This document shows, one piece after another, positions 1 to 64,000 of a DNA stretch of 64,000 bases. Made by a program: the position numbers and the translations under genes. The notes beneath the pieces were generated by a model. That model did not search any database. It was not told where the DNA came from and was given only the letters and a program-made list of their open reading frames with translations. The DNA lies in contig OZ024740.1 of assembly GCA_964016885.1 (NCBI GenBank), positions 415,338,001 through 415,402,000 on the forward strand, in the 5' to 3' direction. Every line of letters starts with the position of its first letter. Positions within the stretch are counted from its first letter, which is position 1. The stretch comes from Eledone cirrhosa (Eukaryota).

Positions 1-680
1 GCATGGGTTTGGACGGGGGTTTTCCCACTTGAGGCAAGAGTGATTATCTTGCTCGCATAGGATTGTCTGGCGGGTTTTCTACAGCTGGATGCCCTTCCTA
101 ACACCAACCACATTTACAGTGTGGGACTGGGAGGTTTTTACTGTGTTGCCTACACGGCCACATTACAGCGTGAACTGTGTGTTTTTTTGTCGTGACACCT
201 ACACGATCTCATTTGTTTCGGCCTGGATGTTGTGGCACCAACATAACTTTACATTGAAAGGGGTGGTGTGGATGGGGTGGGGGTGGTGGGACGGGGGTGT
301 ATTTTGTTAGAGATGCCTTTAACCAAATATACACCCCAACCCACTACCCCTACTCCATCCTTCCACTTCCACCCACACCACCCTCACTCTGTAAAGTTAT
401 GTTGGTACCACAGAACATCCAGTCCACACTAAAGTGGTTGTGTAGGTGTCATGACAAAAAGCACCCGGTCCACGCTGTAAAGTGATCGTGGAGGTAACAC
501 GGTAAAAACCTCCCAGTCCACACTGTAAACATGGTTGGTGTTAGGAAGGGCATCCAACCGTAGAAAACCTGCCAGATACAGTTCTATACAAGCGATCAAT
601 CTTTGCCTCAAGTGGGACAATTCCCATCTAACCCATGCTAGCATGGAAGATAGATGTTAAACGATGATGATGATGATGAT
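1..680. mobile_element. Two RTE 3'-UTR fragments in opposite orientation (about 1-325 minus, about 325-680 plus)
   Basis: Same 3'UTR as the RTE copies at 18.7-19.1 kb; the plus copy ends in gttaaacgatgatgat. Confidence 0.8.
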
Positions 681-904
681 AGTATATGGTTTGGTATAGT
701 TCCGTAACTCCCGATAGAGTTGTAGGAATGCCGTATTGACATACAGCGTTTTGGGGGCATTTTACTCTTGGTGGAGCCCATCACTCTCCAGCAGACGTTA
801 AAACCACAAGGATGATATATATTTCCAAGAGAAATGAACAGGTCTGCTTTTTCACCAAGAATTTTTTCATTTCTACCACTGCCCACTCTCCTCTATCCTT
901 GTAA

Positions 905-1240
905 TTCATCATCATTTTTACGTCCGCTTTTCCTTGCTTGCAAGGGTGGGACGGGAACTGATTCTGGCTTGATTTCTACAGCTGGATGCCCTTCCTAACA
1001 CCAACCTCATTTACAGTGAGTGCTGGGTGCTTTTTTGCCGTGGCACCTCCACGACCACTTTGCAGTGGAATGATAGGGACCCCAGTCCCTATCATCTCAT
1101 TTCTACAGCTGAGTAAACTGGAGCAATGTGAAATAAAGTGTCTTGCTCAAGGAAACAACACATCACCCGGTCTGAGAATTGAACTCACAACCTTTCGATT
1201 GCAAGGCCAATGCTCCAACCACTAAGCCATGTGCCTCTTC
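905..1240 (-). mobile_element. tRNA-headed SINE with CORE-like middle and RTE-derived 3' tail
   Basis: Close reverse complement of 57553-57890; A/B-box-like head and a tail shared with the RTE 3'UTR. Confidence 0.75.
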
Positions 1241-1388
1241 TTTAATTTCTCATTCTATTTTCTGATGAAGCGTTAAGACTTTTCCTACTATATCAAGCAT
1301 GACACTAGTATATATCTTCATAGAACTTCATCTCTCTTTTAGGTTTTTACATTTATTTTTTTCACATACATATATCTATCTATCTATT

Positions 1389-1444
<56 letters not shown>

Positions 1445-2290
1445 TTGGGGGCTGGATGCATTTTATTGTGGCACTACCAATTTAGAGAGTTGGCCTAGGT
1501 GCATTTTATTGTGGCACCAGTACCAGGGTGATCATTGTGTCTTCAGCTGGGTGGAACAACATCTTTTTTCAAACGTGTCTTTTATTAAAGTCATGACTGT
1601 GTTGAAGTTTGATCCTTTTCATTAAAGGGCTATCAAATATCCTTAATAAGAAAGAGATCAAAATCGAACTTAGTCATATCATGCCCTTCCTAATGCCAAC
1701 CACATTTATAGTGTGGACTGGCTGTGGTAAAAAGCACACAGTCTACGCTGTAAATGTGGTTGGTGTTAGGAAGGGCAACCAACGTAGAAACCAAGCCAGA
1801 AACAGTTCTGTGTGAGCAAGACACGGTCATCTGACCTGACTTATCTCACAACTTGTCTAACCCATGTTAGCATGGAAAAATGGACATTAAAATGGACAAC
1901 ACTAGATCATTGTGTCCTCAGCCAGGGAAAAAAAAGCATTCATCATCATCATCATCATCTTCGTTTAACGTCCGTCTTCTACGCTAGCATGGGTTAGGCG
2001 TTTCATTTTTCAAATATGTATTTAGTGTTTAGAGCAGCAGATAAAATGCATTGTGGTATTTAATGGCCGAATCAGTTGGTAACGGTTGCTTCTGACAGGA
2101 CCTACTGGAAGGATTGTTTGAGGACTCTGCCCCCATGATCCTGTCAGGAATAAGTGGGTGAAGAAGATTTAGGAAGGCTTTATACTTGACCTGTATTGTA
2201 TTTCACTGACCAATAGAAAGACTAACTGGCAAAGTTAACTTTGACATGATTTATATTCAGAGCATGAATGAGTGTTATTAAATACCACAA

Positions 2291-2506
2291 GGGCGGTGGA
2301 TTGGCAGTATTGGTAGAGGGTCGGACGCCATGCTTTGCAGCATAGAGTTACGGCCCTTTATGATCTGAGTTCAAATCCCGCCAAGGTTAACTTTGCCTTT
2401 CATCCTTACAGGGTTGATAAAATAAAGTACCAGTCACGCACTGAGGTCGATTTAATTGACTTTCCCCTCCCCCAAAATTGCTGGCCTTGTGCCTATATAA
2501 GAAACC
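2291..2506 (+). mobile_element. tRNA-derived SINE (Deu/Nin-like central domain) with 14-bp TSD
   Basis: A box TGGCAGTATTGG, B box GAGTTCAAATCC, body gcctttcatccttacagggttgataaaataaagtacc; TSD ATTAAATACCACAA at 2277-2290 and 2507-2520. Domain name is from memory. Confidence 0.85.
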
Positions 2507-3132
2507 ATTAAATACCACAATGCATTTTATCTGCTGCTCTAAACACTAAACACTATGACACTATGAGAATAGAAATATTTTTAAGAACAGCACAAAATTG
2601 ATGCTAAAGTCGTTACTGAAGTTTTTGTCTATATACATAAACTTCTAGTGAGCCTTCTGAGCATGTGAGGGAGTTTATTTCATGAGTAACTTGACTGTTA
2701 GCCTACCTGTGATCCCACAGCACCTCATGTGTTTATTGTACACACCAGGTACACTCTATGGAGTTCCTACCAACCATTTTCTATTTTTTTTGAGAGAGAG
2801 TTATGGTTTAAAAAAGTGATTATTATAACAAATACTGCCTTTATTAATTTTCTATGTGTTTGATGGTAGCAGAATCCTATCCTCTTTGCTACTTACTGTT
2901 GACTACTCCTGTGCACCTCTTACATATGAAGTCTAACAAACACAATTGACTATATAGAAATATGAGGTTTAGTGTTTATTGTTCCTTTTTTTAGTTCAGA
3001 ACTTGACCTTTGCACCCTTTAATGCCTGTCAACTTCATGTTTGGTCAAGTCAAAAGTTATGTGTTTTTATCTGCTGCAGCTGTTTCAATGTATTCATGGA
3101 CAGTGGACAGTTCACTCAAGTTTATAAGCTTA

Positions 3133-4077
3133 CTAGCAGTGGTACCCGGCGTTGCACAGGATAAGGTATTTTGAAACGTGGGCCGCGAATAGACCTAAAA
3201 ACTGCACGCCTGGACAATATGTAAAGAAAATAAACCGAATACTCTGATGGCTGGATAATCTTTAAGATTTTCCTCGATGAAGCAGGAAAAATGCAGGTTT
3301 TCACCTAATGCGGGGCCCTAGGGGATCAAGAAAATTATTTTTTTTTATGTGCATAATATGTCTTGAAATTTTGGGAAAATCGACTAGACGTAACGCCTCC
3401 AAAAAGCCCCAAGAAGCTGAAAAAATAAAGTCACCTAATGCGGGCCATAAGAAAGTTGGATTTTCTTTGCTCACGGTATGAAGTAGAGACTGACTAATAC
3501 ATAGTTACAATTTCAAGGAAATTGGTCTGACGTAACGCCTCAAAAAACCCCTAAAAATGTTAAACAACGCAGTTTTTCACCTAATGCATAACACTCCCTG
3601 AAACATAAGTAATACACATGTAAAGTTTGAAAAAAATCGGTTGGGTACTTCTCGAGTTTTAAGGATTCAAACTCACACACACACACAGACATCCTCAAGG
3701 AAGTGACGTAATGCAGACAGCCAGACATACAGACAGATATTATAAGGGCGCGACGTTATACGTATGTATCTATCTAAAAAGAGAAAGACTAAGAATTATA
3801 GAGCGAGATCGCTAAATCGCCTAATGTGGTCCCTGGGGCATAGAACACTCCCTGAACACAGAACACTCCCTGAAACAGAAAATTTGAATTTTTTTTTGCT
3901 CAGAACACTCCCTGAAACAGAAAATTTGAATTTTTTTTTGCTCAGAACACTCCCTGAAACATAAGTATTACATGTGTAAAGTTTGAAAACAGTCGGTTGG
4001 GTGGTTCTCGAGTTTTAGAGATTCGGACTCACACACACAGACAGACAGACATCCTCAGTTTTATATATATATATAGA
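3133..4077 (-). mobile_element. Non-autonomous Helitron
   Basis: The minus strand starts TC(TATA..) and ends with a GC-rich hairpin CCTGTGCAACGCCGGG then CTAG. It sits between A and T with no TSD and has internal (CA)n/(GACA)n and subrepeats. Confidence 0.75.
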
Positions 4078-4189
4078 TCATTATATTAACTTCTCATTCA
4101 TCTAACATTAACCTTTTTGATACCATCCCAGCCAAAACTGACCCTGGTTCTATGAAATAAAACCACCCATTTCAAATAATTCCTATATA

Positions 4190-5265
4190 AGAGGAAAAGA
4201 GGTAGTCACGGTTCTAGGACAGCATTCTTCACCATATGAGATGTCATCTGATGTACCACAGGGATCTGTTCTTGGTCCCCTTTTGTTTGTGGCATATATT
4301 AATGACATAGATGCCAACTTAAAGAATGCCACGGTACTGAAATATGCAGATGACATCAAGCTGTACCTTGAAATCAAAAGGACTGATCCTAAAATCTACA
4401 ACTCTTTCCTACAATCAGGCCATGGACACAATTCAGCAATGGATCACAGACTGGCAACTGAAGCTGGCTGTGGACAAGTGTATCACCATGCATTTTGGGA
4501 GGAAAAATCCAGCGTCCACATACTCCCTCCACAACACTGATATCAAGAAGTCCTCTTGTGAACGTGACCTGGGCATTACTGTCAGCAGCGATTTGTGTTG
4601 GACAAAGCATGTCTCTAAAATTGTCAAGAAGGCCGAGGGTGTCTTGGCATCACTCAGCAAGACCTTTGTTAGCCGCTCTCCAGCCATCTATTTAAAGCTG
4701 TATACAGCTATGGTACGACCACACTTGGAATTCGCATCATCAGTCTGGAACCCCTATCTTGCTCAGAACATTGACCTCCTGGAAGCTGTTCAGAGATGTG
4801 CAACCAAGCGCATACCCTCCATCAGACACCTACCATGCTCTGAACGCCTTGATTCCCTGGGCATGGATTCATTGAAGCTCCGACATCTGGCAATGGACTT
4901 GGTAAACACCCACAAAGTTATTAACCATCTCGCCAACAACAACCCTGAGCACCTTTTTGATCTCCATGTGTCTAACACACATGGACATGCCTACAAAATC
5001 AGAAAACAGCACAGCTGCCATGACTTTCAGAAACATTTTTTCACGCTTAGAGTTGCTGAAGCATGGAACAAACTGCCTGCGTCAGTTGTTAGCTGCCGAG
5101 ACACTGCATCCTTTAAAAACCCCTTCCATACACATACACACATGTGTATATCATGACTCATGCACTGTTCTTGACATTTGTACATTACCCTATGTACTAT
5201 ACATACACTTTTTGATGAGTTATAGTGCACCTGAGCACTGTACACAATATTTTCATTATTATTAT
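4190..5265 (+). mobile_element. 5'-truncated CR1-like LINE (RT C-terminal half), frameshifted
   Basis: VPQGSVLGPLLF...YADD, ERDLGI, RPHLEFASSVWNPY, FFTLRVAEAWNKLP; short (ATT)n tail. Confidence 0.88.
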
Positions 5266-5435
5266 AAATTTATATCTTTCAACATGATATACAAGAACTA
5301 TATGTTAAGTTATTATATTGGGAATGGAATAATTAATCAATTCAGTAAATCCTTTAAAATTTTGCATTAATTAATTGAAAGAAAATATATTTCATTATAA
5401 ATACAGTCATGAAAAGGTTACTGAATTCAGATTTA

Positions 5436-5820
5436 ACAATTTAGCACTCATATTACTCTATATTTACTATTGTATTTTCATGGTAAAGGCTTTATCTCAC
5501 ATAATATTGAATCTATGAGATTTTGATATTATTTGGACTGGCAGTTGAGGGTCAAACGCCATGCTTTGTAGCATAGAGTTACTGCCTTTTATGGTCTGAG
5601 TTCAAATCCCGCCAAGGTTAAATTTGCTTTTCATCCTTGCGGGATCAATAAAATAAAGTACCAGTAATGCACTGGGATAATTGCTGACCTTGTGCCAAAA
5701 GTAGAAACAGTTATTTATTTTGAGAACAATACCTTAATGTTGGATGAGCGGCCAGTTTGAACAGAAAGAGGTGAGAGAATTATGGCCATGTATGGCTGGT
5801 TTGAATGCTAAAGGGTTCAA
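5436..5820 (+). mobile_element. TTAA-flanked piggyBac-like MITE (family 2) interrupted by a SINE at about 5537-5715
   Basis: Homologous to 52203-52430 (ttaaccctttagcattta...tgctaaagggttaa); nested SINE with B box. Confidence 0.6.
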
Positions 5821-6280
5821 CACTGATTTTATGAAGAGAAATTTTAATATTTTTTATTTTTATACTCATGTGATACACACAGTTCACATTAAGCCACCAT
5901 CATGCTATTTTTATTTTACCCTGTTTAGGACTGCTACAATGCAGTTTGTTTATTAAAACTTGTCAAATGTGCCCTACCTTCACTTGAAACTATCAGATGA
6001 TATCATCTGTATACTCACTGCCACTAATACTGCATGTGTGTGTGTGTTTGTTCCTCCATAAGATATGTTCAGTTCAACATTCCAAGAATGACCCAACATT
6101 GGGTGCCAGTAATCACATAGAAAGTCCAACTTCTAACCCTTTAAGCTTCATATTAACTGTATCTTCCCACACTCTCACATCTACCATAATTCCTACCTCT
6201 GTTTTGATAATGACGATGTTAGAAATATATCTTTATTTAATAAAATTTATCTTTATTGTATGAATTTCTTTATGTTATAG

Positions 6281-6390
6281 GTATAATAGTTGGATGCAGT
6301 CTGATGAACTGTTAAACTTAACTGCTTCAGAGAGGCTCACTCTGGAAGAAGAATATCAGAACCAAATCAGCTGGCGGCAAGATGAAAAAA
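6281..6390 (+). CDS. NAT9: NAT9-like N-acetyltransferase, internal coding exon (first visible)
   Basis: Acceptor ttatAG and donor GTtggt. Translates YNSWMQSDELLNLTASERLTLEEEYQNQISWRQDEK, matching my recollection of NAT9 [34 protein letters not shown]. 110 bp; phase fits the next exon. Confidence 0.93.
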
Positions 6391-6849
6391 GTTGGTGGAA
6401 TGATTTTTTTTTATAAATCGTTTTGTAAACATTTCACATAATGACTGATAAGTTTCAGAAAGCTGGTACAATGATGTAGAAATATATAATGGACAAAGGA
6501 TGACAAATAAAAAAAATCAAAGTAATGTTTAACCCAGTATATTTAGCAATAGGTTTGCTTATTTTAGGACTTGAGATAAGTATATATTACCTGAATATAT
6601 GTGATAGTACCATGAAAAAACACATGTAAAACATGGTTGAGAGGACACTCCAGTCACAACACAGCAACCTCTCTAGTGCTGGTGCCACAACAAAATACAC
6701 AGAGTACACCTTGTAAGGTTGTTGGTGATAGGAAGAGCATCCCCATGTAGAAACCTTGTTTGAGGTCTACCCTGGGGGCTCCTGCTGATTGGTTTTTACC
6801 ATAAAATCTGTCCAGTGATTCTTTCCTGAGATATTCTAACCACATGTTA

Positions 6850-7080
6850 ATTTAACTCTTTAGCATTTAAACCGGCCATATCCAGCCAGAATTTCCTCAC
6901 CTATTTCTGTTCAAACTGGCTGTAAACAGTCACTCATATTGGTGTTAAGGTATTGTTCTCAAAATGAACAGTATCAAAATCTCCTAAATTTGATATTATG
7001 TGAGATAATTATGTGATATAAAGTGTTTACTGTGAAAATACAATAGTATATATAGAGTAATGTAAATGCTAAAGGGTTAA
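6850..7080 (-). mobile_element. TTAA-flanked piggyBac-like MITE (family 2)
   Basis: Inverted ends ttaactctttagcattta and taaatgctaaagggttaa. Confidence 0.65.
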
Positions 7081-8099
7081 AAGCAAAATAAAATAAAAAT
7101 AAACAATGATATGTTTACCCATGCTAGCGTGGAAAAATGGATGTTAAATGATGATGGTGGCGATGATAGTAATGAGGGTGATGATGATAGTAATGATGGT
7201 GATGGTGATGATGAGGATGATGATGATGATAGTTATGATGGTGATGGTGATGATGTAAATCAGAGGTGCTACTGTCCTCGGGGGGAGGCATTGAACAGGT
7301 CCAAGGGGATGCTGGGGCCTAAGGGGGTGGTAGAGATGATATAATAGTATATTAAATATCAAATGATATATATAAATATAGTCAAATAAAAACATATATT
7401 TATATATACATAATATATATTATATTATTTATTGTATATAAATTAATGATTTTTATTATCTATTATTTACAATTTGCGTGTAGGCAGGTCTCTGGAAATA
7501 GGGTGGTGGGTAGCCGTGAGGGGGAAGGGGGACGGTGGCCCAAAAAGTTTGAGAACCTCTAGCGTAAATAAAGGAGTGGCAAAATAAATAAATAAATACA
7601 AGTATGATTATAATAAAAAAGTAAAAACAAAACAAACAATAACAAAATAACAATAAATTATGGAAATCTAAAGGTGCCAAAATTATAAACCTTAGTAAAA
7701 AAAAACAAACACATCATTAGCTTATGAACTATGGGAGATGGTAGCAACAGTTTTTGAAGTAGAGTTCTTTGTAATATTCATATTTGATGGATATAAATTA
7801 TTTTTATATAATGTCAATGGCATTTCGTGACATTTTCCGATTTTGTACATTGAATAAATTTAAATTTAACCGTTTCGTTACCAACCCGGAAAAAAGCAAT
7901 GCCCAGCCGCAAGTAGATGCACTTAGGATAGTGTAATCCAAGCATTGCATCAATTATAGCACCAAGTTCTCGCTTTCACACACACCCCAATATGGTGTAG
8001 CCAGGGAATGAGGTGTCGGTATACCAGAGGTGGGCAGTGGGGCGCAGCTCCTGCCGACCTATAAAATGCTTCAAAAAGGTTGAGTTTATCACCTTTGCT

Positions 8100-8292
8100 G
8101 GCCAATAATAATAATTGTTTCTACTTTTGGCACAAGGCCAGCAATTATCCCAGTACATTACTGGTACTTTATTTTATCGACCCTGTAAGGATGAAAGGCA
8201 AAGTTAACCTCAGCGGGACTTGAACTCCGACCGTAAAGGGCCGTAACTCCATACTGCAAAGCATGGTGTCGGACCCTCTAACGATACTGCCA
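8100..8292 (-). mobile_element. tRNA-derived SINE copy
   Basis: Reverse complement of the 2291 family. Confidence 0.8.
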
Positions 8293-8367
8293 TAGAAAAT
8301 AAATAATTAGTAAAGGTACAACATTTATGAAGTTACAAAGATTGTAAATATTTGGTAAAAGCAAAGA

Positions 8368-11300
8368 GATCATGCATGGGTGGTTTATGCCTGGTGTTTA
8401 GGTCATGTATGGGTGGTTATAGACCTGGTGTTTAGGTCATGTATGGGTGGTTATAGACCTGGTGTTTAGGTCATGTATGGGTGGTTATAGACCTAGTGTT
8501 TAGGTCATGTATGGGTGGTTATAGACCTGGTGTTTACATCATGTATGGGTGGTTATAGACTTGGTGTTTAGGTCATGTATGGGTGGTAATAGACTTGGTG
8601 TTTAGATCATGTATGGGTGGCTATAGACCAGGTGTTTAGGTCATGTATGGGTGGTTATAGACCTGGTGTTTAGGTCATGTATGGGTGTCTATAGACCTGA
8701 TGTTTAGGTCATGTATGGGTGGTTATAGACCTGGTGTTTAGGTCATGTATGGTGGTTATAGACCTGGTATTTAGGTCATGTATGGGTGGTTATAGACCTG
8801 GTGTTTAGGTCATGTATGGGTGGTTATAGACCTGGTGTTTAGGTCATGTATGGGTGGTTATAGACCTGGTGTTTAGGTCATGTATGGGTGGTTATAGACC
8901 TGGTGTTTAGATCATGTATGGATGTTTATAAACCTGGTGTTTAGGTCATGTATGGGTGGTTATAGGCCTGGGGTTTAGGTCATGTATGGGTGTTTATATA
9001 CCTGGTGTTTAGGTAATGTATGGGTGGTCATAGACCTGGTGTTTAGGTCATCTATGGGTGGTTATAGACCTGGTGTTTATGTCATGTGTGGGTGGTTATA
9101 GACCTGGTGTATGGGTATTTACAGACCTGGTGTTTAGGTCATGTATGGGTTGTTATAGACCTGGTGTTTAGGTCATGTATGGGTGGCTATAGACCTGGTG
9201 TTTAGGTCATGTATGGGTGTTTATAGACCTGGTGTTTAGGTCATGTATGGGTGTTTATAGACCTGGTGTTTAGGTCATGTATGGGTGTTTATAGACCTGG
9301 TGTTTAGGTCATGTATGGGTGGTTATAGACCTGGTGTTTAGGTCATGTATGGGTGGTTATAGACCTGGTGTTTAGGTCATGTATGGGTGGCTATAGACCT
9401 GTTGTTTAGATCATGTATGGGTGGTTATAGACCTGGTGTTTAGGTCATGTATGGGTGTCTATAGACCTGATGTTTAGGTCATGTATGGGTGGTTATAGAC
9501 CTGGTGTTTAGGTCATGTATGGGTGGCTATAGACCTGTTGTTTAGATCATGTATGGGTGGTTATAGACCTGGTGTTTAGGTCATGTATGGGTGGTTATAG
9601 ACCTGGTGTTTAGGTCATGTATGGGTGGCTATAGACCTGTTGTTTAGATCATGTATGGGTGGTTATAGACCTGGTGTTTAGGTCATGTATGGGTGTCTAT
9701 AGACCTGATGTTTAGGTCATGTATGGGTGGTTATAGACCTGGTGTTTAGGTCATGTATGGTGGTTATAGACCTGGTATTTAGGTCATGTATGGGTGGTTA
9801 TAGACCTGGTGTTTAGGTCATGTATGGGTGGTTATAGACCTGGTGTTTAGGTCATGTATGGGTGGTTATAGACCTGGTATTTAGGTCATGTATGGGTGGT
9901 AATAGACTTGGTGTTTAGGTCATGTATGGGTGGTTATAGACCTGGTGTTTAGGTCATGTATGGGTGGTTATAGACATGGTGTTTAGGTCATGTATGGGTG
10001 GCTATAGACCTGGTGTTTAGGTCATGTATGGGTGGCTATAGACCTGGTGTTTAGGTCATGTATGGGTGGTTATAGACCTGGTGTTTAGGTCATGTGTGGG
10101 TGTTTATAGACCTGGTGTTTAGATCATGTATGGGTGGTTATAAACCTTGTGTTTAGGTCATGTATGGGTGTTTATAGACCTGGTGTTTAGGTCATGTATG
10201 AGTGGTTATAGACCTGGTGTTTAGGTCATGTATGGGTGTTTATAGACCTGGTGTTTAGGTCATGTATGGGTGTTTATATACCTGGTGTTTAGGTCATGTA
10301 TTGGTGGCTATAGACCTGGTGTTTGGGTCATGTATGGGTGTTTATAGACCTGGTGTTTAGGTCATGTATGCAGAGTTATAGACCTGGTGTTTAGATCATA
10401 TATGGGTGATAATAGACCTGGTGTTTAGGTCATGTATGGGTGGTTATAAACCTGGTGTTTAGGTCATGTATAGGTGTTTATAGACCTGGTGTTTAGAACA
10501 TGTATGGGTGGTTATAGACCTGGTGTTTAGGTCATGTATGGGTGGCTATAGACCAGGTGTTTAGATCATGTATGGGTGGTTATAGACCTGGTGTTTAGGT
10601 CATGTATGGGTGTCTATAGACCTGATGTTTAGGTCATGTATGGGTGGTTATAGACCTGGTGTTTAGGTCATGTATGGTGGTTATAGACCTGGTATTTAGG
10701 TCATGTATGGGTGGTAATAGACCTGGTGTTTAGGTCATGTATGGGTGGTTATAGACCTGGTGTTTAGGTCATGTATGGGTGGTTATAGACCTGGTGTTTA
10801 GGTCATGTATCGGTGGTTATAGACCTGGTGTTTAGGTCATGTATGGGTGTTTATAGACCTGGTGTTTAGGTCATGTATGGGTGGTTATAGACCTGGTGTT
10901 TAGGTCATGTATGGGTGGCTATAGACCTGGTGTTTAGATCATGTATGGGTGGTTATAGACCTGGTGTTTAGGTCATGTATGGGTGTCTATAGACCTGATA
11001 TTTAGGTCATGTATGGGTGGTTATAGACCTGGTGTTTATGTCATGTATGGGTGGTTATTGACCTGGTATTTAGGTCATGTATGGGTGGTAATAGACCTGG
11101 TGTTTAGGTCATGTATGGGTGTTTATAGACCTGGTGTTTAGGTCATGTATGGGTGGTTATAGACCTGGTGTTTAGGTATGTATGGGTGGCTATAGACCTG
11201 GTGTTTAGATCATGTATGGGTGGTTATAGACCTGGTGTTTAGGTCATGTATGGATGTCTATAGACTGATGTTTAGGTCATGTATGGGTGGTTATAGACCT

Positions 11301-12898
11301 GGTGTTTAGGTCATGTATGGGTGGTTATAGACCTGGTATTTATGTCATGTATGGGTGGTAATAGACTTGGTGTTTAGGTCATGTATGGGTGGTTATAGAC
11401 CTGGTGTTTAGGTCATGTATGGGTGGTTATAGACATGGTGTTTAGGTCATGTATAGGTGTTTATAGACCTGGTGTTTAAGTCATGTATGGGTGGTTATAG
11501 ACTGGTGTTTAGAACATGTATGGGTGGTTATAGACTTGGTGTTTAGGTCATGTATGGGTGGCTATAGACCTGGTGTTTAGATCATGTATGGGTGGTTATA
11601 GACCTGGTGTTTAGGTCATGTATGGGTGTCTATAGACCTGATGTTTAGGTCATGTATGGGTGGTTATAGACCTGGTGTTTATGTCATGTATGGGTGGTTA
11701 TTGACCTGGTATTTAGGTCATGTATGGGTGGTAATAGACCTGGTGTTTAGGTCATGTATGGGTGTTTATAGACCTGGTGTTTAGGTCATGTATGGGTGGT
11801 TATAGACCTGGTGTTTAGGTCATGTATGGGTGGCTATAGACCTGGTGTTTAGATCATGTATGGGTGGTTATAGACCTGGTGTTTAGGTCATGTATGGGTG
11901 TCTATAGACTGATGTTTAGGTCATGTATGGGTGGTTATAGACCTGGTGTTTAGGTCATGTATGGGTGGTTATAGACCTGGTATTGAGGTCATGTATGGGT
12001 GGTAATAGACTTGGTGTTTAGGTCATGTATGGGTGGTTATAGACCTGGTGTTTAGGTCATGTATGGGTGGTTATAGACATGGTGTTTAGGTCATGTATGG
12101 GTGTTTATAGACCTGGTGTTTAAGTCATGTATGGGTGGTTATAGACTGGTGTTTAGAACATGTATGGGTGGTTATAGACCTAGTGTTTATGTCAAGTATG
12201 GGTGGTTATAGACCTGGTGTTTAGGTCATGTATGGGTGGTTATAGACCCGGTGTTTAGAGACCTGGTCTTTAGGTCATGTATAGGTGATAATAGACCTGG
12301 TGTTTATGTCATGTATGGGTGGTTATAAACTTGGTGTTTAGATCATGTATGGGTGGTTATAGACCTGGTGTTTAGATCATGTATGGGTGTTTATAGACCT
12401 CGTGTTTAGGTCATGTATGGGTGGTTATATACCTGGTGTTTATAGACCTGGTCGTTAGGTCATGTATCGGGGTTTATAGACCTGGTGTTTAACTCATGTA
12501 TTGGTGTTTATAGACCTGGTGTTTTGGTCATGTATGGGTGGTTATAAACTTGGTGTTTAGATCATGTATGGGTGGTTATAGACCTGGTGTTTAGATCATG
12601 TATGGGTGGTTATAGACCTGTTGTTTAGATCATGTATGGGTGGTTATTGACCTGGTGTTTAGGTCATGTATGGGTGGTTATAGACCTGGTGTTTAGGTCA
12701 TGTATGGGTAGTTATAGACCTGGTGTTTAGGTCATGTATGGGTGGTTATAGACCTGGTGTTTAGGTCATGTATGTGTGGTTATAGACCTGGTGTTTAGGT
12801 CATGTATGTGTGGTTATAGACCTGGTGTTTAGGTCATGTATGGGTGGTTATAGACCTGGTGTTTAGGTCATGTATGGGTGGTTATAGACCCGGTGTTT
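8368..12898. repeat. 34-bp minisatellite array 1 (about 133 units)
   Basis: Consensus TTTAGGTCATGTATGGGTGGTTATAGACCTGGTG; period 34 (ggtcat at 8401 and 8435). Confidence 0.97.
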
Positions 12899-13072
12899 CT
12901 AGACTGTCGGAGATTGTGAATTAGGGTAATAGGATTTAGTTTGTTGTTGGTTAACAGAGTAATACATTGAATATACAAAGAGGGTAGGGCATGACTTATT
13001 TATGACAAAGAAGAAAATAGATTCTGGCAAGCAAGACCCGTAGGGGAAGAACACAAACATGTGTATGTATGT

Positions 13073-13104
<32 letters not shown>

Positions 13105-13503
13105 TTTAATACTCTAACAGAAAAGGCCTTAAGCGATACTCTGATCAACTCTATATCACTCAACAAACATTAGTATATACCTAAGTATTTTTCCAATTTA
13201 GTGTTTGGGGTGCTAACTAAACAGTATTTCGTGGATAGCTAGTTGTATTATTTTATATGAGACATAATTAAATAAATATCTCTTTCCTTACAGGCGATCG
13301 TTTCGTTATAAGATTTCTACAATTTGGGATAAATAATGTCCAGGTTATGTAGAAACTTGTATATAATCCATAGTTTTATACACAAGCGGGCCCTTATAAA
13401 CTCATCAGTGGATGCCCAAATATCGATATAAAAATTACATCAACATTAATATTGATGGTCTCCTTCAGTGCTAAAGAGAGACTGGTAGATTCGAAAATCC
13501 AGC

Positions 13504-13534
<31 letters not shown>

Positions 13535-14334
13535 CTGGTGCCAGTGAACCACTTTTGCACCTCCTTACCACAGTTAATGGTTAATCACATATGGGCCAAA
13601 AGCTTCCTACACCACTTCATAACTTTCACCACCTACCAATAGAAAGCAAAATAATGAACTTTTGACCAATCGGACACAAGAACAACCGACACTCCCTCAG
13701 TGATTAAATAGTCCTTCTTTATAGACACACCCTTCAAATCCCTTCCCTCACCCACAGCACCAACCATACTCTATAGCCAACATCACCCTCAATCTTCACT
13801 TCTACCCATATTGCTTGCCATTATCCTTTCATTTCATCTCATCCCATTTTATTACACTGTCAAGTTACTTTCACTTTTTTATATTATTTTCCTTATCGTA
13901 TCATCTTTTCATATCACTTTTATTTCCATATTGTTATTATTATTATTATTATGTTTTCATGCCTTTATCTCAGTATCCCCCGCCTCTCTGCACCTTCCTC
14001 CTTCTTCTTATTATTATTGTTGCTTTTATTCTTGTTATGTATCTATAAATACTAGTGCACTGTATCATGTACACAGATCAGTATTCTGAAGATTTGGTCG
14101 GGTATCGACTGTCATTAAAATCGAGTGACGTAGCATTTTACGAACAGTGGTTTTTAGACACTCCTGACTAATGAAACATTTGTTAATACTTTGAATAAAC
14201 CCTACTGTATCTATGTTATTCTTCACTCATTTACATATATACATTTATATATATATATATATATATAGAATGTTTAAGTATCGAGAGAGAGAAAAAAGGA
14301 AAGATAAGCGATACATATATTTAGTTGCCAATAG

Positions 14335-16076
14335 CACCGTGTAACATATGTTTTGTTCCGCGGTTCTTTTGCTGGTTTGTTATATCCCATTATTATAAAA
14401 AAAACACTATTATTTAATCAGAAGTTTTGGGTTTGTGGTCAGGAGTTTGATATTTCGAAATTTTCATATTTTTCAAGAAAAAACACATTTTTTTAAAATT
14501 TATCAGTTCATATAATTAAATAAACAGAGTATATATTTATTTTATTACACAAGCTTATCAAAAGCAAACAAGTAAAAACAAATAACACTTATAAAGCAAC
14601 TTATACATGTCTGAAATGACTGGATTTCCTGGATTTGTTGTTGTAGTCCAGGTCGCATTCCCGCACTAGCCCCCAGATATAGTTCCCTATCATTTTTTCA
14701 TTGTAGTGGCCCTGGTACCTCCGCTCTATCTCTTTCACATCTTGGTGGAATCATTCGCCTTGTTCTTCTGAGTAGGCACCCATAGTGTCCTTGAATTTTT
14801 CCAGGTGAGCGTCCAGCATATGGAGTTTAAGCGACATCCTGCATCCCATGGCGCCAAAAGCCTTTATCAGATCCTGCACCAGTTGCTGGTAGTTTTCAGC
14901 TCTGTAGTTGCCCAGGTAGCCCTTAACAGTTCCATGTCTTGAAACAGTTCCATGCTGTTCTCTCAATCCTATTGAGCTTATTGGAGAACTCAGTAGACTC
15001 AAACACCTTCTTTATCTGAGGTCCAACAAAAATTCCACCTTTGATTTTGGCCTCAGATAACTTGGGGAAGAACTCAAGAAGGTACTTAAAAGCAGCTGAT
15101 TCTTGGTTGAGAGCCTTCACAAACTGCTTCATCAACTCCAACTTAATGTGCAGTGGCGGCATGAGCACAATCCTGGGATCAACCAGTGGCTCCCACATGA
15201 TGTTCCGGGTCCCAACTACAAATTCTGTTCGCTGCTCCCAGTTCTTTCTTTTGTAGTGGTCAGGGGTGGCTCTGCTGTCCCAAAGGCAGAGGAAGCATTG
15301 GAATTTGATAAAGCCTCCTTGGAGTCCCAGCCGGAAAGCCACCATCTTGTAGTCTCCAATGATTTCCCAATTGTACTGGTTGTATTGCAGAGCTTCCAAG
15401 AGGACTTTCACACTGTAGTAATCTTCCTTCAGGCAGACTGAATGAGCTAGGGGCAGTGTCGAGAACTTGTTTCCATTGTGGAGGAGGACAGCCTTTAAAC
15501 TTGTGGTGGAGCTGTCTATAAATAGCCGCCACTCTTTGGGCACAAACGGCACCCCAATAACGTCAAACAGTCCAGGCACGTCATGGCAGAAGCAGAGGCC
15601 ATCCCTAAGAGTGTAAAAGCCTGAGAAAGGTTTATGTCGACTTCTCTGACTTGTCACCTGCACTTCCTCCTTGACCAAGTTCCACTGCTTCATCTTGGAA
15701 ATGAATGCTTAAAACACAACTTACCCTTTATTCAGGGTGCGAAAATCCAGTATCAATAAATCTCTTTAATACACTTTTTAACAATTTTATACTTTATTGC
15801 ACTTTTATAATTTTCTTTAGGTATTACTCTTTATTTTATAATTTTAATTTAACCTGAAACATATATAAAAAAAATCATTTAACATAAGCAAATTAAACTT
15901 ACATACAAGGTAAAATCCAGCATACAAATAATTCTAGTAAATAGCATAGAATTTTTACAAACCAAAACTTTTAACTGTTTAATAGCACTTTTTTTTATTT
16001 ATTTGGGACCTAAGCAACACAAAAAAACTGATTACAAGCCAGGAACAGAGAAAAAAAAATTTTTTGTTACACGGTG
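14335..16076 (-). mobile_element. Defective DNA transposon, Chapaev(3)-like, internally deleted
   Basis: 12-bp TIR CACCGTGTAACA/TGTTACACGGTG with 3-bp TSD TAG. Transposase motifs LFIDSS..SLKAVLLHNGN, CFLCLWDS, PPLHIKL, MSLKLHMLDAH, SEEQGE*FHQ. Frameshift near 14940 and premature TGA at 14751-14753. Family assignment is from memory. Confidence 0.75.
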
Positions 16077-16335
16077 TAGTTTGTGCAAATGTGCTCTATA
16101 CTCATGCCTACAGGGTTAAATATTAGAAGCATTAATATTTAGTGGGCAAGAAAAGAAGCAGAGCGGTTATAAAAGAAATGAATACAAAGGTACTGATCAT
16201 TTTTTATGTTTTTCATACTCTTGAGAAGCTCGTTCTGGGCGAAACGTACGTAGGTGCATTGTTATATAAACATGTTTTAACGCGATATATACTTCTTTGT
16301 ATTCATTTCTTTTATATATATATATATATATATAT

Positions 16336-19099
16336 GACTGTTGTAAACACTAAATCCCTCCCCCATGAAGAATGCACCTCCCAACATAGACTGATAATTA
16401 GCGACCTAATAGTCAGGACGAGACGTACTAGACAACAGAAGAGGACTATCCTCAGGAGAAAAATATGGAAGCTAAAGGACCCCACAGCCAAAAATAAATT
16501 CCAAAGCATATTACTTGATGCTTTCGACAGTAAGGAAGAGCAATTAGAGTCGTACAAGGTAGAGGAACAGTGGGAATTCCTGAAAGCAAACCTGCTGACG
16601 GCGGCAGACGAAGTCTGTGGCTGGAGCAGGCCTGTAGGCAGGAGGAGAGTAACATGGTGGTGGAACAGTAAGGTGGAGGGGTCAATTAAGGCCAAAAAGC
16701 AGGCTTGGTAAGTATGGCAGGATGGGGGAAGCAGAGAAGACTATCAAGTGGCCAGGAGGGAAGCTAGGAGACAAGTGTACTTCGCAAGAAGGGATGCAGA
16801 GGAAAGAAAGTTCAAGCATGTTCTACAACGTGAGGACCAAAAACGTGAGGTGTTCAGGATTGCTAGGCAATGTGTCAAGGAAAACAGTGATATTGTCGGG
16901 GAGAAGTGTGTACTTAACGATGACGGCGTACTTGCCATCACCGAAGCCGATAAGAAGGTAGCTTGGAAGTGTCACTATGAAAGGCTACTAAATGAGGAGA
17001 ATAAATGGGAGAAAGACAGTCTCCCCCACATCGACCCAATAGGGGGACCAGCAGTGTTAGTCGAGGGTAGTATAATAAGTAAGGCAATCAAAGATATGAA
17101 GACGGGCAAGGCGGCTGGGCCTTCGGAAATAGTTGCCGAGATGCTGAAGGCATCTGGTACGGTGGGACACACCATGGTCACCCGGATAGTCAACCAAGTC
17201 ATACAGAATGGGGTTGTTCCGAAGGACTGGCGTAGCAGCATCATCGTTAACTGTTATAAGGGTATAGGAGTAACTATAGAGGCATTAAATTAATCGACCA
17301 GGTCATGAAGGTCACGGAAAAAGTAATAGCGCAACTAATCAGAGAGCGAATTGATCTAGATGAAATGCAATTCGGGTTTGTGTCAGGAAAAAGTACCACA
17401 GACGCTCTTTTCATTGTACGACAACTACAGGAGAAGTACCTAGCTAAAAGTAAACCCCTATACTTAGCTTTCGTCGACTTGGAGAAGGCCTTCGACAGAG
17501 TCCCCCGTTCCATTATCTGGTGGGCTCTTAGAAAACTAGGTGTTGATGAATGGCTTGTGAGAGCTATACAAGCCATGTATAAAGAAACAGTCAGCACGGT
17601 TAGAATTAACAACGAATATAGTGAAGAGTTTAGCGTAAAAGTTGGCGTCCATCAGGGCTCTGTTCTCAGCCCCCTACTATTTATTATTGCCCTCCAGGCT
17701 ATAACAGTGGAGTTCAAGACCGGCTGCCCATGGGAACTCCTATACGCAGATGATCTAACGCTCATAGCTGAATCAATGGCCGAGCTAGAGAAGAAATTCC
17801 AAACATGGAAGCATGGCCTAGAATCAAAAGGCCTTAAAATTAACCTGGCTAAGACTAAAGTTCTAGTTTGTAAGAAAGAAAATAAGGCGCCGGTCCCTTC
17901 CGGGGAGTGGCCATGCGCAGAGTGTAGGAAAGGCGTAGGTAGAAATTCCATTTTGTGTCCCAAATGCAAAGTTTGGGTGCATAAAAGATGTAGTGGGATC
18001 ACAGGTAAGCTAACTAAGAACATAGATTTTACATGTGGCCGGTGTTCTGGGGCAATAGGTAGCAGCGAGTGCCCACAAAATACTAGCTCTTTCAACTGCG
18101 CAGAGGGTTCTATAGAAATAGTGGACAGCTTCCGTTACCTGGGTGACAAAATCAGCAGTGGGGGAGGGTGCTCTGAAAGTACAGTAGCTAGAGTCAGAAC
18201 TGGGTGGAAAAAGTTCAGAGAGCTTATACCACTATTAGCTGCTAAAGGGTTCTCCCTAAAAATGAAAGGCAGGCTGTACGATGCCTGCATACGAACAGCA
18301 ATGTTGCATGGCAGTGAGACCTGGGCATTGTGTGCAGAGGATATACGCAGACTAGAGAGAAACGAAGCTTGCATGCTCCGCTGGATGTGTAATAGTAATA
18401 TACGTGAACGACAAAGCATAAACGAACTAAGGAAAAAATTAGAAATAAGAGGGATCAGATGTTGTTTACTCGAGAGAAGGCTACGTTGGTATGGCCACGT
18501 GATGCGCATGAAGGACGATAGCTGTGTAACAAAGTGCAGGGCAATAAAGATAGACAGTAGCCACGGAATAAGCAGACCCAGAAAAACCTGGGACGAGCTG
18601 ATAAACTCCGACCTCACACACTTACACCTCACCAAGACAATGTCACTGGACCGAGACCTTTGGCGGTACTCAGTAATAGAGAAGACCCGCCTTACCTAAA
18701 TACAAAGTAAAACCTACTACAGTCAGTAGGCATCTCTAACAAAATACACCCCCGTCCCACCACCCCCACCCCATCCACACCGCCCCCTTCTATGTAAAGT
18801 TATGTTGGTGCCACACCATCCAGGCCGAAACAAATGAGATCGTGTAGGTGTCACGACAAAAAAACACACAGTCCACGCTGTAATGTGGCCGTGTAGGCAA
18901 CACGGTAAAAACCTCCCAGACCCACACTGTAAATGTGGTTGGTGTTAGGAAGGGTATCCAACTGTAGAAAACCTGCCAGACAGTCCTATGCGAGCAAGAC
19001 AATCACTCTTGCCTCAAGTGGGAATACCCCCATCCAAACCCATGCAAGCGTGGAACACGGACGTTAAACGTTGATGATGATGATGATGATGATGATGAT
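16336..19099 (+). mobile_element. 5'-truncated RTE-clade LINE (copy A)
   Basis: RT motifs QFGF, AFVDLEKAFDRV, GVHQGSVLSPLLF, LLYADD, FRYLG; (GAT)n tail; stop at 16709 and a small deletion near 17270. Confidence 0.95.
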
Positions 19100-19434
19100 A
19101 TATATGGTCAGAACTCGTCGTTCCCTGTGAAGTGTAATGTAAATGCCATTTTTCTCATCTCTCTCCAGCCTATCGGTCCATTCATTCATATACCCGTATC
19201 ATCGCCCAGAATCCAATCTTTTGCTCTCTCTCAATGCTATTCTATAATTCTGTCTGGTTGTTTCTAAATAATCTTCTTGTATCTTAAAACCCCATTATTC
19301 GCTTATTATTACTGTTATATGCTTCTCCAATTATGCCCAAATTTCGAAGATTTCATTTAAACCCTCTCGCTAACTACCCCATACCCCTCCCACCCACCCC
19401 CACTCTCCACCATTATTATTAGGACCAATCATAA

Positions 19435-22400
19435 GTCAGCGGCCTATGCTATCACTCATGGTTGCTTGCCGATATGATGGATGGACTATGGAATTCTGGA
19501 GAGTCTGAAAAATCTGGACACTCAGTGACAATGCTAAAGATAAAGACAAATTCACCACATGCTGCCGGACGAAAAGACAAGGACTCCTCTTTGTTTCGGC
19601 CGCGGATGGCCAACATAACCCCCCCCCCCCCCCGCACCCCACCGTTCCCACCCACCAAACGCAATCCAAAACTTCAGAGTTGGTACCATGAATGTAGGCA
19701 CCTTAAAAGATCACTCTAACGAGGTTGTAGAAATGCTTGAACATAAGGAGGTTGATGTTTGCTGTATCCAAGAGACCAGGTGGAGGGGTGGGTCTGCTAG
19801 ATTCACTGTGGGTAAAAACGATGCTATAAGCTTTTCTGGGTGGGAAATGAAAATGGGCTGGGTGGGGTAGGAATCATGTTAGCAGAAAAATGGGTAGATA
19901 AGATAATAGACGTAAATAGAGTGAACGACAGAATAATTAAAATAAGACTTGTCCTAAATAGAACTACTGTGACAGTAATATCTGCGTATGTACCCCAAAC
20001 CGGACTGCCTGGCGCTATAAAAGACAGATTCTATGAGACATTGATGCTCACTACCTCCCAAATAACCGACAGTGACTACGTAATTATTGCTGGCGACCTA
20101 AATGGTCACGTTAGACAACATTGTGACGGCTATGACGGAATCCATGGAGGCTATGGGTTTGGTACTAGAAATGAGGAAGGCTCCAGAATCCTGGAATTCT
20201 GCGATGCAAATAACCTAACTATCTGTAACACTAACTTCAAAAAACGAGACAATCACTTGATCACCTATAGATCAGGGGAACACGCCAGTCAGATAGATTA
20301 TATCCTTACCAGAAGATGTGATAGAGTGTCTGTTGTAAACACTAAATCCCTCCCCCATGAAGAATGCACCTCCCAACATAGACTCATAGTCAGCGACCTC
20401 ATAGTCAGGACAAGACGTATTCGACAACAGAGAAGGACTATCCTCAGGAGAAAAATATGGAAGCTAAAGGACCCCACAGCCAGTAATAAATTTAAAAGCA
20501 TATTACTTGATGCTTTCAACAGTAAGGAAGTGAAATTAGAGTCGTACAATATAGAGGAACAGTGGGAATTCCTTAAAGCTAACCTGCTGAAGGCGGCAGA
20601 TGAAGTTTGTGGCTGGAGCAGGCCTATAGGCAGGAGGAGAGTAATGTGGTGGTGGAATAGTAAGGTGGAGGAGTCAATTAAGGCCAAAAAGCAGGCTTGG
20701 AAAGTATGGGGGGAATGGGGAAGTAGAGAAGACTATCAAGTGGCCAGGAAGGAAGCTAGGAGACAAGTGTACTTCGCAAGAAGGGAAGCAGAGGAAAGAA
20801 AGTTCAAACATGTTCTACAAAGCGAGGACCAAAAACGTGAGGTGTTCAGGATTGCTAGGCAATGTGTCAAGGAAAACCGTGATATTGTCGGGGAGAAGTG
20901 TGTCCTTAATGATGATGGTGTACTTGCCATCACTGACGCTGATAAGAAGGTAGCTTGGAAGTGTCACTACGAAAGGCTACTAAATGAGGAGAATAAGTGG
21001 GAGAAAGACAGTCTCCCTCACATCGATCCAATAGAGGGACCAGCAGTGCGAGTTGAAGGTAGTATAATAAGTAAGGGAATCAAAGATATGAAGACGGGTA
21101 AGGCGGCCGGGCCTTCGGAAATAGTTGCCGAAATGCTGAAAGCATCTGGAACAGTGGGACACACTATGGTCACCAGGAGAGTAAACCAAGTCATACAGAA
21201 TGGGGCCGTTCCGAAGGACTGGCGTAGCAGCATCATCATTAACTGCTACAAGGGTAAAGGAGATGCTCTTGATAGGGGTAACTATAGAGGCATTAAATTA
21301 ATCGACCAGGTAATGAAGGTCACAGAAAAAGTAATAGCGCAACTAATCTGAGAACGAAATGATCTAGATGAAATGCAGTTCGGGTTTGTGTCAGGTAAAA
21401 GTACCACAGACGCTCTTTTCATTGTATGACAACTACAAGAGAAGTACCTAGCTAAAAGTAAACCCTTATACTTAGCTTTTGTTGACTTGGAGAAAGCCTT
21501 TGACAGAGTCCCCCGCTCCATTATCTGGTGGGCGCTTAGAAAACTAGGTGTTGATGAATGGCTTGTGAGAGCTATACAAGCCATGTATAAAGAAACAGTC
21601 AGCAAAACGAATATAGTGAAGAGTTTAGCGTAAAAGTTGGTGTTCATCAGGGCTCCGTTCTTAGCCCCCTACTATTTATTATTGACCTTCAGGCTATAAC
21701 AGAGGAGTTCAAGACCGGCTGCCCATGGGAACTCCTATATGCAGATGATCTAATGCTCATAGCTGAATCAATGGCTGAACTAGAGAAGAAATTCCAAACA
21801 TGGAAGCATGGCCTAGAATCAAAAGGCCTTAAAGTTAACTTGTCTAAGACTAAAGTTCTAGTTTGTAGGAAGGAAAATAGGCACCGGTCCCATCTGCGAA
21901 ATGGCCATGCTCAGTGTGTAGGAAAGGAGTAGGCAGAAACTCCATTTTATGTCCCAAATGCAAAGTATGGGTGCATAAAAGAGATAGTGGGATCACAGGT
22001 AAGCTAACTAAGAATATAGATTTTATATGTGGCCAGTGCTCTGGTGCAATAAGTAGCAGCAAGTGCCCACAGAATACTAGTTCATTCCATTGCACAGATG
22101 GTTCTATAGAAATAGTGGACACCTTCCGTTACCTGGGTGACAAAATCAGCAGTGGGGGAGGGTGCTCTGAAAGTACAGTAGCTAGAGTCAGAACGGGATG
22201 GAAAAAGTTCAGAGAGCTGATACCACTATTGGCCGCTAAAGGGTTCTCTCTAAAAATGAAAGGCAGGCTGTATGATGCCTGCATACGAACAGCAATGTTA
22301 CATGGCAGTGAGACCTGGGCATTGTGTGCAGAGGATATACGCAGACTGGAGAGAAACGAAGCTTGCATGCTCCGCTGGATGTGTAATAGTAATATACGTG

Positions 22401-22921
22401 AACCGCAAAGCATAAACAAACTAAGGGAGAAATTAGGAATAAGAGGGATCAGATGTTGTTTACTCGAGAAAAAACTATGTTGGTACGGTCATGTGATGTG
22501 CATGAAAGACGACAGCTGTATAAAAAAGTGCAGGGCGATAAAAATAGACGGTAGCCACGAAGTAGGCAGACCCAGAAAGACCTGGGACGACTTGATAAAT
22601 TCCGACCTCACACACTTACACCTCTCCAAGACAATGTCACTGGACCGAGATCTTTGGCGCTACACAGTCATACAGAAGACCCGCCTTGCCTAAGTACAAA
22701 GCGAAACCTACAGTCAGTAGGCACCTCTAACAAAATACACCTCCGTCCCACTACCCCCATCCCATCCACACCACCCCCTTAAATGTGAAGTTATGTTGGT
22801 ACCACAACATCCAGACAGTCCTATACGAGCAGGACAACAAATCTTGCCTCAAGTGGGAAACCTCCCGTCCAAACCCATGCAAGCGTGGAAGATGGACGTT
22901 AAACGATGATGATGATGATGA
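19435..22921 (+). mobile_element. Near full-length RTE LINE (copy B): APE endonuclease plus RT, inactivated
   Basis: EN motifs TMNVGTL, CIQETRW, GDLNGHV, QIDYIL, SQHRL; RT broken by stops and frameshifts at about 21350-21900; (GAT)n tail. The 5' boundary is approximate. Confidence 0.93.
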
Positions 22922-22936
22922 TATATATATATATAC

Positions 22937-22974
<38 letters not shown>

Positions 22975-22986
<12 letters not shown>

Positions 22987-23261
22987 AGATCAAAAGATGG
23001 TTAAAAGAGTTCCATGTATTATATTATGCGCATTTCAAAAACAAATATCATCATGCAATAACATTTGTGTTTTCATCAGATAAAATATGTTGATTTAAAA
23101 CTCCACTATTCACAAGTGTTTTTTAACCTTCATATCATGTCTTCCTATTTTATCTGATGAAAACACAAATGTTATTGCATGATGATATTTGTTTTTTAAA
23201 TGCGCATAATAAAATACATGGAACTCTTTTAACCATCTTTTGATCTTATATATTATGTATA
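22975..23261. repeat. Foldback/MITE-like inverted repeat with arms of about 115 bp
   Basis: atataagatcaaaagatggttaaaagagttcc...tcagataaaata and its reverse complement at 23146-23261, with few mismatches. Confidence 0.9.
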
Positions 23262-23483
23262 CTCCAGTCCTACAAACTGTAGAGTGCTTCTTATCCGATA
23301 TCTGCATTGCTTTATTGTACTACAATAAAACTCACCTCCTACATATATATATATATATATATATATTTATATTTATAGTTCAAGGAGACAACAAACAGAG
23401 GTACATTAGTTTCAATTAGTTTCATGCTTTATATCTCATCATCATCATCACCGTTTAACATCTATTTTTGCATGGGTTAGATA

Positions 23484-25735
23484 ATGTATGGTGGTTATAG
23501 ACCTGGTGTTTAGATCATGTGTAGGTTGTTATAGACCTTGTGTTTAGGTCATGTATGGGTGTTTATAGACCTGGTGTTTAGGTCATGTATGGGTGTTTAT
23601 AGACCTGGTGTTTAGGTCATGTATGGGTGGTAATAGACCTGGTGTTTAGGTCATGTATGGGTGGTTATGGGCCTGGTGTTTAGGTCATGTGTGGGTGGTA
23701 ATAGACCTGGTGTTTAGATCATGTATGGGTGGTTATAGGCCTGGTGTTTAGGTCATGTATGGGTGGCTATAGACCTGGTGTTTAGATCGTGTATGTGAGG
23801 TTATAGACATGGTGTTTAGGTCATGTATGGGGGTTTATAGGCCTGGTGTTTAGGTCATGTATGGGTGGCTATAGACCTGGTGTTTAGATCATGTATGGGT
23901 GGTAATAGACCTGGTGTTTAGATCATGTATGGGTGGTAATAGACCTGGTGTTTAGATCATGTATGGGTGATAATAGACCTGGTGTTTATGTCATGTGTGG
24001 GTTGTTATAGATCTGGTGTTTAGGTCAAGTATGGGTGGCTATAGACCTGGTGTTTAGATCATGTATGGGTGGCTATAGACCAGGTGTTTAGGTCATGTAT
24101 GGGTGGCTATAGACCTGGTGTTTGGTTTTTAGATCATGTATGGGTGGTTATAGACCTGATATTTAGGTCATGTATGGGTGGTTATAGACCTGGTGTTTAG
24201 GTCATCCATGGATGGTTATATACCTGGTGTTTAGGTCATGTATGGTTGGTAATAGACCTGGTGTTTAGGTCATGTATGGGTGATAATAGACCTGGTGTTT
24301 AGGTCATGTATGGGTGGTTAAAGACCTGGTGTTTAGGTCATGTATGGGGAGTTATAGACCTGGTGTTTAGGTCATGTATGGGCGATAATAGACCTGGTGT
24401 TTAGGTCATGTATGGGTGGCTATAGACCTGGTGTTATCGCCATGTATGGGTGGCTATAGACCTGGTGTTTAGGTCATGTATGGGTGGCTATGGACCTGGT
24501 GTTTAGGTCATGTATGGGTGGTAATAGACCTGGCGTTTAGTCATGTATGGGTGGTAATAAACCTGGTGTTTAGGTCATGTATGGATGGTTATAGACCTGG
24601 TGTTTAGGTCATGTATGGGTGGCTATAGACTTGGTGTTTAGGGCATGTATGGGTGATAATATACCTGGTGTTTAGGTCATGTATTGATGGTTATAGACCT
24701 GGTGTTTAGGTTGTATGGGTGGCTATAGGCCTGGTGTTTAGGTCATGTATGGGTGGTAATAGAACTGGTGTTTGGTGTTTAGATCATGTATGGGTGGTTA
24801 TAGACCTGGTGTTTAGGTCATGTATGGGTGGTTATAGACCTGTTGTTTAGGTCATCCGTGGATGTTTATAGACCTGGTGTTTAGGTCATGTATGGGTGGT
24901 AATAGACCTGGTGTTTAGGTCATGTATGGGTGATAATAGACCTGGTGTTTAGGTCATGTATGGGTGGTTAAAGACCTGGTGTTTATGTCATATATGGGAG
25001 TCTATAGACCTGGTGTTCAGGTCATGTATAGGTAATAATAGACCAGGTGTTTATGTCATGTATAGGTGGTTATAGACCTGATGTTTAGGTCATGTATCGG
25101 TGGCTATAGACCTGGTGTTTTGGTCATGTATGGGTGGTAATAGACCTGGTGTTTAGGTCATGTATGGGTGGCTATAGACCTGGTGTTTAGATCATGTATG
25201 GGGAGTTACAGACCTGGTGTTTAGGTCATGTATGGGTGGCTATATACCTGGTGTTTAGGTCATGTATGGGTGGCTATATACCTGGTGTTTAGGTCATGTA
25301 TGGGGAGTTATAGACCTGGTGTTTAGGTCATGTATGGATGGCTATATACCTGGTGTTTAGGTCATGTATGGGGAGTTATAGACCTGGTTTTTAGGTCATG
25401 TATGGGTGGCTATATACCTGGTGTTTAGGTCATGTATGGGGAGTTATAGACCTGGTGTTTAGGTCATGTATGGGCGATAATAGACCTGGCGTTTAGATCA
25501 TGTATGGAGAGTTACAGACCTGGTGTTTAGATCATGTATGGGGAGTTACAGACCTGGTGTTTAGATCATGTATGGGGAGTTACAGACCTGGTGTTTAGAT
25601 CATGTATGGGGAGTTACAGACCTGGTGTTTAGATCATGTATGGGGAGTTACAGACCTGGTGTTTAGTTCATGTATGGGGAGTTACAGACCTGGTGTTTAG
25701 ATCATGTATGGGTAGTTACAGACCTGGTCTTTTGA
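23484..25735. repeat. 34-bp minisatellite array 2 (about 66 units)
   Basis: Same unit and orientation as array 1 but more diverged; terminal block of GGGGAGTTACAGACC variants. Confidence 0.97.
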
Positions 25736-25914
25736 TAATGTACAAGACAAGTTTGACCAGTTAGCCTTGTTGCACCTTGCTCAAACAGCACTGTATTTTG
25801 ACTGGGAATAATAAAACGGGATGCCCTTCCTAATACCAACCATATTTTCAGTATATATCTATATATTTCCACTCAGGTATCAAATAATCATACCCCCCCC
25901 ACTTATTAATTTTT

Positions 25915-26490
25915 CCTTTAAAATGAGTGGTTTTATTTCATAGAACCAGAGCAGGTTTTGGCTGGGTCGGTAACTAAATGGTTTATCCTTTCATGACCAC
26001 ATTTCTAATCAAATATACTCTATTCCAATTAATTAATGAAGAATTTCGAAGGATTTACTAAAATTATTCATTATTTCATTACAAAGATAGTAACTTAATG
26101 TAGGGTTCTTATATAAAATTATGCTGGGAGAATTTAATCTAAATTGAAAACCTTTAAAATGGGTGGCTTTATTTCATAGAACCAGAGCAGGTTTTGGCTG
26201 GGCTGGCAACAAAAGGGTTAAAACAAGAATGATTTTATTAATTGCACTAATGCCAAAGGAAGAATCTTGTAATTTTTATGTCTTAGCTAGAGAAGGAAGG
26301 TCAGTATCCATGACCTTTGTAGATATTTTACAACTTGTGAGAGAAAAGGAAGGAAGAAACAACACTTCCACATAGATGCTGTAGGAGGCAGCATATCACA
26401 CTATCAAGTTATTCTTATCTTTAAAATGAGTGATTTTATTTCATAGAACCAGAGCTGGTTTTGACTGGGTAGGCAAGAAAGGGTTAAAAG
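25915..26490 (+). mobile_element. Cluster of piggyBac-like MITE (family 1) copies and fragments
   Basis: tttcatgaccacatttc...cctttaaaatgggtggctttatttcatagaaccagagc...aaagggttaa; three right-end copies. Confidence 0.7.
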
Positions 26491-26603
26491 TAAGTACTGA
26501 GGTCAATATGATTGAAGGTAGTTTCTCCCACTATGACTGGTCAAATGATTTAGACCAGTAAAAAAATAAAAGAATATTTATATTTTATATACTTTGTTTT
26601 CAG

Positions 26604-26660
26604 AATGTACTTTCATTATACTGGACTATGAGATGTACAAGGAGAATGGTGATGAAGTAG
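26604..26660 (+). CDS. NAT9: NAT9-like exon
   Basis: tttcAG...GTaagt; (K)CTFIILDYEMYKENGDEV, cf. NAT9 KCTFIVLD; 57 bp, phase 1-1. Confidence 0.93.
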   Translation, partial: NVLSLYWTMRCTRRMVMK

Positions 26661-26665
26661 GTAAG

Positions 26666-26897
26666 TCATCATCATCATCATCATCATCATCATCACCACC
26701 ATCACCATCATCATCATCATCATCATCACCACCATCACCATCATCATCATCACCGTCATCATCATCATCATCACCACCACCATCATCATCACCATCATCA
26801 CCACCACCACCATCACCATCATCATCATCATCACCACTATCATTATCACCACCACCACCATTACCATCACAACCACCACATCCACCACCATCACCAT
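26666..26897. repeat. (CAT/CAC)n microsatellite immediately after an exon donor
   Basis: Direct reading. Confidence 0.95.
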
Positions 26898-27810
26898 TGC
26901 TGATACTCATTTTCACCTGAGTATACTGGAGCAGCCTGAAATGAAGTGTTTTGCTCAAGAACACAACACACAACCCAGTACAGCAATTGAACCCACAACA
27001 TTATGATCGTAAGTCCAACACACTTACCACTAGGCCACACACCTCCATGACATAACCATGACACTCAATAATTTCTCCACAGACCATCAACTTTCTGGAA
27101 TATAGTTTCCATCCATGCTTTATCCTCTAGATGTCAATTTATGGATGTTTAAACTAAACATCAGCTTTATTAATCTCAACAATATCAGAATACCTGCAAA
27201 GGACATTGACACCAACCCTCTTCTGACTATACAAGGGTTTGCTGAAAAGTTCATAGACTATCTGGAGAAGGAAGTGACATATCATCTCTTCTTTGTGAGC
27301 CATCCCTCAATTGAAGTTGAAACATGCACAAAGTTCTTGTTCCTGGCTTCCTAATCTCTCATCGCAGCAAGAATATCATATCTAGTAAGGCCAGTGTCCC
27401 TTGCTAACTGAGTCCTGATGGTTATGTTTAGATGTCCCACTCAGCGCTTTGCATCTGGTGACCAGAGAAGCAGTTTCCCTGCAGGTTCCTCATGGCAGGA
27501 AACATAACCAGCAAGAGTCAAATGATTGGATCAAACTTCCAATGAAATTCATGGCTGATCACTATAAAGAACTTTGTTAGTAATGTGTCTTTGCCATGAA
27601 ATGTTGAACACCACATGTAACATCTTAGTGTAGTAACCCTCAAGTCTCCTTCAGTGAGCAATATTGAGAGTCCAGGATTCTGGATCATATTGTAAGATGG
27701 TTTTGACTGTATGTTTACCTTGACACGTCTGGAATTACAAGTTATAAAAAAATTATCATCTAATCCTGAAGTCTTTTATTAAGTGACACTGTCATTTTAA
27801 ACATTTTTTG

Positions 27811-28176
27811 TTATTATAATACCAATTTGAAATGACTGGACATCCAAACAATGCATAATAAAGAATTAGACATAGAGTTTTATTCATAAATTTTTCAGTC
27901 TAAAAAACTCTCATCAGTGAATATAAGATATCTTGTTTTATCAGTCGAAGTTTGTAAAAGCCAAGGTCAGATTATAGATGTTAAAGTATATATTTTCTTT
28001 TTCCTCTCCTAATAGCTTTGAGGATGATTGCAACTAAAACTTATGTGTTTTCAAACTTTGACTGATAAAACAAATGAGAGTCTTTTAGACTGAAAAATTT
28101 ATGAATAAAACACTACATTTAATTCTTTATTATACATTGTTTGACCTTCCAGTCATGTGAAATTATTATTATAATG
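27811..28176. repeat. Imperfect inverted repeat with arms of about 140-150 bp
   Basis: ttttattcataaatttttcagtctaaaa pairs with ttttagactgaaaaatttatgaataaaa; pairing extends to tgactgga/tccagtca. Confidence 0.85.
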
Positions 28177-28254
28177 TCACAATGCTTTGAAAAACTACCT
28201 CGAAACTTAATAATATATTTTTTATCATGCTTTTTTATTTCTTTGATTTTATAG

Positions 28255-28335
28255 AGTCAATGATTGGAGATATAAATTTGTTCTTCAATGAGCCTGATAT
28301 GGAAGATTCTGCTGAAATTGAAGTTATGATAGCAG
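28255..28335 (+). CDS. NAT9: NAT9-like exon
   Basis: tttatAG...GTtagt; (E)SMIGDINLFFNEPDMEDSAEIEVMIA, cf. NAT9 MVGDVNLFL...GEIEVMIA; 81 bp, phase 1-1. Confidence 0.95.
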
Positions 28336-28948
28336 GTTAGTAATATTACACCAACCACCGTCGAGACCTCAGACAGCCGAGCTCCTCAGCAAAATCAGAA
28401 CATCAGCATGAGTCCTGCGAGGTGGGGTGGCTGTCTACGAAACGCTGCCCTGACTTAGGCATTGAGTCTGTCACCCTCTCTCCTTCCCCCTCTCTTTCTT
28501 TCGCTGCCTAATAGACCTTGCTCTTTCCCTATTTTTCTTCACATTCTGGCATTTATAGTCCTTTCCTTTACTTTCCTATAGTCAGATCTGCCCTTCTTTA
28601 CCCCTCCCTCCTTTTTCATTATTTCATTTTGTTTTTATCTTTTTCCATCATTGTATAACTTCTATCTGTAAAATATAGTTGACATAATATGTTTATGTAT
28701 GACAGATAATGAAAATAAAATAAGAGACTATATTGTAACATTAAAAAAATATATTTAAAAAACAACAAAGGTTTGCTTCCTATTACATCTAGTTGTTTGA
28801 ATAATATTTGCTGGTGTTGGCGCAAGCAATAAATAAAATGGTTGTCCTATTTAAAAAACTTTTTTCCTAAAAGGAATACCAATTTATTTACTGTATTGGC
28901 CAACTGCATCAACCAAAACAAAAGGCTGAAACACTTGCTTGAGGCGGG

Positions 28949-29292
28949 TGTTTCTTCTCTGAAGACCTTCTGCTGTCCAGCTCTCCTGAGAGTTTCTTCT
29001 CTGAAGACCTTCTGCTGTCCAGTTCTCCTGAGAGTTTCTTCTCTGACGACCTTCTGCTGTCCAGCTCTCCTGAGAGTTTCTTCTCTGATGACTTTCTTCT
29101 GTCCAGCTCTCCTGAGAGTTTCTTCTCTGATGACCTTCTTCTGTCCAGCTCTCCTGAGAGTTTCTTCTCTGATGACCTTCTTCTGTCCAGCTCTCCTGAG
29201 AGTTTCTTCTCTGATGACCTTCTTCTGTCCAGCTCTCCTGAGAGTTTCTTCTCTGACGACCTTCTACTGTCCAGCTCTCCTGAGAGTTTCTT
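28949..29292. repeat. 42-bp minisatellite (about 8 units)
   Basis: GTTTCTTCTCTGATGACCTTCTTCTGTCCAGCTCTCCTGAGA. Confidence 0.95.
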
Positions 29293-29645
29293 ACCATTTG
29301 GAGCAATTAATTTAATTAAATTCTTTTAGTTTATTGCTTTTTACAAACAGTCTTTCATTTCTCAATATATTGTTTGGTTCTCTGGTTCACCGTTCATGGA
29401 TTTTATCACATATATTGATTGCCTTCTTGATGTCAACATTGAGAAGAGGGAACCACTTTAGATTTTCCAAAATGTCCCTCATCCAGATCTATCTCAAAGG
29501 AAATGATTCAAGATTTTTCTTGTTAAAATTTTGATCTTGAGACTATGATTCATTAAAATGAAATGTCTATGATACATTCAGTTCAATTCACTCTGAGTCC
29601 ACTTTGGTTATCTCAGTCACTGAGATTACATGATAGTGTATATAA

Positions 29646-29969
29646 CAGTGGTTCCCAACCTTTTGTGCGCCATGCCCCACCTGAACATCTAAAAAATCGT
29701 TATGCCCCTCTCCTTTGATATGAAAACAGTGATAGTTAACTGCAAAGTTTAAACAAATTGTTGTGTAGGTGGTGCCAGATACACAATAACGTGTGTGGTG
29801 GAGTGGGACAAGAGTTTCTGACAGTAATCTGTACCAAAGTTGCCTTGGTATAAAAGTAATAAAGTAAAACCTGAAGTTTGTTTCCATTGCCAACATTTTC
29901 ACATTGCTCCCCCTTAAATATTCAAATTGTTCCCCTGTTGGGTGAACACTTCCATGTTGGGAATCACTG
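29646..29969. mobile_element. hAT-type MITE
   Basis: TIR CAGTGGTTCCCAAC/GTTGGGAATCACTG; 8-bp TSD GTATATAA/GTATATAG. Confidence 0.8.
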
Positions 29970-30068
29970 GTATATAGTATAATCCCAGAATAAAGAGGAA
30001 ACCATCAACCTTAGAGTAAATGTCCTGTGAGCTGTCACCAAAATAATTGATCAGCTACTTCTGAAAAC

Positions 30069-31035
30069 TAAGCCTGATCAAGTTGAGCTAACTAGGTCTA
30101 CCTGTTCACAACAGTAATATCCACTGAATTGAATACTAAATCATAACAGTAGGCCTGCTCAAGTTGAGCTAACTAGGCCTACCTGATCACAACAGTAATA
30201 TTCACTGAATTGAATACTAAATCATAACAGTAGGCCTGCTCAAGTTGAGCTAACTAGGCCTACCTGATCACAACAGTAATATTCACTGAATTGAATACTA
30301 AATCATAACAGTAGGCCTGCTCAAGTTGAGCTAACTAGGCCTACCTGATCACAACAGTAATATTCACTGAATTGAATACTAAATCATAACAGTAGGCCTG
30401 CTCAAGTTGAGCTAACTAGGCCTACCTGATCACAACAGTAATATTCACTGAATTGAATACTAAATCATAACAGTAGGCCTGCTCAAGTTGAGCTAACTAG
30501 GTCTACCTGATCACAGCAGTAATATTCACTGAATTGAATACTAAATCATAACAGTAGGCCTGCTCAAGTTGAGCTAACTAGGCCTACCTGATCACAACAG
30601 TAATATTCACTGAATTGAATACTAAATCATAACAGTAGGCCTGCTCAAGTTGAGCTAACTAGGCCTACCTGATCACAACAGTAATATTCACTGAATTGAA
30701 TACTAAATCATAACAGTAGGCCTGCTCAAGTTGAGCTAACTAAGTCTACCTGATCACAGCAGTAATATTCACTGAATTGAATACTAAATCATAACAGTAA
30801 GCCTGCTCAAGTTGAGCTAACTAAGTCTACCTGATCACAACAGTAATATTCACTGAATTGAATACTAAATCATAATAGTAGGCCAGCTCAAGTTGAGCTA
30901 ACTAGGTCTACCTGATCACAACAGTAATATCCACTGAATTGAATACTAAATCTTAATAGTAGGCCTGCTCAAGTTGAGCTAACTAGGTCTACCTGATCAC
31001 AACAGTAATATCCACTGAATTAAATACGAAATCAT
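30069..31035. repeat. 81-bp tandem array (about 12 units)
   Basis: TAGGCCTGCTCAAGTTGAGCTAACTAGGCCTACCTGATCACAACAGTAATATTCACTGAATTGAATACTAAATCATAACAG; period 81. Confidence 0.96.
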
Positions 31036-31275
31036 GCTCTTTTTCGTAGTCTCTCTGGTGTTTATTTAATCCCAGAAAGATCAAAGACTAACCTAAATAA
31101 CAGTGAGTCTCAAGCTTTAGACACATACACATCATATAAACTATATAGATAAAGTAACTTTATATATATAGTGTATATGTATATAGTGTATATTATATAT
31201 ATAGTGTATATTATATAAAGTACCAGTAATGCACTGGGTAATTGCTGTCCTTGTGCCAAAAGTAGAAACAATTAT

Positions 31276-32237
31276 TGGACACCTTCCGTTACCTGGGTGA
31301 CAAAATCAGCAGTGGGGGAGGGTGCTCTGAAAGTACAGTAGCTAGAGTCAGAACGGGATGTAAAAAGTTCAGAGAGCTTATACCACTATTGGCCGCTAAA
31401 GGGTTCTCTCTAAAAATGAAAGGCAGGCTGTATGATGCCTGCATACGAACAGCAATGTTACATGGCAGTGAGACCTGGGCATTGTGTGCAGAGGATATAC
31501 GCAGACTGGAGAGAAACGAAGCTTGCATGCTCCGCTGGATGTGTAATAGTAATATACGTGAACGGCAAAGCATAAACGAACTAAGTGAGAAATTAGGAAT
31601 AAGAGGGATCAGATATTGTTTACTCGAGAGAAGACTACATTGGTATGGTCACGTGATGCGCATGAAAGACGACAGCTGTATAAAAAAGTGCAGGGCGATA
31701 AAAATAGACGGTAGCCACGAAGTAGGCAGACCCAGAAAAACCTGGGACGACTTGATAAATTCCGACCTCACACACTTACACCTCTCTAAGACAATGTCAC
31801 TGGACCGAGATCTTTGGCGCTACACAGTCATACAGAAGACCCACCTTGCCTAAGTACAAAGCGAAACCTACAGTCAGTAGGCACCTCTAACAAAATACAC
31901 CCCCGTCCCACTACCCCCACCCCATCCACACCACCCCCTTAAATGTGAAGTTATGTTGGTGCTACAACATCCAGTCCGAAACAAATGAGGTCGTGTAGGT
32001 GTCACGACAAAAAAAAACACACAGTCCACGCTGTAACGTGGCCGTGTAGGTAACACGGTAAAAACCTCCCAGTCCACACTGTAAACGTGGTTGGTGTTAG
32101 GAAGGGCATCCAGCTGTAGAAAATCCGCCAGACAGTCCTATACGAGCAGGACAACAAATCTTGCCTCAAGTGGGAAACCACCCGTCCAAACCCATTGAAG
32201 CATGGAAGATGGACATTAAACGATGATGATGATGATG
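31276..32237 (+). mobile_element. 5'-truncated RTE (copy C), preceded by a SINE 3' fragment
   Basis: DTFRYLG...WYGHVMR ORF, 3'UTR and (GAT)n; ATATAGTGTATATGT at 31166-31180 and 32238-32252. Confidence 0.93.
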
Positions 32238-32544
32238 ATATAGTGTATATGTTTTCTTTGTTTTTAAAATATGAGTGAAAGTGAGATGTCTCAACGAGTA
32301 TCCTCCACTACCAACTAACTTACCCTCAGCCTCTGGGTCCCAGTCGACAGGATGGAGAAATACAGGGCCCTGGAGGATGGCGAAGATGCACCATAACAGC
32401 CAATCCACCTCGTGGGGGCTCTGACCTGCAGGTAGCCAACTCCACTATGTTTCTAACAAGTATCACTTCTGATACAGTTTTTCCTGCACTGACATTATTC
32501 TATTATATTTTGTTTGTTGATGAAATTTTATTTGTATTTTGTAG

Positions 32545-32604
32545 AAGTTTCTTCTAGAAGAAAAGGATTTGGAAAAGAAGCTGTAATTTTGATGATGCTA
32601 TATG
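32545..32604 (+). CDS. NAT9: NAT9-like exon with GNAT acetyl-CoA binding motif A
   Basis: tttgtAG...GTaatt; (E)VSSRRKGFGKEAVILMMLY(G), containing R/Q-x-x-G-x-G; 60 bp, phase 1-1. Confidence 0.95.
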
Positions 32605-32699
32605 GTAATTATATGTTTATATTTAAAATATTTCATCATCTCTGCTAGCAAGGGTTGGATGGGTCTTTCTATTCCAATTCAGTACTCACACTATTAATC

Positions 32700-34923
32700 A
32701 TCATCATCATCATCATCAGGTTTAGCGTCCGTGTTCCACGCTTGCATGGGTTTGGACGGGGGTTTTCCCACTTGAGGCAAGAGTGGTTGTCTTGCTCGCA
32801 TAGGACTGTCTGGCGGGTTTTCTACAGCTGGATGCCCTTCCTAACACCAACCACATTTACAGTGTGGGGCTGGGAGGTTTTTACCGTGTTGCCTACATGG
32901 CCACATTACAGCGTAGACTGTGTGTTTTTTGTCGTGACACCTACACAATCTCATTTGTTTCGGCCTGGATGTTGTGGGACCAACATAACTTTACATTGAA
33001 AGGGGCGGTGTGGATGGGGTGGAGGTGGTGGGACGGGGGTGTGTTTAGATAGAGATGCCTACTGACTGTAGTAGGTTTTTACTTTGTATTTAGGTAAGGC
33101 GGGTCTTCTCTATTACTGAGTACCGCCAAAGGTCTCGGTCCAGTGACATTGTCTTGGAGAGGTGTAAGCGTGTGAGGTCGGAATTTATCATGTCGTCCCA
33201 GGTTTTTCTGGGTCTGCCTACTCCGTGGCTACCGTCTATCTTTATTGCCCTGCACTTTGTTATACAGCTGTCGTCTTTCATGCGCATCACGTGACCGTAC
33301 CAATGTAGCCTTCTCTCGAGTAAACAACATCTGATCCCTCTTATTTCTAATTTTTTCCTTAGTTCGTTTATGCTTAGCCATTCACGTATATTACTATTGC
33401 ACATCCAGCGGAGCATGCAAGCTTCGTTCCTCTCTAGTCTGCGTATATCCTCTGCACACAATGCCCAGGTCTCACTGCCATGCAGCATTGCTGTTCGTAT
33501 GCAGGCATCGTATAACCTGCCTTTCATTTTTAGGGAGAACCCTCTAGCGGCTAATAGTGGTATAAGCTCTCTGAACTTTTTCCATCCAGTTCTGACTCTA
33601 GCTACTGTACTTTCAGAGCACCCTCCCCCACTGCTGATTTTGTCACCCAGGTAACGGAAGCTGTCCACTATTTCTATAGAACCCTCTGCGCAATTGAAAG
33701 AGCTAGTATTTAGTGGGCACTTGCTGCTACTTATTGCACCAGAGCACCGGCCACATGTAAAATCTATGTTCTTAGTTAGCTTACCTGTGATCCCACTACA
33801 TCTTTTATGCACCCATACTTTGCATTGGGGACATAAAATGGAGTTTCTACCTACGCCTTTCCTACACACTGAGCATGGCCATTTCCCGGAAGGGACCGCC
33901 GCCTTATTTTCTTTCCTACAAACTAGAACTTTAGTCTTAGCCAGGTTAATTTTAAGGCCTTTTGATTCTAGGCCGTGCTTCCATGTTTGGAATTTCTTCT
34001 CTAGTTCGGTCATTGATTCAGCTATGAGCGTTAGATCATCTGCGTATAGGAGTTCCCATGGGCAGCCGGTCTTGAACTCCTCTGTTATAGCCTGAAGGGC
34101 AATAATAAATAGTAGGGGGCTAAGAACAGAGCCCTGATGGACACCAACTTTTACGCTAAACTCTTCACTATATTCGTTGTTAATTCTAACCTTGCTGACT
34201 GTTTCTTTATACATGGCTTGTATAGCTCTCACAAACCATTCGTCAACACCTAGTTTTCTAAGAGCCCACCAGATAATGGAACGGGGGACTCTGTCGAAGG
34301 CTTTCTCCAAGTTGACAAAAGCTAAGTATAGGGGTTTACTTTTAGCTAGGTACTTCTCCTGTAGTTGTCGTACAATGAAAAGAGCGTCTGTGGTACTTTT
34401 GCCTGACACAAACCCGAACTGCATTTCATCTAGATCAATTCTCTCTCTGATTAGTTGCGCTATTACTTTTTCCGTGACCTTCATGACCTGGTCGATTAAT
34501 TTAATGCCTCTATAGTTACTCCTATCTAGGGCATCTCCTTTTCCCTTATAGCAGTTAACGATGATGCTGCTACGCCAGTCCTTCGGAACAACCCCATTCT
34601 GTACGACTTGGTTAACTATCTGGGTAACCATGGTGTGTCCCACCGAAACAGATGCCTTCAGCATCTCAGCAACTATTTCCGAAGGCCCAGCCGCCTTACC
34701 CGTCTTCATATCTTTGATTGCCTTACTTATTATACTACCCTCGACTAACATTGCTGGTCCCTCTATTGGGTTGATGTGGGGGTGACTGTCTTTCTCCCAT
34801 TTATTCTCCTCATTTAGAAGCCTTTCGTAGTGACACTTCCAAGCTACCTTCTTATCAGCGTCAGTGATGGCAAGTATGCCATCATCGTTAAGTACACACT
34901 TCTCCCCGACAATATCACGGTTT
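32700..34923 (-). mobile_element. 5'-truncated RTE (copy D) with an intact 553-aa RT ORF
   Basis: ORF 33090-34751; (ATC)n tail; TSD TATTAATC at 32692-32699 and 34924-34931. Confidence 0.95.
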
Positions 34924-35061
34924 TATTAATCTGTTCAAATAATATGTGTATATTTACATATACATTGTCACAGTCTCAGCTACCTACTCTGTATATATAC
35001 AGATATAACTTTAGCGTACATTTCAGCTGTTTAGCACACTTCTTAATCTCTATATATATAG

Positions 35062-35277
35062 CAGTCCACGCTGTAATGTGGCCGTGTAGGTAACACGGTA
35101 AAAACCTCCCAGTCCACACTGTAAACGTGGTTGGTGTTAGGAAGGGCATCCAGCCATAGAAAACCCGCCAGACAGTCCTATACAAGCAGGACAACCAATC
35201 TTGCCTCAAGTGGGAAAACTCCCGTCCAAACCCATCCAAGCGTGGAAGATGGACATTAAACGATGATGATGATGATA
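35062..35277 (+). mobile_element. Short RTE 3'-end insertion
   Basis: 3'UTR plus (GAT)n; ATAGCAGT duplicated at 35058 and 35275. Confidence 0.8.
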
Positions 35278-35319
35278 GCAGTATGTATTGTTTACATGTC
35301 TACTTATTAAAAATGCATT

Positions 35320-36410
35320 CTCTCTCTCTGGTCCGACCCCTCCACTTCCCCCATCTTCCTTTCCCCACCCCTCCCCTCCTTCAAACGCGCACGCAATCTC
35401 TGCACCCTCCTCGTCCACAGCTCCTTACCCCTCAACCCACGCTCTTCTTCCTCCTCCAGTTCACTTCCCTGCTCCAGACCCTGTTACCATACCTGCCCCC
35501 ACATCACCAACACCACCACCTTCCAGGGTCCCAATGGTCACTCTCTCTCTGTCTGGCATGCCTTCCGCTGCACCTCCTCTAACCTAGTCTATGGACTTCA
35601 CTGCACGGAGTGTAGCACAACTTACGTCGGGCAGACTGGACGTCACCTGGCGGACCGTTTCACGGAACACCTCCGGGATATTCGCCTCGGCAGGAGTTCC
35701 CCGATCGCCCGCCACTTTCGCTCCCCTGGACATTCCGCCCACCACCTCACAGTCTGTGGCCTTCTCCAATGCCATGGAACACCCGGCACCCGCCTCATGG
35801 TCGAACAATGCACCATCTTCACCCTCCAAACCCATAATCACACACCCCGGCCTGAACTCCCCACCCCTATTCCTTTAGCCTTCGACCCCCCACCCTTTCC
35901 CCACTAACACCTCTAACACACTTCCCCTTTCACTCCCCCCCTGGCCCATCCCACAACTAACTATACTAACATCCCCACCCCTCCCTCTAACTCGCACACA
36001 CCCACCTGAACATATATACATGCACTCACACCATCCACACACCCTACTACCACCACTAACCCTCACCCACACATCCACTCCGACCACCCCACAACTAACA
36101 TCACTAACCTCCCCCCGACTCCACGCACACGAACACACACCATCACACACCCACACACACCCACACCTATGTACACCACCCACTCCACACACCCAACCAC
36201 CACTAACTCCCACTTACACACCCGCTTTCCACCCTTTCCCCATCACATGTAATACTAACACGCCATTTTGTTTCTGAGCACACAACACACACACAGAAAC
36301 AAAATGGCGTAGGACAGAACAAAGGAGAGGCACAGAAACAAAGAAAGGAATCCCCAGTCACTGAAGAGGTCACAGAGTGTGTGACAAAAGAACTATGACA
36401 ATATATAAAC
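35320..36410 (+). mobile_element. Penelope-like element fragment (GIY-YIG endonuclease, degenerate)
   Basis: My translation in a frame not in the ORF track: SFKRARNLCTLLVHS...TCPHITNTTTFQGPNG...FRCTSSNLVYGLHCTECSTTYVGQTGRHLADRFTEHLRDIR...PIARHF..PGH. Confidence 0.8.
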
Positions 36411-36679
36411 AACTATCTGGTTGTGGAACCAACCAACCAACCAGAAATTTATAAATTTATAAATTTATTATAAATTTATTATAATAAATTGAAGTGAAAG
36501 CAACTGGTGCGTGTGTTTCTTATTGGCAACATGACCCTCCCAAAGTATAACAATATATATATATATATATATATTATGTATTGTCCACAAGAGAGTCACT
36601 TCATAGCTGGTGTTTGAAAAGATATATATAACATGAAACATTTCAGAAATAAAATGTGAAATTTTTTAGTTTACATCAT

Positions 36680-37432
36680 GATTATGCCCAGAAAATGAGC
36701 TTACAGTTTGATAATGCCCAGGAAATGAGATTACAGTTTGATAATGCCCAGGAAATGAGATTATTACAGTTTGATAATGCCCAGGAAATGAGATTACAGT
36801 TTGATAATGCCCAGGAAATGAGATTAAAGTTTGATAATGCCTAGGAAATGAGATTATTACAGTTTGATTATGCCCAGGAAATGAGATTACAGTTTGATAA
36901 TGCCCAGGAAATTAGATTAATGTTTGATAATGCCCAGCAAATGAGATTATTACAGTTTGATTATGCCCAGGAAATGAGATTACAGTTTGATAATGCCCAG
37001 GAAATGAGATTAAAGTTTGATAATGCCTAGGAAATGAGATTATTACAGTTTGATTATGCCCAGGAAATGAGATTACAGTTTGATAATGCCCAGGAAATTA
37101 GATTAATGTTTGATAATGCCCAGGAAATGAGATTACAGTTTGATAATGCCCAGGAAATGAGATTATTACAGTTTGATAATGCCCAGGAAATGAGATTACA
37201 GCTTGGTAATGTATAGGAAATGAGCTTACAGCTTCATAATGCCCAGGAAATGAGATTACAGTTTGATAATGTCCAGAAAATGAGGTTACAGTTTGATAAT
37301 GTCCAGAAAATGAGATTAGAGTTTGATAATGTCCAGGAAATGAGATTACAGCTTGGTAATGTCTACGAAATGAGGTTACAGCTTCATAATGCCCAGGAAA
37401 TAAGGTTACAGTTTGATAATGCCCAGGAAAAT
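36680..37432. repeat. 30/33-bp minisatellite
   Basis: ATAATGCCCAGGAAATGAGATTACAGTTTG with +TTA variants. Confidence 0.95.
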
Positions 37433-37561
37433 GGTGACATGACATCTGTCAAAGAAAGTTAACTTTTTTTGTGACCACATATCTAAAGAAATACATTTTA
37501 TCTTAATTAATTAATGACAAATTTTAAAGGATTTACTAAAATTATGTCGAAAGATTTTAAT

Positions 37562-40500
37562 TTAAATTGGAAACCTTTAAAATGGGTGGTTTTATTTCAT
37601 AGGGACAGAGCCATTTTGGCCAGGTTGGTAACTAAAGGGTTAAATTGGAAACCTTTAAAATGGGTGGTTTTATTTCATAGGGACAGAGCCATTTTGGCCA
37701 GGTTGGTAACTAAAGGGTTAAATTGGAAACCTTTAAAATGGGTGGTTTTATTTCATAGAGATAGAGCCATTTTGGCCAGGTTGGTAACTAAAGGGTTAAA
37801 TTGGAAACCTTTAAAATGGGTGGTTTTATTTCATAGGGATAGAGCCATTTTGGCCAGGTTGGTAACTAAAGGGTTAAATTGGAAACCTTTAAAATGGGTG
37901 GTTTTATTTCATAGGGATAGAGCCATTTTGGCCAGGTTGGTAACTAAAGGGTTAAATTGGAAACCTTTAAAATGGGTGGTTTTATTTCATAGGGATAGAG
38001 CCATTTTGGCCAGGTTGGTAACTAAAGGGTTAAATTGGAAACCTTTAAAATGGGTGGTTTTATTTCATAGGGATAGAGCCATTTTGGCCAGGTTGGTAAC
38101 TAAAGGGTTAAATTGGAAACCTTTAAAATGGGTGGTTTTATTTCATAGGGATAGAGCCATTTTGGCCAGGTTGGTAACTAAAGGGTTAAATTGGAAACCT
38201 TTAAAATGGGTGGTTTTATTTCATAGGGATAGAGCCATTTTGGCCAGGTTGGTAACTAAAGGGTTAAATTGGAAACCTTTAAAATGGGTGGTTTTATTTC
38301 ATAGGGATAGAGCCATTTTGGCCAGGTTGGTAACTAAAGGGTTAAATTGGAAACCTTTAAAATGGGTGGTTTTATTTCATAGGGATAGAGCCATTTTGGC
38401 CAGGTTGGTAACTAAAGGGTTAAATTGGAAACCTTTAAAATGGGTGGTTTTATTTCATAGGGATAGAGCCATTTTGGCCAGGTTGGTAACTAAAGGGTTA
38501 AATTGGAAACCTTTAAAATGGGTGGTTTTATTTCATAGGGATAGAGCCATTTTGGCCAGGTTGGTAACTAAAGGGTTAAATTGGAAACCTTTAAAATGGG
38601 TGGTTTTATTTCATAGAGCCAGAGCCATTTTGGCCAGGTTGGTAACTAAAGGGTTAAATTGGAAACCTTTAAAATGGGTGGTTTTATTTCATAGGGATAG
38701 AGCCATTTTGGCCAGGTTGGTAACTAAAGGGTTAAATTGGAAACCTTTAAAATGGGTGGTTTTATTTCATAGAGCCAGAGCCATTTTGGCCAGGTTGGTA
38801 ACTAAAGGGTTAAATTGGAAACCTTTAAAATGGGTGGTTTTATTTCATAGGGATAGAGCCATTTTGGCCAGGTTGGTAACTAAAGGGTTAAATTGGAAAC
38901 CTTTAAAATGGGTGGTTTTATTTCATAGGGATAGAGCCATTTTGGCCAGGTTGGTAACTAAAGGGTTAAATTGGAAACCTTTAAAATGGGTGGTTTTATT
39001 TCATAGGGATAGAGCCATTTTGGCCAGGTTGGTAACTAAAGGGTTAAATTGGAAACCTTTAAAATGGGTGGTTTTATTTCATAGGGATAGAGCCATTTTG
39101 GCCAGGTTGGTAACTAAAGGGTTAAATTGGAAACCTTTAAAATGGGTGGTTTTATTTCATAGGGATAGAGCCATTTTGGCCAGGTTGGTAACTAAAGGGT
39201 TAAATTGGAAACCTTTAAAATGGGTGGTTTTATTTCATAGGGATAGAGCCATTTTGGCCAGGTTGGTAACTAAAGGGTTAAATTGGAAACCTTTAAAATG
39301 GGTGGTTTTATTTCATAGGGATAGAGCCATTTTGGCCAGGTTGGTAACTAAAGGGTTAAATTGGAAACCTTTAAAATGGGTGGTTTTATTTCATAGAGCC
39401 AGAGCCATTTTGGCCAGGTTGGTAACTAAAGGGTTAAATTGGAAACCTTTAAAATGGGTGGTTTTATTTCATAGGGATAGAGCCATTTTGGCCAGGTTGG
39501 TAACTAAAGGGTTAAATTGGAAACCTTTAAAATGGGTGGTTTTATTTCATAGGGATAGAGCCATTTTGGCCAGGTTGGTAACTAAATTGGAAACCTTTAA
39601 AATGGGTGGTTTTATTTCATAGGGACAGAGCCATTTTGGCCAGGTTGGTAACTAAAGGGTTGAATTGGAAACCTTTAAAATGGGTGGTTTTATTTCATAG
39701 GGACAGAGCCATTTTGGCCAGGTTGGTAACTAAAGGGGTAAATTGGAAACCTTTAAAATGGGTGGTTTTATTTCATAGGGATAGAGCCATTTTGGCCAGG
39801 TTGGTAACTAAATTGGAAACCTTTAAAATGGGTGGTTTTATTTCATAGAGCCTGAGCCATTTTGGCCAGGTTGGTAACTAAAGGGTTAAATTGGAAACCT
39901 TTAAAATGGGTGGTTTTATTTCATAGGGATAGAGCCATTTTGGCCAGGTTGGTAACTAAATTGGAAACCTTTAAAATGGGTGGTTTTATTTCATAGGGAC
40001 AGAGCCATTTTGGCCAGGTTGGTAACTAAAGGTTTGAATTGGAAACCTTTAAAATGGGTGGTTTTATTTCATAGGGACAGAGCCATTTTGGCCAGGTTGG
40101 TAACTAAAGGGTTAAATTGGAAACCTTTAAAATGGGTGGTTTTATTTCATAGGGATAGAGCCATTTTGGCCAGGTTGGTAACTAAAGGGTTAAATTGGAA
40201 ACCTTTAAAATGGGTGGTTTTATTTCATAGGGATAGAGCCATTTTGGCCAGGTTGGTAACTAAAGGGTTAAATTGGAAACCTTTAAAATGGGTGGTTTTA
40301 TTTCATAGAGCCAGAGCCATTTTGGCCAGGTTGGTAACTAAAGGGTTAAATTGGAAACCTTTAAAATGGGTGGTTTTATTTCATAGGGATAGAGCCATTT
40401 TGGCCAGGTTGGTAACTAAAGGGTTAAATTGGAAACCTTTAAAATGGGTGGTTTTATTTCATAGGGATAGAGCCATTTTGGCCAGGTTGGTAACTAAAGG

Positions 40501-43500
40501 GTTAAATTGGAAACCTTTAAAATGGGTGGTTTTATTTCATAGGGATAGAGCCATTTTGGCCAGGTTGGTAACTAAAGGGTTAAATTGGAAACCTTTAAAA
40601 TGGGTGGTTTTATTTCATAGGGATAGAGCCATTTTGGCCAGGTTGGTAACTAAAGGGTTAAATTGGAAACCTTTAAAATGGGTGGTTTTATTTCATAGGG
40701 ATAGAGCCATTTTGGCCAGGTTGGTAACTAAAGGGTTAAATTGGAAACCTTTAAAATGGGTGGTTTTATTTCATAGGGATAGAGCCATTTTGGCCAGGTT
40801 GGTAACTAAAGGGTTAAATTGGAAACCTTTAAAATGGGTGGTTTTATTTCATAGGGATAGAGCCATTTTGGCCAGGTTGGTAACTAAAGGGTTAAATTGG
40901 AAACCTTTAAAATGGGTGGTTTTATTTCATAGAGCCAGAGCCATTTTGGCCAGGTTGGTAACTAAAGGGTTAAATTGGAAACCTTTAAAATGGGTGGTTT
41001 TATTTCATAGGGATAGAGCCATTTTGGCCAGGTTGGTAACTAAAGGGTTAAATTGGAAACCTTTAAAATGGGTGGTTTTATTTCATAGGGATAGAGCCAT
41101 TTTGGCCAGGTTGGTAACTAAATTGGAAACCTTTAAAATGGGTGGTTTTATTTCATAGGGACAGAGCCATTTTGGCCAGGTTGGTAACTAAAGGGTTGAA
41201 TTGGAAACCTTTAAAATGGGTGGTTTTATTTCATAGGGACAGAGCCATTTTGGCCAGGTTGGTAACTAAAGGGGTAAATTGGAAACCTTTAAAATGGGTG
41301 GTTTTATTTCATAGGGATAGAGCCATTTTGGCCAGGTTGGTAACTAAATTGGAAACCTTTAAAATGGGTGGTTTTATTTCATAGAGCCTGAGCCATTTTG
41401 GCCAGGTTGGTAACTAAAGGGTTAAATTGGAAACCTTTAAAATGGGTGGTTTTATTTCATAGGGATAGAGCCATTTTGGCCAGGTTGGTAACTAAATTGG
41501 AAACCTTTAAAATGGGTGGTTTTATTTCATAGGGACAGAGCCATTTTGGCCAGGTTGGTAACTAAAGGTTTGAATTGGAAACCTTTAAAATGGGTGGTTT
41601 TATTTCATAGGGACAGAGCCATTTTGGCCAGGTTGGTAACTAAAGGGTTAAATTGGAAACCTTTAAAATGGGTGGTTTTATTTCATAGGGATAGAGCCAT
41701 TTTGGCCAGGTTGGTAACTAAAGGGTTAAATTGGAAACCTTTAAAATGGGTGGTTTTATTTCATAGGGATAGAGCCATTTTGGCCAGGTTGGTAACTAAA
41801 GGGTTAAATTGGAAACCTTTAAAATGGGTGGTTTTATTTCATAGGGATAGAGCCATTTTGGCCAGGTTGGTAACTAAAGGGTTAAATTGGAAACCTTTAA
41901 AATGGGTGGTTTTATTTCATAGGGATAGAGCCATTTTGGCCAGGTTGGTAACTAAAGGGTTAAATTGGAAACCTTTAAAATGGGTGGTTTTATTTCATAG
42001 GGATAGAGCCATTTTGGCCAGGTTGGTAACTAAAGGGTTAAATTGGAAACCTTTAAAATGGGTGGTTTTATTTCATAGAGCCAGAGCCATTTTGGCCAGG
42101 TTGGTAACTAAAGGGTTAAATTGGAAACCTTTAAAATGGGTGGTTTTATTTCATAGGGATAGAGCCATTTTGGCCAGGTTGGTAACTAAAGGGTTAAATT
42201 GGAAACCTTTAAAATGGGTGGTTTTATTTCATAGGGATAGAGCCATTTTGGCCAGGTTGGTAACTAAAGGGTTAAATTGGAAACCTTTAAAATGGGTGGT
42301 TTTATTTCATAGGGATAGAGCCATTTTGGCCAGGTTGGTAACTAAAGGGTTAAATTGGAAACCTTTAAAATGGGTGGTTTTATTTCATAGAGCCAGAGCC
42401 ATTTTGGCCAGGTTGGTAACTAAAGGGTTAAATTGGAAACCTTTAAAATGGGTGGTTTTATTTCATAGGGATAGAGCCATTTTGGCCAGGTTGGTAACTA
42501 AAGGGTTAAATTGGAAACCTTTAAAATGGGTGGTTTTATTTCATAGAGCCAGAGCCATTTTGGCCAGGTTGGTAACTAAAGGGTTAAATTGGAAACCTTT
42601 AAAATGGGTGGTTTTATTTCATAGGGATAGAGCCATTTTGGCCAGGTTGGTAACTAAAGGGTTAAATTGGAAACCTTTAAAATGGGTGGTTTTATTTCAT
42701 AGGGATAGAGCCATTTTGGCCAGGTTGGTAACTAAAGGGTTAAATTGGAAACCTTTAAAATGGGTGGTTTTATTTCATAGGGATAGAGCCATTTTGGCCA
42801 GGTTGGTAACTAAAGGGTTAAATTGGAAACCTTTAAAATGGGTGGTTTTATTTCATAGGGATAGAGCCATTTTGGCCAGGTTGGTAACTAAAGGGTTAAA
42901 TTGGAATCCTTTAAAATGGGTGGTTTTATTTCATAGGGATAGAGCCATTTTGGCCAGGTTGGTAACTAAAGGGTTAAATTGGAAACCTTTAAAATGGGTG
43001 GTTTTATTTCATAGGGATAGAGCCATTTTGGCCAGGTTGGTAACTAAAGGGTTAAATTGGAAACCTTTAAAATGGGTGGTTTTATTTCATAGGGATAGAG
43101 CCATTTTGGCCAGGTTGGTAACTAAAGGGTTAAATTGGAAACCTTTAAAATGGGTGGTTTTATTTCATAGAGCCAGAGCCATTTTGGCCAGGTTGGTAAC
43201 TAAAGGGTTAAATTGGAAACCTTTAAAATGGGTGGTTTTATTTCATAGGGATAGAGCCATTTTGGCCAGGTTGGTAACTAAAGGGTTAAATTGGAAACCT
43301 TTAAAATGGGTGGTTTTATTTCATAGGGATAGAGCCATTTTGGCCAGGTTGGTAACTAAATTGGAAACCTTTAAAATGGGTGGTTTTATTTCATAGGGAC
43401 AGAGCCATTTTGGCCAGGTTGGTAACTAAAGGGTTGAATTGGAAACCTTTAAAATGGGTGGTTTTATTTCATAGGGACAGAGCCATTTTGGCCAGGTTGG

Positions 43501-45879
43501 TAACTAAAGGGGTAAATTGGAAACCTTTAAAATGGGTGGTTTTATTTCATAGGGATAGAGCCATTTTGGCCAGGTTGGTAACTAAATTGGAAACCTTTAA
43601 AATGGGTGGTTTTATTTCATAGAGCCTGAGCCATTTTGGCCAGGTTGGTAACTAAAGGGTTAAATTGGAAACCTTTAAAATGGGTGGTTTTATTTCATAG
43701 GGATAGAGCCATTTTGGCCAGGTTGGTAACTAAATTGGAAACCTTTAAAATGGGTGGTTTTATTTCATAGGGACAGAGCCATTTTGGCCAGGTTGGTAAC
43801 TAAAGGTTTGAATTGGAAACCTTTAAAATGGGTGGTTTTATTTCATAGGGACAGAGCCATTTTGGCCAGGTTGGTAACTAAAGGGTTAAATTGGAAACCT
43901 TTAAAATGGGTGGTTTTATTTCATAGGGATAGAGCCATTTTGGCCAGGTTGGTAACTAAAGGGTTAAATTGGAAACCTTTAAAATGGGTGGTTTTATTTC
44001 ATAGGGATAGAGCCATTTTGGCCAGGTTGGTAACTAAAGGGTTAAATTGGAAACCTTTAAAATGGGTGGTTTTATTTCATAGGGATAGAGCCATTTTGGC
44101 CAGGTTGGTAACTAAAGGGTTAAATTGGAAACCTTTAAAATGGGTGGTTTTATTTCATAGGGATAGAGCCATTTTGGCCAGGTTGGTAACTAAAGGGTTA
44201 AATTGGAAACCTTTAAAATGGGTGGTTTTATTTCATAGGGATAGAGCCATTTTGGCCAGGTTGGTAACTAAAGGGTTAAATTGGAAACCTTTAAAATGGG
44301 TGGTTTTATTTCATAGAGCCAGAGCCATTTTGGCCAGGTTGGTAACTAAAGGGTTAAATTGGAAACCTTTAAAATGGGTGGTTTTATTTCATAGGGATAG
44401 AGCCATTTTGGCCAGGTTGGTAACTAAAGGGTTAAATTGGAAACCTTTAAAATGGGTGGTTTTATTTCATAGAGCCAGAGCCATTTTGGCCAGGTTGGTA
44501 ACTAAAGGGTTAAATTGGAAACCTTTAAAATGGGTGGTTTTATTTCATAGGGATAGAGCCATTTTGGCCAGGTTGGTAACTAAAGGGTTAAATTGGAAAC
44601 CTTTAAAATGGGTGGTTTTATTTCATAGGGATAGAGCCATTTTGGCCAGGTTGGTAACTAAAGGGTTAAATTGGAAACCTTTAAAATGGGTGGTTTTATT
44701 TCATAGGGATAGAGCCATTTTGGCCAGGTTGGTAACTAAAGGGTTAAATTGGAAACCTTTAAAATGGGTGGTTTTATTTCATAGGGATAGAGCCATTTTG
44801 GCCAGGTTGGTAACTAAAGGGTTAAATTGGAAACCTTTAAAATGGGTGGTTTTATTTCATAGAGCCAGAGCCATTTTGGCCAGGTTGGTAACTAAATTGG
44901 AAACCTTTAAAATGGGTGGTTTTATTTCATAGGGATAGAGCCATTTTGGCCAGGTTGGTAACTAAAGGGTTAAATTGGAAACCTTTAAAATGGGTGGTTT
45001 TATTTCATAGGGATAGAGCCATTTTGGCCAGGTTGGTAACTAAAGGGTTAAATTGGAAACCTTTAAAATGGGTGGTTTTATTTCATAGGGATAGAGCCAT
45101 TTTGGCCAGGTTGGTAACTAAAGGGTTAAATTGGAAACCTTTAAAATGGGTGGTTTTATTTCATAGGGATAGAGCCATTTTGGCCAGGTTGGTAACTAAA
45201 GGGTTAAATTGGAAACCTTTAAAATGGGTGGTTTTATTTCATAGGGATAGAGCCATTTTGGCCAGGTTGGTAACTAAAGGGTTAAATTGGAAACCTTTAA
45301 AATGGGTGGTTTTATTTCATAGGGATAGAGCCATTTTGGCCAGGTTGGTAACTAAATTGGAAACCTTTAAAATGGGTGGTTTTATTTCATAGAGCCAGAG
45401 CCATTTTGGCCAGGTTGGTAACTAAAGGGTTAAATTGGAAACCTTTAAAATGGGTGGTTTTATTTCATAGGGATAGAGCCATTTTGGCCAGGTTGGTAAC
45501 TAAATTGGAAACCTTTAAAATGGGTGGTTTTATTTCATAGGGACAGAGCCATTTTGGCCAGGTTGGTAACTAAAGGGTTGAATTGGAAACCTTTAAAATG
45601 GGTGGTTTTATTTCATAGGGACAGAGCCATTTTGGCCAGGTTGGTAACTAAAGGGTTAAATTGGAAACCTTTAAAATGGGTGGTTTTATTTCATAGGGAT
45701 AGAGCCATTTTGGCCAGGTTGGTAACTAAAGGGTTAAATTGGAAACCTTTAAAATGGGTGGTTTTATTTCATAGGGATAGAGCCATTTTGGCCAGGTTGG
45801 TAACTAAATTGGAAACATTTAAAATGGGTGGTTTTATTTCATAGGGACAGAGCCATTTTGGCCAGGTTGGTAACTAAAG
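37562..45879. repeat. 78-bp satellite (about 108 units, some 70 bp) derived from a MITE terminus
   Basis: TTAAATTGGAAACCTTTAAAATGGGTGGTTTTATTTCATAGGGATAGAGCCATTTTGGCCAGGTTGGTAACTAAAGGG; near-identical units. Confidence 0.98.
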
Positions 45880-46024
45880 TATGCTCCTTAGCAATGATAT
45901 GATCTATATTTATAAAAGTCTCATAATGATGGTCTGATGTAGTAAACATTGTGTAGAGTGTAAAATACGTGTCAGCAAGTTATCCCATTATAACGTGACT
46001 GTCTGCAAAGCTAGTCAATAGATA

Positions 46025-46260
46025 TGTTGATGGTGGTGATGGTAATGTTGGTGGTTGTGGTGATGATGATGGTGTTGTTGGTGATTGTGGTGGTGGGGAT
46101 GTTGGTGGTGGTAATGTTGGTGGTGGTGGTGGTAATGGTGGTGGTGGTGGTGGCTGTAGTGGTAGTGGTGGTCATGGTAGTAGTGATAGTGGTGGTGATG
46201 GTGGTAGTAGTGGTGGTGGTGGTGGTAGTGGTGGTGGTGTTGGCAGTGGCGGCAGTGGTT
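46025..46260. repeat. (GGT/GAT)n microsatellite
   Basis: Direct reading. Confidence 0.9.
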
Positions 46261-46634
46261 ATCATTCTACAGTTAGCTTATAAACAGAATAGTTGATTGC
46301 TAAGTATGTCTGTTGCTTGTTTAAAGTTGAAATAAAGAATTTATTGCTTTTATATCAACTGTGATCATCATTTAACATCCATTTTTCCATGCTAGCATGG
46401 GTTAGACGAGTTGTCCTGTTGTGAAACAAGTCAGATCAGCTGACCATGTCTTGCTCATACAGAACAGTTTCTGGCTTGGTTTATATAGCTGGATATGCCA
46501 TTCCTGACACCAACCACTTTACAGTGTGGACTGGGGGCTGGTGTGGGGGAGGTGTGTGGAGATTGGAGAGGTAAATCTAGAGTGGGTCATTCATCTGGTG
46601 GGTGGACGATGATACTAGAGGCAAATAGTTATTT

Positions 46635-46818
46635 ACACCTTTGGCACAAGGCCAGCAATTATATCAGTGCATTACTGGTACTTTATTTTATGGACCCTGT
46701 CAGGATGAAAGGGAAAGTTAACCTCGACTGGATTTGAACTCAAACTGTAAAGGGCCGTAACTCTATGCTACAAAGCATGGCGTCTGACCCTCTACAGATA
46801 CTGCCAATCTGCCACCCT
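46635..46818 (-). mobile_element. tRNA-derived SINE copy
   Basis: Reverse complement of the 2291 family. Confidence 0.8.
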
Positions 46819-46935
46819 AGACAAATAATGACAAAAGACATGCAATTGCATTTACTATCACTGAGAAGAGTTGCACATATTAAATAATGTTGAAATATCA
46901 AAGTTTATTGTTTACACATCTTTATATTATTGTAG

Positions 46936-47030
46936 GAATTGAGATTCTGAAAATAACAAAGTTGACAGCCAAAATAGGAATCACTAACAACATAAGCCTG
47001 GGTTTATTCTATAAACTAGGTTTTATTGAG
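46936..47030 (+). CDS. NAT9: NAT9-like exon
   Basis: ttgtAG...GTaggt; (G)IEILKITKLTAKIGITNNISLGLFYKLGFIE, cf. NAT9 LTKFEAKIGQGNEPSIRMFQKLHF; 95 bp. Confidence 0.93.
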
Positions 47031-47069
47031 GTAGGTTATATAATATTGTCTTTTTTGACTTGGATGGTA

Positions 47070-47600
47070 TCATCAACACAGTTTTTCGTCCGTTCTTCCA
47101 TGCTAGCATGGGTTAGACGGGTTGTCCTGTTGTGAGCAGTGTCCGGTTGGCTGAACTTGTCTTGCTCATACGGGAACTGATTCTGGCTTCATTTCTACAG
47201 CAGGATGCCTTTCCTAACACCAACCTCATTTACAGTGAGTGCTGGGTGCTTTTTTCCGTGGCGTCTACACGTCCACTTTACAGTGAGTGCTAGGTGCTTT
47301 TTTTTGCCGTGACACTTCCACAACCACTTTGCAGTGGGAGGGTGTGTGGGCATATTGTCTATATGCTTCAGCTTCGGCTTGTATTCGTGGGGGTTCAGGT
47401 CTTCTGTATTACTGCATGACGCCAGAGGTCCCGGTCGTGTGTCATCGCCTTTAAGAGGTGTAATTGGGTAAGGTCGGCTTTTATCACCTCATCCCAGGTC
47501 TTCTTGAGTCTCCCCACTCTGCGGCTTCCATTGACTTCTAGTGCTCTGCACCTTTTTATGCAGCTGTCATCCTTCATACGCATCACATGTCCATGGTATA
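47070..47600 (-). mobile_element. RTE sister-family 3' fragment
   Basis: MMRMKDDSCIKRCRAL...DRDLWRHAVIQKT plus a 3'UTR like that at 56700-57000. Confidence 0.85.
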
Positions 47601-47642
47601 TTTCATTGTTTTCCTTCTACAGCTTTTTGTGCCATCACTGTA

Positions 47643-48300
47643 TCAGTGTTTGACGAACCATGACGTTCAATGCTGTTTGATCTCAGGGGAGATCCCTCAG
47701 TGTTTGACGAACCATGACGTTCTACACTGTTTGATCTCAGGGGAGATCCCTCAGTGTTTGATGAATCATCGGTATATAGTATAGTCCAAGAACAAAGAGG
47801 AAACCATCAACCTTAGAGTAAATGTCCTGTGGGCTGACACCAAAATTATTGATCAGCTACCTCTAAACACTAAGCCTGCTCAAGTTGAGCTAACTAAGTC
47901 TACATGATCACAACAGTAATATTCATTGAATTGAATACTAAATCATAACAGTAGGCCTGCTCAAGTTGAGCTAACTAGGTCTACCTGATCACAACAGTAA
48001 TATCCACTGAATTGAATACTAAATCATAACAGTAGGCCTGCTCAAGTTGAGCTAACTAGGTCTACCTGATCACAACAGTAATATCCACTGAATTGAATAC
48101 TAAATCATAACAGTAGGCCTGCTCAAGTTGAGCTAACTAGGTCTACCTGATCACAACAGTAATATCCACTGAATTGAATACTAAATCATAACAGTAGGCC
48201 TGCTCAAGTTGAGCTAACCATAATGTTCCACGCTGTTTGATCTCAGGGGAGATCCCTCAGTGTTTGACAAACCATGACATTCCTCCCTGTTCGATCTCAA
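47643..48300. repeat. 54-bp tandem repeat interrupted by a second 81-bp array (about 47868-48218)
   Basis: TCAGTGTTTGACGAACCATGACGTTC...GATCTCAGGGGAGATCCC at 47643, 47697 and 47751; resumes at about 48216. Confidence 0.88.
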
Positions 48301-48749
48301 ACAAGATCCCATACTTCTGCCGCTTTGATGTTGAAATTGTCAAAAAAGGACCTTTGATGATCTCTGGCATGCTTCTCAGGAATGTTTCCACTAATGGAAA
48401 GGTCTCTCAGCATGCTCTTCCTGATGGCATGTTCTAGGAACATTAGTTGTTACTTTTTAATAGTGAGCAGTATCTCACATTCCATCTGCTCTCTCTTCAA
48501 AAGCTCTTTATTATTTATTTGGTCGACGTACAGCTTAACAGAAGTTTAATATTTTAATTAGAAATTGGTTTAATGTTTTGTATCATGGGTGTGTGGTGAA
48601 GAATGTCAATGACCCACTGTTAGTTTGAAAGGCTTCACTGATTGTATCAGGTTATTTTTATAAAGTAGTATCAACACTGTTATTTTTATTTTTCTACTAC
48701 CTACTCTTAATCCTATGACAAAAGAAAAACTGGTTTGTTTGAGTAGATA

Positions 48750-48951
48750 TATGAGGGTCAGATGAAAGATTTATAGGCTGACTATGAAGGAGTTAAGCTA
48801 GAGCTATGAAATCTTGCATGCATTAATTTCAGTGCTTCTCAATAACTGTATTGTTTCTTTCTAGGGACTATATTGAAAAATAAACCTCATTTGGTCATTC
48901 CATTCCATGAGAGTATCTTAGTCAGCTTATGAATTTTTCAGCTGACCCTTA
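48750..48951. mobile_element. Tc1/mariner-type MITE (related copy at about 51710-51890)
   Basis: TA-flanked inverted ends gagggtcagatgaaag and tttttcagctgaccctt. Confidence 0.6.
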
Positions 48952-48979
48952 TATATATGTATTTATTTATATATATATA

Positions 48980-51304
48980 TCATCATCATGATTGTCTTGC
49001 TCGCATAGGACTGTCTGGCAGGTTTTCTACAGTTGGATACCCTTCCTAACACCAACCACATTTACAGTGTGGGTCTGGGAGGTTTTTACCGTGTTGCCTA
49101 CACGGCCACATTACAGCGTGGACTGTGTGTTTTTTTGTCGTGACACCTACACGATCTCATTTGTTTCGGCCTGGATGGCGTGGCACCGACATAACTTTAC
49201 ATAGATGGGGGTGGTGTGGATGGGGTGGGGGTGGTGGGACGGGGTGTATTTTGTTAGAGATGCCTACTGGCTGTAGTAGGTTTTACTATGTATTTAGGTA
49301 AGGCGGGTCTTCTCTGTTACTGAGTACCGCCAAAGGTCTCGGTCCAGTGACATTGTCTTGGAGAGGTGTAAGTGTGTAAGGTCGGAGTTTATCAGCTCGT
49401 CCCAGGTTTTTCTAGGTCTGCCTATTCCGTGGCTACCGTCTATCTTTATTGCCCTGCACTTTATTATACAGCTATCGACTTTCATGCGCATCACGTGTCC
49501 ATACCAACGTAGCCTTCTCTCGAGTAAACAACATCTGATCCCTCTTATTTCTAATTTTTTCCTTAGTTCGTTTATGCTTTGCCGTTCACGTATATTACTG
49601 TTACACATCCAGCGGAGCATGCAAGCTTCATTCCTCTCTAGTCTGCGTATATCCTCTGCACACAATGCCCAGGTCTCACTGCCATGCAACATTGCTGTTC
49701 GTATGCAGGCATCATACAACCTGCCTTTCATTTTTAGGGAGAACCCTTTAGCAGCTAATAGTGGTATAAGCTCTCTGAACTTTTTCCATCCAGTTCTGAC
49801 TCTAGCTACTGTACTTTCTGAGCACCCTCCCCCACTGCTGATTTTGTCACCCAGGTAACGGAAGCTGTTCACTATTTCTATAGAGCCCTCTGCGCAGTTG
49901 TAAGAGCTAGTATTTTGTGGGCACTTGCTGCTACTTATTGCACCAGAGCACCGGCCACATGTAAAATCTATGTTCTTAGTTAGCTTACCTGTGATCCCAC
50001 TACATCTTTTATGCACCCAAACTTTGCATTTGGGACATAAAATGGAGTTTCTACCTACGCCTTTGCTACACACTGAGCATGGCCATTTCCCAGAAGGGAC
50101 CGCCGCCTTATTTTCTTTCCTACAAACTAGAACTTTAGTCTTAGCCAGGTTAATTTTAAGTCCTTTTGATTCTAGGCCATGCTTCCATGTTTGGAATTTC
50201 TTCTCTAGCTCGGCCATTGATTCAGCTATGAGTGTCAGGTCGTCTGCGTATAGGAGTTCCCATGGGCAGCCGGTCTTGAACTCCTCTGTTATAGCCTGAA
50301 GGGCAATAATAAATAGTAGGGGGCTAAGAACAGAGCCCTGATGGACGCCAACTTTTACGCTAAACTCTTCACTATGTTCGTTGTTAATTCTAACCTTGCT
50401 GACTGTTTCTTTATACATGGCTTGTATAGCTCTCACAAGCCATTCGTCAACACCTAGTTTTCTAAGAGCCCACCAGATAATGGAGCGGGGGACTCTGTCG
50501 AAGGCTTTCTCCAAGTCGACAAAAGCTAAGTAGAGGGGTTTACCTTTAGCTAGGTACTTCTCCTGTAGTTTTTGTACAATGAAAAGAGCGTCTGTGGTAC
50601 TTTTGCCTGACACAAACCCGAACTGCATTTCATCTAGGTCAATTCTCTCTCTGATTAGTTGCGCTATTACTTTTTCCGTGACCTTCATGACCTGGTCGAT
50701 TAATTTAATGCCTCTATAGTTACTCCTATCTAGGGCATCTTCTTTACCCTTATAACAGTTAACGATGATGCTGCTATGCCAGTCCTTTGGAACAACCCCA
50801 TTCTGTACGACTTGGTTAACTATGCGGGTGACCATGGTGTGTCCCACCATGCCAGATGCCATCAGCATCTCAGCGACTATTTCCGAAGGCCCAGCCGCCT
50901 TACCCGTCTTCATATCCTTGATTGCCTTACTTATTATACTCCCCTCGACTAACACTGCTGGTCCCTCTATTGGGTCGATGTGGGGGAGACTGTCTTTCTC
51001 CCATTTATTCTCCTCATTTAGTAGCCTTTCATAGTGACACTTCCAAGCTACCTTCTTATCAGCGTCAGTGATGGCAAGTACGCCGTCATCATTAAGTACA
51101 CACTTCTCCCCGACAATATCACGGTTTTCCTTGACACATTGCCTAGCAATCCTGAACACCTCACGTTTTTGGTCCTCGCGTTGTAGAACATGCTTGAACT
51201 TTCTTTCCTCTGCTTCCCTTCTTGCGAAGTACACTTGTATCCTAGCTTCCCTCCTGGCCACTTGATAGTCTTCTCTACTTCCCCCATCCCGCCATACTTT
51301 CCAA
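48980..51304 (-). mobile_element. 5'-truncated RTE (copy E) with an intact 655-aa ORF
   Basis: ORF 49294-51261 with all RT motifs; (TA)n on both sides. Confidence 0.95.
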
Positions 51305-51332
51305 ATATATATATATATATATATATATATAA

Positions 51333-51677
51333 GGCGTCACGCAGTAATACAGAAGACCCGACTTCCCATGGGTACAAGCCGAAGCTGAAGCATATAGACG
51401 ATATGCTCCCACTGCAAAGTGGTCGTGGAGGTGCCACGGCAAAAAAAGCACCCAGCCCACACTGTAAAGTGGACGTGTAAGTGCCACGGAAAAAAAGCAC
51501 CCAGTACTCACTGTAAATGAGGTTGGTGTTAGGAAGGGCATCCAGCTGTAGAAATCAAGCCAGAATCAGTTCCCGTATGAGCACGACAAGGTCAGCCGAC
51601 TGGACACTGCCCACAACAGGACAACCCGTCTAACCCATGCTAGCATGGAAGAACGGACGTAAAACGGTGATGATGAT
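51333..51677 (+). mobile_element. RTE sister-family 3' end
   Basis: Matches 56660-56998; ends cggacgtaaaacggtgatgatgat. Confidence 0.85.
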
Positions 51678-52202
51678 ATATCATCATCATCATCATATAT
51701 ATATATATACACGAGAGTAGGCTGAGAAGTTCATAGGTTGACTAAGAAGGACTGAAATCTTGTATGCATTAATTTCAACACTTTTTATTAATAACTGCAT
51801 TATTTCTTTCCAGGAACTATGTTGAAAATAAACCTCATTTGGTCATTCCATGAAAGTATCTTGGTCAGCCTATGAACTTTTCAATCTAAGAACTTATTAG
51901 ATGAACCTCATATTTGTTGAATTTAGCCCTTTAAGTTATACTTGTATTCCATCATATTCACATTTTCCAGTTTTAATTTTGCTTCTATAGTTTAGTTCCA
52001 TTAGTTGTTAATTCTTTTAGTGCTTTGTTTTCTATAGTTCAATACCAATAGCTGTTTTACTTCTTATGGCTTTTACAAACATGTTCCTTCATGTCTCAAC
52101 TCATTAGCATGTTATTTCTACACTCAACACTATAACCTGATAGTTGTGGTGTTATTGCATTATCGTGTTCTCATTTGAATACAATTTTTAAAAAAATGTT
52201 TT

Positions 52203-52507
52203 TTAACCCTTTAGCATTTACATTACTATATATTCACTATTATATTTTCACGGTAACCACTTTACCTCGAAAAATTATCTCACATAATATAGAATCTATG
52301 AGATTTTTATATTATTATTTTGAGAACAATACCTCAACATCGGTATGAACAGCCGGTTATGGCTGGTTTGAACAGAAAGAGGTGAGAGAATACTGGTTGG
52401 ATATAGCCAGTTTAAATGCTAAAGGGTTAAACTTCACCTCAATAGCCTGTTTAACCCTTTAGCATTTAAACCGGCTATATCCGACCAGTATTCTCTCACC
52501 TCTTTCT
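52203..52507. mobile_element. piggyBac-like MITE family 2 plus an inverted duplicate of its right end
   Basis: TTAACCCTTTAGCATTTA...TAAATGCTAAAGGGTTAA; 52450-52507 is the reverse complement of about 52373-52431. Confidence 0.75.
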
Positions 52508-52716
52508 CAGAGAATATTAACCTGTTAAACCTTCTATAAACACATTAATCTGTGAGCCTTATCTCTTGAACTCCAATAAGAATTTCCCTGAATATATGAA
52601 AATAATGAACTTGTTTATCATATAGATAAGCATCAATCACTGATATTTGGATGCGATTGAATGTTTAATATATAAAGATTCAGACACTAGAAGTTTGAAG
52701 AATGATGACTGTGTGA

Positions 52717-53185
52717 TTAACCTTTTAGTTATCAAACCGGTCAAAACTGGTTGGTTCTGGTTCTATGAAATAAAACCACCCATTTTGACCACATTTCTAA
52801 TGAAATACACTCTATTTTAATTAATTAATTAAGAATTTTGAAGGACTTACTAAAATTATTAATTATTTCATTACTAAAATAGTAACTTAATATAAAGTTC
52901 TTATATAAAATTATGTTGGAAGATTTTAATACAAATTGGAAACCTTTAAAATGGGTGACCCTATTTCATAGAACCAGAGCTGGTTTTGGCTGGGTTGGTA
53001 ACTAAAGGGTTAATGGTTTCCAATTTAAATTAAAATCTTCCAACATAATTTTATATAAGAACCTTACATTAAGTTATATCTTAGTAATGAAATAATTAAT
53101 AATTTTAGTAAATCCCTCAAAATTCTTCATTAATCAATGAAAATAGAGTATATTTCATTAGAAATGTGGTCATGAAAGAGTTAAA
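52717..53185. mobile_element. piggyBac-like MITE family 1, rearranged pair
   Basis: ttaaccttttagttatcaaacc...ggttggtaactaaagggttaa, followed by an inverted partial copy ending gtggtcatgaaagagttaa. Confidence 0.75.
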
Positions 53186-53270
53186 GAGTTTTACCTCCAA
53201 ATATAAGAGTGAGTCTCAACAATGACAGTCTTGTGTTGTATTTATTTTATAGCAGGACATTATTTTTTAA

Positions 53271-54165
53271 GGGTAGTGGAGTGGCAGTATCAGTAGAGCA
53301 TTGGACAACATGCTTTGTGGCATATAGTTACGGCCTTTTACGTTCTCAGTTCAAATCTCGCCGAGGTTAGCTCTCCCTTTCATCCTTACTGGGTTCGATA
53401 AAATAAAGTACCAGTCACACACTGGGGTCGATTTAATCTACTTTCATCTCCCCCAAAATTGTTGGCTTTGTGCCTAAATCGGAAACCATTATTTTGTGGT
53501 GAATTGGCAGTATCGGTAGAGGGTTGGACGCCATACTTTCTAGCATAGTTACGTCCCTTTATAGTCTGAGTTAAAATCCCGCCGAGGTTAACTTTGCCTT
53601 TCATCCTTACGGGGTCGATAAAATAAAGTACCAGTAATGTACTGGGTAATTGCTGGCCTTGTGTCTAAAGTAGAAACAATTATTTTGTGTAGACAACCTA
53701 CCTGAAACTTGTATTGTTCTCACTTCATGTTTGTACCATCTAATTAGTCTACCTTTGTTCAGAAGTTTATGTCACCCCACATATTTTGTTGTGTGTGTGT
53801 GTGACAGGATAATTATGTTTCTGTTCATGTGTTGAAAGAAAACAGGTACTAGATCTTCTGGTAAAAGATACCTGGGAAAGATGAATATCCCATTCAGATA
53901 GAAGTTGTCTCCGCCTCCTCTTCCTCCTCATTCTCTCTCCATCATCATCATTATTATTATTATTGTTATTGGTGGATTGGCAGTATCGGTAGAGGGTCGG
54001 ACGCCATGCTTTGCAGCAAAGACTTAGGGCCCTTTATGGTCTGAGTTCAAATACCGCCGAGGTTAACTTTGGCTTTCATCCTTATGGAGTCGATATAAAA
54101 TAAAGTACCAGTAATGTACTGGGATAATTGCTGGCCTTGTACCAAAAGTAGAAACAATTATTATT
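53271..54165 (+). mobile_element. Three tRNA-derived SINE copies (about 53271-53490, 53496-53685 and 53970-54165)
   Basis: A/B boxes and the same body as 2291; (TTA)n tail on the last copy. Confidence 0.82.
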
Positions 54166-55302
54166 ATTATTATTATTGTTTAACGTCCATTTTCCATGCT
54201 TGCATGGGTTAGATGACTTGTCACGTTATGAGACATTTCAGACCACATTCTTGCTCATACGGATATTTATTTAGGTTTGGTTCTACAGCTGGATGTCCTT
54301 CCTAACGCCAACCACATACAGTGTGTCTCACATCTTAATTCTGCAGAGACCAGAATAAAGCTTCATTTCTGTGAGCCTATGTGGTTTGTGTCATAACTCA
54401 TTAGAATAAATACCCAGCTAATGTTGAGGCCCTTCTAGGCTCTTCTAGTTTAAAAGATTAGGATAATTAGATAAGGTTTGTTCTATTGATTGGTTAATCT
54501 TTTAGTTTGAAGTCTTTAAAGTTAGAATATGGATGATCAGAGATGAATTTTTAAATGAGTGCAGCTCTAGAGCAAAGGTTCTCAACCCATTTCGGCCAAA
54601 CGCCCCCTTTTGACCCTCAAAATCATAAAACGCCCCCTACCCTGTTTTTCCATTTTACAATATACTACTGATTTTGATATCAGTAGATTACTGTGCCAAA
54701 TCAAGTTATGTTAGAATCTTTAAAAAAATCTTTAAAAAATACTCGTACAAATTAAATACAAAAAATTTTCAGTCCAAAACAAAAGCAAGCTATTTCAAAT
54801 TATATATTTTTGAAAAATAGATGTGAATGTTCTCAAAGATTTGATCTCAGTCGAAAAAGCTTTTTTTTAAATTCTATATTTCACTGTTTGCTGTTGTAAT
54901 ATTTTGAGTGGATAGACAATTCTACAATTCAAACTGTAAACTCAAAATACAAAAGATGCAAAATATGAAGAATTTCTTACCTTTCTCTGAAATCACAAAC
55001 TCAGGGGAAAAATAATACCTTGCAAAATAAAGTGTCTCAATCACAAACTTAGTTGCAACAAATGAATTGAGATGCTTAGTGACTGAGCAAACAATATCTG
55101 TATCCATTATATATATATATATATTATATATATACATAGATAGATACACAGACACACACACAAACAAACTTGTGTGTGTCTGTGTGTGCCTTGTTTTTGG
55201 TACAGAAAGAATTTTGTCTCCAGTTTTTATTGCCGGGTCAAAGGCCATTGCTCTTTTCAACAACGTCAAATAACAATGCCATATATATATATATATATAT
55301 AT

Positions 55303-56994
55303 ATGAAAGTAACAGAAAGAGTTATAGCACAGTTGATTAGGGACCGGGTGAAAATAGACGAGATGCAATTTGGGTTTGTACCAGGAAGAGGCACCACTGA
55401 TGCCCTCTTCCTTGTGAGGCAATTACAGGAAAAGTACCTAGCTAAAAGTAAGCCACTCTACTTGGCATTTGTTGACCTTGAGAAAGCCTTTGACAGAGTT
55501 CCACGTGCTGTAATCTGGTGGGCTCTTAGAAAACTAGGAGTAGACGAATGGCTTGTGAAAGCGGTACAAGCCATGTATAGGTGAGCAGTCAGCAAAGTTA
55601 GGATTAGCAATGAGTATAGCGAGGAATTTAGCATACAGGTCGGGGTCTACCAGGGCTCAGTTCTTAGCCCCCTCCTGTTCATCATAGTCCTGCAGGCAAT
55701 AACAGAGGAGTTTAAGACCGGATGCCCATGGGAACTCCTGTATGCTGATGATCTCGCACTCATAGCTGAATCTTGGTAGAACTAGAGAAGAAATTCCAAA
55801 CTTGGAAGCAGGGACTAGAAAGAAAGGGTCTCAAAGTCAACATGACAAAGACTAAGGTCCTTGTAAGTAGACGAGAAAACAGAACCCAGATCCCCTCAGG
55901 GAAATGGCCTTGCTCAGTATGTAGGAAAGGTGTAGGTAGGAACTCCATTCTCTGCCCCAAATGCAAACAATGGGTACACAAGAGATGTAGCGGGATCTCA
56001 GGAAGCTTAATTAAGAATGTAGGCTTCACATGCAGCAGCTGTGCTGAGACAGCAAGCAGCAAACAGCCACAGGAAACAAGTACCACCAATCTCTGGGAGG
56101 GCTCTGTAGAAACAGTAGACAGCTTCTGCTACCTAGGTGACCGAATTAGCAGCGGAGGTGGGTGTTCAGAAAGTACAATAACTAGGGTAAGAACGGGATG
56201 GAAGAAGTTTAGGGAACTACTACCACTGCTAGCTGCAAAAGGCTTCTCCCTCAGAATGAAAGGCAGACTGTATGATGCGTGTATCCGAACAGCAATGTTG
56301 CATGGTAGTGAGACCTGGGCGCTGAAGGTGGAAGACTTACGTAGATTAGAGAGAAACGAAGCCTGCATGCTCCGATGGATGTGTAACAGTAATATACGTG
56401 AACGACAAAGCATAAATGAATTGAGAGAGAGACTGAGCATAAGAGTTATCAAATGCTGTGTGCAGGAGAGCCGGTTGCGCTGGTATGGACATATGATGCG
56501 TATGAAGGATGACAGCTGCATAAAAAGTTGCAGAGCACTAGAAGTTGATGGAAACCGCGGAGTGGGGAGACCCAAGATGACCTGGGATGAGGTGATAAAA
56601 GCCGACCTTACCCAATTACTCCTCTCAAAGGCAATGACACACGACCGTGACTTCTGGATTCACGCAGTAATACAGAGTACCCGACCCCCCATGAATACAA
56701 GCTGAAGCATATAGACAATATGCCCCCACACCCCCCACCGCAAGGTGGCCGTGGAGGTGCCACGGCAAAAAAGCACCCAGCCCACACTGTAAAGTGGACG
56801 TGTAGGCGCCACGAAAAAGCACCCAGCACTCACTGTAAATGAGGTTGGTGTTAGGAAGGGCATCCAGCTGTAGAAATCAAGCCAAATCAGTTCCTGTATG
56901 AGCAACGCATGATCAGCCGACCAGACACTGCCCACAACAGGACAACCCGTCTAACCCATGCTAGCGTGGAAGAACGGACGTAAAACGGTGATGA

Positions 56995-56998
<4 letters not shown>
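55303..56998 (+). mobile_element. 5'-truncated RTE sister family (copy G), disrupted
   Basis: MKVTERVIAQLIR...YADD...PHD-type finger...WYGHMMR; stop at 55582; (TA)n on both flanks. Confidence 0.93.
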
Positions 56999-57043
<45 letters not shown>

Positions 57044-57121
57044 TAGGGAGAGACAGAGAGGGTAAGAAATGTGTGTGTGTGTGTGTGTTTAGTACACGTC
57101 TATCTCTATCTATCTCTCCAA

Positions 57122-57500
57122 CAGGGGACTCAAACATGCGACCCGCCAACTACCTTTCTATGGCCCGTGGTAGAACCAATATTTCAGATTCCATTATAAC
57201 TGGTGAAAATAAGGCGGTGTGTTGGTGGAATCGTTAGCACATCTGGCGAAATGCTTAGCGGTACTTCTCCCATTTTTATGTTCCGAGTTCAAATTCCACC
57301 GATCTCAACTTTGCCTTTCATCCTTTTGGGGTCGATAAATTAAGTAGCAGTTGTGAACTGGGATCAATGTAATCGACGGGACCCTAAACCCTAAATTCCA
57401 TGCCTTGTGCCTATAGTAGAAATGATTATATCACGTTTGGCCCAGTGCCTCTCCTCCAGGACGTAATGGCCCCTTTACGTCCTTGAGTTTGAGACCCCTC
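57122..57500. mobile_element. hAT-like MITE with a nested tRNA-SINE (about 57212-57430)
   Basis: Ends CAGGGGACTCAAAC/GTTTGAGACCCCTC; TSD not clear. Confidence 0.55.
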
Positions 57501-57504
57501 TTCT

Positions 57505-57542
<38 letters not shown>

Positions 57543-57552
57543 TTTCTGTCTC

Positions 57553-57890
57553 TGGAGGCACATGGCTTAGTGGTTAGAGCATTGGCCTTGCAATCGAAAG
57601 GTTGTGAGTTCAATTCTCAGACTGGGTGATGTGTTGTTTCCTTGAGCAAGGCACTTTATTTCACATTGCTCCAGTTTACTCAGCTGTAGAAATGAGATGA
57701 TAGGGACTGGGGTCCCTATCATTCCACTGTAAAGTGGTCGTGGAGGTGCCACGGCAAAAAAGCACCCAGCACTCACTGTAAATGAGGTTGGTGTTAGGAA
57801 GGGCATCCAGCTGTAGAAATCAAGCCAGCATCAGTTCCCATCCCACCCTTGCAAGCAGGGAAAAAGCGGATGTAAAATGAAATGATAAAA
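57553..57890 (+). mobile_element. tRNA-headed SINE with CORE-like middle and RTE-derived tail
   Basis: TGGCTTAGTGG A box, GAGTTCAATTC B box, ccttgagcaaggcacttt core, and the ggttggtgttaggaagggcatccagctgtagaaa tail shared with RTE. Confidence 0.8.
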
Positions 57891-58135
57891 TGAAATGATG
57901 ATACGCCCATGCTGGAGCATCACCTTGGTAAGTTATGGGGACGTCAACAAACCAACAAGCATTGGTGGGAGGGCAAACACAAATGCAAAGACACACACAG
58001 ATATATATACATATATAGACGTGCTTCTTTTTGTTTCAGTCTATCAAATCCACTCACAGGGCTTTGGTCGGCCTGGGCAGTGGGACTGAACCCGGAAACA
58101 TGTGGTTGGGAAGCAAGCTTCTTGTCACACTACGC

Positions 58136-58167
<32 letters not shown>

Positions 58168-59128
58168 TATCAAGTTAACAATGAAAATAAAAAGAACAAA
58201 GTCAAGTTACTTTATAACTTTGTTTTTATTTTGTTTTTTTTAATTTTTATTGTTAATTTAATACCTAATATCTGACTCTGTATCTAAAGAATTAATTCAG
58301 CGAAACAAAACTTCTCTATGGATTTTACAAGATTACATTGAGTCCTATCTATGGTACGGACCCTACCACCAGAGGTAGACCAGACTGAAAGAAGAAAATA
58401 TATATATATATATGTGTGTGTGTGTGTATAATATATATATAAATCTACATACATACATATATACATACACCATTTACTTATGTGTATAGCTATGCATTTA
58501 TACATTTGTATATATACATGCATTTATATTTATGTGTGTAAGGATGTTGACATGATTTATGGGGGGTTTTTTTGGTAAGAAGAGAATTTTGACTCCAGAT
58601 TTTATTACCTAGGGAGATTAAATACCACAGCTCTGGCTGAAAGCTGACCAGGTTCTCAACCTCATCAAACACCAATGCCGGCCTGTGTGTGTATGTATGC
58701 ATGTGTGTGTATGATTGTATGTATGTATATGTATACACCCACATCTTTCATCACCATATTGCTTCTTTTTCTTGTCATTTCTGTTGTTCTTGTAACTGTT
58801 GTCATAGTTGATGTTGTCCTTATTTTCATCTTTTTTGATTTCTTTCGTTTTTCTTTTATCTCCCTAGGGAATTCGTTGACAAGCTTCTTTTATTTATTTT
58901 CTTCGTTTTCTTCATTCAAATGCATTCACACTGGCTGTCTCGGAGACGTACAAATATGGCTTATAAAACTTACTAAAGTAAATAGCCTAGTGCCCCCAAA
59001 AGCTTCAAACGCCCCCCCCCCCCCCCCCCTGAGGCTCTGAAACGTCCCCCGTTGAGAACCTTTGCTCTAGAGTAAACAGAATGAATAATGTGTTTCAAAT
59101 AGATTTAAATGAGTGGGTTATATAGCTG

Positions 59129-59416
59129 GGTAACTCGGAGAGTCACTCCACGTAGAGCCTCTACTTCTCCGAATTGAGAGATCACAGCTCCGATACTATG
59201 GAAATGTGGTTAGAATGTCTCAAGAAAGAATCACTGGGCAGATTTTATGGGCAAAACCAACCAGCAAGATGGTTGGATAACATCCATGAGCTTGGCTGGT
59301 CTCGCTTAGGGATCCAGTTGGAGACAGTTGCTTCTGACAGGACCCACTGGAAGGAGTGTTTGAGGACTCTGCCCCAACGACTCTCCCAAGATTAAGTGGG
59401 CAAAGAAGAAGAAGAA
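59129..59416 (+). mobile_element. Short 3' fragment of a different RTE-like LINE with a (GAA)n tail
   Basis: 14-bp TSD GGGTTATATAGCTG at 59115 and 59417; LRYYGNVVR and RWLDNI motifs; related pieces at about 2070-2170 and 6775-6845. Confidence 0.7.
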
Positions 59417-59609
59417 GGGTTATATAGCTGTTACATTTGTATGGTTGAAGAGAGGAGTGTAAAACTTGACAATGGTCCTGTGGTTGGTGAGCTTTAGTGA
59501 GTTTAAGTCAGTCTCAGGTTAAAACAACAAACTAATCATTATAAAATGTGAATCAACAAAACATTATTTTCTGTTCTCATTTCTAATCTTTTACTGTTCT
59601 CTATTACAG

Positions 59610-59729
59610 GAATCACGTAGCGATGTGTTTCAAGAAATAACCCTCTCTTTACCCGTAACTGATAAACTCCTTAATTTTTTGAGGCAAGAATCCCAATCTA
59701 TTGGAATGAGAATTTGTCTCTCACCATAA
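59610..59729 (+). CDS. NAT9: NAT9-like terminal coding exon
   Basis: ttacAG acceptor; ESRSDVFQEITLSLPVTDKLLNFLRQESQSIGMRICLSP-TAA, cf. NAT9 SSVFQEVTLRL; phase 0 fits the previous exon. Confidence 0.9.
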   Translation, partial: ESRSDVFQEITLSLPVTDKLLNFLRQESQSIGMRICLSP

Positions 59730-59851
59730 ATACTGTGAGTTTAAGAGAGTAAATATACCGGACAATTTTTCCTCCTTGCCAAACTTCAATTTCTGGTTGA
59801 AGCTATTCCATTTCACTTATATTGTTAATGCTGTTCAGAAAGACATTGTAA

Positions 59852-59857
59852 AATAAA
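59852..59857 (+). promoter_or_regulatory. Candidate polyadenylation signal of the NAT9-like gene
   Basis: AATAAA about 120 bp after the stop codon, followed by T-rich sequence. Confidence 0.5.
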
Positions 59858-60744
59858 CATTGTATATTTTCATTTCTCTGCTTTTATAAATCTGACTTGT
59901 ACTTACATAAGAAATCAATTAATCTATTATTGAACATGAGTTGAGTCTCCATACTCTTTGCTATGTCTTCTTCCAGAAGTTTAACTTCTGGTAATGAAAT
60001 TTATGATTTATTAACTGTTCCATCCATAAAATATCATATTGATACTTTGCTAAACAAGATAATCATCACCATTTAACGTCTGTTTTTCCAGACTAGCATG
60101 AGTTAGATGAGTTGTCCCATTGTGAACCAAGCCAGATCATATGACTGTGTCTTGCTCATACTGGACTGATTTTGGCTTGGTTTCTATGGCTAGATGCCCT
60201 TCTTAACACCAACTGCATTTACAGAGTGGACTGGGTGTTTTACACAAGATAATGTAAAAAAGAAATAAAACACAAAAAGAGGAAAAGAAACATTCCACAT
60301 ATAAAGTTGCATTAAACTATTGCAGTGTTGTTGTTTCTTTTCACCTATCCTCTGTTGATGCAGAATGTATTTTATCAAAACAGTGTGTCAGTATAAATCA
60401 AGATATTTTGGGGTGAGAATGGGGAAAGTATACTTTCATTAAAACTGAACAGAAAGGGAAATGGAAACGTTACTATAAGAGATTGTTGAATCATAAGAAT
60501 ATGTTGGGGAAAGAGGGTCTACCTCAAATTAGACCCAACCAGTTTAGTTTTTGAAATAGACAGTTAAATGGTTGGAAGTGCAATTAAGGATTTGACAGCA
60601 TGGAAAGCAGCCGGATAGTTGCTGTAGCTCTTAAAACATCTGGCAAAGTAGGACACATGCTAGTCAGTGGTATAATTAATCAGGTAGTACAGAGAGGTGT
60701 CATTCCCAATTATTATATAATTCTGTGCCACACAAAAGGCTTAT

Positions 60745-61938
60745 GGCAAAACTCTCTGCAATGGGTGTGAAGGATGATCTTTTTAACTGGTTGAAGTCCT
60801 TCATTCTCAGTTGAAGAGAGGTAGTCACGGTTCTGGGACAGCATTCCTCACCATATGAGATGTCATCTGGTGTACCACAGGGATCTGTTCTTGGCCCCTT
60901 TTGTTTGTGGCATATATTAATGACATAGATGCCGACTTAAAGAATGCCACAGTACTAAAGTACGCAGATGACATCAAGCTGTACCTTGAGATAAAAAGGA
61001 CAGATCCTGAACACTATAGATCTTGCTTGCAGTCTGACCTCAACACAATGCAACAATGGATCTCAGACTAGCAACTCAAGCTAGCTGTGGACAAGTGCAC
61101 CACCATGCATTTTGGGAGTAAAAACCCAGCGTCCACATACTCCCTCCACAGCACTAATATCAAGAAGTCTTCTTGTGAACGTGACCTGGGCATTACGGTC
61201 AGCAGCGATTTGCGTTGGACAAAGCACGTCTCTAAAATTGTCAAGAGGGCCGAGGGTGTCTTAGCATCACTCAGCAAGACCTTTGTCAGCTGCTCTCCAG
61301 ATATCTATTTAAGGCTGTACATGGCTATGGTGCGGCCACACTTAGAATTTGCATCACCAGTCTGGAACCCCTATCTTGCTCAGAACATTGACCGCCTGGA
61401 AACTATTCAGAGATGTGCAACCAAGCGAATACCCTCCATCAGGCAACTACCATACTCTGAACGCCTTGCTTCCCTGGGAATGGATACATTGAAGCTCCGA
61501 CGCCTGGCAACTGACTTGGTAAACACCCACAAAATTATTAACCATCTTGCCAACAACAACCCTGAGTACCTTTTTGATTTCCATGTGTCTAACACACGTG
61601 GGCATGCCCACAAAGTCAGAAAACAGTACAGTTCCCATGACTTTCGGAAACATTTTTTCACGCTCAGAGTTGCTGAAGCATGGAACAAACTCCCTGCATC
61701 AGTTGTTAGCTGTCGAGACACTGCATCCTTTAAAACCTCCATGCTTCCCGAGATTCGCCAACACTACACCTAATGTTCCCCCTCCATACACATACATGCA
61801 TGTATATCATGACTCATACACTATTCACTTCCCTGACATTTGTGTATTATTCTATGTACTATACATGCATCTTTGACGAGTTGTAGTGCACCTGAGCACT
61901 TTACACAATAATTTCATTATTATTATTATTATTATTAT
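60745..61938 (+). mobile_element. 5'-truncated CR1-like LINE, same family as 4190-5265
   Basis: GVPQGSVLG, YADD, 228-aa ORF 61087-61773, (ATT)n tail. Confidence 0.9.
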
Positions 61939-61939
61939 T

Positions 61940-62695
61940 GGCATTAATTGCTACAAGGGCAAAAGAACTGTTCTAGAAAGAAACAGCTAAAGAGGCATCA
62001 AATTGATGGATCTAGTTATGAAAGTAACAGATAGAGTTATACACAACTAATAAAGGATAGAATTAAGTGTGCAAGTAGGTCTTCTTCAGGTCTTAATTCT
62101 CACCAAAGCCATCCTGTTATAGTTCTCCAGGCTATAACAGAAGAGTTTATGACTGACTGTCTGTGGGAATCAAAAGAGTTCCAAATATAGAAGCAATGTC
62201 TAGAACCAAGATGCTTTAAATGAAAATTTGTAGACAAACGTTTTAGTTAACAAAATTGGACTCTACTGCCATTTGGAGAGTGGCTTTACTCAATATACTA
62301 AAGATGTATATAAGCACTATGTACCCCATACTATGTACTAAATGTAAACTATATGATGCAATAGGATCATAAAGAGGTCGACAGGAGAAAACTTCATATG
62401 TAGCAGATTCACAGAAGTAGTTAATAAATTCTTTCAAATATTTGGAAGGGAAGTAGTTGATGGCTCCTATTACCTAGATGATCTAATAAACAGTGGAATC
62501 AGGTGCTCCAAAATCATAGTAGCAGTAGCCAGAGGTGGAAAAAGTTCAGGGAGTTATTACGTTTGCTGACAACAAGGGGGTTCCCTTTTCAAGTGAAGGG
62601 CAGATTGTATGAAGTGCAATGTTACATGGTATCGAAACATCAACATTGAATGCAGAGTATGTACACAAGCTGGAAAGAAATGCAGTAAACATATA
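61940..62695 (+). mobile_element. Old, degraded RTE fragment (upstream part probably at about 60430-60720, split by the CR1)
   Basis: Remnants INCYKG, GIKLMDLVMKVTDRVI, tggaaaaagttcagggag, gaagggcagattgtatga. Confidence 0.65.
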
Positions 62696-63169
62696 CCACC
62701 GCTGCTGCTAGCACCACGATCACCACCACCACTATCATCATCATCATGTTGTTAGAGATTGGTCAGTACTCAAGCAGAGTTTCTGACCTCCAGGTGAGCC
62801 AAGGACCTTACATACAATCCTGTTCTCTATCGAGTGCATTTTATCAGAGCACTAACTCTAGGGAAGGTGTCATGTCTATGGCACACCTGAAGAGTTTTCC
62901 CCAACTCTTTACTTGGCAGGTTTCTATGGTTCCATGCCATCCTTTCTATCACCAACCACTTTACAGTGTAGGGAGTTGCTGTTTATTATAGAGATCACCG
63001 ACGCTAGGGAGGTTGTCATGTCTGTGGTACACTGAAAAGTCCTCTTGACATTTTGTTTCACAAAATTTCTACATCTAGATGTCCTTCCTGTCACCAACTA
63101 CTGTGGGTGAGGGTGCAGTAATATGGAGGATAGGTCGTAATAGGTGAAGGAGACCACATACTGTTAGTG

Positions 63170-64000
63170 TGTATGGACATATGTTGTGTATGGGGGATGA
63201 CAGTGAATCAGATATAGTGTGTAAGAGAGAACACTGGGTATGGACATATGTTGTGTATGGTGGATGACAGTGAATCAGATATAGTGTGTAAGAGAGAACA
63301 CTGTGGGTATGGACATATGTTGTGTATGGGGGATGACAGTGAATCAGATATAGTGTGTAAGAGAGAACACTGTGGGTATGGACATATGTTGTGTATGGTG
63401 GATGACAGTGAATCAGATATAGAGTGTAAGAGAGAACACTGTGGGTATGGACATATGTTGTGTATGGGGGATGACAGTGAATCAGATATAGAATGTAAGA
63501 GAGAGCACTGTGGGTATGGACATATGATGTGTATGGGGGAAGACAGTGAATCAGATATAGTGTGTAAGAGAGAACACTGTGGGTATGGACATATGTTGTG
63601 TATGGGGGATGACAGTGAATCAGATATAGTGTGTAAGAGAGAACACTGTGGGTATGGACATATGTTGTGTATGGGGGATGACAGTTAATCAGATATAGTG
63701 TGTAAGAGAGAACACTGTGGGTATGGACATATGTTGTGTATGGGGGATGACAGTGAATCAGATATAGTGTGTAAGAGAGAACACTGTGGGTATGGACATA
63801 TGATGTGTATGGGGGAAGACAGAGAATCAGATATAGAGTGTAAGAGAGAACACTGTGGGTATGGACATATGTTGTGTATGGGGGAAGACAGTGAATCAGA
63901 TATAGTGTGTAAGAGAGAACACTGTGGCTATGTACATATGATGTGTATGGGGGATGACAGTGAATCAGATATAGTGTGTAAGAGAGAACACTGTGGGTAT
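63170..64000. repeat. 69-bp tandem array (at least 12 units; runs off the window)
   Basis: GGACATATGTTGTGTATGGGGGATGACAGTGAATCAGATATAGTGTGTAAGAGAGAACACTGTGGGTAT. Confidence 0.95.

What the first reader, a model, noticed from the sequence alone, without database searches (positions are those of the whole stretch)
31276..33665. Acetyl-CoA-motif NAT9 exon lies in the loop of a ~1-kb RTE-RTE inverted repeat
Seen: RTE copy C (+, ends 32237) and copy D (-, starts 32700) are closely similar and tail-to-tail. The pre-mRNA could therefore form a stem of about 960 bp with a loop of about 460 nt holding the 60-bp exon 32545-32604. This exon is phase 1-1, a multiple of 3, and encodes the acetyl-CoA motif RRKGFG. 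Established: inverted repeats flanking exons can promote skipping or back-splicing and are ADAR substrates. Inference: skipping would give an in-frame NAT9 lacking motif A, possibly modulated by A-to-I editing, which is extensive in coleoids.
Basis: partly seen in the sequence, partly recalled or inferred. Interest (0 to 1): 0.72.

Follow-up and report, generated by a model that had tools for sequence, protein, structure and literature searches.

The report
Inverted LINE pair around NAT9 exon
Two separate copies of a young jumping gene sit in opposite directions on either side of a short exon of an octopus acetyltransferase gene and are predicted to pair in the unspliced RNA, but the one spliced RNA set seen keeps the exon, so this is likely a chance, tolerated arrangement rather than a splicing switch.

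Summary
Two LINE copies, C (31270-32239, +) and D (32697-34924, -), are 91% identical over 977 nt, tail-to-tail. Their 457-nt loop holds the 60-nt, in-frame NAT9 exon 5 with the RxxGxG motif. They are independent insertions from different subfamilies, each with its own target-site duplication. D is very young, and nothing suggests selection on the pairing.

The family has roughly 35,000 copies, and about 0.05-0.5% of sampled DNA lies in such loops. In the one spliced run laid, the only spliced contig leaving exon 4 goes into exon 5; a second reads through into intron 4. Depth is about 8 and contigs cannot show absence, so minor skipping stays open; editing was untestable. A scallop RefSeq isoform lacks exactly this exon, so that form is annotated outside octopods. 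Skipping would delete the motif plus most of a core helix.

Verdict: a new, probably tolerated member of a known kind (TBXT-type inverted pair). The scan has noted similar exon-flanking inverted repeats on other DNA (unchecked).

The parts
6281..6390 (+). NAT9 exon 2 (exon 1 lies 9.6 kb upstream of the window, at G000:C1:415328364-415328440)
   Evidence: tblastn with P0001, genome search, splice ends
26604..26660 (+). NAT9 exon 3, 57 nt, phase 1-1; its orthologue is missing from O. sinensis RefSeq isoform X3
   Evidence: joined to exon 4 in X4 record 9
28255..28335 (+). NAT9 exon 4, 81 nt, phase 1-1
   Evidence: X4 contigs leave it into exon 5 and into intron 4
28336..28494 (+). Read-through of exon 4 into intron 4 (stop at 28338-28340; AATAAA at 28714); would give a 109-aa product without the motif
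   Evidence: X4 record 10, 189 nt, 0 differences
31166..31180 (+). Likely upstream copy of C's target-site duplication (15-nt match repeated at 32238)
31214..31269 (+). ~57-nt piece of another dispersed repeat (SINE-like 3' end) joined to C's 5' end inside the duplication
   Evidence: 5 other window hits at 91-96%; 171 hits in 1.56 Mb
31270..32239 (+). LINE copy C: 5'-truncated, ~970 nt, (GAT)n tail; left arm of the predicted stem
32240..32696 (+). 457-nt loop: an older dispersed repeat (about 32255-32450), branch/acceptor region, exon 5, donor plus 92 nt
32545..32604 (+). NAT9 exon 5, 60 nt, phase 1-1: RxxGxG loop and 12 of the 15 residues of the following helix
   Evidence: included in the X4 contig
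32697..34924 (-). LINE copy D: 5'-truncated, 2.2 kb, open 610-aa frame (RVT_1 + PHD), 8-nt target-site duplication (32692 / 34924); its 3' ~970 nt is the right arm
46936..47030 (+). NAT9 exon 6
59610..59726 (+). NAT9 exon 7, coding part (3' UTR follows)
16335..19100 (+). Copy A of the same family (intron 2); alternative partner for D and E
   Evidence: 94.7% to D over 2230 nt
19680..22922 (+). Copy B (intron 2), the longest copy seen here, with an endonuclease domain; sister to C; start approximate
48989..51304 (-). Copy E (intron 6); could pair with A, B or C

Best explanation
Two independent LINE insertions landed tail-to-tail around NAT9 exon 5 and are predicted to fold the unspliced RNA into a ~930-bp hairpin that ADAR would likely edit, but exon 5 is spliced in, and the pair is likely a tolerated by-product of a high-copy family rather than a selected switch. 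Shown: anatomy, separate target-site duplications, different subfamilies, D's youth, an exon 4-exon 5 contig. Predicted: the hairpin. Inferred: D, the younger copy, completed the pair; the 457-nt loop leaves room for exon definition; the hairpin is removed with the introns; any skipped product is minor and likely misfolds, because the exon carries most of a core helix.
For: Independent origin: different truncation points and duplications. C groups with B (97.1%) and D with a copy 165 Mb away (98.1%). All 39 other top-scored hits of D are 99% identical, against 97-98% for C. No sign of selection on pairing: C-D identity (92.1% ungapped) equals C-A (91.9%) and C-E (92.0%); 0 states are shared only by C and D among 14 copies; G.U-compatible versus A.C mismatches are 28 vs 22, p=0.48. 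Abundance: 18 young copies in 11 of 39 sampled 40-kb blocks (11.5 per Mb, ~35,000 genome-wide). Inverted repeats >=500 nt, >=85%, gap 60-1000 nt occur in 9 of 39 blocks and enclose 0.47% of bases; >=900 nt with gap <=500 occur in 2 of 39 blocks (0.05%). The gene region is five times richer, with 6 copies in 104 kb. RNA: in X4 the single spliced contig leaving 28335 continues with the first 30 letters of exon 5 and runs on for 255 letters (letters checked). Structure: exon 5 is residues 109-128, and the helix is 117-131 in a pLDDT-96 model matching NAT9 7OVU at TM 0.89. In humans, many constitutive exons are also flanked by Alu pairs, and pairing stability differs little between skippable and constitutive exons (d=-0.12; PMC13019027 sections 20-21).
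Against: The geometry is at the strong end. The stem is about three times an Alu, the loop is 457 nt against 1,448 bp for TBXT (PMC10901737 passage), and enrichment for skipping rises with proximity (PMC13019944 section 4). None of the 7 adjacent copy pairs in 1.56 Mb was an opposite-strand pair closer than 2.7 kb. A uniform model expects only ~0.5-13 such tail-to-tail cases for this family per 200,000 exons (exon number assumed). The RNA evidence is one run of unrecorded tissue, contigs only, depth about 8. With 9 junction reads, 20% skipping would leave at most one skip read 44% of the time. The exon 5 donor (ATG|GTAATT) lacks the usual -2 A and +5 G (consensus recalled). A read-through contig at exon 4 shows intron 4 is not always removed. 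A scallop model shows the exon-less form is annotated in a mollusc.
Confidence: 0.72

Rival explanations
1. The hairpin slows removal of intron 4 by holding exon 5's acceptor in the loop. Some transcripts then read through exon 4's donor and end at an intronic poly(A) site or are degraded, which lowers the NAT9 dose or gives a 109-aa stub.
For: X4 record 10 crosses the exon 4 donor without differences for 159 intron bases, at depth 5.2 beside ~8.2 for the spliced contig (contig depth is a poor measure of level). The intron stretch has no other match in the window or in 1.56 Mb sampled. AATAAA lies at 28714.
Against: One contig in one run. Nascent RNA, priming on the A-rich stretch near 28740-28770, or DNA carry-over explain it equally well. 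The exon 4 donor (CAG|GTTAGT) is itself non-consensus at +3. Nothing links the read-through to C/D, 3 kb away. A search for this mechanism in papers gave two general reviews only (listing).
Confidence: 0.12
2. TBXT-type loop-out: the new D insertion causes substantial, tissue- or editing-dependent skipping of exon 5, giving a folded, acetyl-CoA-dead NAT9 that keeps its microtubule/JNK role.
For: Tight, long predicted stem. In-frame exon. The exact deletion is annotated in Ylistrum balloti isoform X2. Fly Mnat9 lacking the 6-residue motif still rescues phenotypes (PMC10382493 passages; PMC11826463 passages). Squid editing targets repeats in introns and UTRs (PMC9068888 passages).
Against: Only inclusion was seen among spliced contigs. 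The exon removes 20 residues including most of the helix between two core strands, far more than the 6-residue fly deletion. Only 1 of 153 homologues spanning the region lacks it. The three O. sinensis isoforms seen all keep it. D is too young for the pair to be an old mechanism, and there is no sign of selection.
Confidence: 0.08
3. The inverted copies mainly drive back-splicing: a 60-nt circle of exon 5 (C/D) or a 198-nt circle of exons 3-5 (A/D or B/D).
For: Reverse-complementary flanks exist at both scales. The A-D duplex is predicted slightly stronger than C-D over the same segment, -1869 vs -1717 kcal/mol.
Against: Small exons circularise poorly (PMC4479058 passages). A and B lie 10-14 kb upstream in intron 2. 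The X4 contig leaving the exon 4 donor is linear. The library type is not on record.
Confidence: 0.05
4. One arm is an assembly artefact or a local inverted duplication.
For: D's junction at 32687-32728 was skipped as a repeat when reads were laid, so it was not seen directly. The DNA runs may come from the assembled animal.
Against: The arms differ by 9%, belong to different subfamilies, have different lengths and have their own duplications. The C-to-loop junction (32223-32283) is present without differences in contigs of X1 and X2.
Confidence: 0.02

Closest known systems
Hominoid TBXT exon 6 skipping by the AluSx1-AluY inverted pair (PMC10901737, passages seen)
   Same: An older and a younger retrotransposon copy in opposite orientation flank one exon whose skipping is in frame; the nearest pair is expected to win over distal partners.
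   Different: LINE arms of ~970 nt instead of ~300-nt Alus; a loop of 457 nt against 1,448 bp. In TBXT the skipped isoform was shown and depends on both Alus; here only inclusion was seen.
Genome-wide inverted Alu (and ~9% LINE1) duplexes around primate exons (PMC13019027 sections 20-21; PMC13019944 section 4)
   Same: A by-product of a high-copy family, with a predicted stable intronic duplex across an exon; many such exons are constitutive.
   Different: An invertebrate, RTE-like LINE. No equivalent survey for cephalopods turned up in my searches.
RTE-2_OV and related octopus RTE LINEs (PMC9115989, abstract and section 6)
   Same: Endonuclease and reverse transcriptase in what is likely one ORF, a microsatellite 3' tail, a young and abundant family in an octopod.
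   Different: This family has a PHD finger after the RT; RTE-2_OV is described with a C2H2 finger. The sequences were not compared.
NAT9 / Mnat9 alpha/beta-tubulin N-acetyltransferase (PDB 7OVU; PMC10382493, PMC11826463 passages)
   Same: Orthologue: 83% identical to O. bimaculoides NAT9-like, single copy, RxxGxG motif intact.
   Different: The fly acetylation-dead alleles change or delete 6 residues; exon 5 skipping would delete 20.

Membership tests
NAT9 (GNAT, Acetyltransf_3) | Orthology and fold match to NAT9 | tested here: met
   Joined exons give 199 aa, 166/199 identical to P0001. P0001 hits PF13302 and 7OVU at E 1e-53. The model of P0001 matches 7OVU at TM 0.89.
NAT9 (GNAT, Acetyltransf_3) | Q/RxxGxG/A acetyl-CoA motif in this exon | tested here: met
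   RRKGFG in exon 5; motif definition in PMC10382493.
RTE-clade non-LTR retrotransposon | AP-type endonuclease plus reverse transcriptase | tested here: met
   Exo_endo_phos_2 in copy B, RVT_1 in copy D; unnamed relatives of ~1040-1060 aa carry both in one ORF.
RTE-clade non-LTR retrotransposon | Short 3' UTR ending in a microsatellite; 5' truncation with target-site duplication | tested here: met
   (GAT)n tails; 15-nt and 8-nt duplications; microsatellite tails are called common in RTEs in PMC9115989.
RTE-clade non-LTR retrotransposon | RT phylogeny groups with reference RTE elements | not tested
   None of the 120 listed relatives was named as a clade reference; no tree with references was built.
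Loop-out exon skipping by an inverted TE pair (TBXT type) | Inverted repeat pair in the two introns flanking the exon, predicted to pair | tested here: met
   889/977 identical; 927 C-D pairs in the MFE fold.
Loop-out exon skipping by an inverted TE pair (TBXT type) | Exon-skipped transcript exists | tested here: inconclusive
   One spliced run: an inclusion contig is present and no exon 4-exon 6 contig is listed; contigs at depth ~8 cannot exclude 20-30% skipping.
Loop-out exon skipping by an inverted TE pair (TBXT type) | Skipping depends on both repeats | not testable with these tools
   Needs a minigene or D-null alleles.
Loop-out exon skipping by an inverted TE pair (TBXT type) | Skipped form is confined to lineages carrying the pair | tested here: inconclusive
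   A scallop RefSeq model lacks the same exon; the scallop's introns and its read support were not seen.
ADAR-hyper-edited inverted repeat | Long intramolecular dsRNA in a transcript | tested here: met
   Predicted only: helices up to 72 bp, with 22 A.C mismatches.
ADAR-hyper-edited inverted repeat | Locus-specific A-to-G clusters in RNA that are absent from DNA | not testable with these tools
   Contigs from all family copies pile on the arms; the two listed changes also occur in the DNA-like runs.
Exonic circRNA with reverse-complementary flanks | Back-splice junction | tested here: inconclusive

The most novel reading that the evidence does not exclude
A very recent LINE insertion (D) closed a 1-kb hairpin around NAT9's acetyl-CoA exon and turned a rare, ancestral molluscan splice variant into an editing-tuned switch. 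The switch would separate NAT9's acetyltransferase activity from its acetylation-independent microtubule/JNK role, by exon 5 skipping or by termination in intron 4. If D still segregates, it is a natural allelic test of loop-out skipping in a cephalopod.
Probability: 0.07. Interest if true: 0.62.

Novelty: new member of a known kind. Interest (0 to 1): 0.22.

Why it matters
If the best explanation holds, it matters little on its own. It is one of probably hundreds of octopod exons caught in repeat hairpins, and it shows that even a ~930-bp predicted stem with a 457-nt loop is compatible with exon inclusion. Its use is as a test case. The geometry is unusually tight and D is very young, so the locus could show whether Alu-style loop-out skipping works in cephalopods and whether their strong ADAR activity shields exons from it. 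If the novel case held, it would be an invertebrate TBXT analogue that splits the catalytic from the non-catalytic role of NAT9.

Tried and rejected
No RNA holder listed: the run search returned 4 runs of one study, none on record as RNA. X4 is treated as RNA only because its contigs join exons.

Parts without X4 cover (intron bins) were not used as evidence. The X4 loose end at 32524 has no match in the window and is taken as a short AT-rich match from elsewhere.

A-to-G calling over the arms failed because 1,097 X4 contigs from many family copies were laid. An empty-site joint for C or D was not among the 15 joints shown of 47, so zygosity is unresolved.

A genome-wide pattern count of tail-to-tail pairs could not be run; sampled blocks were used. 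The first structure model, from a 4-sequence alignment, was useless (pLDDT 38) and was replaced. Pfam on single exons gave nothing above cut-off.

O. sinensis isoform X3 looked like an exon 5 skip by length but lacks exon 3. The mouse paper naming Nat9 isoform usage gave no exon detail in the passages seen. Gene conversion or compensatory change between C and D was rejected. A local inverted duplication was rejected.
Full report
1. Observation. The window lies at G000:C1:415338001-415402000 in a 3.0-Gb genome. BLAST aligns 31270-32239 (+) with the reverse complement of 32700-33673 at 889/977 (91%), both ending in (GAT)n tails that face each other. The loop is 457 nt; the acceptor at 32545 lies 305 nt from C's tail and the donor at 32604 lies 92 nt from D's tail. 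The exon is 60 nt, AG/GT, phase 1-1, and aligns to residues 109-128 of O. bimaculoides NAT9-like P0001. ViennaRNA's MFE fold of 31200-33750 pairs 927 C-D bases in 51 helices, the longest 72 bp.

2. The gene. A genome search with P0001 finds 7 matches, all at this locus: exon 1 upstream of the window, then 6281-6390, 26604-26660, 28255-28335, 32545-32604, 46936-47030 and 59610 onward. Joined in a script they give 199 aa: 166/199 identical to O. bimaculoides, 163 to O. vulgaris/sinensis, 152 to Argonauta hians. The animal is therefore likely an octopod other than these (inference). Exons 3, 4 and 5 are all phase 1-1 multiples of three. An AlphaFold model of P0001 (72-sequence alignment, pLDDT 96.4) puts a strand at 100-107, a helix at 117-131 and a strand at 137-143, and matches Arabidopsis NAT9 with acetyl-CoA, 7OVU, at TM 0.89. 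Skipping would remove the RxxGxG loop and 12 of 15 helix residues. In the GNAT fold this helix is the crossover between two core strands (recalled), so the product likely misfolds (inference). Fly Mnat9 alleles that keep function without acetylation lose or change only six residues (PMC10382493 passages; PMC11826463 passages).

3. The repeats. D holds an open 610-aa frame with RVT_1 and PHD matches; copy B holds an endonuclease domain. Tails are microsatellites, as described for RTEs (PMC9115989 section 6). I did not build a tree with references, so 'RTE' is likely, not shown. C has a 15-nt and D an 8-nt flanking duplication, and their 5' truncations differ. Among 14 young copies aligned on C, C groups with B (97.1%) and D with a copy at C1:250 Mb (98.1%). 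No state is shared only by C and D; C is no closer to D (92.1%) than to A (91.9%) or E (92.0%); G.U-compatible and A.C mismatches are 28 and 22 (p=0.48). The 39 other top-scored hits of D (40 scored of 2017 candidates) are all 99% identical; those of C (40 of 3944) are 97-98%. So D is the younger copy and likely completed the pair recently. Inside the gene, A, B and C (+) can each pair with D or E (-): six pairs, of which C/D is the closest.

4. Chance. I sampled 39 blocks of 40 kb (1.56 Mb, 14 contigs, round coordinates of my choice, not random). They hold 18 young copies of at least 300 nt in 11 of 39 blocks, 11.5 per Mb or ~35,000 genome-wide. Inverted repeats of any family with arms >=500 nt, >=85% and a gap of 60-1000 nt gave 16 alignments (about 10 loci) in 9 of 39 blocks and enclosed 0.47% of bases; arms >=900 nt with a gap <=500 gave 3 alignments in 2 of 39 blocks, 0.05%. 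With an assumed 200,000 internal exons, that is about 100-900 exons in such loops if placement is neutral. Against this reading: none of those 16 came from this LINE family; of 7 adjacent copy pairs, 3 were opposite-strand and none closer than 2.7 kb; and a uniform model gives 0.5 (genome density) to 13 (this gene's density, 6 copies in 104 kb) tail-to-tail cases this tight. The locus is in the tail of the distribution but needs no special cause.

5. RNA. The run search listed 4 runs of one study, all kept as contigs. X4's contigs join exons, so I treat it as RNA; its tissue and library are not on record. On 28120-28940, record 9 (326 nt, depth 8.3) carries exon 3's end joined to exon 4 and stops at 28335. 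One contig leaves 28335 with the first 30 letters of exon 5 (checked) and 255 loose letters, longer than exons 5 and 6 together. Record 10 (189 nt, depth 5.2, no differences) runs from exon 4 into intron 4. Bin depths are accounted for by these three if the inclusion contig has depth ~8.2. No contig with exon 6 letters is listed at 28335, although one would have the same 30-nt anchor as the inclusion contig; 39 loose-end rows were not shown. Contigs drop rare variants. With 9 junction reads, the chance of at most one skip read is 0.44 at 20% skipping, 0.07 at 40% and 0.02 at 50%. So inclusion is shown and is probably the main form in this sample; minor or tissue-specific skipping is open. On 32150-35050, family-wide contigs swamp the arms; both listed base changes also occur in DNA-like runs, so editing cannot be called. 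The C-to-loop junction is present in X1 and X2; D's junction was skipped as a repeat.

6. Other species. Of 159 NAT9-family proteins in hand (the best 120 of 141 hits, plus cluster members), 153 span exons 4 and 6. One of them, Ylistrum balloti RefSeq isoform X2, lacks exactly 109-128. This cuts both ways. The exon-less form is annotated in a mollusc far from octopods, so finding it here would not by itself implicate C/D; it also shows the exon can be skipped. It is a pipeline model whose read support and introns I did not see, and word-based searching under-samples deletion isoforms. The three O. sinensis isoforms seen keep exon 5; X3 lacks exon 3.

7. Mechanism. Most likely (0.72): as D is transcribed, its tail pairs with the already made C, a long duplex forms (predicted), ADAR likely edits it (inferred from repeat-directed editing in squid, PMC9068888 passages), exon 5 is still defined in the loop and spliced in (shown for one sample), and the duplex leaves with the introns. 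Rivals: slowed intron 4 removal with read-through (0.12), substantial functional skipping (0.08), circles (0.05; small exons circularise poorly, PMC4479058 passages), artefact (0.02).

8. What is known. Loop-out skipping by inverted retrotransposon pairs is established for TBXT (PMC10901737 passages). Genome-wide in primates, inverted pairs are enriched at alternative exons, more so when close; deleting one Alu reduced skipping in 7 of 8 reporters by ~1 to >40% PSI (PMC13019944 section 4). Many constitutive exons are flanked too, and the link is mainly for weak-acceptor exons (PMC13019027 sections 20-21). The locus has the anatomy of this class; the defining skipped transcript was not seen, so I do not file it as a loop-out event. 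Searches for NAT9 with exon skipping, cephalopod circRNA with inverted repeats, octopus RTE with editing and related terms listed no paper on this locus or on cephalopod loop-out skipping; the library lacks most subscription papers. I read no supplements; those of PMC9068888 may list edited repeat families. Four unchecked notes of this scan report similar inverted repeats around exons on other DNA; I did not test them and do not count them as support.

9. Verdict. A real feature and a new member of a known kind; probably ordinary. Interest 0.22. The novel case (a young insertion creating an editing-tuned split of NAT9's two roles) has probability ~0.07 and would deserve ~0.62.

Noticed in passing
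window 28306-28494 (+): An X4 contig reads through the exon 4 donor into intron 4 with no differences; a stop follows at once (109-aa product) and AATAAA lies at 28714. Retained intron, intronic polyadenylation or artefact.
   Followed up: partly
P0179 (XP_060073676.1, Ylistrum balloti): RefSeq NAT9 isoform X2 lacks exactly the 20 residues of this exon, which implies the same exon borders in a scallop. It is 1 of 153 homologues spanning the region.
   Followed up: partly
P0002 (XP_029634201.1, Octopus sinensis); window 26604-26660: O. sinensis isoform X3 lacks the 57-nt exon 3, another phase 1-1 exon.
   Followed up: partly
window 31166-32252: C's target-site duplication seems to enclose a ~57-nt SINE-like piece and TA-rich slippage repeats 5' of the LINE: possibly a chimeric (template-switch) insertion.
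   Followed up: partly
window 33090-34922 (-): D keeps an unbroken 610-aa frame with a PHD finger after the RT domain; relatives with RT+PHD are common among unnamed marine sequences.
   Followed up: partly
window 37562-45879: 8.3-kb array of a 78-bp unit (108 copies, 95% matches) in intron 5; single related units lie at about 26140 and 52933, so it likely grew from a dispersed element.
   Followed up: no
window 8370-12898 and 23477-25732: Two arrays of the same 34-bp unit in intron 2; an 81-bp unit forms arrays at 30072-31035 and 47866-48218.
   Followed up: no
window 35311-35907 (+): 198-aa open stretch with a weak GIY-YIG match (E 0.004, below cut-off): possibly a Penelope-like remnant.
   Followed up: partly
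window 14600-15650 (-): Decayed coding-like stretch that looks like a DNA-transposon remnant by eye; not tested.
   Followed up: no
window 35062-35276 (+): A 215-nt 3' fragment of the same LINE family 137 nt past D's 5' end could pair with D's tail (90.8%), a weak competitor of C.
   Followed up: partly
L004/L005 (G000:C1:415330433-415334897): A 1.35-kb plus 0.5-kb inverted repeat (92-97%) lies inside NAT9 intron 1, upstream of the window; it encloses no known exon.
   Followed up: no
L116-L119 (G000:C3:290031000-290040000): A near-perfect (99.9%) inverted repeat of at least 4.3 kb per arm with a gap of about 130 nt, probably a tandem array that flips orientation.
   Followed up: no
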